Part shown: piece after piece, positions 1 to 64,000 of the stretch | Layout of the letters: each line of letters begins with the position of its first letter | Position numbering within the stretch: the first letter of the stretch is position 1 | The notes under the pieces: generated by a model | The model's input: only the letters and a program-made list of their open reading frames with translations | Told to the model about the DNA's origin: nothing | Database searches by the model: none | Assembly (NCBI GenBank): GCA_020350425.1 | Contig: CP070716.1 | Location: 1,232,564 to 1,296,563 of the forward strand | Reading direction: 5' to 3' | Length of the DNA stretch: 64,000 nt | Source of the DNA: Gemmatimonadota bacterium | GTDB lineage: Bacteria; Gemmatimonadota; Gemmatimonadetes; Gemmatimonadales; GWC2-71-9 | Translations under genes and position numbers: made by a program

Positions 1-117
1 ACCGCGTACGCCAGCATCGAGCCGCTGGTCGATGTCTTGGGCATGGGACACAGCGGGTATCTCCTCAAGCCGTATACGCTGGACGAGCTCGCGGAGCGGA
101 TCGATGACGCACGCTGA
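1..117 (+). CDS. 3' end of a CheY-like response-regulator receiver protein (5'-truncated by the window edge)
   Basis: Frame 1 reads ...GHSGYLLKPYTLDELAERIDDAR*. 'LLKP(Y/F)..DEL' is the usual beta5/alpha5 end of receiver domains. Stop TGA 115-117. Confidence 0.45.
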   Translation, partial: TAYASIEPLVDVLGMGHSGYLLKPYTLDELAERIDDAR

Positions 118-778
118 TCCCTCGCTCACGCTTCACGGTGTGTTTCGCCGATTCGGCTACCGCTGGGTGGTCCGGGACGTGTCGCTCGACGTGGCGCACG
201 GCGAGGCGGTGCTGCTGGTGGGAGGGAACGGTGCCGGGAAGACGACGCTGCTGCGCGTGGTGTCTGGGCTCCTCAAGGCGTCAAAGGGACGGGTCGAGCG
301 GCAGGGCGCCGTTGGAATGGTGGCGCATCACACCATGATGTACGACGCCCTCACGGCCAGGGAGAACCTCCGGTTCTTCGGCCGGCTCCACGGGAGGAGC
401 GACCGGACCCGGATCGACGCCCTGCTCGACCGTATGGGTCTGCTTCACGTGGGTGACGAGCGGATCGGTACGTTCAGCCGGGGCATGCTGCAGCGGCTTG
501 CCATTGCCCGGGCGCTGCTGCCGGAGCCCCGTGTGCTCCTCCTCGACGAGCCGCTCACCGGCCTCGATGACTCCGCATCGCGCACCGTGGTCGAGGTGCT
601 GGCTGAGCTGAAGCGCGGCGGGGCGGGGATGATGATCGCCAGCCACCAGCTGGTGGAGCTGGTGGGCTCGGCGGATCGCGTGGGCTACATGGTCGGCGGA
701 CGGATGGCGGCGCTGGAGCCGTGCGGCGACGCTGGGCAGGTGGTGCAGCGCTATCGGGAGCTGGCCGACCGTGGGTAG
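104..778 (+). CDS. ccmA: Heme exporter ABC ATPase CcmA
   Basis: Internal ATG at 104 (MTHADPSLTLHGV...) of ORF 32..778. Walker A GGNGAGKTT, ABC signature FSRGMLQRL, Walker B LLLDEP. Followed by ccmB/ccmC. Confidence 0.8.
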   Translation: MTHADPSLTLHGVFRRFGYRWVVRDVSLDVAHGEAVLLVGGNGAGKTTLLRVVSGLLKASKGRVERQGAVGMVAHHTMMYDALTARENLRFFGRLHGRSDRTRIDALLDRMGLLHVGDERIGTFSRGMLQRLAIARALLPEPRVLLLDEPLTGLDDSASRTVVEVLAELKRGGAGMMIASHQLVELVGSADRVGYMVGGRMAALEPCGDAGQVVQRYRELADRG

Positions 779-1457
779 CTACGAGACGCTGCGCGTTGCC
801 CTGGCCATCGCGGCGAAGGACCTCCTGGTCGAGCAGCGCACCAAGACCGCGTTCTTCTCGTCCCTCGTGTTTGCCATCCTGGTCCTCACCATCCTGTACT
901 TCGCCCGTGACGCCACGGCGGTGAGCGATCTGGATCTGGCGCCGGGCGCGCTGTGGGTGACCTTCACCTTCGCCGGGATGCTCGGGTTGAACCGCGCCTT
1001 TCTGTTGGAGCGCGAGAACCGGGCCGTGGACGGGCTGCGGCTGAGCCCCGCGACGCCGACCGGGATTTTCCTCGGCAAGGTGCTGGGCAACCTGGTGTTC
1101 GTGGGCGTCGTCGAGTTGGTTTCGCTCCCGTTGTTCATTCTCTTCTACGACGTCCCGATCTGGCGCCAACTCGGTCTGCTGCTGTTGGTGATCTTCCTGG
1201 CCACCACGGGCTTCGTGGCCGTGGGGACGTTGTTCAGCGCCATCGTGGTGCGTACCCGATTCTCGGAAGTCATGCTCCCGGTGCTGCTGCTGCCGTTCCT
1301 GTTCCCTCCAATCGTTGCGGCCGTCCAGCTGACGCGACGCATCGTGGCGCTGCGACCCTTCGACGAGCTGACGGGCTGGCTCAGCATGCTCGCCGCCTTC
1401 GTCGTTATCTTCTTCTTTCTCTCACTCCTCCTTTTCGAGGCAATACTGGAAGAATGA
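771..1457 (+). CDS. ccmB: Heme exporter permease CcmB
   Basis: 228-aa polytopic membrane protein. GTG start overlaps the ccmA stop by 8 nt. Lies between ccmA and ccmC. Confidence 0.75.
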   Translation: MGSYETLRVALAIAAKDLLVEQRTKTAFFSSLVFAILVLTILYFARDATAVSDLDLAPGALWVTFTFAGMLGLNRAFLLERENRAVDGLRLSPATPTGIFLGKVLGNLVFVGVVELVSLPLFILFYDVPIWRQLGLLLLVIFLATTGFVAVGTLFSAIVVRTRFSEVMLPVLLLPFLFPPIVAAVQLTRRIVALRPFDELTGWLSMLAAFVVIFFFLSLLLFEAILEE

Positions 1458-2158
1458 CACGCCGTGAACGAGCGATGCGGTCCGCGCGCCGCGGTACCGT
1501 GATCACCGGACTGGCGCTACTGGGGCTGACGGGGGTCTACATTCGTGCCCTCGTGTACACGCCGATGGAACGGCTCCAGGGTCTGGCGCAGAAGATCTTC
1601 TACGTTCATGCCCCAGCCGCCTGGGCCGCCCTGCTGGCCTTTGCGGTGACGGGGCTCTTCAGCCTGCTCTACCTGATCACGCGAGACCGCAAGTTCGACC
1701 TCGTGGCGAGTTCGTCGGCGGAGGTGGGCGTGGCGTTTTCGCTCGTGATGCTCACGACCGGGCCGCTCTGGGGCAAGCCGGTGTGGGGTACGTGGTGGAC
1801 CTGGGATGCGCGGCTCACGTCGACGCTGTTCATCTTCTTGCTCTTCGTCGGTTACCTCGTGCTGCGGGGCGCGTTCAACGACTTCGAGATCAGGGCCCGC
1901 TTTTCCGCGGTATTGGGCGTCATGGCTCTGGTACTCGTGCCGTTCATCCATGTTACGGTGTACTGGTTCCGCACGCTGCACCCGGAGCCCGTGCTCCTCA
2001 AGCCCGATCGCCCGTCGCTCCCGGGGGTCATGCTGACGACGTTGCTGATTTCGATCGGGGTGTTCACCGCGCTGTACGTCGGCTTCATGATGCAGCGCCA
2101 CGCCCTGACGGTGCTGCGGGACATTCGGGACGAGGAGACGGTCGATGCAAACGCCTGA
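1454..2158 (+). CDS. ccmC: Heme exporter / heme lyase subunit CcmC
   Basis: ATG 1454 overlaps the ccmB stop (ATGA). Tryptophan-rich WWD-type motif WGKPVWGTWWTWDARLTS. The earlier part of ORF 953..2158 is off-frame over ccmB. Confidence 0.85.
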   Translation: MTRRERAMRSARRGTVITGLALLGLTGVYIRALVYTPMERLQGLAQKIFYVHAPAAWAALLAFAVTGLFSLLYLITRDRKFDLVASSSAEVGVAFSLVMLTTGPLWGKPVWGTWWTWDARLTSTLFIFLLFVGYLVLRGAFNDFEIRARFSAVLGVMALVLVPFIHVTVYWFRTLHPEPVLLKPDRPSLPGVMLTTLLISIGVFTALYVGFMMQRHALTVLRDIRDEETVDANA

Positions 2159-2261
2159 CAACGGCGGCTACATGGTGGCCGCATACATCATCGCGGCGGT
2201 CGTGGTTCTGGGCTACGCCATCACGCTCCTGTACCGGCTGGCCAAGCTCAAGAATCAGTAG
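2145..2261 (+). CDS. ccmD: CcmD-like small heme exporter protein (38 aa, not in the ORF track)
   Basis: Hand translation gives MQTPDNGGYMVAAYIIAAVVVLGYAITLLYRLAKLKNQ*: one TM helix plus a basic tail. Overlaps the ccmC stop by 14 nt. Confidence 0.55.
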   Translation: MQTPDNGGYMVAAYIIAAVVVLGYAITLLYRLAKLKNQ

Positions 2262-3016
2262 AGGGCGAGCGCCACCGCGGCACCCAGCCCGGTGGCCACG
2301 AAGTTCACACCGTCGTTCCCCAGCCACCTGAGCCCGCGCACGGGTCGTGCCCGCTCGCCGCAGTGGTGCACGGCCCGCTCCGTCTGCGCAGCGCAGCGGC
2401 CGCAGTAGTACACGCCCTGAATGGTGGCCCCGAGGATCGAGTCGGCCAGCATCCCGATGATGCCTCCGGCGGTAGCCGCCATCGCGGCGCTCGACGGGAG
2501 ACCGACGAGCAGCGCCACCCCGCCCATGCCGGCAGCTCCCAGCAGCCCAGCGACAGTGCCCGGCGGGCTCACGCCTCCCGACGTGCCGGGCGTGACGGGC
2601 CGGCCGGATGTGATGAGCCGGGTGGGCTGGGTTGAGCGGGTGCCGATCTCAGTGGCCCACGTGTCGGCCTGCGCCGTAGCCAGGGCGCCGGCCATCACCG
2701 CCCAGCCTCCGTCACCGACCACCAGCAGCAGGGCGCCGACCGCCGCCCAGCCACCGTTGGCGAGCACCTGGCGCCCGGTGCGGCCACGGCGCTCGGCCTG
2801 AGGGAGCTGGAAGCGGCTTGTGCCGAGCCGATACGTGAGAGCACTGCCCGAGACGAAGAACATGGCCAGGAGCGCGGCGCCCGGGACGCCCCCGGCAGCA
2901 AAGATCGCCGCGCCCACGAGGGCAGCGGCGATGGTTCCCCTTGGAGTGAGCCAGCCGATCGCGCGGCCCACCAGGGCGAGCCCGGTGGACAGCGCGACAG
3001 CGACCAGCACGGTCAT
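2255..3016 (-). CDS. DUF92 (TMEM19-like) integral membrane protein
   Basis: Start taken at MTVLVAV (ATG 3016), overlapping the anti-sigma stop by 4 nt. Motifs ADTWATEIG, GTSGGVS and DSILGATIQ are typical of DUF92. Confidence 0.7.
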   Translation of the reverse strand: MTVLVAVALSTGLALVGRAIGWLTPRGTIAAALVGAAIFAAGGVPGAALLAMFFVSGSALTYRLGTSRFQLPQAERRGRTGRQVLANGGWAAVGALLLVVGDGGWAVMAGALATAQADTWATEIGTRSTQPTRLITSGRPVTPGTSGGVSPPGTVAGLLGAAGMGGVALLVGLPSSAAMAATAGGIIGMLADSILGATIQGVYYCGRCAAQTERAVHHCGERARPVRGLRWLGNDGVNFVATGLGAAVALALY

Positions 3017-3282
3017 GGAGCCTGGTGCTCCCCCGCCTCGAACAGGAGCCGCTGGAGGATGCGCTTCTTCAGCCCGTCGGGGGCGTGCTGGACACGCGTG
3101 CGGGCCTCGAGAAACCGGACGTAGGAGTCCTCGAACTTGGAGAGCGCGAGGCACGGGGCGCACTTCTCGAGGTGTGCGCGCACCTCCTCGGAACGTGCCG
3201 GGGTGAGCTCCCGGTCGATGTACTCGTAGAGGCGATCGAGGGCCGCGCCGCAGTCGATGTCGCGTGGCATGTCGTCCGTCAT
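3013..3282 (-). CDS. Zinc-binding (ZAS, RsrA-like) anti-sigma factor, soluble
   Basis: 89 aa with no TM segment. Cys11...His37-x3-Cys41-x2-Cys44 (HLEKCAPC). ATGA overlap with the upstream ECF sigma gene. Confidence 0.8.
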   Translation of the reverse strand: MTDDMPRDIDCGAALDRLYEYIDRELTPARSEEVRAHLEKCAPCLALSKFEDSYVRFLEARTRVQHAPDGLKKRILQRLLFEAGEHQAP

Positions 3283-3935
3283 TGGTGCTCTTCCTTCTGG
3301 CCTTTGATGTATCCCATCTCCACGGCGTAGTCGTGCAGCTCCTTCTGTAGTGCCTGCCGCGCCCGGAAGAGCCGCGACTTCACGGTGCCGACGGGGACCT
3401 CGGTGATCTTGGCGATCTCCGCGTACGGTAGTCCCTCGACATCACTCAGGACGAGCGTCTCCCGGAATTCGTCGGGGAGGCGGTCGATCGCCCTGAGGAT
3501 GTCCTCGTCCACGAGCTGGTTGAAGAACGTCCCCTCGGGATCGCCGTCCTGCACGTGCTCGAACACCGTGAACGGTTCGATGCGCGTGACATCCACCTCG
3601 ATCGCCGCCCGCTTGGCCTTCCGGTACTCGTTGATGAACGTGTGGCGCAAGATGGTCAGCAGCCACGCCCGGACGTTGGTCCCGGGACGGTACTGGTGCC
3701 ACGACCGGAAGGCCTTGAGCATGGTCTCCTGGGTGAGGTCCTCCGCCTGGGTCTCACTGCCGGACAGGCGGAGCGCGACCCGATAGAGGGTGTCAAGGTG
3801 TGGAAGCGCTTCTTCCTCGAAGCGGCGTCGGTCGGCTTCGGTAGCCACGATGCGTGCTATGCCTGCGCTGTCGGGTGGTGACGCGTAGAATCGCTTGCCG
3901 GCGCGGTCGGCGCAACGGCTCTGGTATCGCGCCAT
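3279..3935 (-). CDS. ECF (group 4) RNA polymerase sigma factor
   Basis: Only the last 218 aa of ORF 3279..4874 (from MARYQS...) look real. Region 2 DLTQETMLKAFR...WLLTILRHTFINEYR. Region 4 LPDEFRETLVLSDVEGLPYAEIAKITEVPVGTVKSRLFRAR. Confidence 0.85.
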   Translation of the reverse strand: MARYQSRCADRAGKRFYASPPDSAGIARIVATEADRRRFEEEALPHLDTLYRVALRLSGSETQAEDLTQETMLKAFRSWHQYRPGTNVRAWLLTILRHTFINEYRKAKRAAIEVDVTRIEPFTVFEHVQDGDPEGTFFNQLVDEDILRAIDRLPDEFRETLVLSDVEGLPYAEIAKITEVPVGTVKSRLFRARQALQKELHDYAVEMGYIKGQKEEHQ

Positions 3936-3986
3936 CGCTTGGGCTAACTTGCGCGCCGGATCAACCGGCCACCCCACTCCGTTCCT

Positions 3987-4613
3987 ATGAACAACGAATC
4001 CGGACGTCCGGTTCACGCGGTCATTCCGCTGTCGGTGCTCGAGTCCATGCAATACCTGGACTCGGTCTCGCCGGGCGACTCGGACGAGTTCCGCCAGGAG
4101 GTCGCCGCGAAGCGACTCGGCACGAGCTCCACGGTGGCGATGCAGATCGAACGGTTCGGGCGGCTGGCCCGCAGGAACATGGTGGTGGATCGCGGTGAGG
4201 CGACGGCGCTGCTCCGACTGGCGGGACGGCGGACCGATGCCGGGCTCGTGTTTGCCGACGCCGGCCGCCGGGCGGCGCGGCACGCGACGGGTGGGGTGTC
4301 GCCGGTGGCGCGTGCCTTTCGGCGAATGCTGCCCGGGTTCGCGCGCCGGCGGTACGGGATGAGGCTGGTGCGGCAGGCGGTGCGGCGGGTGCTGGACATC
4401 GAGCTGAGAGGCGCCGAGGGTCAGATCCTCGGGGTCGCCGCCGACGCGCCCTCCGCCGACGCCACATCGGACGGGAGTTCCTGCGCCCTCTACGGGTCCG
4501 CGATTGCCGCGATCCTCCGATCCTTCACAGACTTCGACGGGGCGGTGTTGCACGACACCTGCCGGGCGAAGGGCGCGCCGGACTGTCGCTGGCATACGGC
4601 GAGCGCTTCCTGA
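3987..4613 (+). CDS. Hypothetical protein with V4R-like C-terminal domain
   Basis: G/C-rich third codon positions on the + strand. C-terminus SCALYGSAIAAIL...HDTCRAKGAPDCRW resembles the V4R small-molecule-binding domain (Cys...CxAxGxxxCxF/W). Confidence 0.5.
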   Translation: MNNESGRPVHAVIPLSVLESMQYLDSVSPGDSDEFRQEVAAKRLGTSSTVAMQIERFGRLARRNMVVDRGEATALLRLAGRRTDAGLVFADAGRRAARHATGGVSPVARAFRRMLPGFARRRYGMRLVRQAVRRVLDIELRGAEGQILGVAADAPSADATSDGSSCALYGSAIAAILRSFTDFDGAVLHDTCRAKGAPDCRWHTASAS

Positions 4614-4623
4614 GGATACTGGG

Positions 4624-5790
4624 ATGACGACACTGCAGAACTTCGACTTCGATGCGTTGGGCCGGACGCTCAAGCAGCGAGGTCTCGACGGCTGGCTGGT
4701 GTACGACTTCCATGACAGCAATCCCGTAGCGCAGCGAATGCTGGGGGACACCGGCATGCTCACTCGGCGCCTCTTCCTCTGGCTCCCGGCTGTGGGGCCG
4801 GCGCAGCTCGTGGTGAGCACAATCGACCGGCCGGCGGTGGGCGACTTCCCTGGCGAGTTCGTCACGTACACCACGTGGCAGGAGTTGCATCAGCACCTGG
4901 CATCGGTCGTGGGGGGGCGGCGGGTCGCGATGGAGACTTCACCCGAGAACGCGGTGCCGTACCTCGACAAGGTGCCATCGGGGGTCGTGGAGCTCCTCAA
5001 GCGACTCGGTGCGACGGTGCTGCCGTCGGCACCGCTGGTGACCGAGTTCGCCTCGCGCTGGTCGCAAGCCGAGCTGCAGGACCACCGTCGCACCGCGGAG
5101 GCCATTGCCGAGATCGCACGTGGCACCTTGAGGCTGGCGATTCAGCACGTGGGGACGGCCACCGAGGTGGCGGTGCAGCGCAGTGTCCTGGAGCAGCTCG
5201 CGGGAGCCGGGCTGGAAACGGATGACCCGCCCATTGTGGCGTTCGGCCCGCACGCCGCGGACCCGCACTATTCGCCCCACGAGTCCACCAACCGCACTCT
5301 GGCGGCCGACGAGGTGGTGCTGCTGGACCTGTGGGCGCGCCCCTCGCCCAAGACGGTGTGGGCCGACCAGACGTGGATGGCGTTCACCGGATCGCCGCCC
5401 GGCGACGTCGTGACCGTCTGGGAGACGGTGCGCAACGCGCGCGACGCCGTGGTCGACCGGCTCCGCAAGGGGCCGCGCAGCGGCGAGAAGCTGACCGGCG
5501 CCATGCTCGACAACGTGTCGCGGGAAGTGATCAACGCGGCGGGGTACGGCCACGCGTTCACCCACCGCACCGGGCACTCGATCGACCTGGACCTCCACGG
5601 CTCGGGTCCGCACCTGGACGACTTTGAGACGCACGACGTGCGGGAGTTGTTCGAGGGGGTCGCCTTCTCGGTGGAGCCGGGGATCTACCTGCCGGGGCGG
5701 TTCGGTGTGCGCAGCGAGATCAACGTGGTGTTGGGAGCCAACGGACCCGAGGTGACGCCGGCGGAGCCGCAGACCGAGTTGATCGTCTGA
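4624..5790 (+). CDS. M24 family metallopeptidase (Xaa-Pro aminopeptidase/dipeptidase-like)
   Basis: Start at MTTLQNFDF (ATG 4624). Pita-bread motifs LLDLWA, HRTGHSID, SVEPGIY, SEINVV. Confidence 0.8.
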   Translation: MTTLQNFDFDALGRTLKQRGLDGWLVYDFHDSNPVAQRMLGDTGMLTRRLFLWLPAVGPAQLVVSTIDRPAVGDFPGEFVTYTTWQELHQHLASVVGGRRVAMETSPENAVPYLDKVPSGVVELLKRLGATVLPSAPLVTEFASRWSQAELQDHRRTAEAIAEIARGTLRLAIQHVGTATEVAVQRSVLEQLAGAGLETDDPPIVAFGPHAADPHYSPHESTNRTLAADEVVLLDLWARPSPKTVWADQTWMAFTGSPPGDVVTVWETVRNARDAVVDRLRKGPRSGEKLTGAMLDNVSREVINAAGYGHAFTHRTGHSIDLDLHGSGPHLDDFETHDVRELFEGVAFSVEPGIYLPGRFGVRSEINVVLGANGPEVTPAEPQTELIV

Positions 5791-5847
5791 CCGCCCGCGC
5801 TCCCGTGTGGGCGGGCGCTCGCACGGCATGCGGGGCGGACGAAATGC

Positions 5848-5872
5848 GGGGCCGGGCACCGAGCCCGGCCCC
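5848..5872. terminator. GC hairpin between convergent genes (candidate bidirectional terminator)
   Basis: GGGGCCGGGC-accga-GCCCGGCCCC: perfect 10-bp stem, 5-nt loop, no clear U-tract. Confidence 0.45.
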
Positions 5873-5878
5873 GTCGCA

Positions 5879-6805
5879 TCAGTTGGGGGTCCCCGCCGTG
5901 CCGGTCGGTGCCTTGGGAGCGAGCCAAACCAGGTAGACCAGTGCCACCCACAGGGCTGTCCCCAGGGCCGCGTGCACGCCGCGCCAAACCGGCATGAGCA
6001 GGGACAGCACCATGACCGCCCCCACGACGACCTGTGCCACCCCAAGGCCCACGACGACCCACCCCGCCTCCTGAATGCGGGCCGCCACCTGCTTGCGTCT
6101 CAGGCCCAGCCCCAAACCGATGAGGTGGAAGAAGAGGGCGTAGGCGAGGAGCCGGTGCGTCCAGTGGATGTGCGGCAGGCCGCTCGCCGTCGCGGTGGGC
6201 CAGAACTGCCCGTTGCACAGCGGGAATCCCTGACAGGCCGGGGCGGCCCCCGTCGTGGCGACCATCCCGCCCAGCAGGATGACCGCACCGGCCAGCACGG
6301 TCGCCCCGATGATGCCCCCACGTCCGATCGCGATCCCCGGGGGCGGCTCCATCATTCCACCGTGGACGCCGGCCCGCAGACCCAGCACGACCAGGGTGGC
6401 GAGCAGTGTGAGCCCCGCTCCGAGGTGGAGGACCACCGTGTGGGGCGGGAGTTCGAGCTTCACCGTGACGGCGCCGAGCAGTGACTGCACGACCAGCAGC
6501 AGTACCGCCAGGGCCGCCGGCCGGAGCGTCCCCCCGGGGCCCGAGCCGCCGGGAGCGCCACGCAGCTTGTAAGCGTGTGCCGCGAGGGCCAGGGTGAGTG
6601 CTGTGAGGCCCAGCACCGCCAGCCGGTGGGCGAACTCGATCACCGTCTTGGCGCTGTCGAAGGCGGGGAGGACCCTGCCGTTACAGAGCGGCCAGTCGTC
6701 GCCGCAGCCCATTCCCGACCCGGTGATGCGCACCACGAAGCCGAGCACGATGATGGCGTAGGCGAAGGCGGCCGTGATCCATGCCAGCGTGCGAAGTGTC
6801 TTCAT
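5879..6805 (-). CDS. ctaA: Heme A synthase (CtaA/COX15 family)
   Basis: Start at MKTLRTLAW (ATG 6805). 8-TM layout with two Cys pairs (GCGDDWPLC, CQGFPLC) and conserved His (FAHR, HWTHR). Confidence 0.8.
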   Translation of the reverse strand: MKTLRTLAWITAAFAYAIIVLGFVVRITGSGMGCGDDWPLCNGRVLPAFDSAKTVIEFAHRLAVLGLTALTLALAAHAYKLRGAPGGSGPGGTLRPAALAVLLLVVQSLLGAVTVKLELPPHTVVLHLGAGLTLLATLVVLGLRAGVHGGMMEPPPGIAIGRGGIIGATVLAGAVILLGGMVATTGAAPACQGFPLCNGQFWPTATASGLPHIHWTHRLLAYALFFHLIGLGLGLRRKQVAARIQEAGWVVVGLGVAQVVVGAVMVLSLLMPVWRGVHAALGTALWVALVYLVWLAPKAPTGTAGTPN

Positions 6806-6900
6806 GCGGCTGAAACTGCGGTGCCGCCCGGACCCGGACAAGGAGGGCCGCGATCGGGTTTCCGGGGCGGGCGGGCGGGCGGTGGGCCCTCTCCCCCGGC

Positions 6901-8328
6901 TTACAGCACGAAGCCGAATGCCAGGAAGAGCAGCGTCGCCGCCCCCGCCGCCAGCAGCGCGTAAGGCAGCTGGGTACCCACGTGGTCGATGTGGTCGGTG
7001 GCCGACGCCATCGAGGCCACGATGGTGGTGTCGGAGATGGGTGAGCAGTGGTCGCCGAAGATGCCGCCGCCCAGGGCTGCGCCCAGCATGAGCGGGGCGT
7101 TGAGCCCCAGCAGCTCGACCATGGGGACCACGATTGGAATCATGATTGCGAACGTGCCCCACGACGTGCCGGTCGAGAAGGCGATGAAGCAGGCGAGGAG
7201 GAACACGATGGCGGGAATGAGCCCCACGTGCAGGCCCGCCTGCGCTGCCTGGGCGACGAACACACCGGTGCCCAGGGCTCGGGTGGTCGCCCCGATGGCA
7301 AAGGCCAGGGAGAGGACGATGACCAGCGGCACGAGCCCCTGGATTCCCTTGATGATCTGCTCGGTCGATTCCTGGATCGTCAGGATCCCCTGCAGCCGGT
7401 AGGAGACCACGGCCACGAGCACCCCCACGATCACGCCCCAGAGCACCGCCACCGAGCCGCTGCCGCTGGAGAGGTCGCCGTTGCCGGTGAGCCAGAGCAC
7501 CACCGGCACCATGAGCACCATGGCCGCGATCGGGAGCACCATGTTGATCGCGCGCTTGGGCACCCCGTCCTTGGCCCGCTCGAGCGAGACCTCCTCGGAA
7601 ACCAGCGGTCGCGCGCCGTCCCGCAGGAGCTTGCCCTCCACCGCCACGCGGCGCTCAGCGTCGCGCATGGGCCCAAGATTCCACCCCGTCAGGACCACCC
7701 AGACCGCCAGCCCGATCGCGAGCACGCTGTAAAAATTCAGCGGAACCGACGCGATCAGCAGCGCGGCTGGCCGCGCGACGTCCTGCGCCGCCAGGAGCGC
7801 CACCACGTACGCCCCCCAGGCATTGAGGGGCAGGAGACTGCCGACGAGGATGCACTTGGGCGAGCAGGTGGCGTCGATGAGGTAGCTCAACTTCTCCCGC
7901 GAGATGCCACACTTGTCGAACAGGGGGCGCGCCACCGAGCCCGACACCAGCAGGCTGAAGTTGGACTCGAGAAAGACGGCCATGCTCACCCCGATAGTGA
8001 GCAGCCCGACGGAGCGCCGCGAGCGGGCGACCCCCCACCGTTCGACTCGCTGCACGAAGCCCTCCATGCCGCCTGACGCCTGGGTGAGCGTGATCATGGC
8101 CCCGATGAGGACGCTGAACATGAGGACCCGCGCGTTGTCCAGATCGGTCACGGCGGTGACGTACACGTTTACCGACTCGATGAGGCCGGTCACCGGGTTC
8201 CAGCCGGTCATGATGGTCCAGCCCAGCCACACAAAGAGGGCGAGGGAGAGGTAGACCTGCTTGGTCTTGATCGCGAGTCCGATCGCGACCACCGGCGGGA
8301 CGACGGAGAGCCAGCCGAAGGATTCCAT
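6901..8328 (-). CDS. nhaC: NhaC-family Na+/H+ antiporter
   Basis: Start at MESFGWLSVVPP (ATG 8328). About 475-aa polytopic protein with an NhaC-like N-terminus (SVVPPVVAIGLAIKTKQV) and C-terminal core (GDHCSPISDTT). Confidence 0.75.
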   Translation of the reverse strand: MESFGWLSVVPPVVAIGLAIKTKQVYLSLALFVWLGWTIMTGWNPVTGLIESVNVYVTAVTDLDNARVLMFSVLIGAMITLTQASGGMEGFVQRVERWGVARSRRSVGLLTIGVSMAVFLESNFSLLVSGSVARPLFDKCGISREKLSYLIDATCSPKCILVGSLLPLNAWGAYVVALLAAQDVARPAALLIASVPLNFYSVLAIGLAVWVVLTGWNLGPMRDAERRVAVEGKLLRDGARPLVSEEVSLERAKDGVPKRAINMVLPIAAMVLMVPVVLWLTGNGDLSSGSGSVAVLWGVIVGVLVAVVSYRLQGILTIQESTEQIIKGIQGLVPLVIVLSLAFAIGATTRALGTGVFVAQAAQAGLHVGLIPAIVFLLACFIAFSTGTSWGTFAIMIPIVVPMVELLGLNAPLMLGAALGGGIFGDHCSPISDTTIVASMASATDHIDHVGTQLPYALLAAGAATLLFLAFGFVL

Positions 8329-8559
8329 GGGCTTCCCGGATGCAGGGTTGGCGGACGGATCGCCCCAAGCTAGCGGTCGGCGACGGGGCTGCCAACATGG
8401 CCGGCGCCCGAGCCTGGGGAGGCTCCCGGGAGCCGGATCGGCGTCGCTCAAGTGTCACTTGACGGGCTGCCGCACCGCGCCGCAATTTCCGGGCGCCCTT
8501 ATGAACCCCGCAGTTTTCGTACATCGCTAGCGGCACAATCCAAGAAGGAGAGGTACTCC

Positions 8560-11500
8560 ATGCGCTTGCTGGTTCGTGCGTGCGTCGCCGCAGGAGCTTG
8601 CGTGCTCCTGGCGGCCGCGGTTGCCGGGCCGTTGACGGCCCAGGGCGTGACCACGGCAGCCGTACGTGGCACCATCGTGGACGAGGCAGGGGCACCCGTC
8701 GAAGGGGCCAACCTGACCCTCACCAACACCGCCACAGGGCAGCGGTACGCCGGTGTGTCGCGCGGCGACGGCCGGTATAACATCGAGAACGTAGCGGTAG
8801 GCGGTCCCTATGTGCTGGAAGCGCGCGCGCTCGGCTACCAGGCGTCCCGCCGCGAGGGGTTCTCGCTTGCACTGGGCCAGGCGCTCGAGCTCAACTTCGA
8901 CATGAGCCGAGCCGTTGTGGTGCTCGAGGCCATCACGGTCACGGCCGAGGAACAGGATCCCCTGACGGCGGTCTCCCGCACGGGGACCAGCACGTTCGTG
9001 TCGGACAGCGCCATTCGGCGGCTGCCGACCCTGAACCGCAACTTCACCGACTTCGTGATCACGTCACCGCAGGTCGCGAACGCGGCGGGCCTCTCCTACG
9101 GCGGCGGCCACCGCAAATTGAACAACATCCAGATCGACGGGACGTCCAACAACGACCTGTTCGGCCTGGGCGATACGGGCCAGCCGGGCGGCCAGGTGGA
9201 CGCCAAGTCCATCACGCTCGAGGCAGTGAAGGAGTATCAGGTACTCATCGCGCCGTACGACGTGCGGCAGAGCGGGTTCAGCGGCGGGCTGGTGAACGCG
9301 GTAACGCGCCACGGAACGAACACGTGGCACGGATCGCTCTTCTGGTACTATCAGCACGATCGCTTCGTGCGCGATACGCTCGTCTCGAAAGTCGGTGAGG
9401 AAGTTGTCTCGGAGTCGGCGTTCGGGAAGTTCCGTCAGCATCAGCAGGGATTCCGGCTGAGCGGCCCAATCATCCGCGACAAGCTGATGTTCTTCGTGGC
9501 GGGCGAGTGGCAGACGCGCGACGTGCCGAACAGCGGCATCGCGGTCGGACGGGAGAGCCCGGGTCTGACGGGGATCGCGCCCGACTCGGCGCAGCGTGTG
9601 GTGGAGATCTTCGAGAACGTGTACGGCACGAATCCGGGATCCCCCAACGAGCTGACGCTCAACACCCCCAACCGGAACATCTTTGCCCGCCTCGACTGGC
9701 AGATGAGCAACAACCACCAGTTGACGCTCCGCTGGAACCACGTGAAGGCGTCCGACGACATCCTGTCGCGCGGTAACGCCGGCTTCTACGGCTACAGCTC
9801 GTTCAACTACGCCATCAACAACAACAGCAACTCCTTCGCCCTCCAGCTGAACTCGAACCTGGGCGGTGGCAAGTTCTACAACGAGCTACGCGTCGGCTGG
9901 CAGCGGATCCGGGACCGGCGCGCGCCGCAGGACCCCCTGGCTCGCGACAGCGTCGCCATCAAGCCGCAGATCGAAGTCCGCAACTCCAGCTTTATCGATC
10001 CGACCCAGCCGAGCGTGTTCAACCAGTTCGTGATCGGCGGTGACCGCTTCTCGCACCGCAACGAGCTGGACCAGGACATCTTCGAGCTGGACGACGCGCT
10101 GACGTGGGCGACCGGGGCGCACACCCTGACGTTTGGAACGCACAACGAGTGGATCACCTTCCGGAACCTGTTTTTCCACTCGGCCGACGGGTACTGGCGC
10201 TTCAACACGCTTGCCGACCTGGAGGCCGGCACCCCGGCGTTCTACCGCACGCAGATTCCCTACTCGGACGCGGCGGCGGGCGTGCCGGGCAGCCTCGTGA
10301 AGGACGTGCCGGTGGCCGACTTCGGCGTTCTCCAGCTGGGCCTGTACGCACAGGACCAGTGGGAGGTTACCCGTAACCTCCGCGTCACGCTCGGGCTGCG
10401 GGTGGACGTGCCGGTCACGCTGGAGTCGCCGGCGTACAACGGCCTGGTGGATTCGACCCTGGGGATTCGCACGGACGACGTCCCGACGGGCAACATCCAC
10501 TGGTCGCCGCGCGTCGGCGTGAACTGGGATCTGATGGGCACCCGTGCGACGATCGTGCGCGGCGGCGCGGGGTTGTTCACCGGCCGCATGCCGTACGTGT
10601 GGCTGAGCAACGCCTACACGAATACCGGGCGCGAGGTGCTCGAGGTCAACTGCACCGGGGCGGAGATCCCCGTATTCGACGAGTCGGTGTTCCAGAATGC
10701 CCCGACCGGCTGTCGCACCACCAGCGGAGTGTCGGTGCCTTCGGCCCAGGTGAATGTGTTCGATCCCGGCTTCAGGTTCCCGCAGTACATCAAGGCGTCG
10801 CTCGCGGTGGACCAGCGGCTGCCGTGGGACATGCTGGGCACGGTCGAGTTCCTCTACACGCGGGGCGTAAACACCATCCTGCAGCGGGAAGAGAACCTCG
10901 TGCAGACGCCGATCGCCACGAACAGCGAAGGCCGCATGATGTTCGGCACGCTGAATCCCGCCAACGGCGACGCGACGCCGCAGCGCCTCACCGACCAGCT
11001 GCCGCAGGTGATCAACCACACCAATGCCAACAAGGACTGGTCGTACCAGATCACGGCGCAGCTGCAGAAGCGCTTCGGCCAGGGCTTCGAGTTCAACGCC
11101 GGGTACACCTATTCGAAGGTGCGCGACCTGGCGAGCCTCACGTCCAGTATCGCCAGCTCCAACTTCGGGTTCAGCCCCGTGGCCAAGGGCGGCAACCCGA
11201 ACGACCGCACCCTGGGCATCTCGACGTGGGAAGTGCCGCACAAGATCTCGGTGAGCGGTACGGCGAACATCAACATCCCGAACCTGCCGACCTCGTTCAC
11301 GGTGATCTACGTCGGGCAGTCGGGGCTCCCGTACACCTGGACGATCGACGGCGACGCCAACGCCGATGGCTACGAAGCGGCCAACATCGGCGGGCGGCGC
11401 AACGACATCGTGTACGTACCGCAGGCGAGCGGCACGGACATCACGATGACGAGCGCCAATGACCTCACGGCGTACAACGCGCTCATCGAGAGCGAGCCCT

Positions 11501-11850
11501 GCCTGGTCGAGGCGCGGGGCACGATCCCCGACAAGAACACTTGCCGCAACCCCTGGTTCAACCGGCTGGACGCCAACATTCGGGTTTCGCTCTACGCGCT
11601 GGGCGGCGGCGCGCACAACTTCTCGCTCGTGTGGGATGTGTTCAACGTGCTGAACCTGATGAACGGCGAGTGGGGCCAGTCCAAGACCGTTGTGGGCTTC
11701 AGCGACGACATCCTGCAGATCGTGGGCTACGACACGGCTAACGATCGGCCGGTCTACCGCTACGCCGGACCGGACCCCGTATCGAAGTACACGTTCTCGA
11801 ATTCGTTTTCCCGCTGGCGCATGCAGTTCGGCCTGCGATACGACTTCTGA
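8560..11850 (+). CDS. Oar-like TonB-dependent outer-membrane receptor with carboxypeptidase-regulatory-like N-domain
   Basis: AAGGAGAG RBS then ATG 8560. Signal peptide ...AGPLTA|QG. RGTIVDEAGAPVEGANLTLTN domain, plug region, about 1100 aa, terminal ...FGLRYDF (C-terminal Phe). Confidence 0.85.
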   Translation: MRLLVRACVAAGACVLLAAAVAGPLTAQGVTTAAVRGTIVDEAGAPVEGANLTLTNTATGQRYAGVSRGDGRYNIENVAVGGPYVLEARALGYQASRREGFSLALGQALELNFDMSRAVVVLEAITVTAEEQDPLTAVSRTGTSTFVSDSAIRRLPTLNRNFTDFVITSPQVANAAGLSYGGGHRKLNNIQIDGTSNNDLFGLGDTGQPGGQVDAKSITLEAVKEYQVLIAPYDVRQSGFSGGLVNAVTRHGTNTWHGSLFWYYQHDRFVRDTLVSKVGEEVVSESAFGKFRQHQQGFRLSGPIIRDKLMFFVAGEWQTRDVPNSGIAVGRESPGLTGIAPDSAQRVVEIFENVYGTNPGSPNELTLNTPNRNIFARLDWQMSNNHQLTLRWNHVKASDDILSRGNAGFYGYSSFNYAINNNSNSFALQLNSNLGGGKFYNELRVGWQRIRDRRAPQDPLARDSVAIKPQIEVRNSSFIDPTQPSVFNQFVIGGDRFSHRNELDQDIFELDDALTWATGAHTLTFGTHNEWITFRNLFFHSADGYWRFNTLADLEAGTPAFYRTQIPYSDAAAGVPGSLVKDVPVADFGVLQLGLYAQDQWEVTRNLRVTLGLRVDVPVTLESPAYNGLVDSTLGIRTDDVPTGNIHWSPRVGVNWDLMGTRATIVRGGAGLFTGRMPYVWLSNAYTNTGREVLEVNCTGAEIPVFDESVFQNAPTGCRTTSGVSVPSAQVNVFDPGFRFPQYIKASLAVDQRLPWDMLGTVEFLYTRGVNTILQREENLVQTPIATNSEGRMMFGTLNPANGDATPQRLTDQLPQVINHTNANKDWSYQITAQLQKRFGQGFEFNAGYTYSKVRDLASLTSSIASSNFGFSPVAKGGNPNDRTLGISTWEVPHKISVSGTANINIPNLPTSFTVIYVGQSGLPYTWTIDGDANADGYEAANIGGRRNDIVYVPQASGTDITMTSANDLTAYNALIESEPCLVEARGTIPDKNTCRNPWFNRLDANIRVSLYALGGGAHNFSLVWDVFNVLNLMNGEWGQSKTVVGFSDDILQIVGYDTANDRPVYRYAGPDPVSKYTFSNSFSRWRMQFGLRYDF

Positions 11851-11867
11851 TCGAGAGCGGTGTCACT

Positions 11868-11908
11868 GGAACGAAGCGGGGGCTCACACGAGCCCCCGCT
11901 TCCGTTCC
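11868..11908. terminator. Long hairpin between convergent genes (candidate bidirectional terminator)
   Basis: GGAACGAAGCGGGGGCTC-acac-GAGCCCCCGCTTCCGTTCC: about 18-bp stem with one bulged C. Confidence 0.55.
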
Positions 11909-11938
11909 TGCCGTTGCGCCCATGCGCCGATCCCGGGC

Positions 11939-13021
11939 CTACGTCGGCGCCCGCCGGAACATCCACAGCCCGGTGACGCCGAACAGGATGTTGGGTACCC
12001 AGGCTGCGAGCGTCGGGGGTACCAGACCGCCCGAGCCGATGGTGCGGGAGAGCTGGACCAGTACCAGGAACACGATGGCGGTGCCGAGGGCCACCGCCAC
12101 GCCCCACGCGCCGCTCACTCGCGGGCCGCTGGCCACGAACGGAATGGCGAAGAACGCGATGATGATGCAGGTGACCGGGACGGCGATCTTCAGAGCCTGC
12201 TCCACTCGCAGGAGGCGTCCGTCGCCGCCCGACCGCTCTAGGGCATCCACGTACCGCCCCAACTCGGCGTAGCGCATCTCCTGGGGTTTCTTGGGTTCCA
12301 CCAGGAGCTCGGCGGGGCCCTCCACCAGGCTGCGCAGCCGCATCGAGTCGAACGCAAAGGCCACCTCGGTCGGTGCTCCGGTGATCACCCGCAGGCGGCC
12401 GTCGGCCAGCATCCAGCGAGCCTCGGTGGAATCCCAATGCGCGCGGCGCGCCTGCACGGCGAGCGTCGGATAGGCCGGGCCGGTGCCCTCCCGTTCCAGC
12501 ACCAGGTCCCGCATCTGGGAGCGCATGGCGTTGAGTTGCCGCACCTGGTAGACCCATCCCTCTTCGGCGCGGTACACGAAGTTGTAGCGGGCTGTCTGGG
12601 ACCGGCGCGGTTCCTCCTCCAGCAGCTCGAGTTGGCGGCGCGTGGCCGGCGGCGTGAGCTCACCGATGATCAGCCCCAGCCCGGCGGCCACGGTGGCCGC
12701 GAACAGCACCGGGAGCACCACCCGATGCATGCCGCGGCCGGACGCCTTGGCCGCCGTGAGCTCGGAATGGCGATTCATGTTTCCCACGCTGAACACCGTG
12801 GCGAACAGCACGGCCGCGGGGAGGATGAGAAAGATCCGGTCGGGTAGGCTGAAGAAGTACCCAAGCGCGATCGCGGTGGGTGCCAGGTCCTTGATGAGGT
12901 ACTCGTCCAGCTTCTCCGCGAGCTCGATGATGATGACGAATAGCGGGAGTCCCAGCGCCGCGAGCACGAAGATCTTCACCCACTCCTTCAGAAGGTATCG
13001 GTCCAGGATGCGCGGGATCAC
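11939..13021 (-). CDS. LptF/LptG-family LPS export permease (360 aa)
   Basis: GTG 13021 (VIPRILDRYLLKEW...) overlaps the upstream stop (GTGA). YjgP/YjgQ N-terminus and 6-TM layout. The 5' 237 codons of ORF 11939..13732 are off-frame over the neighbour. Confidence 0.75.
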   Translation of the reverse strand: MIPRILDRYLLKEWVKIFVLAALGLPLFVIIIELAEKLDEYLIKDLAPTAIALGYFFSLPDRIFLILPAAVLFATVFSVGNMNRHSELTAAKASGRGMHRVVLPVLFAATVAAGLGLIIGELTPPATRRQLELLEEEPRRSQTARYNFVYRAEEGWVYQVRQLNAMRSQMRDLVLEREGTGPAYPTLAVQARRAHWDSTEARWMLADGRLRVITGAPTEVAFAFDSMRLRSLVEGPAELLVEPKKPQEMRYAELGRYVDALERSGGDGRLLRVEQALKIAVPVTCIIIAFFAIPFVASGPRVSGAWGVAVALGTAIVFLVLVQLSRTIGSGGLVPPTLAAWVPNILFGVTGLWMFRRAPT

Positions 13022-14511
13022 GGCGCGCCCCGCTTCCTGAGTCGGCGCCACAGCCGCACCGGTAGCGGCGGGGGCGGGGTCGTCCCCTGGCGCTGTACCA
13101 ACCACAGGCCGCCGAGTCCGAGCGCTCCCATCAGGATGTTCGAGGCATACATGGCCACGAACGGGTGGACGACCAGCCGGTTGGCCAGGGACTCGCCGGC
13201 GATGAGCCCGACGTAGTACACTGCGAAGACCGCCATTCCGGCTCCCAGCACCAGGCCCATGCCGCCGCGGGGGAAGCGCAACGCCAGCGGCACGCCCACG
13301 AGCACGAACACGATGCACGCCAGCGCGATCGACCCCTTCTTGTGGAGCTCCACGAGGTAGACCGACTCGCGCGTGAGGGCGGTCTTGGAGCGGTCCCGCA
13401 GGAGCCGTATCTCGTTGGAGCGATCGCGCGGACGCACGCGGCGCACGACCGGAGCGGCCTCGTAGCCCTCGTCGATGCCCACGTCCGGGCGCCGCATGGC
13501 CGAGTCGCGCTGCGCTTCCTGCGCTTCGAGCTCGGTCGGCGTGATCCACGACTTGACCAGGGCCAGCGCCCGGCAGTAGAGGTTGCGGCGCGGGGGGGAG
13601 ATCGCGGTATCGACGGGAATCTCCGGGAGGCCCACCAGCGCGCGGAGGCCGTTGAGTTCGGCGCCGTCGGCCTGCCGCTCGAGGCGGAGCCGGTCGCGCC
13701 GCGCGTCGAGCACGACCTCCTCCAGCTGGCACACCCCCAGCTCGCGGTCGCCCCGGTAGTCGTCCGTCTCCCGGCGCACGAACTCGCTGCCCACTCCCCG
13801 GACGAGGATCAACTGGCGGGTGAAGTCGGTTTGCTGGAAGGTACGGGGGTCGTTCCGATCGAACTCGTGGATCGAGCCATCGTACAGGGTGAAGTACAGA
13901 TCCTCCTGATTGGGGGCAAAGGCGAGGTATCCACTATCGGCGTAGATCGTGCGGTTGCGCACCGCCTCCTCGAGGTTGTACAGGGTAACGTCGCGCAGCT
14001 GGTAGGTTGCCGGGTCGATGTGCGCCGTGCGCAGCATGACCCGCCCGCTCTGGACCTCGTTGATCACGTGCGGCTTGATGGAGAAGGTCGGCTTGGTGCG
14101 GTAGATGTCGGTCATCAAGCTGCGCAGCCGGTGATTGGTCCGGGGCAGGATCTGATCGTTGAACACGAAGGAGATCAGGGCCACGAGGGTGCCGGCGACG
14201 AGGAGCGGCCGCAGCAGCTGCCCGAGGGAGACGCCGCCGGCCCGCATGGCGGTCACCTCGCGGTCGCCCGACATAGTGCTCATCGTGTAGAGCACGGCCA
14301 CCAGCACGGACATCGAGAGGGTGATCGCGATGAGGAACGGGATGGTGAGCAGGAAGAACTCCAGGATCACCGACCAGGGGAGGCCCTTGCCCATCAAGTC
14401 GCCGAGCTTCCGCGCGATCTGGCGGATCAGCTCGAAGCACGTCAGCGCCGAGAGGGCGAAGAAGAAGGGCCGCGCGTGCTGCTTCAGCAGATACCTGGTC
14501 AGGATCCTCAT
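13018..14511 (-). CDS. LptF/LptG-family LPS export permease, enlarged (497 aa)
   Basis: MRILTRYLLKQHARPFFFAL... is a YjgP/YjgQ-type N-terminus. Long charged insertion in the periplasmic domain. Confidence 0.75.
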   Translation of the reverse strand: MRILTRYLLKQHARPFFFALSALTCFELIRQIARKLGDLMGKGLPWSVILEFFLLTIPFLIAITLSMSVLVAVLYTMSTMSGDREVTAMRAGGVSLGQLLRPLLVAGTLVALISFVFNDQILPRTNHRLRSLMTDIYRTKPTFSIKPHVINEVQSGRVMLRTAHIDPATYQLRDVTLYNLEEAVRNRTIYADSGYLAFAPNQEDLYFTLYDGSIHEFDRNDPRTFQQTDFTRQLILVRGVGSEFVRRETDDYRGDRELGVCQLEEVVLDARRDRLRLERQADGAELNGLRALVGLPEIPVDTAISPPRRNLYCRALALVKSWITPTELEAQEAQRDSAMRRPDVGIDEGYEAAPVVRRVRPRDRSNEIRLLRDRSKTALTRESVYLVELHKKGSIALACIVFVLVGVPLALRFPRGGMGLVLGAGMAVFAVYYVGLIAGESLANRLVVHPFVAMYASNILMGALGLGGLWLVQRQGTTPPPPLPVRLWRRLRKRGAP

Positions 14512-14605
14512 CGCACGCCGTAACTTACTTGCCTGTAATGATTTGAGCCGGCATTATATTGCCGATTCTCACCGCTAACAAGGTATACCCCGCTTTCAGG
14601 GCAAC

Positions 14606-17600
14606 GTGTCCCGCCGCTGCGCAGCGCTCGCACTGACGACCGCGATCCTCGTGGCGGGTCCCGTCGTGGCACAGGAGCCCGGCGCCCCGGCGCCGCGGCT
14701 GCGTATCCGGCTCTCGGAGGAGCCGCTCTCTCTGAGAAGATACGTTGCCCTCGAGCCCGGCGGGTGGCTGGGACCGAGCACGACCCCGGAGTTGGCGGGG
14801 CAACGGTGGGCCGCAGCGACGCGAGCGCTGCTCGCCCGCCGCCGCGATGCTCGGTACCAGGCGCGCCTGCTGGCAGCCCTGTCTCCTCCCGCGCCGGCTC
14901 CACGCGACACCGTACGCCGACGGATTCCGATTCCGCGGCCTGAGGAGATCGCCGAGCTCGAGGTGGAGGAGCCGGCGACCCTCGAAGCGTTGGAGCGCTA
15001 CGCCGATCTGGGGCTCGATCTCCAGTCACGCCTCGTGATGAAGTTCGACCGGCTGCGGAATGCGCGCTGCACCGCCACCGACGTCAACACCCCCGGCTCC
15101 GGGTGCCAGGACGGGTTTCCCACGCCGAGCTTCGATGAGGACTTCCGCGTGCTGGCCGGGGGGATCGTCGCCGATCGGTTCCACGTGAACGTGGACTTCG
15201 ATACGCAGCGCGAGTTCAGCGTCAACAACAACATCAACTTCTGGTATCAGGGCCTCGAAGACGAGATCCTGCGCCGAGTGGAAGTGGGCAACGTCACCTT
15301 CCGTGCCCCACCATTCCGGTTCATCACCGCCGCGATCCCGGCCAATTCGTTCGGTGTCCAGGCGGAGGCCCAACTCGGTCCGTTGGACGTGAGCACGATC
15401 TTCGCGCAGCAGAAGGGCTCGGCGGTGCGCACTCGCACCTTCCGCGTGGGGGACGCCACCACGCAGCCGGTGTCGTTCGAGGCGCGCGATATCGACTTCG
15501 AGAGTGGCCGCTTCTTCTTCGTGGTCAATCCGCGTGCGCTGCCCGGATACCCGGCGCTCGACGTGCTCGACATCGTGCCCGAGATCCTACCGGACACGCT
15601 GCGCCCCACCGCGGTGCGAGTCTACCGGCTGCGGGCCCAGGTAGGGCGCGACGAGGACAACCCCAACCTGGGCGGCATCGAGGCCGTCGCCTTGCGGAGC
15701 GACAGCCCGCAGCGCGTTGGCCCCTTCAGCTGGGAGCTGCTGGTCGAGGGCCGCGACTACTACCTGGATCCCTCCGGAGTGTGGTTCGCGTTGGCCAATC
15801 GGCTCGGCACCGACGACTTCCTCGCCGTCTCCTACACGCGGGCCTCGGGCGATACCGTGGGCACGTTCCCGGCGGTGAACGGGACGGGCGACACGCTCGA
15901 GCTGGTGTACGAGCCGCGCCGCGGCCCCGGCGTGCCCACCTACTTCCACGAGATGCGCAACGCATACCGGATCGGCGGGAGCGGGATCACCCGGAACACG
16001 ATTCGGCTCGCGATCGTGGTGAACCAGTCCGAGCAGCCGCTCGGGGGGAGCGGCACCTACCTGTCACGGCTGGGACTGGCGGCCGCCGTCGATCCGTCCA
16101 CCATCGACGAGTTCAACCGGGTCTTTCCCCGCACGCGCGATCCCAACAATGGGGAGCCGGTGCATGACTACTTCGTGGTGTTCCCCCACCTCACTCCGTT
16201 CGCCGACTCCACCGTGCTCGCCCCAGGGGACCGCAATGACTCGCTCTACCGCACCCCCACCTATCTGCTGGTGAGCGAAGCGCCCCCGCCGCTCTTTCAT
16301 CTCCGCCTCGCGTACGAGGCGAGCGGAGCCGGGGATCGCTCCAATCTGAGCCTGGGCGCGCTCCAGGTGCGCGAGGCGAGTGAGAAGCTGTTCATCGGGG
16401 AGCGGGAGCTCGTGCGGGGACGGGACTACGAGATCGATTATGAGCTGGGTCAGGTGCGCTTTCTCAGCCCGGACTCGCTCTTCTTCGGCCCCACCGAGGT
16501 GCGCGCCCAGTTCGAGGAGAACCAGCTGTTCGACTTCGCGCCCAAGACCATCTTTGGGCTCGCCAGCACCTACCACCTGGGCCCCGAGAGCCGCCTCTAC
16601 GGCATCGGGTTGTTCCAGCGCGACCGGACCAGCCTCACACGGCCCCAATTGGGGTTCGAGCCGCAGGCTGGGTTCATGGGCGGCCTGGGCGCCGAGCTGC
16701 AGTTCCGCGGCGAAGGGCTGACGCGGGTGCTGGATGCGCTGCCCCTGATCGAGACCAGCGTCCCCTCGCGCCTGAATGTCACCGGGGAAATCGCGGTGTC
16801 CAATCCGAACCCGAACAGCACCGGCATCGCGTACGTGGAGGACTTCCAGCAAGAGGCCGCCTTCAAGGTTCCGCTCGGGGAGCGGGAGTTTCAACTGGGA
16901 AGCACGCCGTCCTCGGGTCACGGCCTGCCGCCGAGCTATCTCGCAGGAGGGACCGACTTCTCCGACCAGGACGCCGTCCCGCTGGTGTGGCAGAACCTGG
17001 TACAGACGCCGGCCGGCGTGCGGGAGTTCCGGCCGCAGGAGATCGACAGCACCATCGTGCTCACCGGCACCGGCATTTCGATCGAGCCGACTCTGTGGCT
17101 CACCCTCAAGCCAGACACGGTGGGTGGCGCGCCCGATCCGATCACGGGGGCGCCCCGCTGGCTCCTGCCCCACACGCCGGGGCCCCGCTGGCGCAGCCTG
17201 ACGCAATCGTTCGGGTTCGGCTCGGGGGTGGGGGTCGACTTCTCCCGCTCGGAGTTCATGGAGTTCTGGGTGCTCGAGGACGCCGCGATGCAGGCCCGGC
17301 AGCAGAGCGCCGTGCTGGTGATCGATCTCGGCACGGTGTTCGAGGATGCGGCCCGTCCGGCGCCCACCTCGTTCCGTGTTCAGGGCAGCGACACCCTGTT
17401 CACGGGGCTCCAATTCGAGGGCGCCGGCGTACTCGACAGCGAACGCGATTCGCTCACGGCAGTGTACAACGCGCTCGGAGACGACGTCGGGATTCGGGGA
17501 GATCTCGTGGGCACGATCTTCGACGAGACGAGCGGAGCGACCGTGAGCGACCTCCCCTTGTGCAGCCTGGAGGACATCGCGGGCCTGCCCACCCTGCCCC

Positions 17601-20600
17601 TCGGCAGCCTCAGAGCCACTTGCACGAGGCGAAATCGTCGGCTCGACACCGAGGATCTGGACGGCGATAACCGGCTGGACGTTGCCGTCGGCACCACGAC
17701 GGAAGACTTCCTCCGATACACGTTCTCCATCGGGGACGCCCGCTACTTCGTGAGGGATGGGGTGACGCACTTCGACGAGCAGGGGCGCCCCATGACATGG
17801 CGGCTCTACCGTATCCCGCTGCGGATCGACTCGCTGCAGGTGGGCCAGCCCAACCTGCGGCAAATCGAGGCCCTGCGTCTCACGCTGGTCACGCCTGACG
17901 TGGGAGGGATCGAGGAGGAGTTCTGGATCACGCTCGCGCGGATGCGCTTCGTGGGAGCGCCGTGGGTCAAGCGCGCCGCCACGCCCATCGCGGGCATCTC
18001 GGGGAGCACGGGCGAGCTCCACGGCGAGGTCCGTGCGACCACGGTCAGCACCGAGGACGAGCAGCTCGGGTACGAGTCGCCCCCGGGGACCACCGATTCG
18101 CCGGAGGAGACCAGCCAGGCCTTGCAGTTCGGGGTCACGCAGGTGAACGAGAAGGCTCTGCGTTTGCTGGCGGAGGATCTCAGGGCCGGTGAGCGGGCGG
18201 AGGCGCTGGTGCGTTTCAGTGCCCAGGCTGACAGGAACTTCCTCGCATACCGGCGGCTGCGCGTTTGGGCGCGCGGCCGTGGGCCCGGATGGGCCGAAGG
18301 CGACCTCCAGTTCTTCGTCAAGATCGGCCAGAACGAGGACAACTTCTACATGTATCGGGCGCCGGCCCAGACCGGGAGCTGGGAGCCGGAAGTGGTCGTG
18401 GATCTGGAGCGGTGGCTCGAGCTCCGGGCGCAGATCGAGTCGGCATGGCTCGGCGGCGCGCCACCCGCCGGGGCGTCGGAGTGCGGCGGTGACTCGACCG
18501 CCTACGTGGCGTGCGACGGACCGTATCTCGTGCACGTGGGCGACCCCGGAGTCGCACCGCCCAACTTGGCGCGGGTGTCCGAAGTGGCGGCCGGGATGCT
18601 ACGCGTGCAGGAGACCGCCGCCCTAGGCACCGCGGAGTTGTGGGTGAACGACATCCGGCTGGACGACGTTGCGGGGGACGCAGGCATTGCGGCGGCCATC
18701 GACGTGCACCTCGCCGCCGCCGACGTCGCCGAGCTCGATTTCGGCTACTCGCTGCGGGACGACCGGTTCCGCCAGTTCGACCAGCGCCCCAGCTACGTGA
18801 CCGATGCAGCCACGCGCTTCGCGATGCTATTCCGTGTGGACAAGCTGCTGCCGCAGGCTTGGGGGTTGAGCGTGCCCGTCACGTTCCGCCACACCAAGAC
18901 CCGTGCCGACCCGTTCTTCTTGCAGAACACCGACGTGCGCGCCGATCGGCTCAGCGACCTCCGACGGCCGAAGGGCACGGTGACATCGTGGGATGTCACC
19001 GTGCGGCGCGCAAAGCGCGGCGAGACGACCATCGAGCGAACGCTCGTGGACCCGGTCACCGTCCAGGTCCGGGGAGACAAGGCGTCGGACGCGACGTCGT
19101 TCACGAGCGCACGGACCCGCAACGACGGCGTGCGGGTGGTCTACGACAACGTGCCCGGTCCCAGGACGGTGCAGGGAGCGCCAGGCTTCCTGATCAACCT
19201 CGTGAACTCGCTGCCGGACTGGATCAAGGAGAGTGAGTTCGGCAAGGCGCTGCGCAACTCCCGGCTGCGGTGGAATCCGTTCCGGCTGACCTACGCCTCG
19301 ACGTTCACCCACAACCGGACCGACCGCCTCACGTTCCGTGTTCCGGTGGAGCTGGAGAGCGACACGGCGCTGGCGCCGCTCCCGAGCGTCGTACACACGT
19401 GGCGCAACGAGCTCGGATTCGACTTCCGCCCCTACTCGTCGTTCGCGATCCGCGTGAACTGGTCGAGTACGCGCGATCTGCAGGACTACGGGGATACCAC
19501 GGAGGTCGGCCGGCTGCTGCAGCAGGAGCGCGGCACCATGTTTGGATGGGATATCGGGTTCGAGCGGTGGCACACGCTCACCACCGGCATCAACGTCGCG
19601 CCGGTGGTGAGCAGCTGGCTGCGCCCGCGCTTCGTGTTTTCGACGCGATACCACTTCACCCGCGACCCGAACCAGCGCGCACCGGTCGTGGCGGGCGACT
19701 CGACGCCCAAGCCCCCGGAGACGGTTGGCAACGCACGCCACGCCGAGTTCGGCGCGTCGCTCGACGTCGCTCGTCTGGTGCGAGGGCTCGCCGGCGATGC
19801 GGGCGTGCTGACCAAGGTCTTCGCGATTCTGCTGCCGGCCGACCTCACGCTTGCACGCGACCTGCGATCCACCTTCGACCGCGCCCAGTTCGACGCCGGC
19901 CTCGGGTACCGTCTGGCGCTGGGCGGGTTGGGCGCCTTCCGCTCGCAGGGGGGGGGACCTGCCACGGCGACGGGCGACCTCGAGAGCGTGATTCTCGCTG
20001 GCGGCCTGCGCCTCCCGCTCGGCGGCCTGTTCCGGTTGAGCTACCGCAACCTGGCCAACGCGGCGTGGTCGCGACGGGGCGAGGTGCAGACCCAGGTGGT
20101 GCAGCGCAGCAGGGAGTGGCCGTCGCTGAACTTCTCCTGGGCGTACAGTCCGTCGTCGGGTATCCGGCGGGTGATCTCCAGTGTCTCCGCTGGGCTGCAG
20201 TATCGCCTGATCCGCACGTCGAGCGTGCAGCCGCTTTCCGCACTCGGCGGGAGCGACAGCGTGGTGACCGAGAACAACTCCACATTCGTGACGCCGACGC
20301 TGACGCTGTCGTGGTCCCCGGGCATCACCACGGCGGTGCAGTATTCGAACTCCAAGACGGAGAGCGTCACCTCCGGCAACCGCACCGAGAGCGAGCGCAG
20401 CGCGTGGGGCGCGAGCGCGAACTTCGGGTGGAACCTTCCGAGGAGTCTCGTGCGGTCCGCCAATCGCGTCCAGACGACGATCGCGTTTAATTCCTCTACC
20501 CAGGCCGTTTGCCTCCTGCAAACCGGCGCGGTCGGCTGCCGCAGCGTGTCGGACAGCCGCCGGGATCAGCTGGACATCCGGCTGGATACGGGATTCACGC

Positions 20601-20728
20601 AGAGCCTGCGAGGGGGGATGACGTTCAGCTACGTGTTGACGGACCAGCGGCACACGTCGCAGACCCTGTCTCAGATGGTGTTCACGATCTACCTGGACAT
20701 CAACTTCGTGTCGGGCCAGGTCCGATGA
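14606..20728 (+). CDS. sprA: SprA-like giant outer-membrane protein (T9SS translocon family), 2040 aa
   Basis: Signal peptide ...AGPVVA|QEP. The block FHVNVDFDTQREFSVNNNINFWYQGLEDEILRRVEVGNVTFRAPPF...SFGVQAEAQLGPLDVSTIFAQQKG matches my memory of the SprA N-terminal family signature (YDT..F.F.N...L.Y.G.EDEI...E.GNV...LFG...QFG...Q.G). Beta-rich throughout. Confidence 0.65.
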   Translation: MSRRCAALALTTAILVAGPVVAQEPGAPAPRLRIRLSEEPLSLRRYVALEPGGWLGPSTTPELAGQRWAAATRALLARRRDARYQARLLAALSPPAPAPRDTVRRRIPIPRPEEIAELEVEEPATLEALERYADLGLDLQSRLVMKFDRLRNARCTATDVNTPGSGCQDGFPTPSFDEDFRVLAGGIVADRFHVNVDFDTQREFSVNNNINFWYQGLEDEILRRVEVGNVTFRAPPFRFITAAIPANSFGVQAEAQLGPLDVSTIFAQQKGSAVRTRTFRVGDATTQPVSFEARDIDFESGRFFFVVNPRALPGYPALDVLDIVPEILPDTLRPTAVRVYRLRAQVGRDEDNPNLGGIEAVALRSDSPQRVGPFSWELLVEGRDYYLDPSGVWFALANRLGTDDFLAVSYTRASGDTVGTFPAVNGTGDTLELVYEPRRGPGVPTYFHEMRNAYRIGGSGITRNTIRLAIVVNQSEQPLGGSGTYLSRLGLAAAVDPSTIDEFNRVFPRTRDPNNGEPVHDYFVVFPHLTPFADSTVLAPGDRNDSLYRTPTYLLVSEAPPPLFHLRLAYEASGAGDRSNLSLGALQVREASEKLFIGERELVRGRDYEIDYELGQVRFLSPDSLFFGPTEVRAQFEENQLFDFAPKTIFGLASTYHLGPESRLYGIGLFQRDRTSLTRPQLGFEPQAGFMGGLGAELQFRGEGLTRVLDALPLIETSVPSRLNVTGEIAVSNPNPNSTGIAYVEDFQQEAAFKVPLGEREFQLGSTPSSGHGLPPSYLAGGTDFSDQDAVPLVWQNLVQTPAGVREFRPQEIDSTIVLTGTGISIEPTLWLTLKPDTVGGAPDPITGAPRWLLPHTPGPRWRSLTQSFGFGSGVGVDFSRSEFMEFWVLEDAAMQARQQSAVLVIDLGTVFEDAARPAPTSFRVQGSDTLFTGLQFEGAGVLDSERDSLTAVYNALGDDVGIRGDLVGTIFDETSGATVSDLPLCSLEDIAGLPTLPLGSLRATCTRRNRRLDTEDLDGDNRLDVAVGTTTEDFLRYTFSIGDARYFVRDGVTHFDEQGRPMTWRLYRIPLRIDSLQVGQPNLRQIEALRLTLVTPDVGGIEEEFWITLARMRFVGAPWVKRAATPIAGISGSTGELHGEVRATTVSTEDEQLGYESPPGTTDSPEETSQALQFGVTQVNEKALRLLAEDLRAGERAEALVRFSAQADRNFLAYRRLRVWARGRGPGWAEGDLQFFVKIGQNEDNFYMYRAPAQTGSWEPEVVVDLERWLELRAQIESAWLGGAPPAGASECGGDSTAYVACDGPYLVHVGDPGVAPPNLARVSEVAAGMLRVQETAALGTAELWVNDIRLDDVAGDAGIAAAIDVHLAAADVAELDFGYSLRDDRFRQFDQRPSYVTDAATRFAMLFRVDKLLPQAWGLSVPVTFRHTKTRADPFFLQNTDVRADRLSDLRRPKGTVTSWDVTVRRAKRGETTIERTLVDPVTVQVRGDKASDATSFTSARTRNDGVRVVYDNVPGPRTVQGAPGFLINLVNSLPDWIKESEFGKALRNSRLRWNPFRLTYASTFTHNRTDRLTFRVPVELESDTALAPLPSVVHTWRNELGFDFRPYSSFAIRVNWSSTRDLQDYGDTTEVGRLLQQERGTMFGWDIGFERWHTLTTGINVAPVVSSWLRPRFVFSTRYHFTRDPNQRAPVVAGDSTPKPPETVGNARHAEFGASLDVARLVRGLAGDAGVLTKVFAILLPADLTLARDLRSTFDRAQFDAGLGYRLALGGLGAFRSQGGGPATATGDLESVILAGGLRLPLGGLFRLSYRNLANAAWSRRGEVQTQVVQRSREWPSLNFSWAYSPSSGIRRVISSVSAGLQYRLIRTSSVQPLSALGGSDSVVTENNSTFVTPTLTLSWSPGITTAVQYSNSKTESVTSGNRTESERSAWGASANFGWNLPRSLVRSANRVQTTIAFNSSTQAVCLLQTGAVGCRSVSDSRRDQLDIRLDTGFTQSLRGGMTFSYVLTDQRHTSQTLSQMVFTIYLDINFVSGQVR

Positions 20729-21612
20729 GGTGGATTACGGGGCTGATCCTGGTGGCCATCGGCTGTGGCGCCGGAGGCCGGGGGCCGCGCGAGTTCGACG
20801 GTGAAGCGGCACTGGGGTACGTGGAGACGCAGCTCGCCTTTGGGCCGCGGGTTCCCAACACCGAGGGGCATCGCCAAACGGGCGATTGGATCCTGGAGCA
20901 GCTCCGCCTGCGCGCCGATTCGGTGGAGGTCCAGGAGTTCACGCACGTCACGGTCGACGGTGACACCCTGCACCTGCGCAACTTCATCGGGCGGTTCCGA
21001 CCGGAGGTGAGCGAGCGCATCCTGTATCTCGCCCACTGGGATACCCGACCGCGGGCGGATCGCGACGCCAACCTGGGCCGCCAGCGCCTGCCGGTGCCGG
21101 GCGCCAACGACGGCGCCTCGGGCGTGGCCGTACTGCTGGGCGTGGCCGACGTGCTCGAGCGGCGTCCCTCGGACTTCGGCGTAGACCTCCTGTTCGTGGA
21201 CGGCGAGGACTACGGCGACTTTGCGCAGGGCGCGGATGTGCTCCTCGGCTCGCGGCACTACGCGGCCAGCGTCGACGCCGGTGCCTTTCCGCTGTACGCC
21301 GTCGTGTGGGACATGGTGGGAGACCGCGACCTGGAGATCTACCAGGAGGGCAACTCCGTCACTCGGGCTCCCGAGGTCGTGGACCGGGTCTGGAGTCGTG
21401 CTCGGGACCTGGGGTACAGCCGGGTTTTCCGGCCGTCGGTGGGGTACACGATGACTGACGATCACGTGCCGCTGCTGGAGGTGGGCATTCGCGCCATCGA
21501 CGTGATCGACTTCGACTACCCCCACTGGCATACTGCGGACGACACGCTCGACAAGGTGAGCGCGGCGTCGCTCCAAGTGGTGGGAGACGTCGCGGTAGCC
21601 CTGCTGCGCTAG
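20725..21612 (+). CDS. Glutaminyl-peptide cyclotransferase-like M28-fold lipoprotein
   Basis: ATG 20725 overlaps the sprA-like stop (ATGA). Lipobox LVAIGC. Motifs AHWDTRP, GANDGASGVAVLL, FVDGEDYG, VWDMVGD, MTDDHVPLL (DDH.P(F/L) as in animal/Bacteroidetes-type QC). Confidence 0.7.
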   Translation: MRWITGLILVAIGCGAGGRGPREFDGEAALGYVETQLAFGPRVPNTEGHRQTGDWILEQLRLRADSVEVQEFTHVTVDGDTLHLRNFIGRFRPEVSERILYLAHWDTRPRADRDANLGRQRLPVPGANDGASGVAVLLGVADVLERRPSDFGVDLLFVDGEDYGDFAQGADVLLGSRHYAASVDAGAFPLYAVVWDMVGDRDLEIYQEGNSVTRAPEVVDRVWSRARDLGYSRVFRPSVGYTMTDDHVPLLEVGIRAIDVIDFDYPHWHTADDTLDKVSAASLQVVGDVAVALLR

Positions 21613-21704
21613 CCGGACCTGGCGCGGGGCCCGGCGCGCGGTGATGAGACTACGCCGTCGTTCGAACGGTTATGCGCCGGGGGGCAGGAGCCACAGCGTG
21701 AGCC

Positions 21705-22322
21705 GTGCTCTCCTCCGACGACCGCAAGGCAGCCTTGACGCTCTTGGGCTTGGCGGCGGCCGGCCTCCTGGTCCGGGCGCTTGCAGGTGGCGGCAGTCCC
21801 GCCGGGGCCGTGGCCTATCGGGAGGTGACCGCCGGGCGCCCCGAGCGGGACGCGGTAGCCGAGCAGGCGGCGCGGATGGCGCGCCCGTTGAGCCGCGGCG
21901 AGACGATCGACCCGGACCGTGCGCCCGCAGCGGAGCTCGCCCGATTGCCCCGCATCGGCCCGGGGCTCGCGGCACGCATCGTCGACGATCGGGAGGCAAA
22001 CGGCCCGTTCGGCTCTTTGGAGGAGCTGGATCGCGTGGTGGGTGTGGGGCCGGCCGTGCTCGACGCGGTGCGCCGTCACGTGGTCTTCTCGGCGCCGGCC
22101 GCACGCTCCGCGACGTCCCAAGTGCCCGAGATTGTGACGCTTAACACGGCTTCTGCCCGGCAGCTCGCTAGACTACCCGGCATCGGGCCGGCGCGAGCCA
22201 AGGCGATCGTTGAGGATCGACAACGCCATGGACCGTACCGGCGGCTGGACGAGCTTACGCGGGTGCAAGGTATTGGGCAGGCGACGGTGGAGCGCCTGCG
22301 GGGGCTGGTGCGCGTGCCTTGA
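21705..22322 (+). CDS. comEA: ComEA-like membrane-anchored DNA-binding protein with two tandem helix-hairpin-helix modules
   Basis: N-terminal TM (LTLLGLAAAGLLV). Two copies of L(A/P)RLPxIGPxxAxxIVxDRxxxGP(F/Y)xxLxEL.RV.G(V/I)G. The start codon is uncertain. Confidence 0.7.
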   Translation: MLSSDDRKAALTLLGLAAAGLLVRALAGGGSPAGAVAYREVTAGRPERDAVAEQAARMARPLSRGETIDPDRAPAAELARLPRIGPGLAARIVDDREANGPFGSLEELDRVVGVGPAVLDAVRRHVVFSAPAARSATSQVPEIVTLNTASARQLARLPGIGPARAKAIVEDRQRHGPYRRLDELTRVQGIGQATVERLRGLVRVP

Positions 22323-22346
22323 CACCCCTTGGGGTGGTCATACTTT
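22319..22346 (+). promoter_or_regulatory. Candidate sigma70-type promoter of pilBTC
   Basis: TTGACA (22319-22324), 16 nt, TACTTT (22341-22346). Lies 67 nt upstream of the pilB ATG. Confidence 0.35.
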
Positions 22347-22412
22347 TGACCGTTACTTTGTTGCGCCCAAAGGACTTGCAGTGATCTTCGACGTTTCCCA
22401 CCACGGCAACAT

Positions 22413-24119
22413 ATGACGACGGCCCCAGCGAGCACCGAGCGTCTCGGCGATCTGCTCATCCGCGAAGGGCTGATCACCCGCGAGCAGCTCCAGCAGGCCT
22501 TGGAGCAGCAGCAGGGATCGGGCATGCGGCTGGGCTACACCCTGGTCAAGCTCGGGATGGTGCAGGAGATCGAGATCACCAAGATGCTGGCCCGGCAGTA
22601 CCGGGTTCCGGCCGTCGATCTCTCCCGCTTCGAGGTCGACGAGAAGATCATCAAGCTGATTCCGAACGAGGTCGCCCTGCGGCACACCGTGCTGCCGCTG
22701 AAGCGCGAGGCCCGCACGCTCACCGTGGCGATGGCGGACCCGACCAACCACAGTGTCCTGGACGACCTCAAGTTCATCACGCGGTTCGACATCTTCCCGG
22801 TCATCGCGGGCGAGTACACGCTGCGCACCGCGATCGAGCGGTACTACGAGCAGACCGATGCGCAGCTCGAGTCCCTCCTCAAGGACATGGAGGCGGAAGA
22901 TCTCGAGATCGTCGAGGAGGAGGACGAGGAGGAGGGGAGCGCAATCCAGATCGCGGATGACGCCCCGGTCGTGAAGCTGATCAACGGCATTATGACCGAC
23001 GCCGTGAAGCGCGGCGCCAGTGACATCCATATCGAGCCGTTCGAGAAAGAGATCCGTGTGCGCTACCGGATCGACGGTTCGCTGCAGGAAGTCATGAAGC
23101 CTCCGGTGAAGTTGAAGGCCGCGCTCACGAGCCGCGTGAAGATCATGTCCAACCTGAACATCGCCGAGCGACGGGTGCCCCAGGACGGGCGGATCAAGAT
23201 GAAGATGGGGGATCGGGTGATCGACTTCCGCGTCTCCACCCTCCCCGTGATCTTCGGCGAGAAGATCGTGCTGCGAATCCTGGACAAGGGGAACCTGACC
23301 CTCGACCTGACGAAGTTCGGGTTCGAGCCCAAGGCCGAGAAGGACCTCATGCGCAACATCCTGAACCCGTACGGCATGGTGCTGGTCACCGGCCCGACGG
23401 GGTCGGGGAAGACCACGACGCTGTACTCTGCGTTGTCGCGCGTGAACAACATCGATGTGAATATCATGACCGCCGAGGACCCCGTGGAGTACAACATCCA
23501 CGGCATCAACCAGGTCCTCGTGCGCAATGAGATCGGGATGACGTTCGCGGCCGCCCTGAAGGCGTTTCTGCGGCAGGACCCGAACATCATCATGGTGGGA
23601 GAGATCCGCGATCTCGAGACCGGCAGTATCGCCATCAAGGCAGCGCTCACCGGCCACCTCGTACTCTCCACGCTGCACACCAACGACGCCTCGTCCACCA
23701 TTACCCGTATGATCGACATGGGGATCGAGCCCTTCAACGTGGCAAGCGCGGTCAACCTGATCGTGGCCCAGCGGCTCGTTCGGCGGATCTGTGGCAACTG
23801 TAAGGCAGAGTGCGAATACAGCGAGGAGGAGCTCGGAGCCCTCGGGATCGACGCCAAGCACGCGGGCGAGATCCAGCTATACAAGGGCGAGGGCTGCGAT
23901 ACCTGCGGCGGGACCGGCTACAAGGGGAGGCAGGGGATCTACGAAGTGATGGCGCTCTCTCCCGAGCTCCGCCGCATGATCCTCCGCGGCTCTTCATCGG
24001 ACGAGCTCAAGCAGACCGCGATCGAGGAGGGAATGTTGACGCTGCGCATGGACGGCATGGTGAAGCTCCAGCGGGGCGTCACGACACTTGAAGAGGTCGT
24101 CAAGGAAACCGCGGAGTAA
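22413..24119 (+). CDS. pilB: Type IV pilus extension ATPase PilB (GspE family) with MshEN-type N-domain
   Basis: Walker A GPTGSGKTT, Asp/His boxes, tetracysteine CGNC...CDTCGGTG, N-terminal tandem RLGxxL..G...L...L..Q motifs. Confidence 0.9.
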   Translation: MTTAPASTERLGDLLIREGLITREQLQQALEQQQGSGMRLGYTLVKLGMVQEIEITKMLARQYRVPAVDLSRFEVDEKIIKLIPNEVALRHTVLPLKREARTLTVAMADPTNHSVLDDLKFITRFDIFPVIAGEYTLRTAIERYYEQTDAQLESLLKDMEAEDLEIVEEEDEEEGSAIQIADDAPVVKLINGIMTDAVKRGASDIHIEPFEKEIRVRYRIDGSLQEVMKPPVKLKAALTSRVKIMSNLNIAERRVPQDGRIKMKMGDRVIDFRVSTLPVIFGEKIVLRILDKGNLTLDLTKFGFEPKAEKDLMRNILNPYGMVLVTGPTGSGKTTTLYSALSRVNNIDVNIMTAEDPVEYNIHGINQVLVRNEIGMTFAAALKAFLRQDPNIIMVGEIRDLETGSIAIKAALTGHLVLSTLHTNDASSTITRMIDMGIEPFNVASAVNLIVAQRLVRRICGNCKAECEYSEEELGALGIDAKHAGEIQLYKGEGCDTCGGTGYKGRQGIYEVMALSPELRRMILRGSSSDELKQTAIEEGMLTLRMDGMVKLQRGVTTLEEVVKETAE

Positions 24120-24122
24120 TCG

Positions 24123-25268
24123 ATGACGGCAGATCAAGGCAAGGGTGGGGATTCCTCGGTCAACCTCCGCGAGCTGCTGGAGGAAATGATCAAGCGCGAC
24201 GCTTCGGACCTGCATATCACGGCAGGTGAGCGTCCCAAGGTCCGGGTGGATGGTGAGATCACCAACTCGCATGTGGAACACGTTCTCACGCCCAAGGAGA
24301 CGCTCCAGATCGCCTATTCCGTGCTGACGGACAATCAGAAGAAGCGGTTCGAGAACGAAGACGAGCTCGACTTCTCCTTCGGTATCCAGAATCTCGCACG
24401 ATTCCGCGGCAACTGCTTCAAACAGCGCGGCTGTGTCTCGCTCGTCATCCGGCAGATTCCGTTCTCGATCAAGACCTTCGACGAGTTGGGTCTCCCACCG
24501 GCGTTGCGCAAGCTCGCCGACCGTCCCAGAGGACTGGTGCTCGTGACCGGCCCAACCGGGTCGGGTAAGTCGACGACGCTCGCCGCGATGATCGACAAGA
24601 TCAATCGCGAGCGACGGGGGCACATCATCACGATCGAGGATCCGATCGAGTTCATCCACCGGCACCAGGGATGCATCGTAAATCAGCGTGAGGTGGGGAC
24701 GGACACCAAGTCGTTCGGGAACGCGCTGAAGTATGCTTTGCGGCAGGATCCGGACATCGTGCTCATCGGCGAGATGCGCGACCTGGAGACGATTCAGGCG
24801 GCGCTGACGATCGCCGAGACCGGGCATCTGGCGTTCGCGACACTGCACACGAACTCGGCGGCCGAGACGATCAATCGAATCATCGATGTGTTTCCCTCCC
24901 ACCAACAGTCCCAGGTGCGGGCGCAGCTCGCCTTCGTGCTGGAAGGCGTGGTGACGCAGATCCTGCTCCAGCGGGCCGGTGGCAAGGGTCGCGTGATGGC
25001 CTGTGAGGTCATGGTGGCCACGCCGGCAATTCGTGCCCTGATCCGGGACGACAAGGTGCACCAGATCTACTCGGCCATGCAGGCCGGCAAGAAGCATGGC
25101 ATGCAGACGCTGAACGACTCGCTGTATCAGGAATACATGGGCCGGCATGTGACGCTCGAGGAGTGTTTGCGGGTGGCACCGGACCAGAACGAGTTCCTGC
25201 GGATGATTGGGGAGGACGTCCCCGAGGCGGAAGGGGCGGGGGCGCGGGCCGCGGCGGCCCGGCGGTAA
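24123..25268 (+). CDS. pilT: Twitching-motility retraction ATPase PilT
   Basis: GPTGSGKSTT, TIEDPIEF, AHLAFATLHTNSA-like core, ~380 aa, immediately after pilB. Confidence 0.9.
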   Translation: MTADQGKGGDSSVNLRELLEEMIKRDASDLHITAGERPKVRVDGEITNSHVEHVLTPKETLQIAYSVLTDNQKKRFENEDELDFSFGIQNLARFRGNCFKQRGCVSLVIRQIPFSIKTFDELGLPPALRKLADRPRGLVLVTGPTGSGKSTTLAAMIDKINRERRGHIITIEDPIEFIHRHQGCIVNQREVGTDTKSFGNALKYALRQDPDIVLIGEMRDLETIQAALTIAETGHLAFATLHTNSAAETINRIIDVFPSHQQSQVRAQLAFVLEGVVTQILLQRAGGKGRVMACEVMVATPAIRALIRDDKVHQIYSAMQAGKKHGMQTLNDSLYQEYMGRHVTLEECLRVAPDQNEFLRMIGEDVPEAEGAGARAAAARR

Positions 25269-25295
25269 CCGCGGCGGACATAGAGGAGATCCACT

Positions 25296-26486
25296 ATGCC
25301 AGTATTCGAGTATACCGCACGGACAGCGACGGGACAGGAAACCACGGGGACGGTTGACCTCCCCTCACGGGAGGACGTCGTCAAGCACCTTCGGCAGAAC
25401 CGGATGATGGTGATCCGGGTCCGCGAGCAGCAGAAGAGGAAGAAGGGCGGCAGGGTCCCGACCCGTGACGTCGTCATCTTCACTCGGCAGTTCGCCACGA
25501 TGATCAACTCCGGACTGCCCCTGGTGCAGGCCCTCGACATCCTGGCCCAACAGACCGAGAACAAGGTGCTTGCGGGGGTCACCCGCCAGGTCGTGTACGA
25601 CGTCGAAAGCGGCCACACCCTGGCCGACGCGTTGGACAAGCACAAGAACGCCTTCAGCCAACTCTTCGTGAACATGGTGGCTGCGGGTGAGGCCGGCGGT
25701 ATCCTCGACACCATTCTCCTCCGGCTGGCGACGTTCCTGGAAAAGAACGACGCGATCATACGGAAGGTGAAGGGCGCGATGATCTACCCTGCCGTGATCT
25801 TCTCGGTGGCGATCATTGCGGTGGTGGTGCTGCTCGTGTTCGTGATCCCGACCTTCGAGAGCATGTTCGCGTCGGTGAACCTGGAGCTGCCGCTTCCCAC
25901 GCGAGTGGTGATCGGGATGAGCCAGCTGTTGCAGGGCTTCTGGTGGCTGTTCCTGCTGTCGATAATCGCATTGTTCTTCCTGACCAAGCAGTACTATGCA
26001 ACGGAGGGCGGCCGGCTGAACATCGACAGAGCGCTGCTGAGTATGCCGGTGCTGGGCGATTTGCTGCGCAAGGCTGCGGTATCGCGCTTCACGCGCACGC
26101 TGAGCACTCTGTTGTCGTCGGGCGTCTCGATCCTCGAGGGCCTGGAGATCACGGCGCGGACCGCCGGTAATCAGGTGATCCACAACGCCGTGATGGAGTC
26201 ACGGGGCTCGATCGCCGGTGGTGAGACGATCGCCTCGCCGCTGGAGAAGTCGGGAGTGTTCCCGCCGATGGTGACCTCGATGATCGCGGTGGGTGAGGCC
26301 ACTGGTGGCTTGGACGAGATGCTCAGCAAGATCGCCGACTTCTACGACGACGAGGTGGACGCGGCCGTGAGCGCGCTCCTCTCGTTGATGGAGCCGGTCA
26401 TGATCGTCGTCCTCGGCGTGGTCGTGGGCGGCATGATCGTGGCGATGTACCTGCCGATCTTCGACATGATCAACGCGGTACAATAA
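25296..26486 (+). CDS. pilC: Type IV pilus platform protein PilC (GspF family)
   Basis: Two GspF repeats (FTRQFATMINSGLPL.., FTRTLSTLLSSGVSI..), 3 TM, 396 aa. Confidence 0.9.
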   Translation: MPVFEYTARTATGQETTGTVDLPSREDVVKHLRQNRMMVIRVREQQKRKKGGRVPTRDVVIFTRQFATMINSGLPLVQALDILAQQTENKVLAGVTRQVVYDVESGHTLADALDKHKNAFSQLFVNMVAAGEAGGILDTILLRLATFLEKNDAIIRKVKGAMIYPAVIFSVAIIAVVVLLVFVIPTFESMFASVNLELPLPTRVVIGMSQLLQGFWWLFLLSIIALFFLTKQYYATEGGRLNIDRALLSMPVLGDLLRKAAVSRFTRTLSTLLSSGVSILEGLEITARTAGNQVIHNAVMESRGSIAGGETIASPLEKSGVFPPMVTSMIAVGEATGGLDEMLSKIADFYDDEVDAAVSALLSLMEPVMIVVLGVVVGGMIVAMYLPIFDMINAVQ

Positions 26487-26498
26487 TCGAGAATACAC

Positions 26499-26537
26499 GG
26501 AGGCCCGCGTCCCGCTGGACGTGGGCCTCCCGTTTTT
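26499..26537 (+). terminator. Rho-independent terminator after pilC
   Basis: GGAGGCCCGCGTCC-cgct-GGACGTGGGCCTCC (14-bp stem, one G.U pair) followed by CGTTTTT. Confidence 0.7.
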
Positions 26538-26628
26538 CGCGGTCGCCCCGAGTGGCGGTGACCGGCCCAACGCGGGGGCGTGAGACCGCGAGACACGGCA
26601 GTAGCGAGCAACGGATAGGGGAGACGTG

Positions 26629-26841
26629 ATGCGTGTCACTGGGAAGGTGAAGTGGTTCAATGACGCCAAGGGCTTTGGGTTCATCACGCCCGATGAGGGC
26701 AACCGCGATTGCTTCGTCCACTACTCGGCCATCGAAGGCAGCGGGTTCCGCTCGCTGGCCGAGGGTGAGCGCGTCGAGTTCGACATGGTGGATGGTGAAA
26801 AGGGACCGGCGGCACAGAACGTCGCCAAGCTGCCGGAGTAG
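26629..26841 (+). CDS. cspA: Cold-shock protein (CspA family)
   Basis: [33 protein letters not shown] carries the RNP1/RNP2 motifs. GGGGAG RBS 5 nt upstream. The track start at 26626 is a GTG one codon earlier. Confidence 0.9.
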
Positions 26842-26869
26842 AGACGGAATCTGAATGCAGAAGAGTGAC

Positions 26870-26894
26870 AGGCCGGCCCCACCAGGGCCGGCCT
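26870..26894 (+). terminator. Hairpin after cspA (candidate terminator)
   Basis: AGGCCGGCCC-caccа-GGGCCGGCCT type: 10-bp perfect stem (26870-26879 / 26885-26894), 5-nt loop, weak U-tract (CCTTGT). Confidence 0.45.
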
Positions 26895-26939
26895 CCTTGT
26901 CTGGGGCGGACGTCGTGAACCGCCCGCACGGCGGGTGAG

Positions 26940-28418
26940 ATGTTCGAGGCAGCCGAAGTCGGCAGCGCGCTCGACAAGGCGACCTACAAGCAGGAGCTCC
27001 CCGGTCTCCGCTCCGAGTTGCTGCGGGTGCAGCGGGACATCGCCGCCTCCGGACTCGGGCCGGTCGTCATCGTCGGAGGGGTCGAGGGCGTCGGCAAGGG
27101 TGAGGTGATGAACACCCTCCTCGAGTGGATGGACGCTCGGGGGGTCGAGGCCCACGCGTTCGGAGATCCGACGACCGAGGAGCAGGAGCGACCACGCTAT
27201 TGGCGCTTCTGGCGCGTGCTGCCACCGCGCGGGAAGATGGCCGTCCTCCTGGGCTCGTGGTACACCGATCCTATCGTCGATCGCGTCTTCGGGCGCATCG
27301 ATGAGGTGTCCTACGAGCGAGAGATGCGTCGGATCAGAGACTTCGAGCGCATGCTGGCGTTCGAGGGCGTCCCCGTGATCAAGTTCTGGCTGCACGTCGC
27401 GAAGGCGGAGTATGAGAAGCGGCTCCGGAAGGCCAGGAAGGACCCCGAGAAGCAGTGGCGCATCTCCAAGCGCACCTTGAAGTTCGCCAAGCGATACGAC
27501 GACTTTCGGCCGGTCTCGGAAGAGGCCCTGCGGCTCACCAGTACCGGGGTCGCTCCCTGGCACATCGTCGAGGCCCAGGACGAGCGGTATCGGGATTACA
27601 CCGTCGCCACGACGCTGGTACGGGGACTGCGGGAAGCGCTGGAGGAAGCGGGGGCGCGTCGCGCCGGCGAGGAGCAGCAGGTCGTGCTCCCGGATCCGCC
27701 GACGGTCAACGTCATCCGGCAGCTCGATCTCACCCAGCAGATTCCCCGCAAGGAGTACGTGCGCAAGCGCAACCGCAGCCAGGCGCGGCTGGGACGCCTG
27801 GTCCGTGAGCTGCACGCGTCCGAGCACTCGATGATCCTCGTGTTCGAGGGGCCCGACGCGGCGGGGAAGGGTGGCACGATCCGCCGCCTCACGGCGGTGA
27901 TGGACGCGCGCTTCTACCGCGTGCGCTCCGTGTCCGCCCCCACCGACGAGGAAGCGGCGCACCCGTACCTGTGGCGCTTCTGGCGCGACCTCCCGCGGCG
28001 CGGACACGTCACGATCTACGATCGCTCCTGGTACGGTAGGGTCCTGGTCGAGCGCATCGAGGGGTTTGCCGCGCGCGACGACTGGCAGCGGGCGTATGCC
28101 GAGATCAACGAGTTCGAGGCGCAGCTCGGCGAAGCCGGGACCATCGTGCTCAAGTTCTGGCTGGCGATCTCCCCTGAGGAACAGCTGCGCCGGTTCGAGG
28201 ATCGGGAGACCACGCCGTACAAGCAGTACAAGCTGACGCGAGAAGACTGGCGCAACCGCAAGAAGTGGGATGCCTACGAGGCCGCCGCCTGCGACATGAT
28301 CGAGCGAACCAGCACCGACCAGGCGCCGTGGATCCTGGTGCCTGCGGAGGACAAGCGCTTGGCTCGAGTGGAGGTGCTGCGGGCGGTGAGCAAGCGCCTG
28401 AGCCGGGAACTCACCTAG
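26940..28418 (+). CDS. pap: Two-domain PPK2 family enzyme (polyphosphate:AMP phosphotransferase type)
   Basis: 492 aa with two PPK2 repeats. N-domain has a degenerate P-loop (GGVEGVGKGEV), C-domain a canonical one (FEGPDAAGKGGTIRRL). The SWY..V..R motif occurs twice. Confidence 0.85.
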   Translation: MFEAAEVGSALDKATYKQELPGLRSELLRVQRDIAASGLGPVVIVGGVEGVGKGEVMNTLLEWMDARGVEAHAFGDPTTEEQERPRYWRFWRVLPPRGKMAVLLGSWYTDPIVDRVFGRIDEVSYEREMRRIRDFERMLAFEGVPVIKFWLHVAKAEYEKRLRKARKDPEKQWRISKRTLKFAKRYDDFRPVSEEALRLTSTGVAPWHIVEAQDERYRDYTVATTLVRGLREALEEAGARRAGEEQQVVLPDPPTVNVIRQLDLTQQIPRKEYVRKRNRSQARLGRLVRELHASEHSMILVFEGPDAAGKGGTIRRLTAVMDARFYRVRSVSAPTDEEAAHPYLWRFWRDLPRRGHVTIYDRSWYGRVLVERIEGFAARDDWQRAYAEINEFEAQLGEAGTIVLKFWLAISPEEQLRRFEDRETTPYKQYKLTREDWRNRKKWDAYEAAACDMIERTSTDQAPWILVPAEDKRLARVEVLRAVSKRLSRELT

Positions 28419-28645
28419 GGTGGGCGGGCGGTCACCCCGCCCGACGGCTGGAACTCATTGACTCACAGTCACTTACCTAATCGTCGCCCGCTCCCCGCGG
28501 TGCTTTCGGAGCCGGTCGCGGGCAACGGTGTCGCGATTGTGGCCTAAGACACCGATTCGCCAGGCGAAACGGGAGATCTTGGGTCTTGCATTTCGAACGA
28601 GCGGGGGTGTTGCATCTTGCCAGAGTCGGCGGGAGGTTTGAATTC

Positions 28646-30325
28646 ATGCGCTGGATGATGGGGCGCACCCGCCCGCGTGGCGCCCCGCGGCAAACCGTTG
28701 GAGGCATCCCGTCGCCCCGAGGGATCCTGCGATGGATCTACTTGGGCCGGGTCACCGTAGCCATCGTGGTGTTCGTGGCCGCGGCGGTCTACTTCGCCGC
28801 GGTGCCGCCCGAGACGATCCTGATCCTCGCCATCGCGGCCATCTTGAGCGTCGTCGTGACCTCGCTGTCGGCGTGGTATACGCACGTCCGGGGGGCGGAG
28901 CCGGGCGTGACGTTCCTCTACTCCCAGGCCCTGTTCGACCTGGGGTTGGTCACCACCGTGGTGCACGTGACCGAGGGTCCCGCCAGCCAGTTCCCGGCCC
29001 TCTACATCCTGGTGATCGCAGTGGCCGCGGTCGTGATGCCGCTCGGATCGAGCCTGCTGATTACCGCGCTGGCGAGCCTGCTGTACCTGGCCGACATCAT
29101 CTGGTGGCAGCCGGTGCAGTTGTCGGTGGCCGTCTGGCTTCAGATAGCGGTGTTCGTGGCCGTGTTCACCGCCACGGGCCTGATCGCGAGCCGCGTGCGC
29201 GTCGTGGGAGCCGAGCGGGAGATCCTGCAGCGAGAGGTGCGGCGCCTCACGCTTGAAGCGGCAGATATTCTGCGCAACATCACGAGCGGCGTGGTGACCG
29301 TGGACGGTGATGGGCGGGTGCTCTACGCCAACCCTGCTGCGGTGGAGCTGCTCAATCTCCAGGGCCCGATGATCCGAGGCGAGCGCCTCAAGGACGTGGT
29401 GGGAGTCAGCGCGCCGGAGCTGCTTCAGACCATTGCGCTCACCCAATCAGGCGGACAGCGAACGCTGCGGGCGGAAGGCAAGGTCTCGGTGGGCGACCGC
29501 CGGTTCCCCATCGGAGTCACGACGACGAGCATCGACGATGGCGGGGCCAGGCCATCGGTGACTGCCATCTTCACCGACATCTCCGATCAAAAGCGACTCG
29601 AGGAGATGCACCTGCGTACGGAGCGGCTCGAGGCCGTGGCGGAGTTGTCCGCCTCGCTGGCCCACGAGATCAAGAACCCCTTGGCGTCGATTCGTTCCTC
29701 GATCGAGCAGCTCGGGGACGCCGCCCAGGACGAAGAGGAGCAGTTCCTCGTGCAGCTGGTGGTGCGTGAGAGCGATCGGCTGAGCCGGCTGCTGACCGAG
29801 TTCCTCGACTTCTCGAGGGTGCGCGTCACCGATTCCCGCGAGCTCGATCTGGGGGCGGTGGCTGAGAAGGCCGCCGACGTGGTGCGCAACCACCCGGACT
29901 GCGGGGACGGGGCCGTGATCGAGGTCATCCGGCGGCCAGCCTTCCTCGAGGGAGACGAGGATCTGCTGCACCGCGTGATCGTGAACCTGGCGCTCAACGC
30001 GGTCCAGGCCAGCGACGGGCACGGTCGGGTGACGATCGAGGTGCGAGAGGCACGGCCCGACGAGCTGCCCCGCGGACTGCCCATGGGGCGGGCCGTTCTG
30101 TTGAAGGTCTCTGACGAAGGGCCGGGCATTCCGAAGGATCTCGCGGAACGGCTCTTCGAGCCGTTCGTCAGTGGCCGCACCGGGGGCTCGGGTCTTGGGC
30201 TCGCCATCGCGCAGCGCGCGGTGGAGGCCCACCGAGGGGTGATTCTGGTCGAGTCGATGCCCGGTGAAGGCACGGCGTTCAGCGTGGTGCTGCCGAGCGG
30301 TGGGACAACGGAGGAAACGGCATGA
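28646..30325 (+). CDS. pilS: PilS-like sensor histidine kinase
   Basis: ATG 28646 preceded by GGGAGG. Multi-TM N-terminus, PAS-like segment, H-box ELSASLAHEIKNPLASI, N/G boxes (LNAVQAS, DEGPGI, GGSGLGLAI). The track start at 28586 is a TTG with no RBS. Confidence 0.75.
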   Translation: MRWMMGRTRPRGAPRQTVGGIPSPRGILRWIYLGRVTVAIVVFVAAAVYFAAVPPETILILAIAAILSVVVTSLSAWYTHVRGAEPGVTFLYSQALFDLGLVTTVVHVTEGPASQFPALYILVIAVAAVVMPLGSSLLITALASLLYLADIIWWQPVQLSVAVWLQIAVFVAVFTATGLIASRVRVVGAEREILQREVRRLTLEAADILRNITSGVVTVDGDGRVLYANPAAVELLNLQGPMIRGERLKDVVGVSAPELLQTIALTQSGGQRTLRAEGKVSVGDRRFPIGVTTTSIDDGGARPSVTAIFTDISDQKRLEEMHLRTERLEAVAELSASLAHEIKNPLASIRSSIEQLGDAAQDEEEQFLVQLVVRESDRLSRLLTEFLDFSRVRVTDSRELDLGAVAEKAADVVRNHPDCGDGAVIEVIRRPAFLEGDEDLLHRVIVNLALNAVQASDGHGRVTIEVREARPDELPRGLPMGRAVLLKVSDEGPGIPKDLAERLFEPFVSGRTGGSGLGLAIAQRAVEAHRGVILVESMPGEGTAFSVVLPSGGTTEETA

Positions 30326-31704
30326 GGCTTTCCAGGCCAAGCATTCTGATCATCGACGATGAATCCGGTATTCTGGATACGCTGCGGATTCTCCTCAAGA
30401 ACCAAGGCTTCACGCCGCTGACGGCGCAGGGGGGGAGAGCCGGGCTGGATGCACTGCGGGCGTCGCCGCCCGACATCGTACTGACCGATGTGCGGATGCC
30501 GCAGGTGTCGGGCATCGACATCCTGGAGGCGGCTCGCGAGCAGGACCCGGAGCTGCCGGTCATCCTGATGACGGCCCAGGCGTCCCTGCAATCGGCGATC
30601 CAGGCGGTGAACCAGGGGGCGTTCTACTACATCCAGAAGCCGTTTTCCAACGACGACCTGCTCGCGATCTGCCGGCGGGCGGCCGAGTACCGCCAGCTGC
30701 GCACCGAGAACAAGAGTCTCAAGCGGGAGATTCGGAAGCGGGAGCGGTCCAACTCCATCAAGCCCATCGGCAACGCCAAGCCGTTCATGGAAGTGCTGCA
30801 GCTGGCCGAGCAGGTGGCGCCCACGGAGTCCACGGTATTGATCCTGGGTGAGAGCGGCACGGGCAAAGAGTTAGTCGCGCGCTACATCCACGAACTGTCC
30901 GAGCGGAGCGAGGGCCCGTTCTTCTCGATCAACTGCGGCGCCCTGCCTGAGAGCCTCCTGGAGTCAGAGCTGTTCGGGCACGTCAAGGGGTCCTTCACGG
31001 GAGCCGTGCGCGACAAGCAGGGGCTCTTCGCAGCGGCGCGGGGCGGCACCTTCTTCCTCGACGAGATTGCCGAAACGCAGCCCTCGACGCAGGTGAAGCT
31101 GCTGCGCGTCCTCCAGGAGCGGGAGGCGCTGCCCGTGGGTGGCACCGAGCCGGTACCGGTGGACGTGCGCGTGCTGGCGGCCACGAACCGCGACCTCGAC
31201 GAAGCGATGCGCCAGGGCACGTTCCGGTCCGACCTGTACTACCGACTCAACGTGATCTCGATGCGGCTTCCGCCGCTACGGGAGCGGCGTGAGGATATCC
31301 CGGTGCTCGCCGAGGCATTCCTGGAGCGGATCGCACGCGATCGAAACCAGTCGGTCAAGAGCTTGTCACAAGAGGCGTTGGACGCCGTCATGGCCTACGA
31401 CTGGCCCGGCAATGTGCGCGAGCTGGAGAACGCCCTCGAACACGCCGTCCTGCTGAGCGCCGGTGGGGTGGTCGCAGGGACGGCGCTGCCGGATCGGGTG
31501 CTCTCGAGGGAGGCGAGGCCGCTCATCACGGAGCGCGCACCGCACAACCCCACGATGGACGTGATCGAGCGGGCGTACATCCTCTGGGTGCTTCAGGCCG
31601 AGGGGGGCAACAAGACGCGTGCCGCCGAAGTGCTGGGTATCGATCCGTCCACACTCTATCGCAAGCTGGCCCGCTACGAGGCTGAAGGCCTCGCCGTGCA
31701 GTAA
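30322..31704 (+). CDS. pilR: PilR-like sigma54-dependent response regulator (NtrC family)
   Basis: ATGA overlap with the kinase gene. Canonical receiver (IIDDE...DIVLTDVRMP...QKP), AAA+ GESGTGKE / GAFTGA-type loop (GSFTGA), C-terminal Fis-type HTH. Confidence 0.85.
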   Translation: MRLSRPSILIIDDESGILDTLRILLKNQGFTPLTAQGGRAGLDALRASPPDIVLTDVRMPQVSGIDILEAAREQDPELPVILMTAQASLQSAIQAVNQGAFYYIQKPFSNDDLLAICRRAAEYRQLRTENKSLKREIRKRERSNSIKPIGNAKPFMEVLQLAEQVAPTESTVLILGESGTGKELVARYIHELSERSEGPFFSINCGALPESLLESELFGHVKGSFTGAVRDKQGLFAAARGGTFFLDEIAETQPSTQVKLLRVLQEREALPVGGTEPVPVDVRVLAATNRDLDEAMRQGTFRSDLYYRLNVISMRLPPLRERREDIPVLAEAFLERIARDRNQSVKSLSQEALDAVMAYDWPGNVRELENALEHAVLLSAGGVVAGTALPDRVLSREARPLITERAPHNPTMDVIERAYILWVLQAEGGNKTRAAEVLGIDPSTLYRKLARYEAEGLAVQ

Positions 31705-31712
31705 GGAGCCCC

Positions 31713-34700
31713 GTGAGACCGCTTCTCTATCTCGTCTTCATCCTGTCCGGGGCTGCCGGCCTCGTGTACGAGTCCATCTGGGCTCGGTACCTGGGCCTGT
31801 TCGTCGGCCACGCCGCATACGCCCAGATCCTCACCATCGGGATATTCCTGGGTGGCATGGCGCTGGGGGCCATGCTAGTGGGCTCCCGTACCGAGCGCCT
31901 GGCGGACCCGCTGCGGTGGTACGCCCTGATCGAGCTGGCCGTGGGAGCGGTGGGGCTCTTCTTCCACGAGATCTACGGTGGCGTGACCGGCTTCGCGTAC
32001 GACACGCTCTTCCCCGTGGTGGGAAACGGCGTGCTCCTCACGCTGACGAAGTGGGTCATCGCGGGCAGCCTGATCTTGCCGCAGTCCATTCTCCTGGGAA
32101 CGACCTTCCCGCTGATGGGCGCGGGAGTCCTCCGGCGCTACGCGGCGAATCCCGGCCGCACGCTGGCCGTCCTGTACTTCGCCAACAGCCTCGGGGCCGC
32201 GGTCGGCGTCGTGATCGCTGGGTTTTATCTCCTTCAGGCGGTGGGGCTGCCAGGCACGCTGCTCGTCGCGGCGATGCTCAACCTGGTGGCGGCACTGGGG
32301 AGCGGCTTCGTCGCCCAGCGCACGCCGCTGCGCGGCGCGGTGCGTGAGCCGGCGCCGGCGCAAGCGATGCCGGTTGCCGTCACAGACGCCGCCGCGTTGC
32401 GACAGCAGCAGTTGGTGCTGCTCCTGCTGGGCGTGAGCTTCGGGACTGCCGTGGCTTCGTTCATTTATGAGATCGCCTGGCTGCGCATGCTCGCGCTCGT
32501 GCTGGGGAGCGCCACGCACTCCTTCGAGCTCATGCTGTCGGCGTTCATCCTCGGTCTCGCGCTGGGCTCGCTCTGGGTCCGGCGGCGTGCCGACCGGTGG
32601 AGCAAGCCGCTTCGTGCCCTGGGTATCGTGCAGTGGGTGATGGGGTTCTCGGCGCTCGCGACGCTTCCGCTGTACGGACAGTCGTTCGCGTGGATGGCCG
32701 ACCTCATGCAGTCGTTTGCCAGAACGGAGGGGGGCTACGAGGGCTTCACGATGGCGCGGTACGCGTTGTGCCTGGCGGTGATGCTGCCGTCCACGTTCTG
32801 CGCCGGCATCACGCTGCCGCTCATCACGCGCACGTTGCTCACCAGCGCCACCGGCGAACGCGCCATCGGCTCCGTGTACGGCGTGAACACGCTCGGGTCC
32901 ATTGTGGGGGTTGCCGTGGCGGGGCTGGTCCTGATGCCGTTGCTTGGGGTGCGGCTGCTTCTGGTGTTCGGTGCGACGCTCGACATGGCGCTCGGCGTGG
33001 GAATCCTCTGGGTAGTAGCCGGCGCGAAGCCCCGCGCTCGGCAACTGGCCTACGGTGCGCTGGCCGCGACCGCACTCGTCACCGTGGTCGTGGCCGCGCA
33101 ACGCGGCTTCGACCGGCGGATGCTCGCCAGCGGCGTGTTCCGCAACGGGCGGTTGGACGGCGAGACGCGTGAGGTGCTCTACTACCGGGACGGTCGTACC
33201 GCCACCGTGGCCGCATGGCGCCATACGGAGAACGGCGTCACGGCGCTCGCCACCAACGGCAAGGTCGACGGGTCGGTGCCGGGGCACTGGCTGGTGGCGT
33301 GCTCGGACTCCACGGTGCGCGAGCCGCTGTACACCGACATCTCCACCCAGACGCTCGCCCCGCTCATTACCCTGGCGCACGCGCCGCGCGCGCGGATCGC
33401 AGCGGTGGTAGGGCACGGAACCGGGATGTCGTCACAGATCATGCTGGCGAACACCGAACTCCAGCGAGTGACGACTATCGAGATCGAGCCGGAGATGCTC
33501 GCCGCCTCTCGCGCCCTGTATCCCACGAACGCGAGGGTCTTCGACGACCCGCGGTCGCACATCGTGATCGAAGATGCACGGGCATTCCTGTCGGCGACGG
33601 AGGAGAAGTACGACATCATTCTCTCCGAGCCCTCCAATCCGTGGGTGAGTGGCGTGGCGAGCCTCTTCACCGGCGAGTTCTATCGCCGGATCGCGCAGTC
33701 GCTGGCGGAGGGCGGCGTGTTCGGCCAGTGGATCCATCTCTACGAGCTGAACGACGGCCTCGTGATGAGCGTCATCGCCGCGGTGCACCGGACGTTTCCC
33801 TCCTATGAGGTCTTTCTGACGGCGCGGGGAGACATGCTGATCGTGGCCGCCGCCTCGGAGAGCCTGCCGGCTCCCGATTGGTCGATTCTCGAGTGGCCAG
33901 CGATTCAGGAGGACTTCTGCCACGCCGTGGCGCCGACCGCGGAGATGATGGAGGCCACGCGGCTGACGCACAGGACGGTGTTGGCGGCGCTGCTCGACGG
34001 CTGGCAGCAGCCGAACTCCGACTTCTATCCGGTGCTCGACCTCGGTGCGGAGCGCGCGCGGTACCAAAACCAATACGCTCGAGGGGTCGGCGATCTCGCG
34101 ACGCGGCGAATCGATATCGCCGCGGCCATCTCGCTGCGTCGTGTGCAGCCGATCGCCGCCGGCGCGATGCCGTTGACCGACGTTCCTCGGGTGCAGGCGC
34201 TGGTCCTGGCGGGTGCCCTTCGCGATGCCCGGGCGGGTGACGGGGTGGACACCGCGGTCACGCTCGCCGGCCTCGAAGACGCCCGGTTCCGCCAGCTGCG
34301 GTGGGACGCCATCCTGGGTGCAGACGATCCGCCTACGGATTGGAGGCGCTGGCTCGGGGAGCTATTGGCGGTGGAGCGGGATCGGCACGGCGGCACGTAC
34401 GGCTACATCGACGAGTCGCTGCTGCAGCCGGCGCTGCGGTACCTCGATCGGCACGACGCGCCCGCCGAGGCGCGTTGGGTGGTGGACTTCTACTTCGGGC
34501 TTGCCGGGTGGAACTTCGGGGTGGCCGCCGCCGCCGCCGACGCCCTGTTCCAGGCAGGGGCGCAGGATGGCGGCTGGATCTCTCGGGAGGATCTCGCGGA
34601 GGGGGGCGTGATCGCGAAATTGCGGACCGGAGACGTGGCTGGCGCCCGGCACCTGTATGATGAATTGACGTCAGACGTCGCGGATCGGGAGCGGTACCTC

Positions 34701-34757
34701 CGCCTGCAGCTCCTCGACGCCTATCTGCATGTCTTCTCGAACGGACCCGCGCGATGA
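31713..34757 (+). CDS. Fused polytopic membrane domain / spermidine-synthase-like (class I SAM-MTase fold) protein with extra C-terminal domain, 1014 aa
   Basis: GTG 31713 lies 8 nt after pilR, after AAGGAG. About 480 aa of TM helices, then [10 protein letters not shown]...[25 protein letters not shown] (spermidine synthase-type core), then ~300 aa unassigned. Confidence 0.7.
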
Positions 34758-35521
34758 GCCTTCGACGACGGAGAGAGCACTACCGCGCCGTACCCCTCCC
34801 GGATGACTGGAACGACCTCGTGGTGACCGCGGTCGTGCCCGCGTTCAATGAGGAGCACACGATCGAGCAGAGCCTGCGGCGGATCCGGGAGGTCCCGCTG
34901 AGGGTCGAGATCGTCGTGGTGAACGACGGATCGTCCGACCGCACGGGGGAGGTCCTCGACCGGCTCGAGCAGGAGGGGCTTGTCGACCGCGTCATCCATC
35001 AGCCCAAGAACAGGGGCAAGGGGGCCGCGGTGCGCGCGGGGATCGCGGCGGCCACGGGACACGTGATCGTGATCCAGGATGCCGACCTCGAGTACGATCC
35101 GATGGAGTACCCGACGCTCCTCGAGCCGATCAGGCTCGACCGGGCCGATGCGGTGTTCGGTTCCCGGTTCCAGTCTGGGCCGCGGCGGGTGCTGTACTTC
35201 TGGCACTCCGTGGGAAATCGCTTCCTCACGCTCCTCTCCAACATGCTCACGGACCTGAACCTCACCGATATGGAGACCTGCTACAAGATGGTCCGCGCCG
35301 ATCTCATGAAGGCGCTGCCGCTCGTCTCCAAGCGCTTCGGGATCGAGCCGGAGCTCACCGCCCGACTGTCGCAGGCGGGCGCTCGCATCTGGGAGGTGCC
35401 GATCAGCTACAGCGGGCGTACGTACGCCGAGGGCAAGAAGATCGACTGGCGGGACGGCGTCGCCGCCATCTGGCACATCCTGCGCTTCAACTTCTTGCCG
35501 TCACGACCGAAGACGCGGTGA
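34754..35521 (+). CDS. GT2 glycosyltransferase, polyprenyl-phosphate sugar synthase-like (DPM1/GtrB/ArnC type)
   Basis: ATGA overlap with the upstream gene. VVPAFNEE...[11 protein letters not shown]...NRGKGAAV...DADLEYDP. Confidence 0.8.
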
Positions 35522-37518
35522 CGCGAACGCTCACGCAGGTGCTGTGGCGAGGGCTCGGGGTCGCGATCCTCGTCCTGCCCCTGCTCAGCATCCCGCGGTG
35601 GGTGGACGCACCGGATCCCGGTCCCGACTGGAGTGTGCACCTGCGGGCGTGGCTGATCGGCGCCTTCGTGGTGCTGGTGGTGGGTCTGGCGGTGGGCTGG
35701 CTGGCCCGGACGGCACAGCCGCGCGCACGCGCCTGGCCGGCGTGGGGCGACGCGGCGTTCGTCGGCGGGATGGCAGTGCTGCTCACACTCGCGGCAGCCT
35801 ACACGATGCGGGTGGCCTTTGCCTCGAATCCGCATCTCGTGGACGAGGTCGCGCAGCTCTTTCAGGCACGGGTCTTCGCCTCGGGGCGCCTCGCGGCGCC
35901 GCCTCCGCAGCTGCCTGAGTTCTTCCTGTTCACGCACACCTGGATCACCCAGGCCGGATGGGTCTCGCAGTTCCCGCCGGTACATGCCGTGGCGCTGGCA
36001 GCCGGCATGCTGGTTCGCGCGGAGTGGCTGGTGAATCCCGTGGTGGGCGGCGCCAGCGTGGTGCTCGTCTACCTGGTGACCCGCGGCATGTTCGGCTCGG
36101 GCACGGCCCGCGTGGCGGCAGGTCTGTGGGCGGTCTCGGCGTGGGTGCTCTTCATGTCGGCCACGTACATGAACCACGCGCTTGCGGTCGCCCTGGTGCT
36201 CGGGGCGTGGGCCTGTGTCTGGGCGCCGGGCGGGAGACGCGTCGTCCGCTTCGTCGCGGCCGGAGCGTTGCTCGGGGCTGCGGCCGCGACGCGGCCGCTC
36301 GACGCCGTCGCCGGTGCGCTTCCGCTACTGGTACACCTGGGCCTGGCCCGCAGGCCACGGGACCTCGGACTGCTGGTGCTCGGCGGCGTCCCCATGGCAC
36401 TGGCCCTGGGCTACTACAACTGGCGCCTCTTCGGTGGGCCGCTCGACTTCGGGTACACGGCGCTGTGGGGGGAGGGGCACCAGCTGGGCTTCCACGCCGA
36501 CGCATGGGGCTACGAGTACACGCCGCTGGTGGGCCTGAGCAACATGGTGGCGGCGATCCGCCGGCTGCATATCTACCTGTTCGAGTGGCCGATCCCCGCC
36601 CTGCTGCCGCTCGGCTTGTGGGCGCTGTTCGCGCGCCGACGGGAGCCCGCCGATCTCGCCCTCGGGCTCGGGGTCGCCGCGGGGCCCGCCCTCTACTTCT
36701 TCTACTGGCACTCGGGCTTCTATCCCGGTCCGCGGTTCTACTTCATCGCGGCCCCGTTCCTGGTCATCGGCACGGCCCGGGCGCTCCGTTGGGCCTGGCT
36801 CGCGGCCCGCAGCCGGGCGGACGCCCACCTGCGCTGGGACGTGGCGCTCGCCGCGCTGTGCGCGGGGGTGCTGCTCTGGAGCTGGGTCGACATGCTGCCG
36901 CGGCGATTCGAGGTCTACCGGACGGGGTTGCCGTCGCTCAAGTACCACCCCGAGCGCAGTCTGGCCGAGCGAGGGGTGCGGCAGGCGCTGGTGCTGGTGC
37001 CGGAGAGCTGGGGGGCCCGGATCATCACGGACCTCTGGGCGCTCGGGGCTCCGCCCGGCGTGGTCGAGCGCGTCTACCGCAGGCTCGACGCGTGCGACCT
37101 CCACCTCTTTGCCCGGCAGGCCCGGGCCGAGGCGCTGGCGCCCGCAGGTGTGATCGACAGCCTGGAGCGGCGCTACGCCGCCGCGGCCGCGGCGGCACCA
37201 CTTGTGGCCGGGTCGCGCGATCCCACCCTGCGGCTCTGGCCGGGCCGCGCACTCGATCCGAGGTGCGCGGTGCAGCTTGAGCACGACCGGGGTGGGTTCA
37301 CGCTCTACGGGAGCCTGGCCTGGCGCAACCCGGTGGGGCTCCGCACGGGCATCGTGTTCGCCCGCGATCGGTACGCGCGGAATCGGCAACTCTTTGCCGA
37401 GTACCCTGGTTGGGAGGTGTGGCGCTTTGCCCCGCCGGCCGGGGAGCCCGATGCCCGACCGCAGCTGCGTCGCCTCGGCCTGGCCGAGGAGCTTGGCGAC
37501 GATCGGCAACTCCCGTGA
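35518..37518 (+). CDS. GT-C-like (ArnT/PMT-type) polytopic membrane glycosyltransferase candidate, 666 aa
   Basis: GTGA overlap. About 10-12 TM helices. Acidic motif in the first predicted external loop ([12 protein letters not shown]). About 250-aa soluble C-terminal domain. Confidence 0.5.
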
Positions 37519-39365
37519 CCCGAGTGCTGCGAGGCCTGGGACCCCGGGCACGTGCCGCACTCGTCGCGGGTCTCGTGGCCCTCGCGGTGTACGCGAACGC
37601 CCCGCGCAACCGCTGGGCGCTGGACGACGTCGGAATCGTCCTCCAGAATCCGGCGGCGCACTCCGTGCCCGCAGCGTGGGCGGCGCGATTCTCTCCCTAT
37701 TGGCCGGTCGAGCAGGGCCACCCCGCCGGGCTGTACCGGCCGGCGGTGATCCTGTCGTACGCCGTCGACTGGACCCTGGCTGATGGTGCGCCGTGGTGGT
37801 TCCACCTGCACAATGTGGTGCTGCATGCCCTCGCGACGGGTCTCGTGGTGCTCGTCGCGACGGCGTGGCTGCCGGTGCCCGCGGCACTCGCGGCCGGGCT
37901 CGTCTTCGCCGTGCACCCCGTGCATGTGGAGGCCGTGGCCAATGTGGTGGGCCGTGCGGAGCTCCTGGCGGCGCTCGGCCTGCTGCTCGCGGTGCTGGCC
38001 TTTCGGAGCTACCGAGGCGCCGATTCGCGCGCCGCCCGCGTCGGGTGGGGGGCGGCAACGGTCGCGGCCGTGCTGCTCGCCCTCTTCTCGAAGGAACACG
38101 CCGTCGTCGCCGTGGCGGTGCTGGCGCTCGATGCGTGGCTCGCACGCTCCGCGGCGCGGCGGTGGGGGGGTGGTCTGCTGGCGGTGATCCTCGGGTGCAC
38201 GGTGGCGTGGCTGGTGCTCTGGCAGACGATCGCCGCCCCCTACGTCGAGGGGGTCATCGCCCCCACCCTGCGCCACCTGTCGTTCGGCCAGCGGCTCGCA
38301 ACCATGTTGCCGGTCTACCTCGAGGTGCTGCGGCTGCTGGCCTGGCCGCTCCGCCTCGCCTATGACTACAACCCGCAGGTCATTCCGCAGCGAACCGAGC
38401 TTACGGTGGTGGCGGCGCTGGGGGCGCTGGTCGCAGGCGCGGTGGTGGCGCTGGGCCTGTTGAGTCGGCGACGCGCCCCTGCGGTGGCGTTCGGGATTCT
38501 GATGGCGGCGGTGTCGTACGCGCCCACGTCGAACCTGCTGTTCGCCTCAGGTACGGTGCTGGGCGAACGCGCCTTGTACCTCCCGGCGCTCGCGCCCGCG
38601 CTGGCCGCCGCCTGGCTCCTGGCCAGCGCGTGGGGCGGGCGGTGGCGCAGGATCGCCCTGGTGGGGTTGGGCGCCCTCCTGGCGGTCTACAGCGTCCGCA
38701 CCGTCACGCGCACGCCGTTCTGGATGGATGGCCCCACGGTACTCATCGAAAGCGTCGTTGCGCACCCCGAGAACTACCGCACGCGCCGGCAGCTGGCCCG
38801 CCAGCGAGCGATGCGCGGCGACTCCCTCGGGGCGTTGACCGACTACCTGGTGGCGGGTGAGCTGTTCGACCGAGACGCGTCCGTCGCGACCGAGAGTGCT
38901 GCCCTCGCGCTGGCGATGGGTCGGCGACGCGTCGCGCTGCGCGAGGCGCGCCGCGCCGTCGCGCTCGAGCCGGGCGAGCCCGCCGCGACCAGTGCGCTGG
39001 TGAATGCGTACCTCGCGGTGGGGTGGACAGACTCGGCGCTGACTGCGGCGCGTGCGGCAATCGATCACCGGCCGCGCGACGTGACGCTGGCGGCGCTGTA
39101 CGTCGAGCTTCACCAGTGGCTGGTGTCGCCCGAGTGGCAGCAGGGACTGGCGCGGGCACGGCTGGAGTGGCTCAACGGCCGCCGCGCCGCCGCCGTCGCG
39201 GCGCTCAATTCGGCGGTCGCCTCACTTGAGTGGGACACGCAGGTGGACCAGGTCTGCCCGGAGCTACAAACGGTGAGGGCCGTGGGGGATACGGAGGCCA
39301 CCGAGTGGGAACAGCACCTGGAAGGGGCGCTCCGCCGGGCCGACGTGGCCTGCGGCCCCGATTGA
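37515..39365 (+). CDS. GT-C-like membrane protein with C-terminal TPR repeats (PMT_2/DUF1736, TMTC-like layout), 616 aa
   Basis: GTG 37515 overlaps the upstream stop (GTGA). N-terminus YANAPRNRWALDDVGIVLQNP (DD loop motif typical of this family). Multi-TM, then TPR-like helices (aa ~440-560). Confidence 0.55.
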   Translation: MTRVLRGLGPRARAALVAGLVALAVYANAPRNRWALDDVGIVLQNPAAHSVPAAWAARFSPYWPVEQGHPAGLYRPAVILSYAVDWTLADGAPWWFHLHNVVLHALATGLVVLVATAWLPVPAALAAGLVFAVHPVHVEAVANVVGRAELLAALGLLLAVLAFRSYRGADSRAARVGWGAATVAAVLLALFSKEHAVVAVAVLALDAWLARSAARRWGGGLLAVILGCTVAWLVLWQTIAAPYVEGVIAPTLRHLSFGQRLATMLPVYLEVLRLLAWPLRLAYDYNPQVIPQRTELTVVAALGALVAGAVVALGLLSRRRAPAVAFGILMAAVSYAPTSNLLFASGTVLGERALYLPALAPALAAAWLLASAWGGRWRRIALVGLGALLAVYSVRTVTRTPFWMDGPTVLIESVVAHPENYRTRRQLARQRAMRGDSLGALTDYLVAGELFDRDASVATESAALALAMGRRRVALREARRAVALEPGEPAATSALVNAYLAVGWTDSALTAARAAIDHRPRDVTLAALYVELHQWLVSPEWQQGLARARLEWLNGRRAAAVAALNSAVASLEWDTQVDQVCPELQTVRAVGDTEATEWEQHLEGALRRADVACGPD

Positions 39366-39417
39366 GGGCGGCACGCCGCAGCCTTGCGTTCGGCCCCGCA
39401 CCTTGCAAATTGAGGGT

Positions 39418-39450
39418 CTTCCGGGCTCCTGGGGCCTTCCGGGACCCTGG
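39418..39450 (+). promoter_or_regulatory. Direct repeat pair upstream of the pilin sigma54 promoter (candidate enhancer/UAS)
   Basis: CTTCCGGGCTCCTGG (39418-39432) and CTTCCGGGACCCTGG (39436-39450): 13/15 identical, 18 nt apart. Lies about 55-85 nt upstream of the -24 element. Confidence 0.3.
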
Positions 39451-39503
39451 TAGAACCCCCATAAGTGCTTGTCACGAAGCATGTTAGGCACTTGGGAGAG
39501 GTC

Positions 39504-39518
39504 TGGCACGGGGATTGC
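39504..39518 (+). promoter_or_regulatory. Sigma54 (-24/-12) promoter of the major pilin gene
   Basis: TGGCAC-gggga-TTGC fits the TGGCAC-N5-TTGC consensus exactly. Lies 86 nt upstream of the pilA ATG. A PilR-type activator is encoded in the locus. Confidence 0.7.
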
Positions 39519-39603
39519 TTCAGTATCTGGACAGATCAAAGCGCCCAGGTATGCCACGTGGGCACCGGGCTGTCACTCGAATACCATCCGCGGAGGTGTA
39601 TTG

Positions 39604-39987
39604 ATGAATCGCAAGGGCTTCACCCTGATCGAGCTTCTGATCGTGGTGGTGATCATCGGCATTCTGGCTGCCATCGCTATCCCGAAGTTCGCGAACACGA
39701 AGGAGAAGGCGTATCTCGCGTCGATGAAGGCCGACCTGCGTAACCTGGTGAACGCGCAGGAGAGCTACTTCGCCGACTGGACGACCTACGCCGCTGCCGG
39801 CGCCGGTGGGTTCACGTACAACCAGTCGGCCGGCGTGACCATCGCTGTCGGGGCCGTCGCCGGTGACGGTTGGGACGCGACCGCGACGCACACGGGTGCG
39901 CCGACCAAGACGTGCGCCATCGCCGTGGGCTCGGGGACGAACAGCGTCAAGGGAACGGCTGCCGAGGGCGAGCCGGCCTGTAACTAG
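39604..39987 (+). CDS. pilA: Type IVa major pilin (PilA-like), copy 1
   Basis: MNRKG|FTLIELLIVVVIIGILAAIAIP: short leader, Gly-1, Phe+1, Glu+5. C-terminal Cys...Cys loop (TKTC...EPAC N). The 5' part of ORF 39469.. is not coding. Confidence 0.9.
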   Translation: MNRKGFTLIELLIVVVIIGILAAIAIPKFANTKEKAYLASMKADLRNLVNAQESYFADWTTYAAAGAGGFTYNQSAGVTIAVGAVAGDGWDATATHTGAPTKTCAIAVGSGTNSVKGTAAEGEPACN

Positions 39988-40013
39988 GCGAGGCTGCGTC
40001 AGCGGGTAAAGGT

Positions 40014-40045
40014 GAGGCGGCGGAGGGCTGGCCCTTCGCCGCCTC
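40014..40045 (+). terminator. Strong hairpin between the two pilin genes (terminator/attenuator candidate)
   Basis: GAGGCGGCG-g-AGGGC-tg-GCCCT-t-CGCCGCCTC: 9+5 bp interrupted stem, no U-tract. Confidence 0.45.
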
Positions 40046-40067
40046 ATGCCTGTGATGGATACCTCTC

Positions 40068-40478
40068 ATGGTGAGGACGCGCCCCATGCATAGCGACGCG
40101 CGAGGGTTCACCATCATCGAGCTCCTGATCGTCGTGGTGATCATCGGGATTCTGGCTGCCATCGCGATCCCCAAGTTTGTGAACACCAAGGAGAAGGCGT
40201 ACATGGCGTCGATGAGGTCGGATCTGCGCAACCTCGCGACGTCGCAAGAGGGGTACCTCCACGACTTCTTCACGTACGGCACGCAGGCGGACATGGTACC
40301 GCCGCGGTTTCAGGCGTCATCCGGTGTGACCGTGACGATCACCGGCGTGAGTCCCGCGGGCTGGCAGGCTACCGCGCAGCACAGCCTGGCTCCCACCAAG
40401 GTCTGTGCGATCTTTTACGGCTCGGGTGCCGCGCCCATACCCCCCGCGACCGACGAGGGTGAGGTGGCCTGCAACTAG
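40068..40478 (+). CDS. Type IVa pilin paralog, copy 2
   Basis: ...HSDARG|FTIIELLIVVVIIGILAAIAIPKFVNTKEKAY. Same C-terminal architecture (TKVC...EVACN). An alternative ATG at 40086 would give a 7-aa leader. Confidence 0.85.
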   Translation: MVRTRPMHSDARGFTIIELLIVVVIIGILAAIAIPKFVNTKEKAYMASMRSDLRNLATSQEGYLHDFFTYGTQADMVPPRFQASSGVTVTITGVSPAGWQATAQHSLAPTKVCAIFYGSGAAPIPPATDEGEVACN

Positions 40479-40642
40479 GCCAGCGACGGCCAACCGAGTG
40501 AGCTAACGCGGGGCGGCGAGGTTCTACGTCGCCCTTTTCGTCGGCCGTCGATCCGGTGACGTGCCGGCCCGCAATATTCCGGCCTCCCCGACGTCAAGAT
40601 GAGCCCGACTCCGGTCCACAGGGGTCGTAGCTTGCCCCCGAC

Positions 40643-40999
40643 ATGGCCCCTACCACAGATCCGGGCGGGTTCACCGTACTCGAAGTGCTGATCGCGATGC
40701 TGCTGTTGGCGGTGGGGGTCCTCGGGCTCACCGGCGCCGCCGCCGTCGCGACCAGGATGATCGGTGATGCTCGTCGGCATACGCAGGCGATCGCCCTGGC
40801 GCAGAGCGTCGTGGAGCGGCTCAGGAGCGGCGCCTGCCCGAGCGTGGGAGACGGCGAGGCGTCTCACGGCCCCTATCGGGTGCACTGGACGGTGTCGCCC
40901 GCCGCCGGGGGCACGGCGCGCCGCGCACTGGCCGTCGTCGAGACACCCGGGGGGCGGCCCGCCCGTGTCGACTCGGTTTCGGCGATCGTCCCCTGCTGA
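40643..40999 (+). CDS. pilV: PilV-like minor pilin
   Basis: MAPTTDPGG|FTVLEVLIAMLLLAVGVLGL is a prepilin N-terminus with Glu+5. 118 aa. Confidence 0.7.
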   Translation: MAPTTDPGGFTVLEVLIAMLLLAVGVLGLTGAAAVATRMIGDARRHTQAIALAQSVVERLRSGACPSVGDGEASHGPYRVHWTVSPAAGGTARRALAVVETPGGRPARVDSVSAIVPC

Positions 41000-41870
41000 C
41001 GAGCGGGCACGGCCGAACGGGGTGACGCTCGTCGAGCTGCTGGTGGCCCTCGTCCTTGCCGGCGTCGTCGCCACGTCGGTGACCGGCGTGGTGGTCGCTA
41101 GCGGCCGGGCGTACCGGCGCCAGGCGGCGACTGCGTCGGTGTCGGTGACGCTGCGGGCCCTGGCCGCGATGCTTCCGCTCGACCTCGCCGGCCTCGACCC
41201 CGCGGATTCCCTCGGCAGCGACATCGTTGGCATGGGGCGCACGGGGGTCGCGTTCAAGGCGGTGCGCTCCCTTTCCTTTTTGTGCGGTGCCCCGCGCATC
41301 GCAGACCTCCGCTCGGGCGCTCTCACGGTCGCGGCCGAGCCCCGCTACGGGCATCGCCCACCGGACATGCGACGCGACTCGGTGTTCGTCTACGCGGAAG
41401 CCGATCCCACGGACCCTGAGGATGACTACTGGCTGCGGGCCGATCTCCGGGGCGGCCGGCCGGCAGGTTCCTGCGTCGATGGCGGGACGGGCGAAGTCCT
41501 CGAGGTCGCCGCAGTCACACCCCCCGGGGGGTTGGTCGACGTACGTGCCGGCGCCCCTGTGCTGAGTTACGAGGTCGTACAGATCACCGCCTACCGTGAC
41601 CGCGGTGGGGTCTGGTGGCTCGGAGTCCGCCTCTCCGGGAAGGCAGGGGGGTGGGGCGGCATCCAGCCGGTTCTGGGTCCTCTCAGCCCGGGGGGCCTGC
41701 GCTTCTCGTATCACGCGGCTTCCGGGGCCGCGACCGGAGAGCCGCGTGAGGTGCGGCGCATCGTGGCCGTGGCGGCGGCGCGGCCGGCGCGTGTTGCCTG
41801 GGGCGCCATGCCGGACCTCGAGGATTCGGTTCGGATCGAGATTGGGTTGCGCAACGGCCGCCGACCGTGA
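40965..41870 (+). CDS. pilW: PilW-like minor pilin (start uncertain)
   Basis: ...RPNG|VTLVELLVALVLAGVV is a prepilin N-terminus. There is no in-frame ATG near it, so GTG 40965 is proposed (19-aa basic leader, overlaps the pilV end). Upstream of that, ORF 40764.. is off-frame over pilV. Confidence 0.55.
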   Translation: MSTRFRRSSPADERARPNGVTLVELLVALVLAGVVATSVTGVVVASGRAYRRQAATASVSVTLRALAAMLPLDLAGLDPADSLGSDIVGMGRTGVAFKAVRSLSFLCGAPRIADLRSGALTVAAEPRYGHRPPDMRRDSVFVYAEADPTDPEDDYWLRADLRGGRPAGSCVDGGTGEVLEVAAVTPPGGLVDVRAGAPVLSYEVVQITAYRDRGGVWWLGVRLSGKAGGWGGIQPVLGPLSPGGLRFSYHAASGAATGEPREVRRIVAVAAARPARVAWGAMPDLEDSVRIEIGLRNGRRP

Positions 41871-42973
41871 AGCGGGAGGCCGGCGGGGTACTGCTCCTCG
41901 TGCTGGTGGCCCTTGTCCTGGTCGGCGCCCTGGTGTCCGCCGGCTGGCTGGTGGGGCTCCACGAACTGAGGGTTGCCGACACCGCGGCCGCTCCGGCCCG
42001 CGCGCTCGCAGCGGCCGAGGAGGGTGCCTGGGCCCAGGTGGGGGCCTGGAAGTCGAGCCAGTACGGCGCGCTCCCCCCGGGTGGTGCGTTGAGCTTCGCG
42101 GGGCACGCCGGGGGAGCGCTCGGCTCCTTCGAGGGGAGCGTGCGGCGCCTTTCGGAGCTGCTGTTCCTCATCGAATCGGATGGGCGCGACCCCGACGACC
42201 GTGCGCGCCAACGCATCGGGCTCATCGTGCGGCTGCGGCCTCTGGACCTATCCATAAGTGCGGCCCTGAGCGCCTCCGGATCTGTGAGTGTCGCGGGGGG
42301 TGCCCGGCTTGCGGGTCGCGACGAGCCGCCTGCAGGGTGGGTCTGCCCGCCCCCGGGGAAGACGCTGCCCGGCCTCAGGCTCGGCCAGGACGCCGCGCTT
42401 GAGCTCGACGGGTGCCCTGGCGGACGCTGCGTCACCGGCGCCCCACCCGTCCTGGTCGACTCCGCGGCGGAGTCTTTCGTCCGGCTCGTCGGGGTGGAAA
42501 TCGCCGCCCTGCGCGCGCAGGCCGACAAGGTCATCGGGCCGGGCCTGTGGGTCGTCGGCCCGAGCCAGGTGGGGGGGAAGTGTCGCTACACTGCCCCTTC
42601 CAACTGGGGCGATCCGGACCGCCCCCAGGGCCCCTGCGGGGAGTACTTGCCCCTGATCTTCGCACACGGCGATCTCCGGCTCCACGGGGGGAGGGGGCAA
42701 GGCATCCTGGTGGTGGATGGGGACTTGACCGTGTCCGGCGGATTCCGGTTTTTCGGGCCGGTCGTGGTCCTGGGTCAATTTGACACAACCGGTGAGGGAG
42801 GTCACTTCAGGGGAGGGGTGGTGGCCGCTACCGTAGTGGTCGCGCAATCAACCCCGGTGGAGAGCCTCACGGTGGGCTACTCCAGCTGTGCGGTGCGGCG
42901 GGCAGTGGTCGCTCAGGGGACCCCGGAAGCGGTGCCGGGTCGGAGCTGGTTACGGCTGCACCAAATTCCGTAA
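41867..42973 (+). CDS. pilX: PilX-like pilus assembly protein
   Basis: GTGA overlap with the pilW-like gene. N-terminal hydrophobic helix GGVLLLVLVALVLVGALV without Glu+5, then a ~340-aa domain. Position after pilV/pilW. Confidence 0.5.
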   Translation: MKREAGGVLLLVLVALVLVGALVSAGWLVGLHELRVADTAAAPARALAAAEEGAWAQVGAWKSSQYGALPPGGALSFAGHAGGALGSFEGSVRRLSELLFLIESDGRDPDDRARQRIGLIVRLRPLDLSISAALSASGSVSVAGGARLAGRDEPPAGWVCPPPGKTLPGLRLGQDAALELDGCPGGRCVTGAPPVLVDSAAESFVRLVGVEIAALRAQADKVIGPGLWVVGPSQVGGKCRYTAPSNWGDPDRPQGPCGEYLPLIFAHGDLRLHGGRGQGILVVDGDLTVSGGFRFFGPVVVLGQFDTTGEGGHFRGGVVAATVVVAQSTPVESLTVGYSSCAVRRAVVAQGTPEAVPGRSWLRLHQIP

Positions 42974-43023
42974 GTGAAAGCGGGACTGGGCTTTGATCAG
43001 GGTGGCTTAAAGTAGCTTGGAGC

Positions 43024-43052
43024 TTGACAAAAATAAGGGTGGGTCGTACTGT
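43024..43052 (+). promoter_or_regulatory. Candidate sigma70-type promoter of pilMNOPQ
   Basis: TTGACA (43024-43029), 17 nt, TACTGT (43047-43052), in a locally AT-richer intergenic region 44 nt upstream of pilM. Confidence 0.4.
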
Positions 43053-43095
43053 AGTCGTCCGCAAAGTCACTTATCTCGTTTAACGGTCGGCAGAT

Positions 43096-44145
43096 ATGGC
43101 GATTCTCGGGCTCGGTGGCGCAAAATCGACGGTCGCCCTGGACATCGGCAGCGGGCTCCTCAAGCTGGTCGAGGTCGACCACAAGAAGGGCGACCCGGTC
43201 CTGAGCCGGGTGGCGGTCGCGCCCGTTCTGGCGGACGCGATCGTCGAAGGCGAGGTCATGGACCCCGATATCGTAGCCGACGCGATCCAGGGACTGTTCA
43301 GGACCTCCGGCATCAAGCAGAAGCAGGTGGTGGTGGCGGTCGGCGGTCGCGACGTGATCATCAAGAAGATCCAGGTCGACCGCATGAAGGAGAGCGACGC
43401 GTACGAGGTGGTGCGCTGGGAGGCCCAGCAGCACGTGCCGTTCGACATCGAGGCGGTGGAGCTCGACTTCCAGATCCTGGACCCCGACGGCGAGGGGCTC
43501 CAGATGGATGTGCTCCTGGTGGCAGCCAAGCGGGACCTGGTGGAGGACAAGCTCCAGCTTCTCATCCAGGCCGGTTTGGAGCCCGCCATCGTGGACGTGG
43601 ATGCCTTCGCCCTGCACAACGCCTTCGAGCTGAACTACCCGGAGGCGATGAACGGTGTCGTTGCCCTTCTCAATATCGGGCATGAAGTAACCAACGTGAA
43701 CATCCTGCTCGACGGAGTGCCGCTGCTGACCCGGGACCTGAGCGTCGGGACCCGGAAGTTCCGCGAGGACCTGCAGCGGGAGCGGGGCATGTCGGCCGAC
43801 GATGCAGATCACTTGCTCCAGGGATACGAGCTCACGCCCGACCTGGAGCCCTACGTCAAGAACCGGGGCGAGGAGATGTCCGTGGGGTTGGAGCGGGCCG
43901 GAGCCTTTCTCCAGACCGCAGCCCGGGACGCCGGACCGCTGCAGAGGGTCTACTGCTGCGGCGGTGGTGCCAGGATTCCGGGGCTGTCCGACGTGCTCGG
44001 CGAACGCCTCCGCCTCCCGGTGGAGATCGCCAGCCCGCTGCAGCGGATGCGGGTGAAGGATCATGTGTTCGACACGCTCAACGCCGACGAGATGGGGCCG
44101 CTGCTGATGCTCGCGACCGGCCTCGCGCTCAGGCGGCGGGGCTGA
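43096..44145 (+). CDS. pilM: Type IV pilus assembly protein PilM (actin-like ATPase fold)
   Basis: VALDIGSGLLKLVEV..., EAQQHVPF, VDVDAFAL, GGGARIPGL motifs. 349 aa. Confidence 0.9.
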   Translation: MAILGLGGAKSTVALDIGSGLLKLVEVDHKKGDPVLSRVAVAPVLADAIVEGEVMDPDIVADAIQGLFRTSGIKQKQVVVAVGGRDVIIKKIQVDRMKESDAYEVVRWEAQQHVPFDIEAVELDFQILDPDGEGLQMDVLLVAAKRDLVEDKLQLLIQAGLEPAIVDVDAFALHNAFELNYPEAMNGVVALLNIGHEVTNVNILLDGVPLLTRDLSVGTRKFREDLQRERGMSADDADHLLQGYELTPDLEPYVKNRGEEMSVGLERAGAFLQTAARDAGPLQRVYCCGGGARIPGLSDVLGERLRLPVEIASPLQRMRVKDHVFDTLNADEMGPLLMLATGLALRRRG

Positions 44146-44164
44146 GCGTCAGGGGAGCAGGACT

Positions 44165-44842
44165 ATGAGGATCGAGATCAACCTGCTCGGGGGGCCGAGG
44201 AAGAAGGCCGGCGCCGGCATTTCTCTTCCCAACATCGGCGAGCTGATCAAAGGGGTCAAAGATCCCCTGCTGCTCGGCGCCGTCGCGGCCTGGATCGTGG
44301 TAGGAGCTGGGGCGGGCTACCTCTTCGTCACCATGCAGGCCCAAGTCACCGGCCTGCGCGACGAAGCGACGCAGGCACGGCAGGAGGCCCGTCGGTTCTC
44401 AAACATGATCGGGCAGAAGCGGCGAGCCGAGCAACTGCGCGACTCCCTCGAAACGGAATTGCGGGAGATCCGTGCCATCGATTCGGACCGCTATATCTGG
44501 CCCCACGTTCTGGAAGAGGTGACCAAGTCGTTGCCCGACTACACTTGGCTCGTGGGTCTCAACATGGTGCAAGCGGCGCCGGCGGTGACCACGGAGGGCC
44601 AACCGGTCGGACCACAGCCTGTGCGGTTCATGATCGACGGACGCACCTCCGACATCGGGGCGTACACGCGGTTTCTGCGGAATCTGGCCAATTCGCCTTG
44701 GGTCGCGAATGTCGTACCGGGTGCCAATCGGACGGTGGTGGAGGATGACAAGGCGCTGACGGCCTTCAGCATCACGGCCACATTCCGACAGGCGGATTCG
44801 TCTTTCATGCGGACCGTTCCGGTCTCCGCATCGGTGCGCTAG
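44165..44842 (+). CDS. pilN: Type IV pilus assembly protein PilN
   Basis: N-terminal MRIEINLLGG (INLL motif), single TM, coiled coil. Position after pilM. Confidence 0.85.
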   Translation: MRIEINLLGGPRKKAGAGISLPNIGELIKGVKDPLLLGAVAAWIVVGAGAGYLFVTMQAQVTGLRDEATQARQEARRFSNMIGQKRRAEQLRDSLETELREIRAIDSDRYIWPHVLEEVTKSLPDYTWLVGLNMVQAAPAVTTEGQPVGPQPVRFMIDGRTSDIGAYTRFLRNLANSPWVANVVPGANRTVVEDDKALTAFSITATFRQADSSFMRTVPVSASVR

Positions 44843-44851
44843 GGAGGAGTC

Positions 44852-45457
44852 ATGGCACTCTCCCAGAAGGATCGGCAACAGCTCCTCGTGCTGCTCATCA
44901 TCATCGCTGCCGCCGGCGGCGGGGCGTTCTGGTATCTCTGGCGGGCGCCGCAGGCAGCGGAGATCGCGCAGCTCGAGATCGAGATCGACTCGCTGCGGGC
45001 GACGGTGGACTCGGCCAGGCGGGACCTGGCCTCGGGAACGGTCGAAAGCCTGCGGCAGCGCGTGGCAGACTACGAGGCCAGTCTCGGGCTCATGCGCCGC
45101 CTCGTCCCGCTGGAGAACGAGGTGCCGAGCCTGATCGACGACATCGCGTCACGGGCCACGCTCCGAGGGGTCCATATCCAAGAGATCAACCCGCAGTCTG
45201 TTGATGCCGAGGGGATGTTCGATACGCACCGCTACCGGGTAAGCGTCGTGGGCCATTACGACGAGATCGGCGAGTTCCTGGCCGACGTGGCCTCGCTCCC
45301 CCGGATCATGGTGCCCTATGAGCTGACGCTGGGGATCGCTCCCCTGACAGCCCAGGTTGCCTACGGGGATACCACGGGCGCTCTGCTGCAGGCGCAGTTC
45401 CAGCTGCGGACGTTCGTGAAGCCGCCGGCCACGGGAGGCAGCGGTGAGACACAATAA
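44852..45457 (+). CDS. pilO: Type IV pilus assembly protein PilO
   Basis: Single TM (LLVLLIIIAAAGGGAFWY), coiled coil, ferredoxin-like C-domain. Position. Confidence 0.8.
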   Translation: MALSQKDRQQLLVLLIIIAAAGGGAFWYLWRAPQAAEIAQLEIEIDSLRATVDSARRDLASGTVESLRQRVADYEASLGLMRRLVPLENEVPSLIDDIASRATLRGVHIQEINPQSVDAEGMFDTHRYRVSVVGHYDEIGEFLADVASLPRIMVPYELTLGIAPLTAQVAYGDTTGALLQAQFQLRTFVKPPATGGSGETQ

Positions 45458-45947
45458 GGAGTTGGTCTGGATCCTGGCGTGCGTGGGCACGGTCGCGGTC
45501 GGCTGTGGAGCCGAGGAACCGCCACCGCCGCCGGTGAGCCAGGTGGAGGCCGGGCCCGCTGCTCCAGCAGCCGGCGATCCGGCGATGGAGCTGCAGGCTG
45601 TGGAGCCCCAACAGGAACGCGTGGAGCTCCAGCGCGAGGTGTTCTCCTACGGCGGGTCGGGACGTGACCCGTTCATCTCGTTGCTGCGGTCGGGCGACGT
45701 CCGGCCGCTGCTGGAGGACCTGCGGGTCACCTCGATCAACTACAACCCGCGCTATCCCAGCAGCAGCGTGGCCGTGCTGCGTGACACGACGGTCGGACAG
45801 CGGTACACGGTACGTGTGGGGGACGAAGTGGGTCGGCTGCGGATCGCGGAGATCCGCCAGACCGAGGTGCTCGTGATCATCGAGGAATTCGGCGTCGAGC
45901 GGCAGCGGACACTGGCACTGCGCCGCAGGCAGGAGGAACTACCATGA
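45444..45947 (+). CDS. pilP: PilP-like lipoprotein
   Basis: Lipobox AVGC, Pro-rich linker, RDPF motif, beta-rich C-terminus. Overlaps the pilO end and the pilQ start (ATGA). Confidence 0.65.
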   Translation: MRHNKELVWILACVGTVAVGCGAEEPPPPPVSQVEAGPAAPAAGDPAMELQAVEPQQERVELQREVFSYGGSGRDPFISLLRSGDVRPLLEDLRVTSINYNPRYPSSSVAVLRDTTVGQRYTVRVGDEVGRLRIAEIRQTEVLVIIEEFGVERQRTLALRRRQEELP

Positions 45948-47761
45948 GGCGGTCTCTGATACTCGCGCTCGCCGGGCTCGCCCTGGTCGCGCCCCACGCT
46001 CTCGCGACGGAGCCGGGCGAGGTCAACGCGGTGAGCGTGTTGCCCGGTGCGGGCCGTGCCCACGTCGTGATCGACGTCTGGGGCAGTGTCTCCGTCCAGG
46101 ACTTCACACTGCAGAATCCGGCGCGCCTCGTCATTGACGTGCTCGGAGCAACGCTCAACGCCCCGGCGCTGGTCTACGACGGGCAGAACCGCGGCGGCAT
46201 TCTGAACATCCGCTATGCGCAGTTCCGGCCCGACGTGGTCCGTATCGTCCTCGAGTTGGACGAGCTCAAGGATTACCAGCTCGAGTACGCGGACGATGCC
46301 ATTCGGATCACCTTGGGTACCGATCGCGGCTTCGCGGCGTGGTCCTCCAGCGCTCCTGCCCAGTACGCCGTACAGGGTGGACAGCAGATGTTCTCGCCGG
46401 CTCGCGTGGTGCCGCCCGTGGCGGCCGCCGCGCCGACCCCGTTCCAGTCGCAGCAGCCGACCGTGACGGCGTCGTTCGATTCCGCCACCATCGCCGACGT
46501 GATGGCCGGGTTTGCCGAGCTCTCCGGCAAGAGCATCGTCCTCGGCAAGGATATCGAGGGCTACGTCACGGCCGACATCCGCAACCAGCCCTGGGACATC
46601 GCGTTCCAGGTGGTGCTCGAGTCGCAGGGGCTGGACGCGATCGAGGACCCGCCGGGGATCATCCGCGTGGACTCGCGCGCCGCCTTGCTGGCCCGCGACT
46701 CCACCGAGCCCACCGAGACGCGGATCGTGACGGTCAACTACGCCCGCGCCTCCTCGCTCGTGCCGGTCGTGCAGACGATCCTGACGCCCGACCGCGGCCG
46801 CGTGGTGGCCGACACCGGCACCAACAGCCTCATCATTACGGACATCCGCAGCCGCCTACAGGAGGACGTCGATTTCGTGCGGCAGCTCGACGTTCAGACG
46901 CCGCAGGTGTCGATCCAGGCCAAGCTCATCTTCGTGAACCGGAGCAACATCGAAGAGCTCGGGGTGCAGTACGACATCGGGAGCCCGAGCCAGTTCTTCA
47001 ACACCCTCGTCTCCCGGCCCGATCCGCGCACGAACCAACCGGTCGACATCGACGGTGACGGTGTGCCGGACGCCGTGGCGCCGACCGACTTCTTCGATCC
47101 CACGGAAACGCCCAGCATCGTGGACCTGGGCGGCAACCAGCTCTCCGCCATCGCCAATGCGGAGGCGCAGATCCTGAGTCCGGCGCTCGAGCTCATCTGG
47201 TCGACCGCGATCGGGAACTTCAGCGTTACGGCCTTCGTCAGTGCCCTGCAGCGGGTGGAGCTAGCGGACCTGCAGGCCGAGCCCCTGACCTCCACGGCCG
47301 ACAATACCGAGGCGTACATCCTGGTGGGTGAGCGGACGCCGGTCCGCGTGGTGGACGTGAGCGCGCAGGCCCAGCAGGCGCAGGCCACCGTGGACTACGT
47401 TGAGACGGGCGTCAAGCTTCGGGTGACTCCGCACGTCACGAGCAACCGTCAGGTGCTGATGTCGGTGCACGCGGAAAACTCGTCCATCCAGGCGGCCCCC
47501 TCCGACATCGGCTTCACGTTCCAGACCCAGGAGGCGCAAAGCCAGATCCTGGTTGATGATGGCCAGACGGCCGTGATCGGCGGGCTCACGGTGACTTCGG
47601 TCACGGTATCCAAGAGCGGAATACCGTTTCTTGTAGACCTGCCGGTCATAGGTGGCCTCTTCGGCTTCACGCAGCGTGAGGAAACGCGCCAAGATCTGTT
47701 GATCCTGGTCACGCCGCACATCATCGACAATCCGGCGGCGATGGCCGAGGAGGCCCGCTAA
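45944..47761 (+). CDS. pilQ: Type IV pilus secretin PilQ
   Basis: AGGAGG RBS. Signal peptide ...PHALA|TE. AMIN domain (RLVIDVLGATLN), N0/N1 domains, secretin core (GIPFLVDLPVIGGLFG...LLILVTPHII). Confidence 0.9.
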   Translation: MRRSLILALAGLALVAPHALATEPGEVNAVSVLPGAGRAHVVIDVWGSVSVQDFTLQNPARLVIDVLGATLNAPALVYDGQNRGGILNIRYAQFRPDVVRIVLELDELKDYQLEYADDAIRITLGTDRGFAAWSSSAPAQYAVQGGQQMFSPARVVPPVAAAAPTPFQSQQPTVTASFDSATIADVMAGFAELSGKSIVLGKDIEGYVTADIRNQPWDIAFQVVLESQGLDAIEDPPGIIRVDSRAALLARDSTEPTETRIVTVNYARASSLVPVVQTILTPDRGRVVADTGTNSLIITDIRSRLQEDVDFVRQLDVQTPQVSIQAKLIFVNRSNIEELGVQYDIGSPSQFFNTLVSRPDPRTNQPVDIDGDGVPDAVAPTDFFDPTETPSIVDLGGNQLSAIANAEAQILSPALELIWSTAIGNFSVTAFVSALQRVELADLQAEPLTSTADNTEAYILVGERTPVRVVDVSAQAQQAQATVDYVETGVKLRVTPHVTSNRQVLMSVHAENSSIQAAPSDIGFTFQTQEAQSQILVDDGQTAVIGGLTVTSVTVSKSGIPFLVDLPVIGGLFGFTQREETRQDLLILVTPHIIDNPAAMAEEAR

Positions 47762-47778
47762 GCGGCGGAGGCAGGGCT

Positions 47779-50277
47779 ATGCACAAGTCGACCTTCTGGA
47801 AAGGCGCCGCCGCGGCGGCGATGGTCCTCGTCGCGGCCGGCTGTAACGAGGCGGCACTTGCACCGGGCGTGACGCAGGACTTCATCCCGCCCAGTGTGAG
47901 CATCGCGAAGTTCGGCACCAGCGACACGGTCCTCATCGAGAACGGCCTCAAGTTTTCGGTGACAGCCGCTGACAACCTGGGCCTCAAGAACATCACGGTG
48001 CAGCTCGAAGGTGGCGTCGTCGCGACGATCGATTCCACGTTCAATAGCCAGGTGACGGGGATCACAATCCCCGTCGACGTCCAGTTTGCCTCGGGGAGCG
48101 TTGCGGGGGGGTGGGTCAGGATCAGCGCGCAGGCGGTGGACGGCGCGCTCAACGGCGCCACCGCCCTGGACTCGATCTACCTGAAGAACGCCGCTGCCCT
48201 GATCGTCACGCTGCTCAACCCGAGCGAGGGCGCCATCACCTCGGCCGGCAAGGATCTGCTGGTGCGGGTGCGGGCCACCCAGCGGGACGGGATCAAGCGG
48301 GTGGGGTACCTGTTCAGCGGCGTCATCGCGGGCGGCGATTCCTCCGGCACGAAGCAGCTGGCCCTGCCCGACGACACCACGTTCGTGGATACGCTCACCA
48401 TCCCGGCCAATGCGCCGGTGGGCGTCTTCACGATCACGGGATTCGCCGTGGACTCGGCCGAGCGACGGGGGCTCAGCAACCCGGTGACCGCGAACATCCA
48501 ATCGGTGGTCACGGACACCGACCCGCCGATCGTGAGCTTCCAGATCGGCGCGCGGGTGGAGGTGGACGACACCATCACGGTGAACGCGACCGACCCGAGC
48601 GGCATCACACTGATCGGGTGGACCGCGGTGACGCTGGCCGGTGACACGGTGAAGAACGAGTCGCGCACGTTGGCCGGTAATCTGACCGACGTCACCGAGA
48701 AGTGGGTGGTCGGGTTCAGCTTCACGACCCTGCCACAACCCGTGATCATCTCGGCGTATGCGCAGGACCTCGCCGGGAACTTCGGGACCTCGGCGACCAG
48801 TCCCGCGCCCCCAGCGGGGGCGGGGATCGCGGCCGCGGCCGCAGCCGCAGCCGCCGGTGTGGACACCGTGCTCGTCGTCTTCGGGGTGACCACGCCGCTG
48901 CCGTCGGGCGGGCAGATCGCGGACGCGATCTACAACCGCAACCTGAACGAGGTGTACCTCACCAACGTCGCGCTGAACCAGGTCGAGATCTTCCAGGTCG
49001 TGGACACGACGTTCGCGGATGCGGTCCCCGTCGGCTCGAGTCCCTGGGGGCTCGCCCTGTGGCCACGCAACACCGCGGGCGATCACGACGACACGGTGGT
49101 GGTGGCAAACTCGGGCGGGACGAACTTCTCGATCGTCAACATGCAGAGCCGGGTCGAGGAGCGGCGACACCATCTGCCCAACTTCCTGATCCAGAGCGTG
49201 CAAACTGAGATCGACGGGGCAACCGGGAACGTCAAGCTCAAGATCATCGAGTACGATTTCACCGACCGGCCGGAATACGTGGGGATGACCTGCATTCCTA
49301 GCGGCGGCCCCGGCACCGCGTGTCTGTCCGACCAGATCTTCGCCGTCTATTCGACGACGCCAACGGTCTCCCAGCCGGGCGGGCCCGTGGATTTCGTGGA
49401 GCGCGGCACCGTGCGGTGGGAGAACCTGACCTCCGCGACGCCCGAGTCCCACTTCTTCTGGGAGCAGGCGGCGGTGGCGCCCAACCCCGACGCCGATACG
49501 CTACAGGTCTGGGTGGACCGGGGTCCGGGAACGACGACGGAGCTGCTGCTCTCGGCGGCCTGCGGCCACATGGTGAACATGGCGGAGCTCGCGTTCCTCG
49601 ATACCACGTTCGTGCGCAACTCGGGCGACTTCACGCACGCGCTGATTGGTGAGGCCGGATCCAGCGCGGAGCCGCCGAACGGCTTCGCCCGCGTGATCGG
49701 CTACAACCGCCTGACGGGGCACGTGACGAATCCGTGCCCGCCGATCATTATCGAGGGCGTGACGTTCGCCGGCAACGAGATCATCGACAACGGCATCTCG
49801 CCGGCCCTCAGGGTGCGGGACTTCATTGTCAACACGGGCATTCCGGTCAAATCCATCGCCCTCAACTTCAACGGGCTCACGAACCTGGTGCGGGCCGACT
49901 CCATTTACGTGCTCGACGAGGGCCTGCGGCTCATGGGGTTGATGAGCATCGGGAACGTCAATGCGGGCATGGACATGAACTTCGATCACGACTTCGACGC
50001 GCGCACGCGCACCAGCGGGTCGGGCACGTCGAGCGACCGCTTGGTGTTCGCGGCGGGCGACGATCCGGTGATCGAGGTGTTCGACACGTACTGGTACGAC
50101 AAGATCGCGGTGATCCCGGTGCGCGATCCCATTACCGGGCCGCTGCGGGTGTCCGAGAACGCCGCGACGGGTGAGCAGATCCTGGTGGGCGTGACGGGCT
50201 CCGGCGTGGTGACCGTCGCCGTGCCGACCATCACGAACCCCCTGCCCGCTCCGGGCTTCAACTGGCCCAACCGGTAG
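47779..50277 (+). CDS. Lipoprotein with three Ig-like repeats, poly-Ala linker and putative beta-propeller domain (function unknown)
   Basis: Starts 17 nt after pilQ. Lipobox LVAAGC. Repeats beginning DFIPPSVSI / LIVTLLNPSEG / TDTDPPIVSF. AAAAAAAAAG linker. Propeller-like blades (NEVYLTNVALNQVEIFQVV..AVPVGSSPWGLALWP..VVVANSGGTNFSIVNM). Confidence 0.6.
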   Translation: MHKSTFWKGAAAAAMVLVAAGCNEAALAPGVTQDFIPPSVSIAKFGTSDTVLIENGLKFSVTAADNLGLKNITVQLEGGVVATIDSTFNSQVTGITIPVDVQFASGSVAGGWVRISAQAVDGALNGATALDSIYLKNAAALIVTLLNPSEGAITSAGKDLLVRVRATQRDGIKRVGYLFSGVIAGGDSSGTKQLALPDDTTFVDTLTIPANAPVGVFTITGFAVDSAERRGLSNPVTANIQSVVTDTDPPIVSFQIGARVEVDDTITVNATDPSGITLIGWTAVTLAGDTVKNESRTLAGNLTDVTEKWVVGFSFTTLPQPVIISAYAQDLAGNFGTSATSPAPPAGAGIAAAAAAAAAGVDTVLVVFGVTTPLPSGGQIADAIYNRNLNEVYLTNVALNQVEIFQVVDTTFADAVPVGSSPWGLALWPRNTAGDHDDTVVVANSGGTNFSIVNMQSRVEERRHHLPNFLIQSVQTEIDGATGNVKLKIIEYDFTDRPEYVGMTCIPSGGPGTACLSDQIFAVYSTTPTVSQPGGPVDFVERGTVRWENLTSATPESHFFWEQAAVAPNPDADTLQVWVDRGPGTTTELLLSAACGHMVNMAELAFLDTTFVRNSGDFTHALIGEAGSSAEPPNGFARVIGYNRLTGHVTNPCPPIIIEGVTFAGNEIIDNGISPALRVRDFIVNTGIPVKSIALNFNGLTNLVRADSIYVLDEGLRLMGLMSIGNVNAGMDMNFDHDFDARTRTSGSGTSSDRLVFAAGDDPVIEVFDTYWYDKIAVIPVRDPITGPLRVSENAATGEQILVGVTGSGVVTVAVPTITNPLPAPGFNWPNR

Positions 50278-50310
50278 CGAGACGGCGAGAGGCCATCCAC
50301 CGAGCACTCG

Positions 50311-50341
50311 GAGCCCGGCCCTGCGGCCGGGCTCTCTTTTT
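50311..50341 (+). terminator. Rho-independent terminator closing the pilMNOPQ-lipoprotein unit
   Basis: GAGCCCGGCC-ctgc-GGCCGGGCTC (10-bp perfect stem) followed by TCTTTTT. Confidence 0.75.
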
Positions 50342-50376
50342 CAGGGCGGCGGCCCGTAGGATAGATTAGTCGCGAC

Positions 50377-51576
50377 ATGATCCGCTTCACGACAGCCGGT
50401 GAATCGCACGGCCGCGGCCTGGTGGCCGTGGTCGAGGGCGTCCCCGCGGGACTGCCGCTGCGGGCGGAGGACATCGACCTCCAGCTCACGCGGCGCATGG
50501 CGGGACACGGGCGGGGTGCGCGCATGAAGATCGAGTCCGACGCCGTGGAGTTCCTGAGCGGTGTGCGGGCCGGCGAAACGATCGGCTCACCGGTCGCGAT
50601 GGTGATCTGGAATCGCGACTGGGAGAACTGGACGGACGTGATGGCGCCTGAGCCCGACGAGGAGGGTGCCGCGCGCCGCCGCCGGGTGTCGCGGCCGCGT
50701 CCGGGTCATGCCGATCTGGTGGGTGTGCTGAAGTACTCCCGGCGCGACGCGCGCGACATTCTGGAGCGAGCGAGCGCTCGGGAAACCGCGGCCCGCGTCG
50801 CCTGCGGCGCCGTGTGCCGGCGCCTGCTGGCCGAGTTCGGCGTCGAGATCGGAAGCCATGTGGTGGCGCTCGGCGCCGTGCGGGCGCCGGAGCCGAGCGC
50901 GCTGCCCGTTCCCCTCAATGATGCCGCCGATCAATCGCCGGTGCGTTGCCTCGATCCCGAAGCCTCGCAGGCGATGGTGGACGCCGTGGACGCCGCTGCG
51001 GCCGACCGGGACACGCTGGGTGGCGTGGTGGAGGTGGTCGCCCGGGGCGTGGTGCTGGGCCTCGGCTCGCACACGTCGTGGGATCGCCGGCTCGACGGCA
51101 GCTTGGCGCGGGCGGTGATGTCCATCCCCGCCGTGAAGGGCGTGGAGATCGGCGCGGGGTTTGGCAGCGCGGCGGTGCGCGGCTCCGTGGCCCACGACGA
51201 GATCGTCGAGGGCGGCCCCCCGAGAAGCGGCGGCTTCGCCCGTCGCAGTAACCGTGCGGGAGGTCTCGAGGGCGGCATGACCACGGGCGAGCCCGTCGTG
51301 CTTCGGGCGGCAATGAAGCCGCTCTCGACGCTGCGGCGCCCGCTCGACACGGTGCACCTCGAGACGGGAGAGCCGGCCAAGGCGCAGTCCGAGCGCTCCG
51401 ACGTGACCGCCGTGCCGGCCATGGGCGTGGTAGCGGAGGCCATGGTGGCGCTCGTGCTCGCCCGGGAGATGTGCGAGAAGTTCGGTGGTGATTCCCTGGT
51501 CGAGATGCGACGAAACTACGATGCCTACCTCGCCTGCATGCGCCCGGGCGGCGAAGAGGTCGGCCGCAGCGAGTGA
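50377..51576 (+). CDS. aroC: Chorismate synthase
   Basis: MIRFTTAGESHGRGLVAVVEG.PAG..., RPGHAD, SARETAARVA, GGLEGGMTTGEP motifs. Confidence 0.9.
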   Translation: MIRFTTAGESHGRGLVAVVEGVPAGLPLRAEDIDLQLTRRMAGHGRGARMKIESDAVEFLSGVRAGETIGSPVAMVIWNRDWENWTDVMAPEPDEEGAARRRRVSRPRPGHADLVGVLKYSRRDARDILERASARETAARVACGAVCRRLLAEFGVEIGSHVVALGAVRAPEPSALPVPLNDAADQSPVRCLDPEASQAMVDAVDAAAADRDTLGGVVEVVARGVVLGLGSHTSWDRRLDGSLARAVMSIPAVKGVEIGAGFGSAAVRGSVAHDEIVEGGPPRSGGFARRSNRAGGLEGGMTTGEPVVLRAAMKPLSTLRRPLDTVHLETGEPAKAQSERSDVTAVPAMGVVAEAMVALVLAREMCEKFGGDSLVEMRRNYDAYLACMRPGGEEVGRSE

Positions 51577-52091
51577 CACGGCATCTCGTGCTGGTCGGGC
51601 TGTCCGGCTCCGGGAAAACGGCTGCCGGGCGACTCGCGGCCGCCGCTCTCGACGCTCCCTTCCACGACATCGACGCTCTTATAGAGGAAAGGGAAGACGT
51701 CTCGATCAGCCGCATCTTCGCCGAGCGCGGCGAGGAGGCGTTCCGGCAGCTTGAGCGCGAGGCGGTACGGCGAGCGCTGGAGGGGATGCCGGCGGTCATT
51801 GCCCCGGGTGGAGGGTGGGCGGCCCAACCGTGGAGTGCGGAGGACGCGGCCGACCGGGCGATCCTCGTCTATCTGCGGACCAGCCCCCAGGTTGCTGCGG
51901 CGCGCGTGGCGCGCGAGGGGAACCGGCCGCTGCTCGAAGGCGTTGACCCGGTCGAGCGGCTACGGCAGCTCCTAGAGGAACGGGAGGCTGCCTACCTGAC
52001 GGCGCCCCTGCTGGTCGAGACCGATGCGAGGACGGTCGAGGAGGTGGCCAGCGAGCTGGTCGCGCTTGCGCGATCCAGAGCCGGGTGGTAA
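51573..52091 (+). CDS. aroK: Shikimate kinase
   Basis: GTGA overlap with aroC. LVGLSGSGKTAAG P-loop, FRQLEREAV, GGG motif. 172 aa. Confidence 0.85.
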   Translation: MTRHLVLVGLSGSGKTAAGRLAAAALDAPFHDIDALIEEREDVSISRIFAERGEEAFRQLEREAVRRALEGMPAVIAPGGGWAAQPWSAEDAADRAILVYLRTSPQVAAARVAREGNRPLLEGVDPVERLRQLLEEREAAYLTAPLLVETDARTVEEVASELVALARSRAGW

Positions 52092-52116
52092 TTATCGGCG
52101 CCGATTCATGGGCTTC

Positions 52117-52148
52117 GGCCTAGGTGGCAGCTGTGTGCCGCCTAGGCC
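52117..52148 (+). terminator. Hairpin after aroK (candidate terminator)
   Basis: GGCCTAGGTGGCA-gctgtg-TGCCGCCTAGGCC: 13-bp stem with one G.U pair, no U-tract. Confidence 0.45.
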
Positions 52149-52237
52149 GTATGCCCGTTAGGTGCGGTGCGTTGTTGACGGGCGGTTGAGCGAGCCGAGG
52201 CACTTCTCGCCCGTCACGCACTGGCGCCCGGAGCACT

Positions 52238-54604
52238 ATGCCGAAGACCGCAAAGAAAGCGAAGCAATCAAAGACGGCGGTCAAGAAGGAGACCGCACGG
52301 AAGAAGTCCGCCAAGAAGTCGCCTGCCAAGAAGTCACCCGCCAAGGCGCGCGGCAAGGCTCTCGTCGTGGTCGAGTCGCCCGCCAAGGCCCGCACCATCG
52401 GCAAGTACCTGGCCTCAGGCTACACGGTGAAGGCGACCGTGGGGCACCTGCGCGATCTGCCGCAGCGCGAGCTCGGGGTGGACGTCGAGAACGGATTCGC
52501 GCCGAAGTACGTCACGATCCGCGGCAAGGGCAAGCAGCTCGCCGAGATCAAGCGAGCGGCCAAGACGTCCTCGGCCGTGCTGCTGGCCACCGACCCGGAC
52601 CGGGAGGGCGAGGCGATTGCCTGGCACGTCGCGGAGCAACTCGGCGACGGGTCCAAGATCCGACGCGTGCTGTTCCACGAGATCACCAAGGACGCCATTA
52701 CCCAGGCGATCCACCGGCCGGTCGAGATCGACGGGCAGAAGGTCGAGGCGCAACAGGCCCGACGCATTCTCGACCGCCTGGTCGGATACAAGGCGAGCCC
52801 GCTGCTGTGGCGGTCGGTGAAGCGCGGCCTCTCCGCCGGTCGCGTGCAGACGGTGGCGTTGCGGCTCATCGTGGAGCGGGAGCAGGCGATCCGCGACTTC
52901 AAGCCGCAGGAGTACTGGTCCATCGAGGCGGAGCTGGAGGCGAAGCGGAAGCGCTTCACGGCAAAGCTGCTGAAGGTCGAGGGCACGAACCCCTCGCTGC
53001 ACAACAAGAAGGAAGCCGACGCCGTCGTGCGCGCGGTCAAGGGCCAGCCGTTCGTGGTCAGCGCCGTCGCGAAGAAGCAGCGGCGCAAGCGTCCCGGGGC
53101 CCCCTTCATCACGAGTACACTGCAGCAGGAAGCGGCCAAGCGGCTCGGCTTCTCGGCGAAGCGGACGATGCGTGCCGCGCAGCAGCTGTACGAGGGGGTC
53201 GAGATCGGCAAGGAGGGCGCCGTCGGTCTGATCACGTACATGCGTACCGACTCGCCCCGCGTGGCCCCTCAGGCGATCGATGCTGTCCGCGAGTTCATCG
53301 CGGCGCATTACGACGACCGCTACCTGCCTGAGAAGCCCAACCTCTACCGGACGAAGAAGGCGGCGAGGGCACAGGAGGCGCACGAAGCCATCCGTCCGAC
53401 GGACGTCGACCGCCGCCCCGATTCGGTGCGGAAACACCTGGGCCCCGACCAGTACAAGCTCTATCGCCTCATCTGGCAGCGGTTCGTCGCGTCCCAGATG
53501 ACGCCGGCGGTGTACGACACCACTGCGATCGACTTCGAGATCAAGAAATACCTGTTCCGGGCCACGGGTTCGGTCATGGTGTTCGACGGATTCCACGTGC
53601 TCTACTTCGATACGAAGGAAGCCGGCGAGGAGGAGACGTTCGAGGATCTGGCCCCCGTGCCCGCGTTGGCGAAGGGCGATGAGGCGGCCGTGAAGGGAAT
53701 CACTCCGAACCAGCACTTCACCGAGCCGCCGCCGCGGTTCAGCGAAGCGAGTCTCGTGAAGGAGCTCGAGGCCGACGGAATCGGGCGGCCCAGCACGTAC
53801 AGCTCGATCATCTCGACGTTGCGGGATCGCGGCTACGTGAGCATGGAAAGCCGACGCTTCCATCCGACCGACCTGGGTGAGACCGTGACGAAGGTGATGG
53901 TGAGCCGCTTCCCCGACATCTTCAACGTCGAGTTCACGTCGCAGATGGAGACCGAGCTCGACAAGGTGGAGGAGGGCGAGCTGGGGTGGCAGCAGGTGCT
54001 CCAGGATTTCTACGGTCCCTTCTCCAAGGCGCTGGACTCGATCGACCCGGCGGCGCTCATTCGCGAGGCGCACGACGTCGAGGAGATCGAGAAGGAGCCG
54101 TGCCCCGAGTGTGGCGGGAAGCTCACGGTGAAGAGCGGCCGCTTCGGTCCCTTCATCGCCTGCACGAAGTACCCCGAGTGCCGCTACACGAAGCCGCTCA
54201 AACGCGACAAGGTGCCCGACAAGCCCACCGATGAGGTGTGCCGGGAATGCGGCGCACCGATGGTCATCAAGACGGGCAGGTATGGGGAGTTCCTCGCCTG
54301 CACCAAGTACCCTGAGTGCAAGCACACGCGTCCCATCCCGCTGGGCGTCACGTGTCCGAAGTGCGGTGAGGGCGACATCGCGCAGCGCCGCACGCGTCGC
54401 GGGCGCTCCTTCTACGGCTGCACGCGCTACCCTGATTGCGACTTTTCGACGTGGCACTTTCCGGTGCCCGAGACGTGTCCGGAATGCGGGTTCGTCGGTG
54501 CGGAGAAGCGCTCCACCAAGGCGCGCGGCGAGTATCGTCGCTGCCTCAAGTGCGAGAGTGAGTTCGAGGCCCAGGAGGCCGTCTCTGACGTAGCGGGCCA
54601 GTGA
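52238..54604 (+). CDS. topA: DNA topoisomerase I with Lys-rich N-terminal tail and four C-terminal zinc ribbons
   Basis: [23 protein letters not shown]. Active-site region YMRTDS. CPECGG/CxxCG zinc-ribbon repeats x4. 40-aa KKSPAKK-type tail before TOPRIM. Confidence 0.9.
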
Positions 54605-55896
54605 ACGCCACGGTGGTCGGGGGAGGCCTCGCGGGCTGCGAGGCCGCTTGGGCGCTGGCTGAGCGCGGCGTCGAGGTGACCCTCTACGAGATGCGGCCCC
54701 GCGTGTCGACGCCCGCCCATCACACCGACCGTCTCGCCGAGATCGTCTGCAGCAACACCTTCAAGTCCCTGGAACTGGTCAACGCCCACGGTCTCCTCAA
54801 GGCCGAGTTGCGGCTGCTGGACAGCCTGCTCATGGACGTCGCCGAGTCGGCGCGCGTACCCGGTGGTGCAGCGCTCACCGTGGATCGAGAGGTGTTCAGC
54901 GCCGAGGTCACACGGCGGGTGGAGGGCCATCCGAAAATCGCGGTGGTGCGCGAGGAGGTCGCCGCGCTGCCCAGCCCAGGCGTGGTCGCCACCGGTCCGC
55001 TCACGTCCGACGGGCTCGCGCGGGTGATCGCCGCGCGGCTCGGGGTCGAGGCGCTCGCGTTCTACGACGCGATCGCGCCCATCGTGAGCGACGAGTCGCT
55101 GGATCACGCTGCGCTGTTCCGCGCCTCGCGGTACGGCAAGGGGGAGGGCGACGATTTCCTCAACGCGCCCCTGTCCCGAGACGGGTACGAGGCGTTCCTG
55201 GACGCGTTGCTCGAGGCCGATCAGTACGCGGGCCACGAGTTCGACGCGATCCCCTACTTCGAGGGATGTCTGCCGATCGAGGAGATGGCGCGGCGGGGGC
55301 GGGACACGCTGCGGTTCGGGCCCCTCAAGCCCGTCGGCCTGCCGGATCCGCGGACCGGCCGGCAGGCGCATGCCGTCGTGCAACTCCGCCGCGAGGACCG
55401 TGCGGGCCAGATGTGGAACCTCGTCGGGTTCCAGACGCGGCTCCGCATTCCGGAGCAGCAGCGCGTGTTCGCCCTGATCCCGGGGCTGGAACGAGCCGAG
55501 TTCTACCGCTACGGCAGCATCCACCGCAACACCTATCTGAACAGTCCGGCGGCGCTCACGCCGCACCTCTCGCTCCGCGACGACGAGCGCCTGATCTTCG
55601 CCGGCCAGCTGGTCGGCGTGGAGGGGTACACTGAATCGCTGGCGACCGGGCTCTTGGCGGGCCGCAACCTGGCGCGTATGCTGCAAGGGGAGGCGCCTGT
55701 GGTGCCGCCTCGGGAGACGATGCTTGGCGCGCTGATGCAGTACGTGCACGGTGCCGACCCCGGGCACTTCCAGCCGATGAACGCCAACTTTGGGCTGCTG
55801 CCGCCGCTCGAGCGGCCGGAGCGCGACAAACGCGAGAAGCGGGCGCGGCTTGCCGAGCGCGCCCTGGCCGCGATGCGCGAGTTCGCGGCGTCATGA
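54601..55896 (+). CDS. trmFO: Methylenetetrahydrofolate-tRNA-(uracil-5-)-methyltransferase TrmFO (Gid)
   Basis: GTGA overlap with top[17 protein letters not shown] motif, ELVCSNSF-like [24 protein letters not shown]. Confidence 0.9.
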
Positions 55897-56840
55897 GTCC
55901 CCGTCTCGCCCGCGATCCCGGCCGGGAGATCGCGGAGTTCACGGTCTTCCTCGAGAAGGAGCGCAACGACTCCCCCAACACGGTGCGGGCCTACGCGCGT
56001 GATCTCGAGGCGTTCCGCGCGTTCTGCGACGAGTACTACGGCGGGCCGCGCCGCTGGAAGTGGACCACGATCGATCGGCTTGCCTTGCGGAGCTTCATGG
56101 GGGAGTTGAAGCGGCGCGGGCTCGCCAAACGGTCCATCGCGCGAGCGATGTCGGTGCTGCGCACCTTTTACCGCTTTCTCGGCACCCGTTACGGCCTGGA
56201 GCGCAACCCGGCCAAGGGCGTGCGACTGCCCAAGCTGGAGCGGCGCCTCCCCGCGGTACTGGACCGGGCGCAGGTCGATGAGCTGTTCCGATACGCGCAG
56301 TCGCTGGCGGACGCCGGTGGGTTTCGCGGTCGCCGCGACCTCGCGATTCTCGAGGTGTTCTATGCTACCGGGATGCGCCTCTCGGAGCTGGCGGGGTTGA
56401 ACCTCACCGACGTGGACGTCGTGTCCGACCAGGTGAAGGTGCGGGGCAAGGGGCGAAAGGAGCGGATCGTGCCGCTGGGCGGCTACGCATCGCGTGCCCT
56501 TCGGGGCTATTATGGCGCACGGGATGATCTCCTCGCGGGCCTGCCGCGCGGCCGCGGCGACCGCCGCGCCGTCTTCCTGTCGCAGCGCGGCAGCCGGCTC
56601 TCACCACGCGGCATACAACAGTTGGTGCGGCGCTTCCTCCGTCAGCTGGACGGTCGAGCGGGACTCAAGGTGCACACGCTGCGCCACAGTTTCGCGACGC
56701 ACCTGCTGGACGCCGGGGCGGACCTGCGAGCGGTCCAGGAGTTGCTGGGGCATGCCTCCCTCAGTACGACCCAGGTGTATACTCATACGAGTGTGGAGCG
56801 GCTGAAGCGGGTGTATCAGAAGGCACATCCAAGGGCGTAA
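55893..56840 (+). CDS. xerC: Tyrosine recombinase XerC/XerD family
   Basis: ATGA overlap with trmFO. R...[12 protein letters not shown]...GH....T..YTH catalytic signature. Confidence 0.85.
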
Positions 56841-57418
56841 TGCAGATGCAGATGACACGATTTCGCGCCACCACCATTCTGTGTGTTCGCCGGGACGGGA
56901 AGGTGGCGATGGGCGGCGACGGCCAGGTCACGGTCGGCGACACGGTGATGAAAGCGCACGCCAACAAGGTGCGTGCGCTCGCCAGCGGGAGAGTATTGGC
57001 GGGGTTTGCCGGCGCCGCGGCCGACGCGTTCACCCTGTTCGAGAAATTCGAAGAGAAGCTCGAACGCTTCCCCGGCAATCTCTCGCGGGCTGCCGTGGAA
57101 CTCGCCAAGGACTGGCGGAGCGACCGCGTGCTCCGGCGCCTGGAGGCGTTGCTCGCCGTCGCGAACCACGAGCACGCGTACCTGCTGAGCGGGAGCGGAG
57201 AGTTGATCGAGCCCGATGATGGGATCGTCGCCATCGGCAGTGGCGGCAACTACGCGCTGGCCGCGGCGCGGGCGCTACTCGAGCAGACGGATCTCTCCGC
57301 CAGGGAGATCGTGCAGCGCAGCCTCGAGATCGCCGCGGACATCTGCGTGTACTCGAACCGGAACATCTCCGTCGTCGAGCTGCAGACGGAGAGCGGAAGC
57401 GGGAAGAAGGCGCAATGA
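56840..57418 (+). CDS. hslV: ATP-dependent protease subunit HslV (start ambiguous: ATG at 56840, 56846 or 56852)
   Basis: ...[55 protein letters not shown] overlap with xerC. Confidence 0.85.
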
Positions 57419-58968
57419 GCACCGAGCCGAAGCCGCTGGAGCAGAAGCTCCAGGCCGCCGACACCGGGCCCGAGGCCCTGCCGTGGCTGGAGGAGCTGCC
57501 GCCGCGGCAAATCGTCGCCGAGCTGGACCGGTACATCGTGGGTCAGGCGGGCGCCAAGAAGGCGGTCGCCATCGCGATCCGCAATCGCTGGCGCCGGCAG
57601 CAGGCGCCCGAAGGGATTCGCGACGAGATCCTGCCGAACAACATCATCATGATCGGACCCACCGGCGTGGGGAAGACCGAGATCGCGCGGCGCTTGGCGC
57701 GGCTGGCGGGTGCGCCGTTCATCAAGGTCGAAGCGTCCAAGTTCACCGAGGTCGGGTACGTGGGACGCGACGTGGAGTCGATGATCCGGGATCTGGTGGA
57801 TTCCGCGATCAACATGGTGCGCGGCGAGCGCGAGGACGAGGTGTTCCCCACCGCCGAGCGCCGCGCGGAAGAACGGCTGCTGGACCTGCTGCTGCCGCGA
57901 CCGCCCAAGATCCGTCCCCGGGCCGGGCTGCACGCGGAGCCGGCGACCCCGCCGGCGGCCGAACCGGCACCCGCGGCGTCCCCCCCCGAGGAGGGACAGA
58001 CCCTGTTTGTGGTGTCCTCCAGCGGCGAGGTCCGCCGCGGCGAGGGCGAGGAGCCGCTCGTCGGGGACGACGAGGAGCGACGCGAGCGCACGCGCGAGAA
58101 GCTCCGGAAGCTGCTCGCGGACGGCAAGCTGGAAGAGCGCGAGGTCGAGATCGAGGTGACGCAGCAGGCGTTTCCCGCGTTCGACATGATGGCGTTCCCC
58201 CAGGGCATGGAAGGCGCAGACGTCAACTTTACGGAGATGCTGCAGGACATGCTGCCGAAGCGCACCAAGAAGCGCGTGGTGCGCCTCAGCGAGGCGCGGC
58301 GGATCCTCGTCGACGAGGAGCTGCGCAAGCTGGTCGATATGGACGACGTGGTGAACGAGTCGCTCGACCGGGTCGAGAATCACGGCATCATCTTCATCGA
58401 CGAGCTCGACAAGATCGCGGGCGAGCGGGGGCACATGGGCGGGCCCGACGTGTCCCGCGAGGGAGTGCAGCGCGACTTGCTGCCCGTCGTCGAAGGCTCC
58501 ACCGTGCAGACCCGCTACGGGTACGTGCGCACCGATCACATCCTGTTCGTCGCAGCCGGTGCGTTCCACGTGTCGAAGCCGTCGGATCTCATTCCCGAGC
58601 TGCAGGGCAGGTTCCCGATCCGCACCGAGCTCTCCTCGCTGGGACAGGAGGACTTCGTGCGCATCATGACGGAGCCGGAGAACTCGCTGATCAAGCAGTA
58701 CCAGGCGCTCTGCAAGGCGGAAGGTTCCGATCTCTCGTTCACGGACGACGGCGTCTCCGAGATCGCGCGCATCGCAATGGTGATGAACGAGCGCACCGAG
58801 AACATTGGTGCCCGACGCCTGCACACCGTCATGACGACCCTGCTCGAGGATCTCCTGTACGAGCTGCCCGACGTACCGGACAAACGGGTCACCTTCGATG
58901 CCGCGCAGGTGCGCGAGCGGCTCATGCGTATCGTCGACGACGAGGATCTGCGGAAGTACATCCTCTGA
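57415..58968 (+). CDS. hslU: ATP-dependent protease ATPase subunit HslU (enlarged, 517 aa)
   Basis: ATGA overlap with hsl[27 protein letters not shown], sensor motifs. Extra N-terminal ~25 aa and a Pro/Ala/Glu-rich I-domain insertion. Confidence 0.9.
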
Positions 58969-59110
58969 CCGGCGGCAGCACGCGCCACCAGCAGGGCGTC
59001 CCCCGGCAGCAAGGCTGATTGACCGTCGGCGCCGGATCTGCCGGAGTGGACGGTCTCGGGGCGTCAAGAGCGGGCCGGCCCGAAGTAGCTTTCCGCCTGA
59101 CAGTTCTGGC

Positions 59111-59139
59111 TTTACACCCCCCCGCCGGTCGGCTAGTAT
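59111..59139 (+). promoter_or_regulatory. Candidate sigma70-type promoter of argF
   Basis: TTTACA (59111-59116), 17 nt, TAGTAT (59134-59139). Lies 43 nt upstream of the argF ATG. Confidence 0.35.
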
Positions 59140-59181
59140 CAATCGGCTGGCCTGTCATTTTGACCTACCTCCGCGATCGTT

Positions 59182-60081
59182 ATGCCGAAACGCGACTTCC
59201 TTCAGATACCCGACCTCACCGCCGACGAGATCCGAGAGCTGCTGGACCTGGCCCGCAAGATGAAGGCGGGGAAGTACACCAAGCGACCGCTCGCGGGGAA
59301 GACGCTCGGGATGATCTTCACCAAGAGCAGCACCCGCACCCGTGTCTCGTTCGAAGTGGGCACGTTTCAGCTGGGCGGACACGCTCTGTTCCTGTCGGCC
59401 CGGGACCTGCAGCTCGGGCGCGGCGAGCCCATCAAGGACACTGCCAGAGTCCTGTCGCGCTACGTCGACGGGATCATGATCCGGACGTTCGACCACGCCG
59501 ACGTGGTGGAGTTGGCGCGGCATGCGAGCGTCCCCGTGGTCAACGGACTGACCGACCACCTCCATCCCTGTCAGGTGCTTGCCGACTTGCTGACCGTTCA
59601 GGAGTGCGTTGGGGGATGGGAGGGGAAGGTGGCGGCCTGGGTCGGGGACGGGAACAACGTCGCCAACTCGTGGCTGCATGCCGCCGGGGTGCTCGGGTTC
59701 GAGTTGCGGCTCGCGTGTCCGGAGGGATTCGAGCCCGACCGGGAAGTCTTCGATCGGACCAAGGAGTTGACCACGGTGTCGATCCACGAGGATCCCGAAG
59801 AGGCGGTGCAGGGCGCGCATGTGGTCAACACCGACGTGTGGGCCTCGATGGGGCAGGAGGGTGAGGCTGAGGCGCGCAAGCTGGCGTTCAAGGGCTTCTC
59901 GGTGGATGCGCAGCTCATGAGGCACGCGGCGCCTGACGCAATCTTCCTCCACTGCCTCCCGGCGCATCGTGGCGAGGAGGTCACGGACGAGGTGATCGAG
60001 GGGGCGCAGTCCCGTGTCTTCGATCAGGCAGAGAACCGGCTTCACGTGCAGAAGGCGCTGCTCGTGATGCTCATGGAGTGA
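59182..60081 (+). CDS. argF: Ornithine carbamoyltransferase
   Basis: STRTRVSFE, HPCQ, DVWASMGQE (DxxxSMG) and HCLPA motifs. Confidence 0.85.
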   Translation: MPKRDFLQIPDLTADEIRELLDLARKMKAGKYTKRPLAGKTLGMIFTKSSTRTRVSFEVGTFQLGGHALFLSARDLQLGRGEPIKDTARVLSRYVDGIMIRTFDHADVVELARHASVPVVNGLTDHLHPCQVLADLLTVQECVGGWEGKVAAWVGDGNNVANSWLHAAGVLGFELRLACPEGFEPDREVFDRTKELTTVSIHEDPEEAVQGAHVVNTDVWASMGQEGEAEARKLAFKGFSVDAQLMRHAAPDAIFLHCLPAHRGEEVTDEVIEGAQSRVFDQAENRLHVQKALLVMLME

Positions 60082-60092
60082 GAGGACGTACG

Positions 60093-61202
<1,110 letters not shown>

Positions 61203-61216
61203 GGAGACGCCCGCCC

Positions 61217-61707
61217 GTGCCCCCTCCGATTCGCGTCGCCGTGCTCACCGTGTCGGACCTCGGTGCGGCCGGGGCCCGCGACGACGTGTCGGGTGACGCA
61301 CTGGTGGCGTGGGCGAGCGAGCGGGGGTTCGAGGTGGCGGCCCGCGAGATCGTCCCCGACGAGAGCGACCGCATCGCCGGCGTGCTGTGCCGCTGGGCCG
61401 ACGATGGCGTGGCGGATCTCATCGTGACGACGGGAGGCACCGGGCTCGGGCCGCGGGACGTAACGCCCGAGGCCACGCGTGCGGTGCTCGAGCGGGAGGC
61501 CCCCGGGATCGTCGAGGCCGTTCGGGCCCGCGGCCACCAGAGCTTCCCGCGCAGCGTGCTGTCGCGTGCCGTCGCGGGCACGCGGGCCGCCGCGCTGATC
61601 GTCAACCTGCCGGGGAGCCTGGGTGGCGTGAAGGACGGCATTGCGGTGCTCGACCCCCTCATGGAACACGTCGCGCAGCTGGTGCGCGGCGAGCGGACGG
61701 ATCACGG

Positions 61708-61711
<4 letters not shown>
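61217..61711 (+). CDS. mogA: MogA/MoaB-family molybdenum cofactor biosynthesis protein
   Basis: AAGGAG then GTG 61217. IRVAVLTVSD...LIVTTGGTGLGPRDVTPEAT...NLPGS. The upstream part of ORF 60725.. is off-frame over gcvT. Confidence 0.75.
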
Positions 61712-63243
<1,532 letters not shown>

Positions 63244-63256
63244 CGCTCGACGCTGC

Positions 63257-64000
63257 CTACCGGGTCTGCGTGAATCTGATCACGGCCTGCTGAGACGCCG
63301 GGTCGAGCTGGTCGAACGCCGCCCGGGAGGCAGCCGACTCCCCGCCGTGCATCTCAATGGACTCACGCAGCGACCTGGCCCGCCCGTCGTGCATCAACCT
63401 GCTGCGATATCGCACGCCCCACAGCATCTGCGTCCGCACCTCCGACGGCGTGGCCGTGGGGCCACACACGTCGGCCAGCTCCGGCCCCATGTCGTGCAGC
63501 AGGAGGTCCGAGTAGAGCGGCACGAGCTTGCGGTCCAGCGCCGCAATCGCGTTGGGGCCGGTGCGCAGCGCCGGGACGTGGCAGTCGGCGCACCCGACGA
63601 CGGCGAATAGCGCCCCGCCGCGAACGATGATCTCCCGATCGGCCGCGTCGCGGGGCGGGGCCGGGCGCGGCGGCGCCAGCAGGCGGATGAATTCCGCAAT
63701 CTGGTCCAAAGCCTCTCGCGCGACTTCCGGCTCGGGGGTCGGGTCGGCCGCCGGCGGAACCGGCCGGCCCATGTACGGCACCTCCTCGGGGTGGTCGGGC
63801 GTCGTGAGGCCGAGTGCGAACCAGGCACCAGCCTCGGCCAGGTCGCGGATCGCGGCGCGGTCCAGCTTGCGGCGAAAGCGTCCCAGGCGGCCGTCGGCGA
63901 GTCGCGAGGCGCGGCCCGAGATCCCATCGCCGTCCAGGTCCTCGGGATCCGCGAGGGCGAGGATGGTCTCCTCCGGAATGGCTTCGACGAGGCCGAGTCC
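63257..64000 (-). CDS. DUF1111-family di-heme (cytochrome c peroxidase-like) protein, 3' part (runs off the window)
   Basis: The frame stays open upstream of the track's ATG 63781 to the edge: GLVEAIPEETILALADPEDLDGDGISGR...GRF. Heme site GCADCHVP. C-terminus ...LLHDMGP...MHGGE. Confidence 0.65.
   Translation of the reverse strand, partial: GLGLVEAIPEETILALADPEDLDGDGISGRASRLADGRLGRFRRKLDRAAIRDLAEAGAWFALGLTTPDHPEEVPYMGRPVPPAADPTPEPEVAREALDQIAEFIRLLAPPRPAPPRDAADREIIVRGGALFAVVGCADCHVPALRTGPNAIAALDRKLVPLYSDLLLHDMGPELADVCGPTATPSEVRTQMLWGVRYRSRLMHDGRARSLRESIEMHGGESAASRAAFDQLDPASQQAVIRFTQTR

Follow-up and report, generated by a model that had tools for sequence, protein, structure and literature searches.

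Introduction

SprA is a giant outer-membrane barrel that provides the protein export route of type IX secretion (T9SS), a system of the Bacteroidota type. The SprA of Flavobacterium johnsoniae (PDB 6H3I, 6H3J, 8GL6 and 8GL8) is 2403 aa long and has the partners PorV, PPI, Plug and SprE. Parabacteroides distasonis is a true T9SS organism; its sprA encodes a protein of 2472 aa, lies between ruvA and a gene for a TonB receptor, and is found on a separate record from porP-K-L-M-N; Sov of Porphyromonas gingivalis is likewise encoded away from porKLMN. Four T9SS components are treated as scattered loners in the TXSScan model, and Abby et al. did not find the system outside Bacteroidetes (PMC4793230). 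An operon in which sprA is accompanied by genes for VanZ-2, GcvH-like and TonB-C proteins has been described in the FCB group (eLife 2025, PMC12419801). [quoted passage not shown] A review places Gemmatimonadetes among the FCB phyla where T9SS "may be present"; this was the only statement that our literature search for T9SS parts in Gemmatimonadota returned ("may also be present", PMC11285876).

A second described system is also relevant here. P. gingivalis possesses the glutaminyl cyclase PgQC (PG2157; PDB 6QQL), which carries a lipobox. The paper on the Bacteroidetes "Q-rule", under which exported proteins have Gln after the signal peptide, reports that orthologs of the animal-type cyclase are highly enriched in Bacteroidetes; Gemmatimonadetes go unmentioned there.

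Results

Identity of the sprA gene

We analysed a stretch of 64,000 nucleotides (64 kb) of Gemmatimonadota DNA, hereafter the window. On its forward strand, the ORF list contains a reading frame at 14606..20728 that starts with GTG and encodes 2040 aa. Its codon composition is of the coding type (GC3 0.88, GC2 0.50), and a 2040-aa sprA is also predicted by an independent gene caller on public contigs with an identical downstream protein; the ORF is confirmed as a real gene. An exact-sequence look-up of the protein gave no match, probably because the GTG had been translated as V. With its length and the Sec signal peptide described below, the protein is a secreted one of 2040 aa, as the initial annotation had stated.

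Both family models for SprA matched above their cutoffs. NCBIfam TIGR04189 (T9SS outer membrane translocon Sov/SprA, an equivalog model) scored 518.2 bits against a cutoff of 200 (E 5e-155), and Pfam SprA_N (PF14349) scored 43.2 bits against a cutoff of 27. The initial annotation had placed a SprA signature in the N-terminal region. The homology holds, but the N-terminal emphasis does not: the strongest family matches are spread over the entire protein (aa 173-319, 379-915 and 1317-1729), and SprA_N itself falls at aa 1324-1438.

Comparison with known structures and sequences gave the same assignment. Chain A of 6H3I was matched with an E-value of 3.2e-30 from the single sequence and 1.8e-53 from a 20-sequence family profile, in collinear blocks (our protein/6H3I_A) at 173-319/168-313, 557-768/669-882, 881-924/1003-1049 (weak) and 1317-1729/1476-1895. 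Identity to F. johnsoniae SprA is about 20-30%, counted over the alignable blocks only. The two proteins share a signal peptide, a length above 2000 aa, a beta-rich composition and long barrel strands; the protein described here is about 360 aa shorter, and block offsets place the deficit mainly in aa 319-557 (about 117) and the last 300 residues (about 200). BLASTP against P. distasonis SprA gave 22% identity over 1254 columns (E 3e-31). Homologs numbered 705, and the best 120 of these were all 1830-2090 aa long and came, in every named case, from sources called Gemmatimonadota, Gemmatimonadales or Gemmatimonadetes. Homologs bear the title [quoted passage not shown]. The reading frame is a full-length SprA/Sov ortholog, the Gemmatimonadota version of the protein.

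Predicted structure

The full chain exceeded the 1200-aa folding limit, and the protein was modelled with AlphaFold (AF2) as two halves. Both half-models are beta-rich, with pLDDT values of 61 and 81 (C-terminal half 81, pTM 0.65). For each of them, the top four Foldseek matches were 8GL8_A, 8GL6_A, 6H3I_A and 6H3J_A, all of them the SprA translocon (E 4.7e-38 and 3.2e-29); apart from F. johnsoniae SprA, which ranked first, no structure matched strongly. Later matches were weaker by 22-35 orders of magnitude and, for the C-terminal half, consisted of other large outer-membrane barrels, including the S-layer barrel SlpA, MtrB and TonB-dependent barrels. The models show that the protein shares the fold of F. 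johnsoniae SprA, and from this fold we infer a location in the outer membrane. The C-terminal half-model has about 26 long antiparallel strands; the initial annotation had expected 36 for the whole barrel.

A glutaminyl cyclase is coupled to sprA

The N-terminus of the protein reads VSRRCAALALTTAILVAGPVVA followed by QEPG. The first part is a Sec (signal peptidase I) signal peptide (14606..14671, forward strand) as read from the sequence. Cleavage sites were read by eye; the predicted cut between VVA and Q would make Gln23 residue 1 of the mature protein. Q23 is invariant in the Gemmatimonadota SprA sequences (43/43 aligned).

The next gene (20725..21612, forward strand) overlaps sprA in an ATGA motif, an arrangement of translational coupling visible in the sequence itself. 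It encodes a lipoprotein with the lipobox LVAIGC and matches type II (animal-type, M28-fold) glutaminyl cyclases over an aligned span of about aa 23-292: PDB 6QRO_A at E 4.5e-57 (aa 23-290) and 6QQL_A, the P. gingivalis enzyme, of which it is a full-length homolog, at E 7.5e-53. Further matches were 7CJE and the glutamine cyclotransferases 4FUU and 7D1D. A reading as a generic M28 aminopeptidase was rejected, as the PDB matches favour glutaminyl cyclase. Full-length similarity together with a lipoprotein signal identifies the product as a type II glutaminyl cyclase, whose activity is predicted from this similarity. The gene is ATG-initiated and present on three short public contigs with identical gene order, and the sprA-cyclase pair is common to the relatives' loci L001-L005 and L039-L041. 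The translational coupling between sprA and a glutaminyl cyclase gene, together with the invariant Q23 of SprA, is a new detail.

Several other exported proteins in this DNA resemble SprA in having Gln at position +1 after the signal peptide, as in the Bacteroidetes Q-rule. Oar-like proteins of Acidobacteriota likewise show A followed by Q at this site, and we therefore claim no phylum-wide Q-rule for Gemmatimonadota. Adjacency of the cyclase gene to sprA distinguishes the present locus from those of Bacteroidota, where no such adjacency to sprA/sov has been reported.

The cyclase gene is followed by one for a ComEA-like helix-hairpin-helix protein (21702..22322, forward strand; Pfam HHH_3, 124 bits), which occupies this position in all relatives and is possibly the last member of the sprA-cyclase transcription unit. 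A hairpin 3' of it (22333..22354, forward strand) is the sole terminator-like site of the region; it matches the consensus only, and the call is a weak one because such sites were rarer than expected from shuffled sequences.

Genomic context and synteny

The window has a GC content of 0.62-0.73 and encodes an Oar-like receptor (CarboxypepD_reg and barrel) as well as a PilS/PilR(sigma54)-type IV pilus cluster; composition and domain matches agree with the high GC, Oar-like receptor and sigma54-driven pili noted initially. The nearest genomes, at 80-84% identity, are MAGs of Gemmatimonadota. The host is thus no member of Bacteroidetes, as had been suspected, but little surprise attaches to this: in the NCBI lineage, Gemmatimonadota belong to the FCB group, and SprA has already been described there. 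Sampling of Gemmatimonadota loci through the Oar-like receptor gave only 11 loci.

Gene order is fixed in relatives at 53-85% identity (lptG-lptF | sprA-cyclase-comEA-pilBTC). The lptF-type LPS export permease gene (13018..14511, reverse strand; Pfam LptF_LptG, 265 bits) is a conserved neighbour transcribed divergently from sprA, a layout repeated in loci L001, L003, L004 and L039. The adjoining lptG-type gene (11939..13018, reverse strand) scored 180 bits with NCBIfam TIGR04408 LptG, below the cutoff of 240, and is recognized by synteny as a conserved neighbour.

These neighbours differ from those of P. distasonis sprA. The locus resembles the FCB operon with vanZ, gcvH and TonB-C in being a sprA-containing operon beyond a strict Bacteroidota context and is unlike it in that none of those partners (0) adjoins sprA. 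A gcvT gene is present at 59937-61202, 39 kb from sprA and apparently unrelated.

The initial annotation had considered a SprA paralog used differently. This has no support, because the gene is full length, lies above the equivalog cutoff and keeps its synteny in relatives; sprA is a conserved core gene of Gemmatimonadota and no odd paralog.

Search for other T9SS components and cargo

T9SS families from Pfam and NCBIfam matched none of the other sizeable ORFs of the window; for PorV, the PorU sortase, SprE/PorW and SprT/PorT, this held for the window ORFs and for the Pfam-annotated flanks of L001-L004. Searches by tblastn with real PorP/K/L/M/N seeds found nothing in the window or in about 0.27 Mb of related Gemmatimonadota loci. 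These results uphold the initial observation that no T9SS partner genes lie near sprA within 64 kb. The missing gldKLMN and porV are uninformative at this scale, given that sprA is unlinked from porPKLMN in P. distasonis and that TXSScan treats components as loners.

The search was extended to sequences further afield, with type-A C-terminal sorting domains (CTDs) as the cargo signal. The Gemmatimonadota sample for these searches comprised one housekeeping locus family and two Gemmatirosa megaplasmids. The CTD probes were validated against TIGR04183 (32.6 and 50.4 bits, cutoff 23). No type-A CTD was detected with a local HMM, either in the window or in the related Gemmatimonadota loci (roughly 0.27 Mb, partly redundant); at E<=1, the probe matched 33 Bacteroidota/Rhodothermota plasmids and nothing on the 2.15 Mb of Gemmatirosa replicons. 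Real seeds for PorP/L/M/N and GldM matched only Bacteroidota and likewise nothing on those replicons. GldK was unusable as a seed, as it cross-matches generic formylglycine-generating enzymes.

A GldL-motif scan of metagenomes recovered 19 true porKLMN operons, of which 0/19 were Gemmatimonadota-like; the scan was GC-biased, demanding an exact motif and G/C-ending codons. Its most divergent high-GC operon (L022) was considered as a Gemmatimonadota candidate and rejected as Flavobacteriales. A high-GC CTD probe run against a large protein database gave labelled matches from Krumholzibacteria, Eisenbacteria, Poribacteria and Edwardsbacteria and never Gemmatimonadota, an outcome uninformative for this phylum because the 196 candidates scored were mostly unnamed fragments. 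The neighbourhood of one CTD-like protein on a 698-kb contig (P0149) was without T9SS genes.

Discussion

The gene is of a known kind in a phylum related to Bacteroidota, which may have a complete T9SS; the choice posed initially between a dispersed T9SS and a SprA put to another use was a fair one. We consider it probable that this SprA is a T9SS-type translocon that works as in Flavobacterium, with its partners encoded elsewhere in the genome. The SprA precursor would cross the inner membrane by Sec, and cleavage by signal peptidase I would then expose the invariant Gln23. As a co-expressed lipoprotein of the inner membrane, the cyclase may convert this residue to pyroglutamate. Insertion of SprA into the outer membrane would be by BAM and give a barrel with a cap and about 36 strands, through whose lumen folded periplasmic cargo would pass, most likely as in Flavobacterium. 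Gating and energising partners (a PorV-like shuttle, a plug, a GldLM-type motor and a GldKN ring) would be encoded elsewhere, the usual arrangement for T9SS genes. Two observations count against such a translocon: the Gemmatimonadota DNA searched held no other T9SS component or cargo, and the protein is shorter by the margin given above.

The same negative searches could instead mean that export here is reduced or non-canonical, with barrel and cyclase kept, the type-A CTD signal and GldKLMN absent or replaced, and other cargo or partners in use. Such an arrangement strikes us as rather unlikely. The probes worked sensitively and specifically on replicons of Bacteroidota/Rhodothermota but found neither cargo nor motor in the Gemmatimonadota DNA searched; no labelled high-GC CTD match came from this phylum; Abby et al. 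saw no T9SS outside Bacteroidetes (PMC4793230); and the operon partners (cyclase and comEA-like, with lptFG opposite) differ from those of the FCB operon. Yet the sample was small and biased, the GldL scan was bound to its motif and codons, and the large protein search scored mostly fragments. The review cited above counts Gemmatimonadetes among phyla that may have T9SS (PMC11285876), and outside this case SprA is known only together with T9SS, Chlorobiota lacking both (PMC12611786). Somewhat more doubtful still is the general form of this idea, in which Gemmatimonadota universally keep the operon of SprA and a pyroglutamate-forming cyclase without type-A CTD cargo and GldKLMN, and SprA is a stand-alone or differently partnered export channel.

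A non-secretory role for the barrel is improbable, be it as an anchor (structural or for a surface layer), as a platform for adhesins or as a channel for uptake. The conserved divergent pairing with lptF/lptG would suit a part in envelope biogenesis, but it amounts to shared gene order between divergently transcribed genes. Similarly, the secondary matches of the C-terminal half to SlpA, MtrB and TonB-dependent barrels might speak for such a role, but they are at least 22 orders of magnitude weaker than those to SprA, and the protein matches the translocon family TIGR04189 at equivalog level. Recent horizontal acquisition from Bacteroidota, or contamination through binning or assembly, has nothing in its favour beyond the Bacteroidota-centred literature of the family. 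It was rejected on composition and synteny and is effectively refuted: GC and GC3 of sprA match the rest of the window, and identity is about 22% to Bacteroidota SprA against 53-85% within Gemmatimonadota, with conserved flanks.

As an annotation, the finding is mostly routine, extending the known translocon family to a sister phylum in which its presence had already been tabulated. Gemmatimonadota are abundant soil and freshwater bacteria. Almost nothing has been published on a working T9SS in them, and our limited searches found the channel without cargo or motor. Through a conserved operon of sprA and the glutaminyl cyclase gene, and through an N-terminal Gln that does not vary in SprA, the Q-rule of Bacteroidota gains a physical link to the T9SS channel outside that phylum. 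This link offers genetic access to a co-occurrence noted yet unexplained (PMC5837995). If SprA does act here without type-A CTD cargo and GldKLMN, the T9SS translocon would have a second mode of use, one found outside Bacteroidota.

Identity and fold of the SprA protein

The initial annotation described a SprA-like reading frame of 2040 aa at window positions 14606–20728, and both the gene and the homology were borne out. The frame starts with GTG on the plus strand and comprises 2040 codons, with exactly these coordinates in the ORF listing. Base composition by codon position is as expected for a genuine gene (GC3 0.88; the window is evenly GC-rich throughout, at 0.62–0.73), and in public assemblies with an identical downstream protein an independent gene call likewise gives 2040 aa at this location. 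Read from the sequence, the N-terminus (VSRRCAALALTTAILVAGPVVA, followed by QEPG) is a predicted Sec/signal peptidase I signal.

The protein scored 518.2 bits (E = 5e-155, cutoff 200) against the NCBIfam equivalog TIGR04189, "T9SS outer membrane translocon Sov/SprA", where T9SS denotes the type IX secretion system, and it also passed the Pfam SprA_N cutoff. In a single-sequence search of solved structures, F. johnsoniae SprA (6H3I/6H3J) was the sole match (E = 3.2e-30). A profile from 20 family members matched the same protein with an E-value of 1.8e-53 in four collinear blocks covering residues 173–1729. F. johnsoniae SprA is longer by about 360 residues, and the block offsets place the shortfall of the window protein mainly between residues 319 and 557 and in the C-terminal 300 residues. 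P. distasonis SprA (Bacteroidia, 2472 aa) aligned with 22% identity over 1254 columns (E = 3e-31).

The structure was modelled as two overlapping halves using 43-sequence alignments. The model of the N-terminal half was mediocre (pLDDT 61), and that of the C-terminal half was good (pLDDT 81, pTM 0.65), with about 26 long antiparallel strands, 36 being expected for the whole barrel. For each half, the top four Foldseek matches in the PDB were the SprA translocon entries 8GL8, 8GL6, 6H3I, and 6H3J (E = 4.7e-38 and 3.2e-29). Matches below these fell short by 22–35 orders of magnitude; those of the C-terminal half were other very large outer-membrane barrels. Given the agreement of TIGR04189, the solved-structure profile, the P. 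distasonis alignment, and the Foldseek matches, assignment to the SprA family and fold is secure. Eight cysteines in four close pairs (C155/C167, C986/C1006, C1293/C1303, and C1969/C1978) are invariant in the Gemmatimonadota family, and their paired spacing suggests four conserved disulfides.

Conservation and genomic context

A total of 705 SprA homologs were found. The best 120 of these were 53–85% identical and 1830–2090 aa long, and the named ones among them were "cell surface protein SprA" of Gemmatimonadales, Gemmatimonadota, or Gemmatimonadetes MAGs; SprA is already automatically annotated as such in public MAGs. The order lptG-lptF (minus strand), sprA, a 295–301-aa "Peptidase_M28" gene, a comEA-like gene, and pilB-pilT-pilC was kept at 85%, 55%, and 53% SprA identity, including in a closed 5.5-Mb MAG genome. 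Window positions 11939–25268 match the order in four relatives' loci (L001, L003, L004, and L039; 53% to 85% SprA identity), so that envelope-biogenesis, secretion-channel, and pilus/competence genes form one stable block. Because this order is conserved among relatives, sprA is a vertically inherited core gene of the lineage, and its origin as a stray paralog or by recent transfer was rejected.

Otherwise, the window contains housekeeping genes along with a type IV pilus cluster. Upstream lie a ccm ABC transporter, an ECF sigma/anti-sigma pair, an M24 peptidase, a Na+/H+ antiporter, and an Oar-like receptor; the center holds lptG, lptF, sprA, and the two genes that follow. The pilus part comprises pilB, pilT, pilC, PPK2, pilS, pilR (sigma54), a glycosylation-like block, two pilins, and pilMNOPQ, and the end aroC, topA, trmFO-like and hslU-like genes, pyrB, gcvT, and a further sigma54 activator.

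The Oar-like receptor (8374–11850, +, about 1096 aa, CarboxypepD_reg and OMP_b-brl_4) lies between the antiporter and lptG, and its closest relatives are from Gemmatimonadota MAGs (80–84%). It occupies the same position in three relatives' loci (L005–L007) and is a lineage-specific insertion, since it is missing from that position in L001, L003, and L004. In the pilus region, the gene between pilC and pilS (26919–28418) encodes a PPK2 polyphosphate kinase with two domains. The stretch from pilR to the pilins (31686–39365) is a possible module for glycosylation of pilin or the envelope: it holds a gene for a GT2 glycosyltransferase, genes for two membrane proteins (one of 1023 aa with a spermine-synthase-like domain, the other a TPR protein), and an ORF of about 890 aa whose only NCBIfam match is very weak (E = 0.0067). 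The two tandem type IV pilin genes (39604–39987 and 40068–40478, +) have near-identical N-terminal helices (FTLIELLIVVVIIGILAAIAIPKF); the best match of the first was a Myxococcus-type PilA model, at a weak 62 bits, far under the cutoff of 400.

A predicted glutaminyl cyclase gene coupled to sprA

The gene following sprA (20725–21612, +) begins with an ATG overlapping the sprA stop codon (ATGA), by which the two genes are translationally coupled. Its Pfam label is Peptidase_M28. Among solved structures, its product is closest to type II glutaminyl cyclases from Bacteroidota of the mouth and Bacteroidales of the gut (6QRO, E = 4.5e-57; 6QQL; 7CJE; 4FUU/7D1D), aligned over residues 23–292. Like the P. 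gingivalis enzyme PgQC, it has a lipobox (LVAIGC), and we predict a lipoprotein type II glutaminyl cyclase. The pair was kept in every Gemmatimonadota relative examined.

Gln23, the first residue of predicted mature SprA, was invariant in 43 of 43 aligned sequences. Most Bacteroidetes substrates of signal peptidase I start with Gln, which is cyclised by PgQC (the Q-rule, PMC5837995); its authors noted phylogenetic co-occurrence with T9SS, left unexplained, and strong enrichment of animal-type QC orthologs in Bacteroidetes, with Gemmatimonadetes unmentioned. We predicted signal peptidase I sites by visual inspection (window 8560–8650, 14606–14680, and 45944–46010; loci L008, L009, and L010). 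The junction was A/Q in SprA, the Oar-like receptor, two Oar paralogs, and two other exported proteins, and A/T in PilQ. As Acidobacteriota Oar-like proteins (L011, L014) likewise show A/Q, the pattern of Gln at +1 among Gemmatimonadota exported proteins is only suggestive, and a phylum-wide Q-rule is not established.

Search for other T9SS components

T9SS was detected in Bacteroidetes alone by Abby et al. 2016 (PMC4793230). A 2025 Nature paper with Gemmatimonas aurantiaca among its surveyed genomes describes SprA as an FCB-specific T9SS translocon channel (PMC12611786), and a review counts Gemmatimonadetes among the FCB phyla in which a T9SS may occur (PMC11285876). Our literature search found no paper on Gemmatimonadota motor, shuttle, or cargo genes. 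For cargo, two type-A C-terminal sorting domain (CTD) probes were composed as a consensus (32.6 and 50.4 bits on TIGR04183, cutoff 23), and an HMM was built on 120 real sequences retrieved by one of them. Applied to the window and to partly redundant Gemmatimonadota loci totalling about 0.27 Mb, this HMM detected no type-A CTD. In a plasmid collection, the generic one of the two probes (E ≤ 1) matched 33 records, all from Bacteroidota or Rhodothermota and many annotated "T9SS type A sorting domain", with one to four matches on each plasmid of 35–400 kb; it had no match on two Gemmatirosa kalamazoonensis replicons (1.11 and 1.04 Mb).

Real PorP, PorK, PorL, PorM, PorN, and GldM seeds had no match in the window plus about 0.27 Mb of related Gemmatimonadota loci; among the plasmids they matched Bacteroidota only, including 13 PorP/SprF paralog records. 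Metagenomes were scanned for exact matches to a GldL motif common to Cardinium and Parabacteroides, back-translated with G/C-ending codons. All 19 stretches recovered (GC 0.48–0.635) were true porKLMN operons, and the pattern is therefore specific; none was Gemmatimonadota-like. The most divergent, metagenome contig L022 (Ga0138256_10000209, 513–8413, GC 0.63), was rejected as a Gemmatimonadota candidate and belongs to Flavobacteriales. Its T9SS motor/ring module is partly duplicated: after gldL-gldM-gldN come another gldN-like gene and another gldM-like gene.

For comparison, annotated T9SS genes were taken from two Bacteroidota sources among the plasmids: a Cardinium plasmid with gldK-like, gldM, and gldN-like genes, and P. 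distasonis records. The P. distasonis genes porP-porK-porL-porM-porN make up a single operon, and sprA lies on a separate record between ruvA and a TonB-dependent receptor. The TXSScan model treats four T9SS components as scattered loners (PMC4793230). An sprA without T9SS neighbours is thus the rule, and the missing neighbourhood is uninformative.

Two features of these records deserve mention. The P. distasonis PLSDB records NZ_OY725749.1, NZ_OY725757.1, and NZ_OY725768.1 (loci L017 and L037; "plasmid 4/23...") carry core genes of the chromosome (dxs, ruvA, sprA, and porKLMN) and look like chromosome fragments filed as plasmids, a data-quality caveat, yet a useful source of T9SS seeds. On the Cardinium plasmid (L016, NZ_HG422566.1), an unannotated frame at 5500–6000 between the gldK-like gene and gldM has a GldL-like N-terminus (…YNIGAAVVILGAMFKLLNLPGG…SAFEP) and is apparently gldL, either overlooked or truncated.

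Interpretation

The analysis shows to which family this SprA belongs, its fold, the presence of an export signal, its conservation, and its gene's coupling to that of the cyclase. In the mechanism we propose, SprA would be exported by Sec and cut by signal peptidase I before Gln23, which the co-expressed lipoprotein cyclase would convert to pyroglutamate. BAM-dependent insertion would yield a capped giant barrel, and folded periplasmic cargo would pass through its lumen, with partners encoded elsewhere. The negative results for cargo, machinery, and metagenomes agree with one another; they cover a housekeeping locus, two megaplasmids, and a search by exact motif. A canonical T9SS in this lineage becomes less certain in their light, but this reading still stands and we hold it to be moderately probable. 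The main rival, that the SprA barrel is used with neither canonical CTD cargo nor a GldKLMN motor, we judge rather unlikely. A non-secretory envelope role, suggested by the pairing of lptFG with sprA, seems improbable. Horizontal transfer or contamination as the source of sprA is effectively excluded by composition, by synteny, and by 22% identity to Bacteroidota versus 53–85% within the phylum.

The initial interpretation, then, was partly right, in that the SprA homology stood. The un-Bacteroidetes context is real but no oddity, since Gemmatimonadota belong to the FCB group (NCBI taxonomy), where SprA is expected; nor does the absence of T9SS genes near sprA carry weight, a lone position being normal. 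The value of the finding lies in the question of how complete T9SS is in Gemmatimonadota and in the conserved sprA–glutaminyl cyclase operon, in which the Q-rule enzyme is physically linked to the T9SS channel gene.

Follow-up and report, generated by a model that had tools for sequence, protein, structure and literature searches.

A predicted type II glutaminyl cyclase gene overlaps the end of a sprA-like gene in a Gemmatimonadota bacterium

The locus considered here lies in a stretch of 64,000 nt from a Gemmatimonadota bacterium (GenBank assembly GCA_020350425.1, contig CP070716.1, positions 1,232,564 to 1,296,563), referred to below as the window; all coordinates are those of this stretch. 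On the forward strand, positions 14606 to 20728 encode a 2040-aa protein of the SprA/Sov type, the giant outer-membrane beta-barrel of the type IX secretion system (T9SS) translocon family. An earlier note on this DNA had called the gene SprA-like, a reading borne out by matches of the product to NCBIfam model TIGR04189 (5e-155; 518 bits, cut-off 200) and to Pfam SprA_N (3.4e-11). The translation of its first segment (14606-14674) gives a signal peptide ending in VVA, followed by Gln23 (codon 14672-14674). Divergent from sprA is the lptF/lptG permease pair (11939-14511, reverse strand; Pfam LptF_LptG, 1.4e-78 and 3.2e-66). Downstream, on the same strand as sprA, lie the gene for a putative glutaminyl cyclase (QC; 20725-21612) and, 92 nt past it, a comEA-like HhH gene (21705-22322; Pfam HHH_3, 1.9e-36). 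The block ends with pilB, pilT and pilC (22413-26486, forward strand; T2SSE, 4.5e-144 and 3.4e-50; T2SSF, 5.8e-66). A terminator-like hairpin at 22333-22354 (forward strand), identified by consensus match only, is the sole one between sprA and pilB. Synteny defines lptFG and the divergent series sprA-QC-comEA-pilBT as a conserved envelope block, with the comEA-like gene as the conserved downstream neighbour of QC.

The QC frame (295 aa, forward strand, stop codon TAG at 21610-21612) begins inside the end of sprA. In the segment gtccgATGAg (20720-20729), the ATG of QC (20725-20727) and the TGA of the 14606-20728 frame (20726-20728) together form an ATGA, a 4-nt overlap at 20725-20728, as the earlier note had it. 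An upstream TTG at 20509, which would yield a 367-aa product, was rejected as the start codon, since in every orthologue the conserved lipoprotein signal peptide starts from the ATG. When 27 orthologous sprA-QC junctions were compared, 17 had the same -4 overlap and three a -1 overlap. Since 20 of the 27 thus overlap in one of these two ways, the arrangement is no chance feature of a single genome. A site scan found neither promoter-like nor terminator-like sites between sprA and comEA; in particular, no promoter-like site was seen inside the 3' end of sprA, in a scan that is weak for Gemmatimonadota.

Sequence comparison and structural modelling both support the view that the 295-aa product is a type II, M28-fold glutaminyl cyclase lipoprotein and not an aminopeptidase. 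Its translation starts with a predicted lipoprotein signal peptide, MRWITGLILVAIGC (20725-20766, forward strand), which includes the lipobox LVAIGC (aa 9-14, 20749-20766) with Cys14 (codon 20764-20766) and a Gly at +2. The lipobox Cys is present in 40/40 orthologues inspected. A phmmer search of the PDB returned 6qro (4.5e-57) and 6qql (7.5e-53) and, overall, full-length matches to biochemically characterised QCs from T. forsythia, P. gingivalis and B. thetaiotaomicron with E values from 1e-57 to 1e-52. An AF2 model of the protein (pLDDT 94.9), submitted to Foldseek, gave Bacteroidota QCs as the best matches (TM 0.88-0.90, rmsd 1.5-2.2 Å), and the best 50 matches were all QCs or structural-genomics entries later re-annotated as QCs.

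The motifs quoted in the earlier note are all present in the translation, and they coincide with the residues expected of a cyclase active site. GANDGASG (aa 126-133, 21100-21123) carries Asp129, a predicted zinc ligand, followed by Gly130. DGEDYG (aa 159-164, 21199-21216) carries the predicted catalytic Glu161 and a second predicted ligand, Asp162. DMVG (aa 196-199, 21310-21321) contains Asp196, invariant in the alignments, which we take to be the equivalent of human QC Asp248. DDHVPLL (aa 245-251, 21457-21477) contributes the invariant Asp245-Asp246-His247, and a further motif, HWHT (21523-21534), provides Trp268 and the third predicted ligand, His269. All five motifs lie on the forward strand. 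The acidic residues Glu161, Asp196 and Asp245/Asp246 presumably map on human QC Glu201, Asp248 and Asp305. The putative ligands Asp129, Asp162 and His269 are invariant in alignments of 12 and of 28 sequences, as are the pairs Asp129-Gly130, Glu161-Asp162 and Trp268-His269 in the QC alignments; Glu161, Asp196, Asp245/Asp246 and Trp268 are all conserved as well. By alignment, Asp129 corresponds to Asp149 of the P. gingivalis enzyme (PgQC), Asp162 to Asp183, the Asp specific to bacteroidal QCs, and Trp268 and His269 to Trp298 and His299. In bacteroidal QCs the zinc ion is held by Asp149, Asp183 and His299, with Trp298 alongside (PMC7948796). The second ligand is an Asp in these enzymes and a Glu in animal QCs and aminopeptidases, and an Asp-Gly occupies the place where aminopeptidases have Asp-Asn/Asp, its trans peptide being tied to the loss of the second zinc site (PMC7948796).

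These residues bear directly on the alternative of an ordinary di-zinc M28 aminopeptidase, the name that automatic annotation often gives to the family. Pfam assigns the protein to Peptidase_M28 alone (4.7e-29), NCBIfam offers weak, sub-threshold matches to aminopeptidase and DapE models and no fitting QC model, and several of its relatives entered the PDB as "leucine aminopeptidase". The latter entries, however, have since been reassigned as one-zinc QCs (PMC7948796). The protein has Glu161-Asp162 where di-zinc M28 aminopeptidases have Glu-Glu, Asp129-Gly130 in place of their Asp-Asn/Asp, and a Trp before the His ligand. Furthermore, true M28 aminopeptidases in the PDB match it at only about 1e-8, some 50 orders of magnitude worse than the QCs. 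We thus regard the aminopeptidase identity as very improbable. On this point the earlier note, which had judged the lipoprotein QC-like rather than aminopeptidase-like, is upheld by PDB scores, diagnostic residues and Foldseek alike.

The enzyme family itself is already known. PgQC (PG2157) and the other Bacteroidota structures, TfQC (6QRO), PgQC (6QQL/7CJE), BtQC (4FUU/7D1D) and PdQC (3TC8), have the same fold and length and 35-38% identity to the protein described here. Common to both sides are the Asp, Asp and His ligands, the Asp-Gly turn, the Glu and the Trp-His pair, as well as the lipoprotein signal peptide with a Gly after the Cys. The Gemmatimonadota protein, known here from sequence and model, comes from another phylum and differs in having a shorter loop before Trp-His, without the Bacteroidota insertion that bears PgPhe294. 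Gene context differs too: PgQC is the first gene of the PG2157-2159 operon (PMC10653852), whereas the Gemmatimonadota gene overlaps the sprA stop codon. Type II QCs outside Bacteroidota have been solved from Fimbriiglobus ruber (7D1B) and an Acidobacteriales bacterium (7D18); these are more distant (29-30% identity; TM 0.86 and 0.79, respectively, with the model). We know of no described link of these two enzymes to sprA or to the Q-rule.

The Q-rule denotes the pattern found in Bacteroidetes, where many exported proteins carry an A-x-A↓Q site (the arrow marking cleavage by signal peptidase I) and a single periplasmic QC is present. It was described as confined to that phylum, outliers such as Ignavibacterium aside (Bochtler et al. 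2018, PMC5837995; mBio 2023, PMC10653852). A comparable pattern appears in the present genome. Signal-peptide-like N-termini were collected from open reading frames by a crude heuristic, independent of SignalP and of called genes. Of 321 such N-termini, 131 (41%) had Gln after a site obeying the (-3,-1) rule, a value that comes from a noisy set taking in membrane anchors, so that it is not a true Q-value and is not directly comparable with SignalP-based ones such as the 71% published for Bacteroidetes (PMC5837995; PMC10653852). The same pipeline applied to a 0.95-Mb sample of E. coli K-12 gave 12 of 118 (10%; Fisher p = 1.3e-10). Unsupervised EM returned the motif A-x-A↓Q with a Gln frequency of 0.37 at +1; an unconstrained version of the procedure was discarded, having locked onto the hydrophobic core. 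A first statistic, the first polar residue past the hydrophobic core, could not tell the genome apart from 150 kb of E. coli sequence, since E. coli has AQA↓ c-regions that look like A↓Q. Bacteroidales loci totalling 135 kb, intended as a positive control, yielded 18 signal peptides, too few for the purpose. By this crude method, then, the genome appears to carry a Q-rule-like signal outside Bacteroidetes, with a strong excess of Gln after the signal peptidase I site, on about 130 proteins. Like the Bacteroidota hosts of QC, it would thus have a large pool of Gln(+1) substrates. SprA itself, with the N-terminus VVA↓QEPG, is a predicted substrate, and an A↓Q site is found in nearly all SprA orthologues whose N-terminus is readable.

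The earlier note had left it to a survey of other genomes whether the adjacency of sprA and QC is a peculiarity of this one. It is not: the genes are adjacent in 67 of the 86 Gemmatimonadota genomes having both, at least two classes keep the pair in most of their families, and it recurs in other phyla of the FCB group, in MAGs labelled Eisenbacteria, KSB1 and Ignavibacteria. (One apparent SprA remnant beside QC, in genome G079, turned out to be merely a contig end; this genome was counted as adjacent.) The literature yielded no published description of a sprA-QC operon, in agreement with the note's own impression, or of a Q-rule in Gemmatimonadota.

The link between the two genes is nonetheless not obligate, since relatives lacking sprA keep QC and others keep sprA without this QC. 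Twelve relatives have no sprA; in 6/6 such loci examined QC occupies the same spot beside lptG, and so it does in 15 sprA-less species of a separate collection, the lptG-QC spacer of sprA-less genomes being 50-330 nt. Conversely, relatives with sprA and no type II QC have an unlinked type I QC (PF05096), the two types being complementary in 9/11 genomes. In one genome (G092), lptFG and the divergent sprA-comEA-pilT are retained with no space for QC. Gene order is also broken, with both genes kept, in two families; in one genus a TonB-receptor gene has been inserted, and a further genome (L050) has an inversion. Among 26 sampled Bacteroidota having both genes, none has them adjacent.

Such breaks, together with the expression of QC from the lptG-QC spacer where sprA is missing, would fit a view in which the adjacency is inherited gene order without present selective value, QC being served by its own signals and the overlap reflecting incidental compaction. 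We consider this rather unlikely. Within at least two classes most families have retained the pair, as have other phyla; what is conserved is a stop/start overlap, beyond mere gene order; and the 3' end of sprA shows no promoter-like site, within the sensitivity of that scan.

At the other extreme, QC could be a dedicated SprA/T9SS accessory, made in fixed ratio with the pore and capping SprA or its cargo in transit; type IX secretion and pyroglutamate formation would then be mechanistically linked, and the operon would be a sign of this. The earlier note leaned in this direction, proposing that coupling ties N-terminal maturation to translocon expression. A 4-nt overlap shared by many genera, recurrence of the pair in other phyla, the nearly constant Gln after the SprA signal peptide and the observation that T9SS and Q-rule co-occur across phyla (PMC5837995) would all agree with it. 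Yet the independent losses of either gene, the unlinked type I enzymes and the dispersed genes of Bacteroidota argue against such a partnership, as does the number of Gln(+1) proteins, about 130 and not a few. In P. gingivalis, moreover, pyroglutamate formation exerts no control over T9SS secretion (PMC5837995).

The Flavobacterium johnsoniae SprA/Sov translocon comprises SprA with PorV, Plug and a peptidyl-prolyl isomerase; to our knowledge QC is not among the SprA partners. Although the upstream gene described here belongs to the same family (TIGR04189), neither PorV (PF19572) nor CTD cargo (TIGR04183) had a match in its own genome, which is 75% complete, or in a genus-mate (G007). Weak PorV/CTD matches were confined to 3-4 other sprA-positive relatives. 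The GldM model TIGR03517 gave no match anywhere, controls included, which makes it uninformative. Altogether, a dedicated accessory role seems distinctly doubtful. Of the coupling envisaged in the earlier note, the overlap with sprA stands, while the functional tie is weakened by QC without sprA, sprA without this QC and the lack of PorV/CTD matches. Because sprA-less genomes have QC, sprA-bearing ones can rely on a type I cyclase and PorV/CTD matches are missing here, the link between QC and SprA would at most be co-expression with one large substrate.

The reading that we favour, and hold to be probable, is that QC is a single-zinc type II cyclase acting as a general Q-rule enzyme and co-expressed with sprA, the coupling setting its expression without marking a pore-specific function. 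The mechanism can be outlined by analogy with homologues. The protein would be exported by Sec and lipidated at Cys14. It would probably stay at the inner membrane, facing the periplasm, by extrapolation from P. gingivalis (Gly at +2/+3; PMC10653852). With its zinc held by Asp129, Asp162 and His269 and Glu161 serving as acid/base, it would convert the N-terminal Gln bared by signal peptidase I to pyroglutamate, releasing ammonia. It would act on a large share of the exported proteins, SprA included, which is what would make it a general Q-rule enzyme. The gene would be transcribed together with sprA and, given that its start codon overlaps the sprA stop, probably translated by ribosomes finishing sprA, the pair belonging to a long-standing, conserved block of envelope genes.

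That the 4-nt overlap is so strictly kept across many genera could nevertheless point to more than convenience of expression. One could imagine that lptFG with sprA-QC is an ancestral envelope-biogenesis module of the FCB group, in which barrel and capping became fixed together and are still mechanistically linked outside Bacteroidota, the latter having dispersed the module later. SprA would here work without canonical PorV, GldKLMN and CTD, and one role of QC might be to modify SprA or its clients as the outer membrane is assembled. We view this scenario as a long shot.

The overlapping genes connect the T9SS translocon family and the Q-rule physically in the genome, where co-occurrence alone had tied them before, although the independent losses of sprA or QC caution against reading this connection mechanistically. 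For annotation, it is relevant that such genes, captured by no NCBIfam model, are likely to be named M28 peptidases. In periodontal pathogens the Q-rule cyclase is essential and pursued as a drug target. The same type of enzyme is predicted here alongside a strong Gln(+1) signal, in a phylum where type I and type II cyclases interchange. Since the QC pairing is kept across most of the phylum and many exported proteins are predicted to be Gln-first, this bacterium very probably also uses the pyroglutamate "capping" described in Bacteroidetes. Taken with the replacement of one cyclase type by the other, this would make capping an older and wider trait of the FCB group.

The glutaminyl cyclase (QC) gene (20725-21612, + strand, 295 aa) overlaps the stop codon of sprA (14606-20728, + strand, 2040 aa). 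The sequence at 20720-20729 reads gtccgATGAg, with the QC ATG and the sprA TGA sharing four bases (20725-20728), as the earlier note had proposed. The sprA product matches model TIGR04189 (5e-155; 518 bits, cut-off 200) as well as Pfam SprA_N. A scan from sprA to the end of comEA, which is weak evidence in this phylum, found no promoter-like or terminator-like sites. The QC gene is probably co-transcribed with sprA, and probably translated by ribosomes terminating on sprA. The lptG and sprA genes are divergent (13018-14606) and separated by a spacer of about 95 nt; the region's sole sigma-70-like match lies within it (minus strand, 14581-14553).

The motifs from which a QC-like rather than aminopeptidase-like enzyme had been proposed are all found at the positions assigned to them in the 295-aa product, and database searches uphold this reading. 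Peptidase_M28 is the sole Pfam domain assigned to the protein and no NCBIfam model captures it. Its best full-length PDB sequence matches are the QCs of Tannerella forsythia (6qro, 4.5e-57) and Porphyromonas gingivalis (6qql, 7cje), along with three gut-Bacteroidales entries deposited under the name aminopeptidase; true M28 aminopeptidases match at only about 1e-8. Of these three entries, Taudte et al. 2021 (PMC7948796) re-annotated 3tc8 and 4fuu as single-zinc QCs and treated 3gux as a QC without bound zinc. In that study, the QC zinc ligands are Asp149, Asp183 (specific to bacteroidal QCs) and His299, the residue following Asp149 is Gly in QCs versus Asn or Asp in aminopeptidases, and Trp298 is a further distinguishing feature. 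Two alignments, of 12 and 28 homologues, show no variation at the counterparts Asp129-Gly130, Glu161-Asp162 and His269, nor at Asp196 and Asp245-Asp246-His247; Trp268 is kept in most sequences and is His in a few. For an AlphaFold2 model (pLDDT 94.9), each of the best 50 Foldseek matches in the PDB is either a QC or an entry later re-annotated as one, and Bacteroidota QCs superpose with TM 0.88-0.90 and rmsd 1.5-2.2 A. Judging from alignments and the predicted fold, the protein is an additional member of the already known bacterial type II (M28-fold) QC family, and catalysis would involve a single zinc. The PDB already contains M28-type QCs from outside the Bacteroidota (Fimbriiglobus, Acidobacteriales).

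A lipoprotein signal peptide, MRWITGLILVAIGC, forms the N-terminus, and the lipobox Cys, recognized in the first reading, lies at the matching position in 40 of 40 extracted orthologues. The protein is predicted to be exported by Sec and lipidated at Cys14. The residue directly after the Cys is Gly, proposed in P. gingivalis as an inner-membrane retention signal for lipoproteins (PMC10653852). The location would be periplasmic, probably at the inner membrane.

To assess conservation, match coordinates of QC and SprA were compared manually across 108 Gemmatimonadota genomes and junctions were verified on DNA. Among the 86 genomes with both genes, QC immediately follows sprA on the same strand in 67, spanning four families of the window's class and two families of other classes. 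The genes are apart in 13 (families f7 and f8), and contig ends make adjacency ambiguous in 4. In the other 2, which belong to one genus, the pair is split by a TonB-dependent receptor gene (CarboxypepD_reg, Plug and barrel) on the opposite strand (2105-4471 of locus L031 in genome G027; locus L032 in G103). The 4-nt overlap (CG ATG A) occurs in 17 of 27 junctions and a one-base overlap in 3; the rest are gapped, by 11-29 nt in 5 and by 53 and 116 nt in 2. In one Gemmatimonadaceae MAG, QC (+) and sprA (-) stand tail to tail (L050, 2001-7457), reflecting an inversion or an assembly artefact.

The conserved block comprises lptF-lptG on the minus strand and sprA-QC-comEA-pilB-pilT on the plus strand. 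The lptG / sprA arrangement extends into other phyla: by submitters' labels, lptG / sprA-QC is found in MAGs of Eisenbacteria (two), KSB1 and two others, and an Ignavibacteria MAG has sprA-QC-comEA at a locus ending short of the lptG region. The pair is therefore not unique to this genome. We found no literature description of an overlapping sprA-QC operon or of the lptFG / sprA-QC block, in keeping with the suspicion that the pair was undescribed. Of 71 Bacteroidota genomes sampled, 26 have type II QC, all of them with SprA, and the genes are adjacent in none of the 26; the P. gingivalis QC is the first gene of a different operon (PMC10653852). In the QC tree, Gemmatimonadota form a single well-supported clade (99/99), as do Bacteroidales, a topology that fits vertical descent within phyla. 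Among MAGs labelled Armatimonadota, Poribacteria and Anaerolineales there are close type II QC homologues (42-46% identity; L080, L098, L102, L114, L115, L119) that have no sprA nearby.

The functional link to the secretion pore suggested in the earlier note was not borne out. Three results speak against it, among them losses of sprA with QC kept and of QC with sprA kept. Whole-genome searches with the family model and the window's SprA found no SprA anywhere in 12 relatives (families f1 and f2). In all 6 of these whose QC locus was examined, QC adjoins lptG and is followed by comEA-pilB, as it is in 15 species of a separate collection; on this pattern, sprA alone seems to have been cleanly lost. 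In several genera this giant gene was lost, either early or on repeated occasions. Loci of the form lptFG / QC-comEA-pilBT are L034-L039, L046, L051, L055, L056, L061, L062 and L064, as well as L066, L068, L071, L083, L092, L101 and L107.

Conversely, six genomes without type II QC (G095, G092, G098, G107, G063, G087) all carry an unlinked type I (beta-propeller, PF05096) QC, which is absent from three type II holders (the window's genome, G090 and G106); neither type was found in two incomplete genomes (G102, G061). From these matches, the two types appear complementary across the Gemmatimonadota genomes tested, a replacement for which we found no literature description. In G092, type II QC is cleanly lost from the block: lptFG / sprA-comEA-pilT is kept (L143, G092:C1:4395001-4412000), where sprA and comEA are only about 250 nt apart. 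These loss data agree with Bochtler et al., who noted that T9SS and the Q-rule (Gln at +1 of most signal peptidase I substrates) co-occur and rejected a mechanistic link (PMC5837995). The sprA-QC pair adds a genomic link between the T9SS family and the Q-rule.

The window's sprA looks orphaned. Neither PorV (PF19572) nor T9SS CTD cargo (TIGR04183) gave matches in its own genome or a 97%-complete genus-mate (G007), so SprA may not even work as a canonical T9SS pore in this organism. Absence calls in the window's genome are weak because the assembly is 75% complete and its single 2.87-Mb contig includes 22,700 N. In 13 other genomes, weak PorV/CTD matches were limited to G077, G078, G088 and G033, all sprA-positive. 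The GldM model (TIGR03517) matched nothing in any genome, controls included.

Candidate substrates were sought among ORFs chosen by codon-position GC whose N-termini have a charged n-region and a hydrophobic core; lipoproteins were removed, and a (-3,-1)-rule site near the core end followed by Gln was scored. Such sites occur in 131 of 321 N-termini (41%, not comparable with published SignalP-based Q-values) in the window's genome, 19 of 69 (27.5%) in G092, which has type I QC only, and 12 of 118 (10%) in E. coli K-12 (0.95 Mb; p = 1.3e-10 against the window's genome, Fisher's test). EM limited to rule-conforming sites gave A-x-A|Q, the +1 position having Gln at 0.37. The true Gln(+1) share among signal peptidase I substrates exceeds 41%, since the set includes membrane anchors. 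The Q-rule has been said to be exclusive to Bacteroidetes (PMC10653852), and Ignavibacterium (77%) is among the outliers noted (PMC5837995); we found no description of it in Gemmatimonadota. QC probably cyclises Gln(+1) on a wide range of exported proteins, including SprA. The SprA N-terminus reads VVA|QEPG, and A|Q is found in nearly all SprA orthologues with a readable N-terminus, KSB1 included.

Follow-up and report, generated by a model that had tools for sequence, protein, structure and literature searches.

A probable pilin glycosylation module encoded between pilR and the pilin genes in Gemmatimonadota

In this Gemmatimonadota lineage, we consider it probable that sugars are attached to the pilus subunits in the periplasm, through a route resembling that of Pseudomonas TfpW and the animal TMTC enzymes. 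The window, by which we mean the whole 64-kb stretch of DNA that was analysed, carries a block of four ORFs on the + strand (31713-39365). The conserved core of this module is a soluble GT2 and two GT-C genes, and because the block lies between pilR and the pilins in nearly all of 80 relatives, we consider the pilins to be the probable targets of glycosylation. On balance, we lean towards reading the core as a periplasmic glycosylation pathway that runs on polyprenyl-phosphate sugars and serves the type IV pilus specifically. A sequence-only reading had proposed a pilin O-glycosylation module here; its enzyme classes and its linkage to pil genes held up, while its inclusion of gene 1 and its claimed departure from known routes did not. 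The features of the locus are as follows.

26499 to 26530, + strand: terminator-like hairpin 3' of pilC, a 14-bp stem, 11 of its pairs GC, with a T-run after it
28646 to 30325, + strand: pilS, sensor histidine kinase (Pfam 6TM_PilS, PAS, HisKA, HATPase_c)
30322 to 31704, + strand: pilR, sigma-54-dependent response regulator (sub-threshold NCBIfam matches)
31713 to 34757, + strand: gene 1, fusion of MFS-like membrane, divergent SpeE-like and C-terminal domains, 1014 aa (Pfam, NCBIfam)
34754 to 35521, + strand: gene 2, soluble GT2, 255 aa (Pfam Glycos_transf_2, 1.6e-35)
35518 to 37518, + strand: gene 3, PMT_2-like GT-C glycosyltransferase, 666 aa (AF2/Foldseek, family-consensus PMT_2)
37515 to 39365, + strand: gene 4, TMTC/TfpW-like GT-C with C-terminal TPR, 616 aa from a GTG start (profiles), directly 5' of the pilins
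39504 to 39518, + strand: sigma-54 promoter TGGCACGGGGATTGC, exact TGGCAC-N5-TTGC, about 85 nt 5' of pilA1
39601 to 39987, + strand: pilA1, type IVa major-pilin-like (Pfam N_methyl, 8.7e-10), candidate acceptor
40068 to 40478, + strand: pilA2, second pilin (Pfam N_methyl, 1.5e-8), candidate acceptor

The four ORFs are chained by start/stop overlaps that can be read directly in the sequence (ATGA at 34754-34757, GTGA at 35518-35521 and GTGA at 37515-37518), and the GTG start of gene 1 at 31713 follows the pilR stop codon (31702-31704) after a gap of 8 nt, with an AAGGAG ribosome-binding site overlapping that stop codon. These junctions agree to the nucleotide with those reported earlier, and the start codons of the block are backed by the lengths and N-termini of orthologues. 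The regulator itself matches the NCBIfam models AtoC (1e-137) and NtrC (2.4e-124), strong scores of which none reaches the curated cut-off. Our terminator scan also agreed with the earlier impression of an uninterrupted unit, finding nothing convincing from pilS to 39365 apart from two overlapping weak matches within gene 1 (32199-32221). Over 18 kb it returned 5 sites, where chance alone predicts 5.4, and its sole strong terminator was the hairpin after pilC, which is likely the upstream limit of a PPK2-pilS-pilR-glycosylation transcription unit. The enzyme genes appear to be co-transcribed with the regulators rather than with the pilins, and this was counted against a pilin-dedicated reading.

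Both downstream genes encode pilins with N_methyl domains, as had been predicted. PilA1 has the leader MNRKG|FTLIELL and a PilA_Myxo-type model as its best NCBIfam match, and the promoter TGGCACGGGGATTGC is the only sigma-54 match in the window, with 0 mismatches. The Ser/Thr richness noted earlier is modest (14-15% in PilA1 and PilA2 vs 5-11% in neighbouring proteins). PilA1 and/or PilA2 are candidate glycan acceptors through gene linkage only.

This linkage extends well beyond the window. Among the 80 species-level relatives sampled, the block almost always sits between pilR and pilA; the arrangement that would have spoken against the sequence-only reading, apart from pil genes and near LPS genes, is not what the survey shows. 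Where a related-species locus has enough flank, the GT-C/TPR gene is nearly always followed on its 3' side by a pilin (58 of 61 loci, 51 of the 61 within 1 kb), while pilR (63-97% identical) is found 5' of the block in 31/36 loci and pilS is kept there as well. The association holds in both Gemmatimonadales and Longimicrobiales, even where identity falls to 32%. The GT2 is present in 22 of the 29 full-context loci, the second pilin is kept in most related loci, and GT-C genes number 1 to 4 per locus, correlating only weakly with pilin number (r = 0.37, n = 29), which speaks against a pilin-dedicated pathway. Searches of the 64-kb window found no GtrA or ArnE/F-type flippase genes and no nucleotide-sugar genes, which also weighs against that pathway. 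Neither in the window nor in the related loci inspected is the block flanked by Ara4N, LPS or EPS biosynthesis genes. An LptF/G-family gene lies 17 kb 5' of the block.

Gene 1 had been counted as a module member, a view that our survey does not support. Its residues 558-702 match Pfam Spermine_synth (3.7e-14) and the protein scores 104 bits against NCBIfam MFS_SpdSyn (cut-off 40), but it falls short of the NCBIfam SpeE equivalog cut-offs; the SpeE-like part has a class I methyltransferase fold and is followed by a C-terminal domain of ~300 aa. Only in the closest lineage is the slot filled by an MFS/SpeE-like gene, being elsewhere empty or occupied by a methyltransferase of 210-245 aa, and both orthologues examined in other genomes lie at a distance from the pil cluster, unlinked to pili. 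Gene 1 is thus an accessory, lineage-specific passenger of the operon, outside the module core.

The GT2 carries the DADLEYDP motif, and a scan for hydrophobic or transmembrane segments found none. Among NCBIfam models it comes closest to AglJ and Dol-P-hexose transferase, and among PDB sequences to Pyrococcus DPMS (5mlz, 1.5e-16), GtrB and ArnC. Since these best solved relatives are all polyprenyl-P glycosyltransferases, we infer, in agreement with the earlier assignment, a DPM1/Ppm1-like polyprenyl-phosphate sugar synthase.

Pfam and NCBIfam searches made no PMT, PMT_2 or DUF1736 call on the 666-aa or 616-aa proteins, so their class assignment needed models and profiles. The GT-C label first given to both was a guess, and only structure- and profile-level tests bore it out. 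For the 666-aa protein the AF2 model (pLDDT 90.6) has a GT-C fold, with top Foldseek matches that are all GT-C (AglB 9e-6, ArnT 1e-5, ALG9/12, AftA/B, PglB and Pmt4), and the family consensus scores 34.9 bits (2.2e-8) against PMT_2, exceeding the gathering score of 26.1. Further, precomputed PF13231 annotation is present on 55 of its 120 listed orthologues. The protein has a DE motif in loop 1 (VDEV, as first noted) and a C-terminal alpha/beta domain of ~200 aa with two invariant Cys; in the family alignment D109, C526 and C583 are invariant and E110 is at least 90% conserved.

For the 616-aa protein (AF2 pLDDT 90.2), the fold search was swamped by TPR matches, so its GT-C fold is assigned on profile evidence only. 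The family consensus of its transmembrane domain matches PMT_2 above the gathering score (8.7e-7, 29.7 bits), and TMTC_DUF1736 matches the family consensus at 5.2e-5, sub-threshold at 23.6 bits vs 27; the window's own protein gave no DUF1736 match. By hhalign it aligns with the fold-verified 666-aa family (probability 71%, E 3.7e-5, 337 columns), and on this profile comparison the two families are homologous. The DD loop and C-terminal TPRs (residues ~406-608) described earlier are both present, which bears out the TMTC layout proposed for this protein. Within the loop, a 40-sequence alignment shows D38 as invariant and D37 as at least 90% conserved, and both residues occur in 141 of 142 rows of orthologues and paralogues, across which DD, RP, HxxHxE, KE and ER are essentially invariant. 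The conserved Cys pairs in the C-terminal domains of both GT-C proteins suggest a periplasmic, disulfide-forming location.

We propose that, on the cytoplasmic side of the membrane, the soluble GT2 would transfer a monosaccharide, probably a hexose, from a nucleotide sugar onto undecaprenyl phosphate, and that a flippase would then move the lipid-linked sugar across. In the periplasm the TMTC/TfpW-like GT-C may bind the pilin through its TPR domain, and its loop-1 DD site would place the sugar on Ser/Thr of PilA1/PilA2 before assembly; the TPR-less second GT-C could extend the glycan or act at another site or on another pilin. With the glycosylation genes riding in the pilS-pilR operon and the pilins using their own PilR/sigma-54 promoter, enzyme and substrate would be co-regulated. 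Enzyme classes, conserved catalytic motifs, operon geometry and a phylum-wide linkage are what the analysis establishes; pilin as acceptor, the kind of sugar and the O-linkage are predictions.

It is possible, although unlikely, that the enzymes instead form a general periplasmic O-glycosylation system of PMT/TMTC type, acting on many envelope proteins of which pilin is one or none, with the pil linkage reflecting co-regulation. PMT_2/TMTC-type architecture does belong to enzymes with many protein substrates, a broad spectrum is described as common among bacterial O-glycosylation systems (PMC9239064), and the genes belong to a regulator operon instead of the pilin operon. However, the position directly 5' of pilA is tightly conserved, the pilin being so often within 1 kb, and a variable number of GT-C paralogues at one site resembles a dedicated, fast-evolving pilus-modification locus.

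PMT_2 family members such as ArnT modify lipids too. The GT-C enzymes might act on lipid A/LPS core, as ArnT does, or on an exopolysaccharide required for pilus-based motility, under PilSR control, which would fit the ArnT match of the 666-aa fold, the likeness of the GT2 to ArnC and the LptF/G-family gene upstream. We judge such a target to be rather improbable given the TPR protein-binding domain and TMTC-type motifs of the 616-aa enzyme, the lack of adjoining Ara4N, LPS or EPS genes in the window and inspected loci, and linkage specifically to pilins. Least probable by far is a reading of the GT-C-like proteins as pilin accessory proteins or chaperones without catalytic activity, or of the linkage as a functionless historical accident of one phylum. 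Unrelated kinds of pilin accessory genes do adjoin pilA in other bacteria (PMC11841053), and the evidence for the function of the block is all genomic, but 142 sequences share, essentially without exception, the residues presumed to be catalytic or to bind phosphate, the donor-making GT2 is co-conserved and synteny holds at 32-45% identity over two orders.

The pilin-dedicated pathway that we favour can be placed among known systems. The oligosaccharyltransferases PilO, TfpO and PglL are of the Wzy_C/O-antigen-ligase-like kind, and they take Und-PP-oligosaccharides that are already assembled and transfer them en bloc. They modify type IV pilins in the periplasm, as is predicted for the block, and in P. 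aeruginosa they too are encoded beside pilA, but Pfam and NCBIfam found no Wzy_C/O-antigen-ligase-like domain in any of the four block proteins. In actinobacterial protein O-mannosylation, exported proteins are glycosylated by Pmt, a GT-C of the PMT clan. Ppm1 is the DPM1-type polyprenyl-P-sugar synthase of that system and has no membrane anchor of its own (PMC3485146). The pairing of an anchorless synthase with a PMT-clan GT-C is therefore shared, whereas the GT-Cs of the block lack the PMT MIR domain, carry a TPR or alpha/beta C-terminal domain and lie in a pilus locus. GtrA/GtrB/GtrC and ArnC/ArnEF/ArnT are three-component periplasmic glycosylation systems (PMC11127046) that likewise combine a GT2 polyprenyl-P glycosyltransferase with a GT-C, our GT2 matching GtrB/ArnC and the 666-aa protein the ArnT fold. 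In contrast to them, the block has no GtrA or ArnE/F-type flippase gene, its GT2 is without the transmembrane helices found at the C terminus of GtrB/ArnC, and the known systems target O-antigen, lipid A or teichoic acids rather than pilins.

The 616-aa protein shares with the eukaryotic O-mannosyltransferases TMTC1-4 (GT-C/PMT clan, GT105) a PMT_2-like transmembrane domain, a DUF1736-like loop, the loop-1 DD and C-terminal TPRs. Human TMTCs have the DD loop and a FAVHP(V/I)H motif (LLFAVHPIHT in TMTC3; PMC7801869), and the FAVHPVHVE of the 616-aa protein makes the motif LxFAVHP(V/I)H(V/T)E near-identical between the two. The differences are that DUF1736 is sub-threshold here, that the setting is the bacterial periplasm instead of the ER, and that the predicted donor is Und-P-sugar vs Dol-P-Man and the presumed acceptor pilin vs cadherins.

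The claim that the block differs from known pilin glycosylation routes was overstated, as it omitted TfpW. This P. aeruginosa GT-C of 646 aa, whose gene adjoins pilA, has a DDX motif and ends in a periplasmic TPR domain; it is the D-arabinofuranosyl transferase for group IV pilin, glycosylation of the pilin depends on it, its acceptor residues are pilin Ser/Thr, and ArnT is its best template (bioRxiv 10.1101/2020.04.19.049825). TfpW and the 616-aa protein are both membrane GT-Cs, similar in size (~620-650 aa), whose first periplasmic loop holds an acidic DD(X); they also share a conserved Tyr...Pro-Phe...Pro segment ahead of a C-terminal TPR domain and pilA as neighbour, a likeness of architecture and motifs in which the spacing of that segment differs (YX6PFX7P in TfpW vs YX8PFX4P here). 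The 616-aa gene, in Gemmatimonadota rather than Proteobacteria, sits 5' of pilA within the pilSR operon and comes with 1-4 further GT-C paralogues and with a cis-encoded GT2, predicted to supply a nucleotide-sugar-derived Und-P-sugar donor, whereas TfpW depends on an unlinked DprE1/E2 decaprenyl-P-arabinose pathway. The logic of the block, a GT-C+TPR enzyme adjacent to pilA, therefore has a precedent in TfpW.

The glycosyltransferase chain lies between pilR and the pilin genes of a full type IVa pilus cluster, in a window of about 68% G+C. Proteins of the window have matches of 100% identity in Gemmatimonadota MAGs, and its relevant features run as follows.

Pilus cluster and glycosyltransferase chain, in window coordinates
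22413-24119, pilB
24123-25268, pilT
25296-26486, pilC
26499-26530, strong terminator after pilC (terminator scan)
26940-28418 (+), two-domain PPK2 (PPK2 match 2.3e-138)
28646-30325, pilS
30322-31704, pilR
31713-39365 (+), four-gene chain: MFS/SpeE-like gene 1, GT2, 666-aa protein, 616-aa protein
39504-39518, sigma-54 promoter
39601-39987, first pilin gene (pilA1)
40068-40478, second pilin gene (pilA2)
between the pilin genes and pilMNOPQ, two minor-pilin-like genes
43096-47761, pilMNOPQ

The chain is tightly translationally coupled behind pilSR. An 8-nt gap separates the pilR stop codon from the GTG of gene 1 (31713), the AAGGAG site upstream of gene 1 overlaps that stop codon, and the internal junctions are overlaps reading ATGA (34754-34757), GTGA (35518-35521) and GTGA (37515-37518), exactly as the sequence-only reading had described them. 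Its other structural statements hold as well, and the motifs it quoted are present and are invariant or nearly so across the orthologue alignments. It had seen no terminator from pilS to 39365, and our terminator scan likewise returned nothing convincing there, with weak sites at chance level (5 found against 5.4 expected). With at most one mismatch allowed, TGGCACGGGGATTGC at 39504-39518 is the sole sigma-54 consensus match in the 64 kb, and none precedes pilA2. The gap between pilA1 and pilA2 holds a perfect 9-bp G+C-rich inverted repeat (GAGGCGGCG…CGCCGCCTC; 40011-40047, +) without a T-tract. The PPK2 gene occupies the same spot between pilC and pilS in at least two relatives (L004 and L040 of the related loci L001-L080), and since the region's one strong terminator lies before it, it may head the transcript of pilSR and the glycosylation genes.

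Other genes of the window lie on either side of the pilus cluster. Just upstream of it, a 2040-aa protein (14606-20728, +) matches SprA_N of the type IX secretion/gliding translocon (3.4e-11), and an M28 peptidase comes after it (20731-21612). Directly upstream of pilB is a ComEA-like gene with tandem helix-hairpin-helix motifs (21705-22322, +; HHH_3, 1.9e-36), a position that hints at a pilus serving DNA uptake. Directly after pilQ, an 832-aa protein (47779-50277, +) has a marginal Big_7 Ig-domain match only, and a large gene is likewise placed after pilQ in L001 and L002. A second sigma-54-dependent activator of 644 aa, with a long N-terminal region that received no assignment, lies near the window end (61309-63243, +).

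Sequence comparison places the 255-aa GT2 with the polyprenyl-phosphate-sugar synthases, as had been proposed. It matches Pfam Glycos_transf_2 (1.6e-35), its DAD motif sits within DADLEYDP, and the closest PDB sequences are the Pyrococcus Dol-P-Man synthase (DPMS, 5mlz; 1.5e-16), GtrB and ArnC, each of which loads a monosaccharide onto polyprenyl phosphate. The protein reaches no NCBIfam equivalog cut-off, and the nearest models there, AglJ and Dol-P-hexose transferase, both score under theirs. No hydrophobic segment is found across its 255 aa, and the C-terminal transmembrane helices of the GtrB/ArnC/archaeal DPMS subtype are absent; in this the GT2 resembles the anchorless DPM1/Ppm1 subtype.

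Genes 3 and 4 both encode GT-C enzymes of the PMT_2 clan whose active-site motifs are conserved, the former by fold and profile and the latter by profile. For the 666-aa protein, a direct Pfam scan gave nothing, NCBIfam gave no GT-C family match, and phmmer and profile searches of PDB sequences with its family gave nothing meaningful; the GT-C-like label of the earlier reading finds its support in the fold search and the family consensus. The protein is predicted to have the GT-C membrane fold from an AF2 model that drew on 37 orthologues (pLDDT 90.6): the best 31 Foldseek matches in the PDB are all GT-C enzymes at probability 1.00, among them AglB (9e-6), ArnT (1e-5, TM 0.47), ALG12 (TM 0.59), ALG9, AftA/B, PglB, STT3 and Pmt4. 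The family consensus scores 34.9 bits against PMT_2 (PF13231; gathering score 26.1), precomputed PF13231 assignments occur in 55 of 120 orthologues among the matches listed, and NCBI names some orthologues 'glycosyltransferase family 39'. The acidic motif of the first loop has an invariant D109 followed by E110, conserved to at least 90%. C526 and C583, within a C-terminal alpha/beta domain of about 200 aa, are also invariant, which suggests a periplasmic disulfide.

The 616-aa protein was less accessible to direct searches. A Pfam scan of the window protein gave a weak TPR_19 match only, no GT-C family was matched in Pfam or NCBIfam, and phmmer and profile searches of PDB sequences found TPR proteins only or, with a transmembrane-only profile, nothing meaningful. 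In its AF2 model (pLDDT 90.2) some 11-12 membrane helices are seen, the first loop contains a pair of short ones, and residues ~406-608 form a TPR solenoid; simple hydropathy topology counts are unreliable in these Ala-rich proteins. Because Foldseek searches of PDB and BFVD with this model returned lists filled with TPR-domain proteins, we turned to profile comparison. Narrow orthologue profiles (A1, the 40-sequence alignment of the 616-aa protein, against A3) gave an hhalign probability of 8.9%, so we moved to broader paralogue profiles. One built from 142 orthologues and paralogues of the 80 related loci aligned with the fold-verified 666-aa family over 337 colinear columns (probability 71%, E 3.7e-5). 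Comparison with the single E. coli ArnT sequence was negative for the 616-aa family and is uninformative, since the fold-verified 666-aa family failed it too.

The transmembrane-domain consensus of the 616-aa family matches PMT_2 above its gathering score (8.7e-7, 29.7 bits) and, right after it, TMTC_DUF1736 (PF08409) at 5.2e-5 and 23.6 bits, under the gathering score of 27; weak DUF1736 matches also occur in 7 of 40 orthologues and none in the window protein. About 140 of the 142 sequences keep the DD, RP, HxxHxE, KE and ER motifs unchanged, and the segment 'LVFAVHPVHVEAV' is nearly identical to 'LLFAVHPIHT' of human TMTC3, as quoted in PMC7801869. C581 and C613 are conserved, hinting at a periplasmic site. 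These profiles and motifs point to a PMT_2-type transmembrane domain with a loop-1 DD and a FAVHPxHxE motif. PMC7801869 describes the TMTCs as GT-C enzymes with 11 TM segments, a DD motif in loop 1, a DUF1736 loop and TPRs on the lumenal side, and the analogy drawn earlier with them is well founded in architecture and motifs: PMT_2 (by consensus) and TPR were recovered, whereas strict DUF1736 membership is sub-threshold and the direct scan of the window protein showed no GT-C family.

Adjacency of the block to sigma-54-driven pilins extends across the phylum. Using the profile of the 616-aa family to scan GTDB at one genome per species, we inspected the best 80 of roughly 490 relatives, all of them Gemmatimonadota of the orders Gemmatimonadales and Longimicrobiales (32-70% identity). 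By tblastn of the window proteins against these 80 loci, the near-universal order is pilS, pilR, an optional gene, GT2 and one to four GT-C genes, then one to three pilins, minor pilins and pilMNOPQ. A pilin lies downstream of the last GT-C/TPR gene in 58 of the 61 loci with at least 1.5 kb downstream (51 within 1 kb), a pilR orthologue lies upstream in 31 of 36 with at least 7 kb upstream, and GT2 is present in 22 of 29 full-context loci. The sequence-only reading had named a block generally unlinked to pil genes as evidence against itself; in the best 80 loci the linkage is the rule. A tblastn search of plasmids gave no match.

Block composition is modular. Genes of the 666 type occur in about half of the loci, some loci have three or four TPR-type paralogues, and GT-C copies number from one to four across species. 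Many relatives, though not the window, carry an extra GT-C paralogue in the gap between the 666-type and TPR-type genes (L001 8502-10004, L002 8508-10004, L003 6637-8463), which is ~500 aa and TPR-less in L001 and L002 and 608 aa with weak TPR matches in L003. Pfam found no GT-C family in these three extra paralogues (weak TPR matches in the L003 copy only), and a scan of ten GT-C paralogues from other loci gave two weak PMT_2 matches only. BLASTP ruled out that the ~500-aa gene of L001 is the membrane half of gene 1 or gene 3. An 80-aa ORF between GT2 and the first GT-C gene of L002 (6410-6652) was rejected as a flippase; with a sequence like that of 666-aa family N-termini (…LPLTRWAGAFDTGSPW…), it seems to be what is left of a 666-type gene that was lost or truncated. 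Most related loci (L008, L012, L014, L015, L017, L022, L025 and many others) also have a second, divergent pilS/pilR-like pair (~30% and 44% identity) in the gap between major and minor pilins, ~1-3 kb past the pilins; neither the window nor its nearest relatives (L003, L005 and L007) nor L001 have it.

Gene 1 does not belong to the core of the block, contrary to the original proposal: it fills the slot between pilR and GT2 only in the close relatives L003-L005 and L007, and its 53-57% orthologues in other genomes (two checked) sit among unrelated genes. The 1014-aa protein scores 104 bits for the NCBIfam subfamily 'fused MFS/spermidine synthase', whose cut-off is 40, and falls short of the SpeE equivalogs (best 124 bits against 472; TIGR00417, 63 against 250). 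The catalytic motifs of SpeE have the consensus GGGDG and D-S-T-D-P, in whose places gene 1 reads GHGTG and EPSNP, making aminopropyl transfer doubtful. MFS/SpeE-like genes lie on the opposite strand within or adjoining the pil cluster in L074 (18071-21134, -), L078 (11808-14846, -; between the GT-C gene and pilA) and L080 (18306-21344, -), so the association of gene 1 with the pilus locus recurs in varied arrangements, though it is absent elsewhere. In several other lineages a class I methyltransferase of 210-245 aa, SAM-dependent, takes up the slot (L002 4947-5684, L025 3145-3792, L037 4043-4672; Methyltransf_12/23/25, down to 7e-17), and the glycan may therefore be methylated there. BLASTP gave no similarity between this enzyme and the SpeE-like domain of the window, and the idea that the two are homologous was dropped.

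From the enzymes and their setting we infer a pathway in which the GT2 would make an Und-P-monosaccharide, a flippase would expose it to the periplasm, and the TPR-bearing GT-C would bind and O-glycosylate pilin, while the second GT-C would extend the glycan or serve another site or pilin. Neither flippase nor nucleotide-sugar genes were found in the 64-kb window, and the overlapping genes of the block leave no room for a small flippase ORF of the GtrA or ArnE/F type. We consider this polyprenyl-phosphate-sugar-dependent, periplasmic glycosylation of type IV pilins somewhat likelier to be right than wrong. Of the pilin O-glycosylation reading as first put forward, the enzymes and the pil linkage stand; the membership of gene 1 and the implied lack of a GT-C precedent do not.

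The same two GT-C enzymes could belong to a broad-spectrum protein glycosylation system, but beside so regular a placement next to pilins we regard this as improbable. With pilins the recurrent neighbours of the block, a PilSR-controlled modification of LPS, lipid A or EPS seems to us slightly less probable still. A non-catalytic role or a meaningless linkage is very hard to square with active-site motifs this conserved and an adjacency this widespread. Within the pilin glycosylation reading, we also entertain, tentatively and with more doubt than belief, that the block is a phylum-wide Gemmatimonadota counterpart of the TMTCs, hard-wired into the PilSR operon for type IV pilins, in which GT2 feeds one to four fast-duplicating GT-Cs that build lineage-specific glycans. 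Such glycans, if real, might serve for instance in defence against pilus-specific phages. On that reading the block would offer, besides TfpW, a second and independent way for GT-Cs to glycosylate pilins, and a tractable prokaryotic model for TPR-mediated substrate recognition by TMTC-type enzymes.

Most of what is known about type IV pilin glycosylation concerns the PilO/TfpO/PglL and TfpW routes of a few Proteobacteria, in which the modification influences phage resistance, adhesion and the surface chemistry of the pilus. If correct, pilin glycosylation by this block would make a self-contained locus of donor synthase, GT-Cs and substrate standard for pili across the whole of the Gemmatimonadota, a poorly studied soil and water phylum, and would add a route from Und-P-monosaccharide with a variable number of GT-Cs. 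For the TMTCs, the case for activity has been made largely from sequence and modelling; the block would supply a bacterial, genetically simple relative of these enzymes. The analysis also corrects the annotation of genes now named 'hypothetical' or 'TPR repeat protein'.

We found no literature on pilin glycosylation in Gemmatimonadota. The block is unrelated to the Wzy_C-type PilO/TfpO/PglL enzymes, as Pfam and NCBIfam detect no Wzy_C/O-antigen-ligase domain in any of the four proteins. It fits the 'three-component' logic of GT2 plus GT-C (PMC11127046), but without a recognisable GtrA or ArnE/F-type flippase. By analogy, the closest functional precedent is TfpW of P. aeruginosa (AAM52060.1), which the sequence-only reading had not considered. 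This 646-aa protein, best modelled on ArnT, is predicted to span the membrane 11 times and combines a GT-C DDX motif with a TPR domain at its C-terminus. Its gene adjoins pilA, it is required for pilin arabinosylation, and it has homologues beside pilA in several Proteobacteria (10.1101/2020.04.19.049825). Going by that description, the 616-aa protein is similar in length, invariant DD motif, TPR region (~406-608) and gene position, 236 nt upstream of pilA1. The Pro-rich motif that precedes the TPR in TfpW, YX6PFX7P, has a counterpart at a similar position with different spacing (Y391-X8-P401-F402-X4-P407; VYSVRTVTRTPFWMDGP), in which P401 is invariant among orthologues, as is W403. TfpW depends on the DprE1/E2 and PRPP transferase pathway, which is unlinked in P. 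aeruginosa; these decaprenyl-P-arabinose genes were not seen among the genes scanned in the 64-kb window, where the GT2 donor synthase is instead encoded in cis. The Gemmatimonadota loci, from a different phylum, differ further in placing the 616-aa gene upstream of pilA within the regulator operon and in carrying multiple GT-C paralogues. After TfpW, the logic of the block is expected; what is new is a locus that is phylum-wide, self-contained, TMTC-like and modular.

Follow-up and report, generated by a model that had tools for sequence, protein, structure and literature searches.

The usual view of type IV pilus machines is that of a conserved core (PilMNOPQ, ATPases and pilins) complemented by a few lineage-specific outer-membrane helpers, nearly all knowledge of which stems from Proteobacteria and Myxococcus. 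The window analysed here, a stretch of 64,000 nucleotides from a Gemmatimonadota bacterium (assembly GCA_020350425.1, contig CP070716.1, positions 1,232,564 to 1,296,563 of the forward strand), raises the question as to what is encoded by the gene directly following the secretin gene pilQ, herein referred to as X, and whether its product belongs to the pilus machine. The type IV pilus cluster was found to be complete within the window, comprising pilB, pilT, pilC, pilS, pilR, the pilins and pilMNOPQ (Table 1), with the pilin genes being located approximately 5 kb from X; genes for a TPR pilotin, TsaP or PilY1 were not found in the window. The pilQ product scored 229.9 bits against TIGR02515, which is under the cutoff of 284.35 bits, and the lipoprotein encoded at the pilP position gave no Pfam match. 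X itself is a real gene which is under selection.

Table 1. Features of the pilM-to-X region and of the X protein, given as positions in the window.
Feature	Coordinates	Strand	Remarks
pilM	43096..44145	+	PF11104 PilM_2, E 6e-64; TIGR01175
pilN	44165..44842	+	PF05137 PilN
pilO	44852..45457	+	PF04350 PilO
pilP-position lipoprotein	45444..45947	+	between pilO and pilQ; lipobox VAVGC; conserved in loci
pilQ secretin (AMIN, N0, Secretin_N, Secretin domains)	45944..47761	+	PF00263 E 1.6e-41, PF11741, PF03958
GGAGG, Shine-Dalgarno-like	47767..47771	+	read from sequence; 7 nt before ATG of X
X, gene for 832-aa Ig-stalk and propeller lipoprotein (predicted)	47779..50277	+	ORF, ATG start; end includes stop codon
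Signal peptide with lipobox, residues 1-22, Cys22	47779..47844	+	
Ig-like beta-sandwich 1, residues 39-136	47893..48186	+	AF2 strands, pLDDT 72-87
Ig-like beta-sandwich 2, residues 142-240, Big_7-like	48202..48498	+	PF17957; AF2 model
Ig-like beta-sandwich 3, residues 251-337	48529..48789	+	AF2 pLDDT 83-94
Low-complexity Pro/Ala linker including nine-Ala run	48790..48864	+	pLDDT <50, residues 341-360
Beta-propeller head, residues 363-826	48865..50256	+	acidic, highly conserved
GC-rich hairpin and T-run, terminator-like	50310..50341	+	stem-loop 50310-50335; conserved after X

The sequence-only reading had placed the start of X 17 nt past the pilQ stop and assigned to it a ribosome-binding site of its own, which holds true, as pilQ ends at 47761, thereby leaving a gap of 17 nt in which GGAGG occupies positions 47767-47771. 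Likewise borne out was the claim that the first terminator of the pilM-Q unit comes only after X: on the plus strand of the interval 42500-52500 only two overlapping terminator-like calls were obtained, both of which fall on the hairpin at 50310-50335 (11 pairs, 9 of them G-C, a loop of 4, followed by CTTTTT), and this hairpin is also the sole terminator-like one on the plus strand between pilM and topA. Comparison across loci identified a hairpin 3' of X in 73 of 86 loci, including a compensatory change from G-C to A-T; between pilQ and X, a hairpin was present in no more than 2 of 87 loci. Rfam gave nothing real at the hairpin behind X, the sub-threshold match being CC0196 with an E-value of 0.24. 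A scan for sigma-70 promoters between 42.5 and 52.5 kb returned no plus-strand site, even before pilM, and is silent on internal promoters. Based on strand, junction, position and hairpin, X is predicted to be the sixth gene of the Gemmatimonadota pilMNOPQ operon.

Homologues of X were found 650 times, all of them in Gemmatimonadota, and the family to which they belong is confined to this phylum, where it occurs in at least 243 species genomes and falls into over 300 sequence clusters. Among the clusters looked up, none gave a cultured isolate with X, and literature searches found no description of the family. The order pilMNOPQ-X-aroC-aroK-topA was identified in 90 of 90 related loci wherever the flank allows, these being composed of 80 loci from genomes, with identities between 80% and 39%, and of 10 that are more distant; the latter share 25-35% identity, show the order pilMNOPQ-X-aroC and include one from Longimicrobiaceae. 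The pilQ-adjacent X spans two classes of Gemmatimonadota. Conservation of the pilQ-adjacent position in related genomes, which had been proposed as a check on the link to pilQ, was thus found down to the most distant of these loci. The gap between pilQ and X has a median of 26 nt and does not exceed 58 nt in 72 of the 75 loci, and in some loci, e.g., L085, both genes overlap by 4 nt. One clade forms an exception as its X gene is split, and here the N-terminal half begins 15 nt past pilQ. Adjacency to pilQ alone is weak evidence, because aroC-aroK-topA-trmFO-xerC-hslVU are as syntenic across the loci as X. Mirror-tree and partial-Mantel analysis revealed a partial r of 0.46 (p about 0.001) for propeller and PilQ and of 0.45 for propeller and TopA, and since both are of the same size, the covariation test does not discriminate. 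That the propeller covaries with PilQ no more than with TopA counts against a pilus-specific link.

The X protein encoded in the window carries MHKSTFWKGAAAAAMVLVAAGC, with the lipobox VAAGC and Cys22 as already recognized from the sequence, and most relatives, both halves of the split genes included, likewise possess a cysteine within a lipobox-like context. Considering the lipobox, X is predicted to be a bacterial lipoprotein, i.e., a signal peptidase II substrate. The protein had further been described as possessing three Ig-like repeats, of which the three domains stood, as AF2 models three beta-sandwiches, and the repeats did not, as the domains are not sequence repeats of each other (BLASTP E 1.1 and 0.052); the PP(S/I)VS motif said to open each of them was located at the opening of domains 1 and 3 and not at that of domain 2. 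A Big_7 domain (PF17957) is clearly present in the X family, being matched by 21 of 32 relatives with a best E-value of 3.9e-13, and the copy in the window is borderline with 24.0 bits at a cutoff of 24.1 bits. Some relatives carry DUF4625 within the stalk, and the short forms of 607-618 aa retain Ig domain 3 as their sole Ig domain. Across the family the stalk comprises 1 to approximately 8 Ig domains, giving rise to proteins of 607 to more than 1400 aa. Such variation fits a fixed-geometry periplasmic partner poorly and a surface protein better, and in this respect counts against a machine component. Following the stalk, the reported run of nine Ala was located to residues 351-359 (nt about 48829-48855) in what AF2 models as a low-confidence linker, and this linker shows a mean identity of 28% across relatives.

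The AF2 model of full-length X is all-beta with a pLDDT of 81.7. As Foldseek searches against the PDB with the full-length model gave multi-domain artefacts (tandem WD40 proteins, complement C3 and Ig arrays, TM 0.10-0.25), which were discarded, the propeller was re-predicted alone, yielding a pLDDT of 87.3 and a pTM of 0.89. The model possesses 34 strands, which suggests 7 or 8 blades. The sequence-only reading had described this part as a YVTN/YncE-like propeller, a description which is valid at the level of the fold and not at that of family membership: Foldseek revealed likeness to generic WD40/YVTN propellers only (WDR5, TM 0.70 normalised by target length; 1l0q at rank 7, E 2.5e-10, TM 0.42/0.50), with no pilus, BAM or Tol protein among the top 50, and neither Pfam nor NCBIfam scored it as a family member. 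Precisely, a Pfam search with 32 X members at E-values up to 1 identified Ig families in the stalk and none in the propeller, NCBIfam at E-values up to 0.01 gave no family, the YVTN/YncE repeat (TIGR02276, COG3391) went undetected by profile, and a profile search of PDB sequences had a best E-value of 0.07; the Lactonase family PF10282 gave faint matches only, in Longimicrobiaceae-type members. Some database entries name relatives of X "YncE family". YncE-like DNA binding, as these automated names would imply, is unlikely because the propeller is acidic (net charge -26, pI 4.5). Conservation is concentrated in this domain, with 94 of its 464 columns being conserved at 95% or above and 0-7 such columns being found per Ig domain. 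Many invariant charged residues (R, D, E, H) are present in the propeller. Residues 732-740 of the window protein form a D-x-N-x-D-x-D-x-D stretch which resembles the calcium loops of propellers. A calcium site is not claimed here, as position 9 is Asp in 25 of 77 and position 5 is D/N in 61 of 77 sequences.

Because X stands directly behind pilQ in every Gemmatimonadota genome examined, gene linkage suggests it to be a phylum-specific, lipid-anchored accessory of the type IV pilus machine, a reading that we hold to be about evenly balanced between right and wrong. From gene order we further infer an association with the secretin. X would most likely reside in the outer membrane and act at the PilQ end; tethering of the lipidated protein to this membrane is suggested since no Asp follows the Cys, although the rule applied here is one that governs sorting in E. 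coli. The Ig domains might serve as a spacer of variable length, joined by the flexible linker to the propeller, which would be the working head binding a conserved partner. As the favoured partner, PilQ itself or the fibre leaving the secretin may be assumed, and X would thus stabilise, position or assist the secretin in a role that is held elsewhere by pilotins or TsaP. This accessory reading is supported by the propeller being far more constrained than the stalk, by the conserved lipobox, and by the window holding a full pilus cluster in which no gene for a TPR pilotin, TsaP or PilY1 was found. A farther-reaching version, which we regard as tentative and rather doubtful, sees X as a hitherto unrecognised, Gemmatimonadota-specific building block of the outer-membrane complex of type IVa pili. 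Copies of X would form a peripheral crown on PilQ at the periplasmic or outer face, would replace the pilotin and TsaP functions known from proteobacterial and myxobacterial systems, and would be needed for the secretin to assemble or the pilus to extend.

Comparison with the known partners of PilQ shows what X shares with them and where it departs. The pilotins PilF, PilW and Tgl are lipoproteins, as X is predicted to be and as TsaP is not; X further resembles this group in its genetic tie to the secretin and in its proposed action at the outer-membrane end of the machine. The earlier claim that the architecture of X is unlike that of these proteins was confirmed by the finding of no TPR, LysM, vWA or PilY1 domain in X: pilotins are TPR lipoproteins, whereas no TPR family scored in any of the X members searched and the AF2 model is all-beta, and TsaP combines LysM and FlgT-like domains, neither of which is matched by X. 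Furthermore, X differs from pilotins and TsaP in being an 85 kDa protein with an Ig stalk and a propeller that is encoded directly behind pilQ; the genes for PilF, Tgl and TsaP are usually found elsewhere. A size of 85 kDa is unlike that of any known pilotin, which counts against a pilotin-type role. Architecturally, and only so, X resembles BamB of the BAM machine and PorE of the type IX secretion system, both being outer-membrane propeller lipoproteins that dock on a large machine; PorE has also been described to unite a propeller and a CRD domain of Ig-like type (PMC12773672). X differs from both in having no PQQ-like, TPR or OmpA_C match and in the machine concerned, and no chain of BamB, an eight-bladed PQQ-like propeller lipoprotein, was found in the PDB sequence search or among the top 50 fold matches.

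Among the alternatives, a cell-surface adhesin or surface-layer-type lipoprotein, which bears a propeller head on an Ig/PKD-like stalk, is co-expressed with the pilus genes and acts alone in attachment, aggregation or substrate binding, has a real but minor probability. The nearest architectures are indeed those of surface proteins, namely the Methanosarcina S-layer protein 1l0q, which has a YVTN propeller and a PKD domain and was found by Foldseek, and Leptospira Lp49 (3bws), a lipoprotein of Ig and propeller type; together with E. coli YncE, these surface or periplasmic proteins share with X the logic of beta-sandwich plus propeller. Their likeness to X is limited, however, by the lack of a significant sequence match (Lp49, E 0.21) and the modest TM value of 1l0q, and none of them is linked to a pilus. 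The free variation of stalk length (1, 3 or up to about 8 Ig domains) with the head being kept, and the flexible linker, would suit an adhesin as well, but the heads of such proteins usually evolve fast, whereas that of X is its most conserved part with 20% of the columns nearly invariant throughout the phylum. Moreover, the tight and at times overlapping coupling to pilQ has been held over phylum-level divergence, and this explanation presupposes that lipoproteins of Gemmatimonadota can be surface-exposed.

Coupling to pilQ also bears on a reading which we consider unlikely, namely that X is a propeller protein of the periplasm or outer membrane, and perhaps an enzyme, without any pilus link, which lies beside pilQ only because this block of the chromosome has stayed fixed from the time the phylum arose. 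aroC, aroK, topA, trmFO, xerC and hslVU are unrelated to pili and yet their order is the same at every locus, and the covariation of X with PilQ is not specific; of the two neighbours compared, however, pilQ is joined to X by a junction that is short (at most 58 nt) and devoid of a hairpin, as opposed to the conserved hairpin and spacer of 80-340 nt that separate X from aroC. The invariant charged residues of the propeller would also fit an active site, but searches of Pfam, NCBIfam and the PDB sequences identified no enzyme family. Least probable of all, and in our view very unlikely, is X being a functional analogue of PilY1, i.e., a propeller adhesin located at the pilus tip together with minor pilins, a role that had been considered from the sequence and is disfavoured here. 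X does share a C-terminal beta-propeller with the pilus-linked PilY1/PilC tip adhesins, no PilY1 gene was seen in the pilin region of the window, and the calcium-loop-like stretch might be taken in its favour. But PilY1/PilC possess a plain signal peptide, vWA and PF05567, whereas X has a conserved lipobox, which would tether it to a membrane, and neither PF05567 nor vWA was matched in any of the 32 members at E-values up to 1. In addition, no PilY1 chain was obtained in the PDB sequence search (E up to 1) or among the 50 best matches by fold, the gene for X stands in pilMNOPQ, an operon other than that of the tip adhesins, and away from the pilin genes, and the calcium-like motif is variable.

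Returning to the accessory reading, the finding means that Gemmatimonadota, a phylum of abundant soil bacteria, possess an extra pilQ-coupled gene whose propeller is in no described family. The practical value of X is modest for now. If X is a component of the machine, it would represent a different way to assemble or support a secretin, and the gene would serve to mark the pilus loci of Gemmatimonadota; if X is no more than a co-expressed surface protein, it still constitutes a conserved, unnamed family that deserves a name.

Immediately 3' of pilQ lies the gene called X here, for which the sequence-only reading had proposed an open reading frame directly behind pilQ, and this was borne out, as a 17-nt gap separates it from pilQ and a GGAGG precedes its ATG. 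When the window genes were compared by tblastn with 80 genome loci, whose X proteins range from 80% down to 39% identity, the proposed link to pilQ held throughout: the order pilM-N-O-P-Q-X was found at all of these loci having sufficient flank, and seven distant members with 25-35% identity to the window protein, among them one Longimicrobiaceae assembly and two megabase-scale contigs, occupy the same pilQ-adjacent place. The pilQ-X junction, with a median of 26 nt, does not exceed 58 nt in 72 of the 75 loci where it could be measured; in some, such as the related locus L085, both genes overlap by 4 nt. Same-strand aroC-aroK-topA follow next after X in most of the 80 loci; aroC-aroK are missing between X and topA in three.

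Coordinates of X and its neighbouring features in the window
Feature	Position	Strand	Remark
pilM	43096-44145	+	upstream of X
pilN	44165-44842	+	upstream of X
pilO	44852-45457	+	upstream of X
PilP-position lipoprotein	45444-45947	+	upstream of X
pilQ	45944-47761	+	AMIN, N0, Secretin_N, Secretin domains
GGAGG	47767-47771	+	7 nt 5' of X ATG
X, 832 aa	47779..50277	+	ORF list, ATG start, uninterrupted translation
terminator-like hairpin + T-run	50310-50341	+	11 pairs, 9 G-C, 4-nt loop, then CTTTTT
aroC	50377-51576	+	downstream of X
aroK	51573-52091	+	downstream of X
topA	52238-54604	+	downstream of X

The block pilMNOPQ-X-aroC-aroK-topA-trmFO-xerC-hslVU is kept even in Longimicrobiaceae. Shikimate-pathway genes (aroC-aroK) follow pilMNOPQ in the window (43096-52091) and at every related locus, an order reminiscent of pilMNOPQ-aroK-aroB in Pseudomonas and Neisseria. 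At L088 (4134-7238 of a 5.78-Mb metagenome contig) pilM, pilN, pilO and pilP were called as fragments; since the near-identical locus L089 has all four intact, the probable cause is an artefact, from assembly or a frameshift, and not decay.

The claim that a first terminator comes only after X likewise stood: the hairpin at 50310-50335, represented by two overlapping calls, is the sole terminator-like site on the + strand in 42500-52500 and folds as the dominant local stem. Across related loci the X-aroC spacer measures about 80-340 nt and contains the hairpin motif CCCGRY...RYCGGG in 73 of 86 cases; the motif lies at the pilQ-X junction in just 2 of 87 loci and occurs once in the entire 64-kb window. 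At the variable pair of the stem, 20 loci have G-C, 38 have A-T and 11 have G-T, a compensatory variation which supports selection on the stem. As the pilQ-X junction is short and the hairpin lies 3' of X, X is, on genomic evidence, part of the pilQ unit, which terminates past X. Among the spacers of loci L002-L084 the stem GAGCCCGRCC...GGYCGGGCTC is nearly unchanged between genomes with a protein identity of only 40%, and one large clade carries GTGTTATTATC as hairpin tail in place of the T-run; because of both, the hairpin may be more than a plain terminator, e.g., part of an aroC promoter or leader.

As the sequence-only reading had predicted, the protein has an N-terminal signal peptide, MHKSTFWKGAAAAAMVLVAAGC, that closes with a lipobox (Cys22), and the run of nine Ala was found, within a Pro/Ala linker (341-360) modelled as disordered. 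The full-length AlphaFold2 model, based on a 27-sequence alignment (mean pLDDT 81.7, pTM 0.70), has three beta-sandwich domains (~39-136, 142-240, 251-337) and an all-beta C-terminal domain; residues 361-832 modelled alone (pLDDT 87.3, pTM 0.89) form 34 strands, presumably arranged in 7 or 8 blades. Thus three Ig-like domains were recovered, but without detectable mutual similarity, and the PP(S/I)VS motif stands at the start of domains 1 and 3 but not of domain 2. The assignment of the propeller to YVTN/YncE holds as a likeness of fold but not as family membership: X fails to match the YVTN repeat profile, and the top 50 Foldseek matches in the PDB were generic propellers only, among them WDR5, with a TM of 0.70 relative to the target length, G-beta proteins and, at rank 7, 1l0q, an archaeal S-layer YVTN propeller that has a PKD domain (E 2.5e-10). 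Pfam, searched with 32 members and E values up to 1, had no family matching the propeller, nor did NCBIfam, and the best PDB sequence hit reached only E 0.07, so that the propeller is an orphan at sequence level. In the stalk Pfam detected Big_7 in 21 of the 32 members, with DUF4625 and Big_3_3 in long forms.

A first protein search returned 650 relatives, labelled 'hypothetical', generically ('YVTN family beta-propeller protein', 'YncE family protein', 'Ig-like domain-containing protein') or plainly spuriously ('predicted RNA-binding protein with TRAM domain'); their sources are all Gemmatimonadota, one of them Longimicrobiaceae, or unassigned 'bacterium' (e.g., bacterium HR33). An exhaustive profile search gave 312 clusters at E up to 1e-30 and 2048 at E up to 1e-3, the weaker of which are possibly Ig-only matches, and a genome scan confirmed a relative in at least 243 species-representative genomes. 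On this census the family is large and restricted to one phylum. Its length classes comprise ~607-656 aa (one Ig domain plus propeller), ~800-870 aa (three Ig domains), ~910-1150 aa, and ~1270-1410 aa and above (additional Big_7 and DUF4625 domains). In one clade (L024, L027, L029, L031) the gene underwent fission; at L027 (9941-12888), read in detail, a 364-aa lipoprotein with three Ig domains starts 15 nt past pilQ and its gene overlaps by 4 nt that of a 618-aa lipoprotein with one Ig domain and propeller, each with its own lipobox. Over 77 sequences, mean identity to the window protein is 54% for the propeller (94 of 464 columns at least 95% conserved), 42-45% for the Ig domains (0-7 such columns) and 28% for the linker. 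The propeller is strongly acidic (net charge -26, pI 4.5), and its conserved cysteines C505, C515 and C653 fit a predicted extracytoplasmic location.

X would accordingly resemble a membrane-tethered stalk of variable length presenting a conserved binding head, probably sorted to the outer membrane as no Asp follows the Cys, a rule borrowed from E. coli. The window's pilus cluster is complete (comEA-like gene, pilB, pilT, pilC, pilS, pilR, pilMNOPQ, two pilins and minor pilin-like genes) and holds no gene for a TPR pilotin, TsaP or PilY1. Because of this and the phylum-wide coupling to pilQ, it is about as likely as not that X serves as an accessory to the type IV pilus machine at its PilQ end. 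As had been argued, known pilQ partners differ in architecture: X lacks the TPR defining pilotins, the LysM defining TsaP and a match to PF05567, the family of the non-lipoprotein PilY1. A PilY1-like role at the pilus tip, which had also been considered, is very improbable, as X in addition carries a lipobox and belongs to the wrong operon, and as its calcium-loop look-alike at residues 732-740 is not conserved.

A surface adhesin co-expressed with the pilus genes is a less probable reading, to which the freely varying stalk length and the S-layer/Lp49-like architecture would point. Rather unlikely is that synteny is frozen and X has no functional link to pili; here the order aroC-aroK-topA-trmFO-xerC-hslVU is conserved as well as X, and covariation was non-specific (partial r 0.46 for propeller-PilQ vs 0.45 for propeller-TopA). 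With BamB and PorE, propeller lipoproteins docking on outer-membrane machines, and with Ig-plus-propeller surface proteins, X shares only the broad logic, and it lacks the PQQ-like repeats defining BamB.

Several further genes accompany the pilus cluster. A ComEA-like helix-hairpin-helix protein (21705-22322) is encoded directly upstream of pilB, which hints at a pilus for DNA uptake, and a polyphosphate kinase 2 gene (26940-28418) lies between pilC and pilS. Between pilR and the pilin genes (31713-37518) lie three genes that might serve pilin or surface modification; their products are a spermine-synthase-like membrane protein of 1014 aa, a GT2 glycosyltransferase and a polytopic membrane protein of 666 aa without Pfam match. 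The tandem pilins (39469-39987, 40068-40478) have almost identical N-terminal halves (GFTLIELLIVVVIIGILAAIAIPKF...), both end in ...ACN and appear to be paralogous major pilins. A 2040-aa protein (14606-20728) matching SprA_N, of the type IX secretion translocon, makes it seem that the host bears a T9SS besides type IV pili.

A literature search found no description of X or its family. The function of X is wholly inferred and the host organisms are little studied; what would be new here is a type IVa pilus operon carrying an extra accessory gene from an undescribed family, by a linkage that is unusually clean and phylum-wide.
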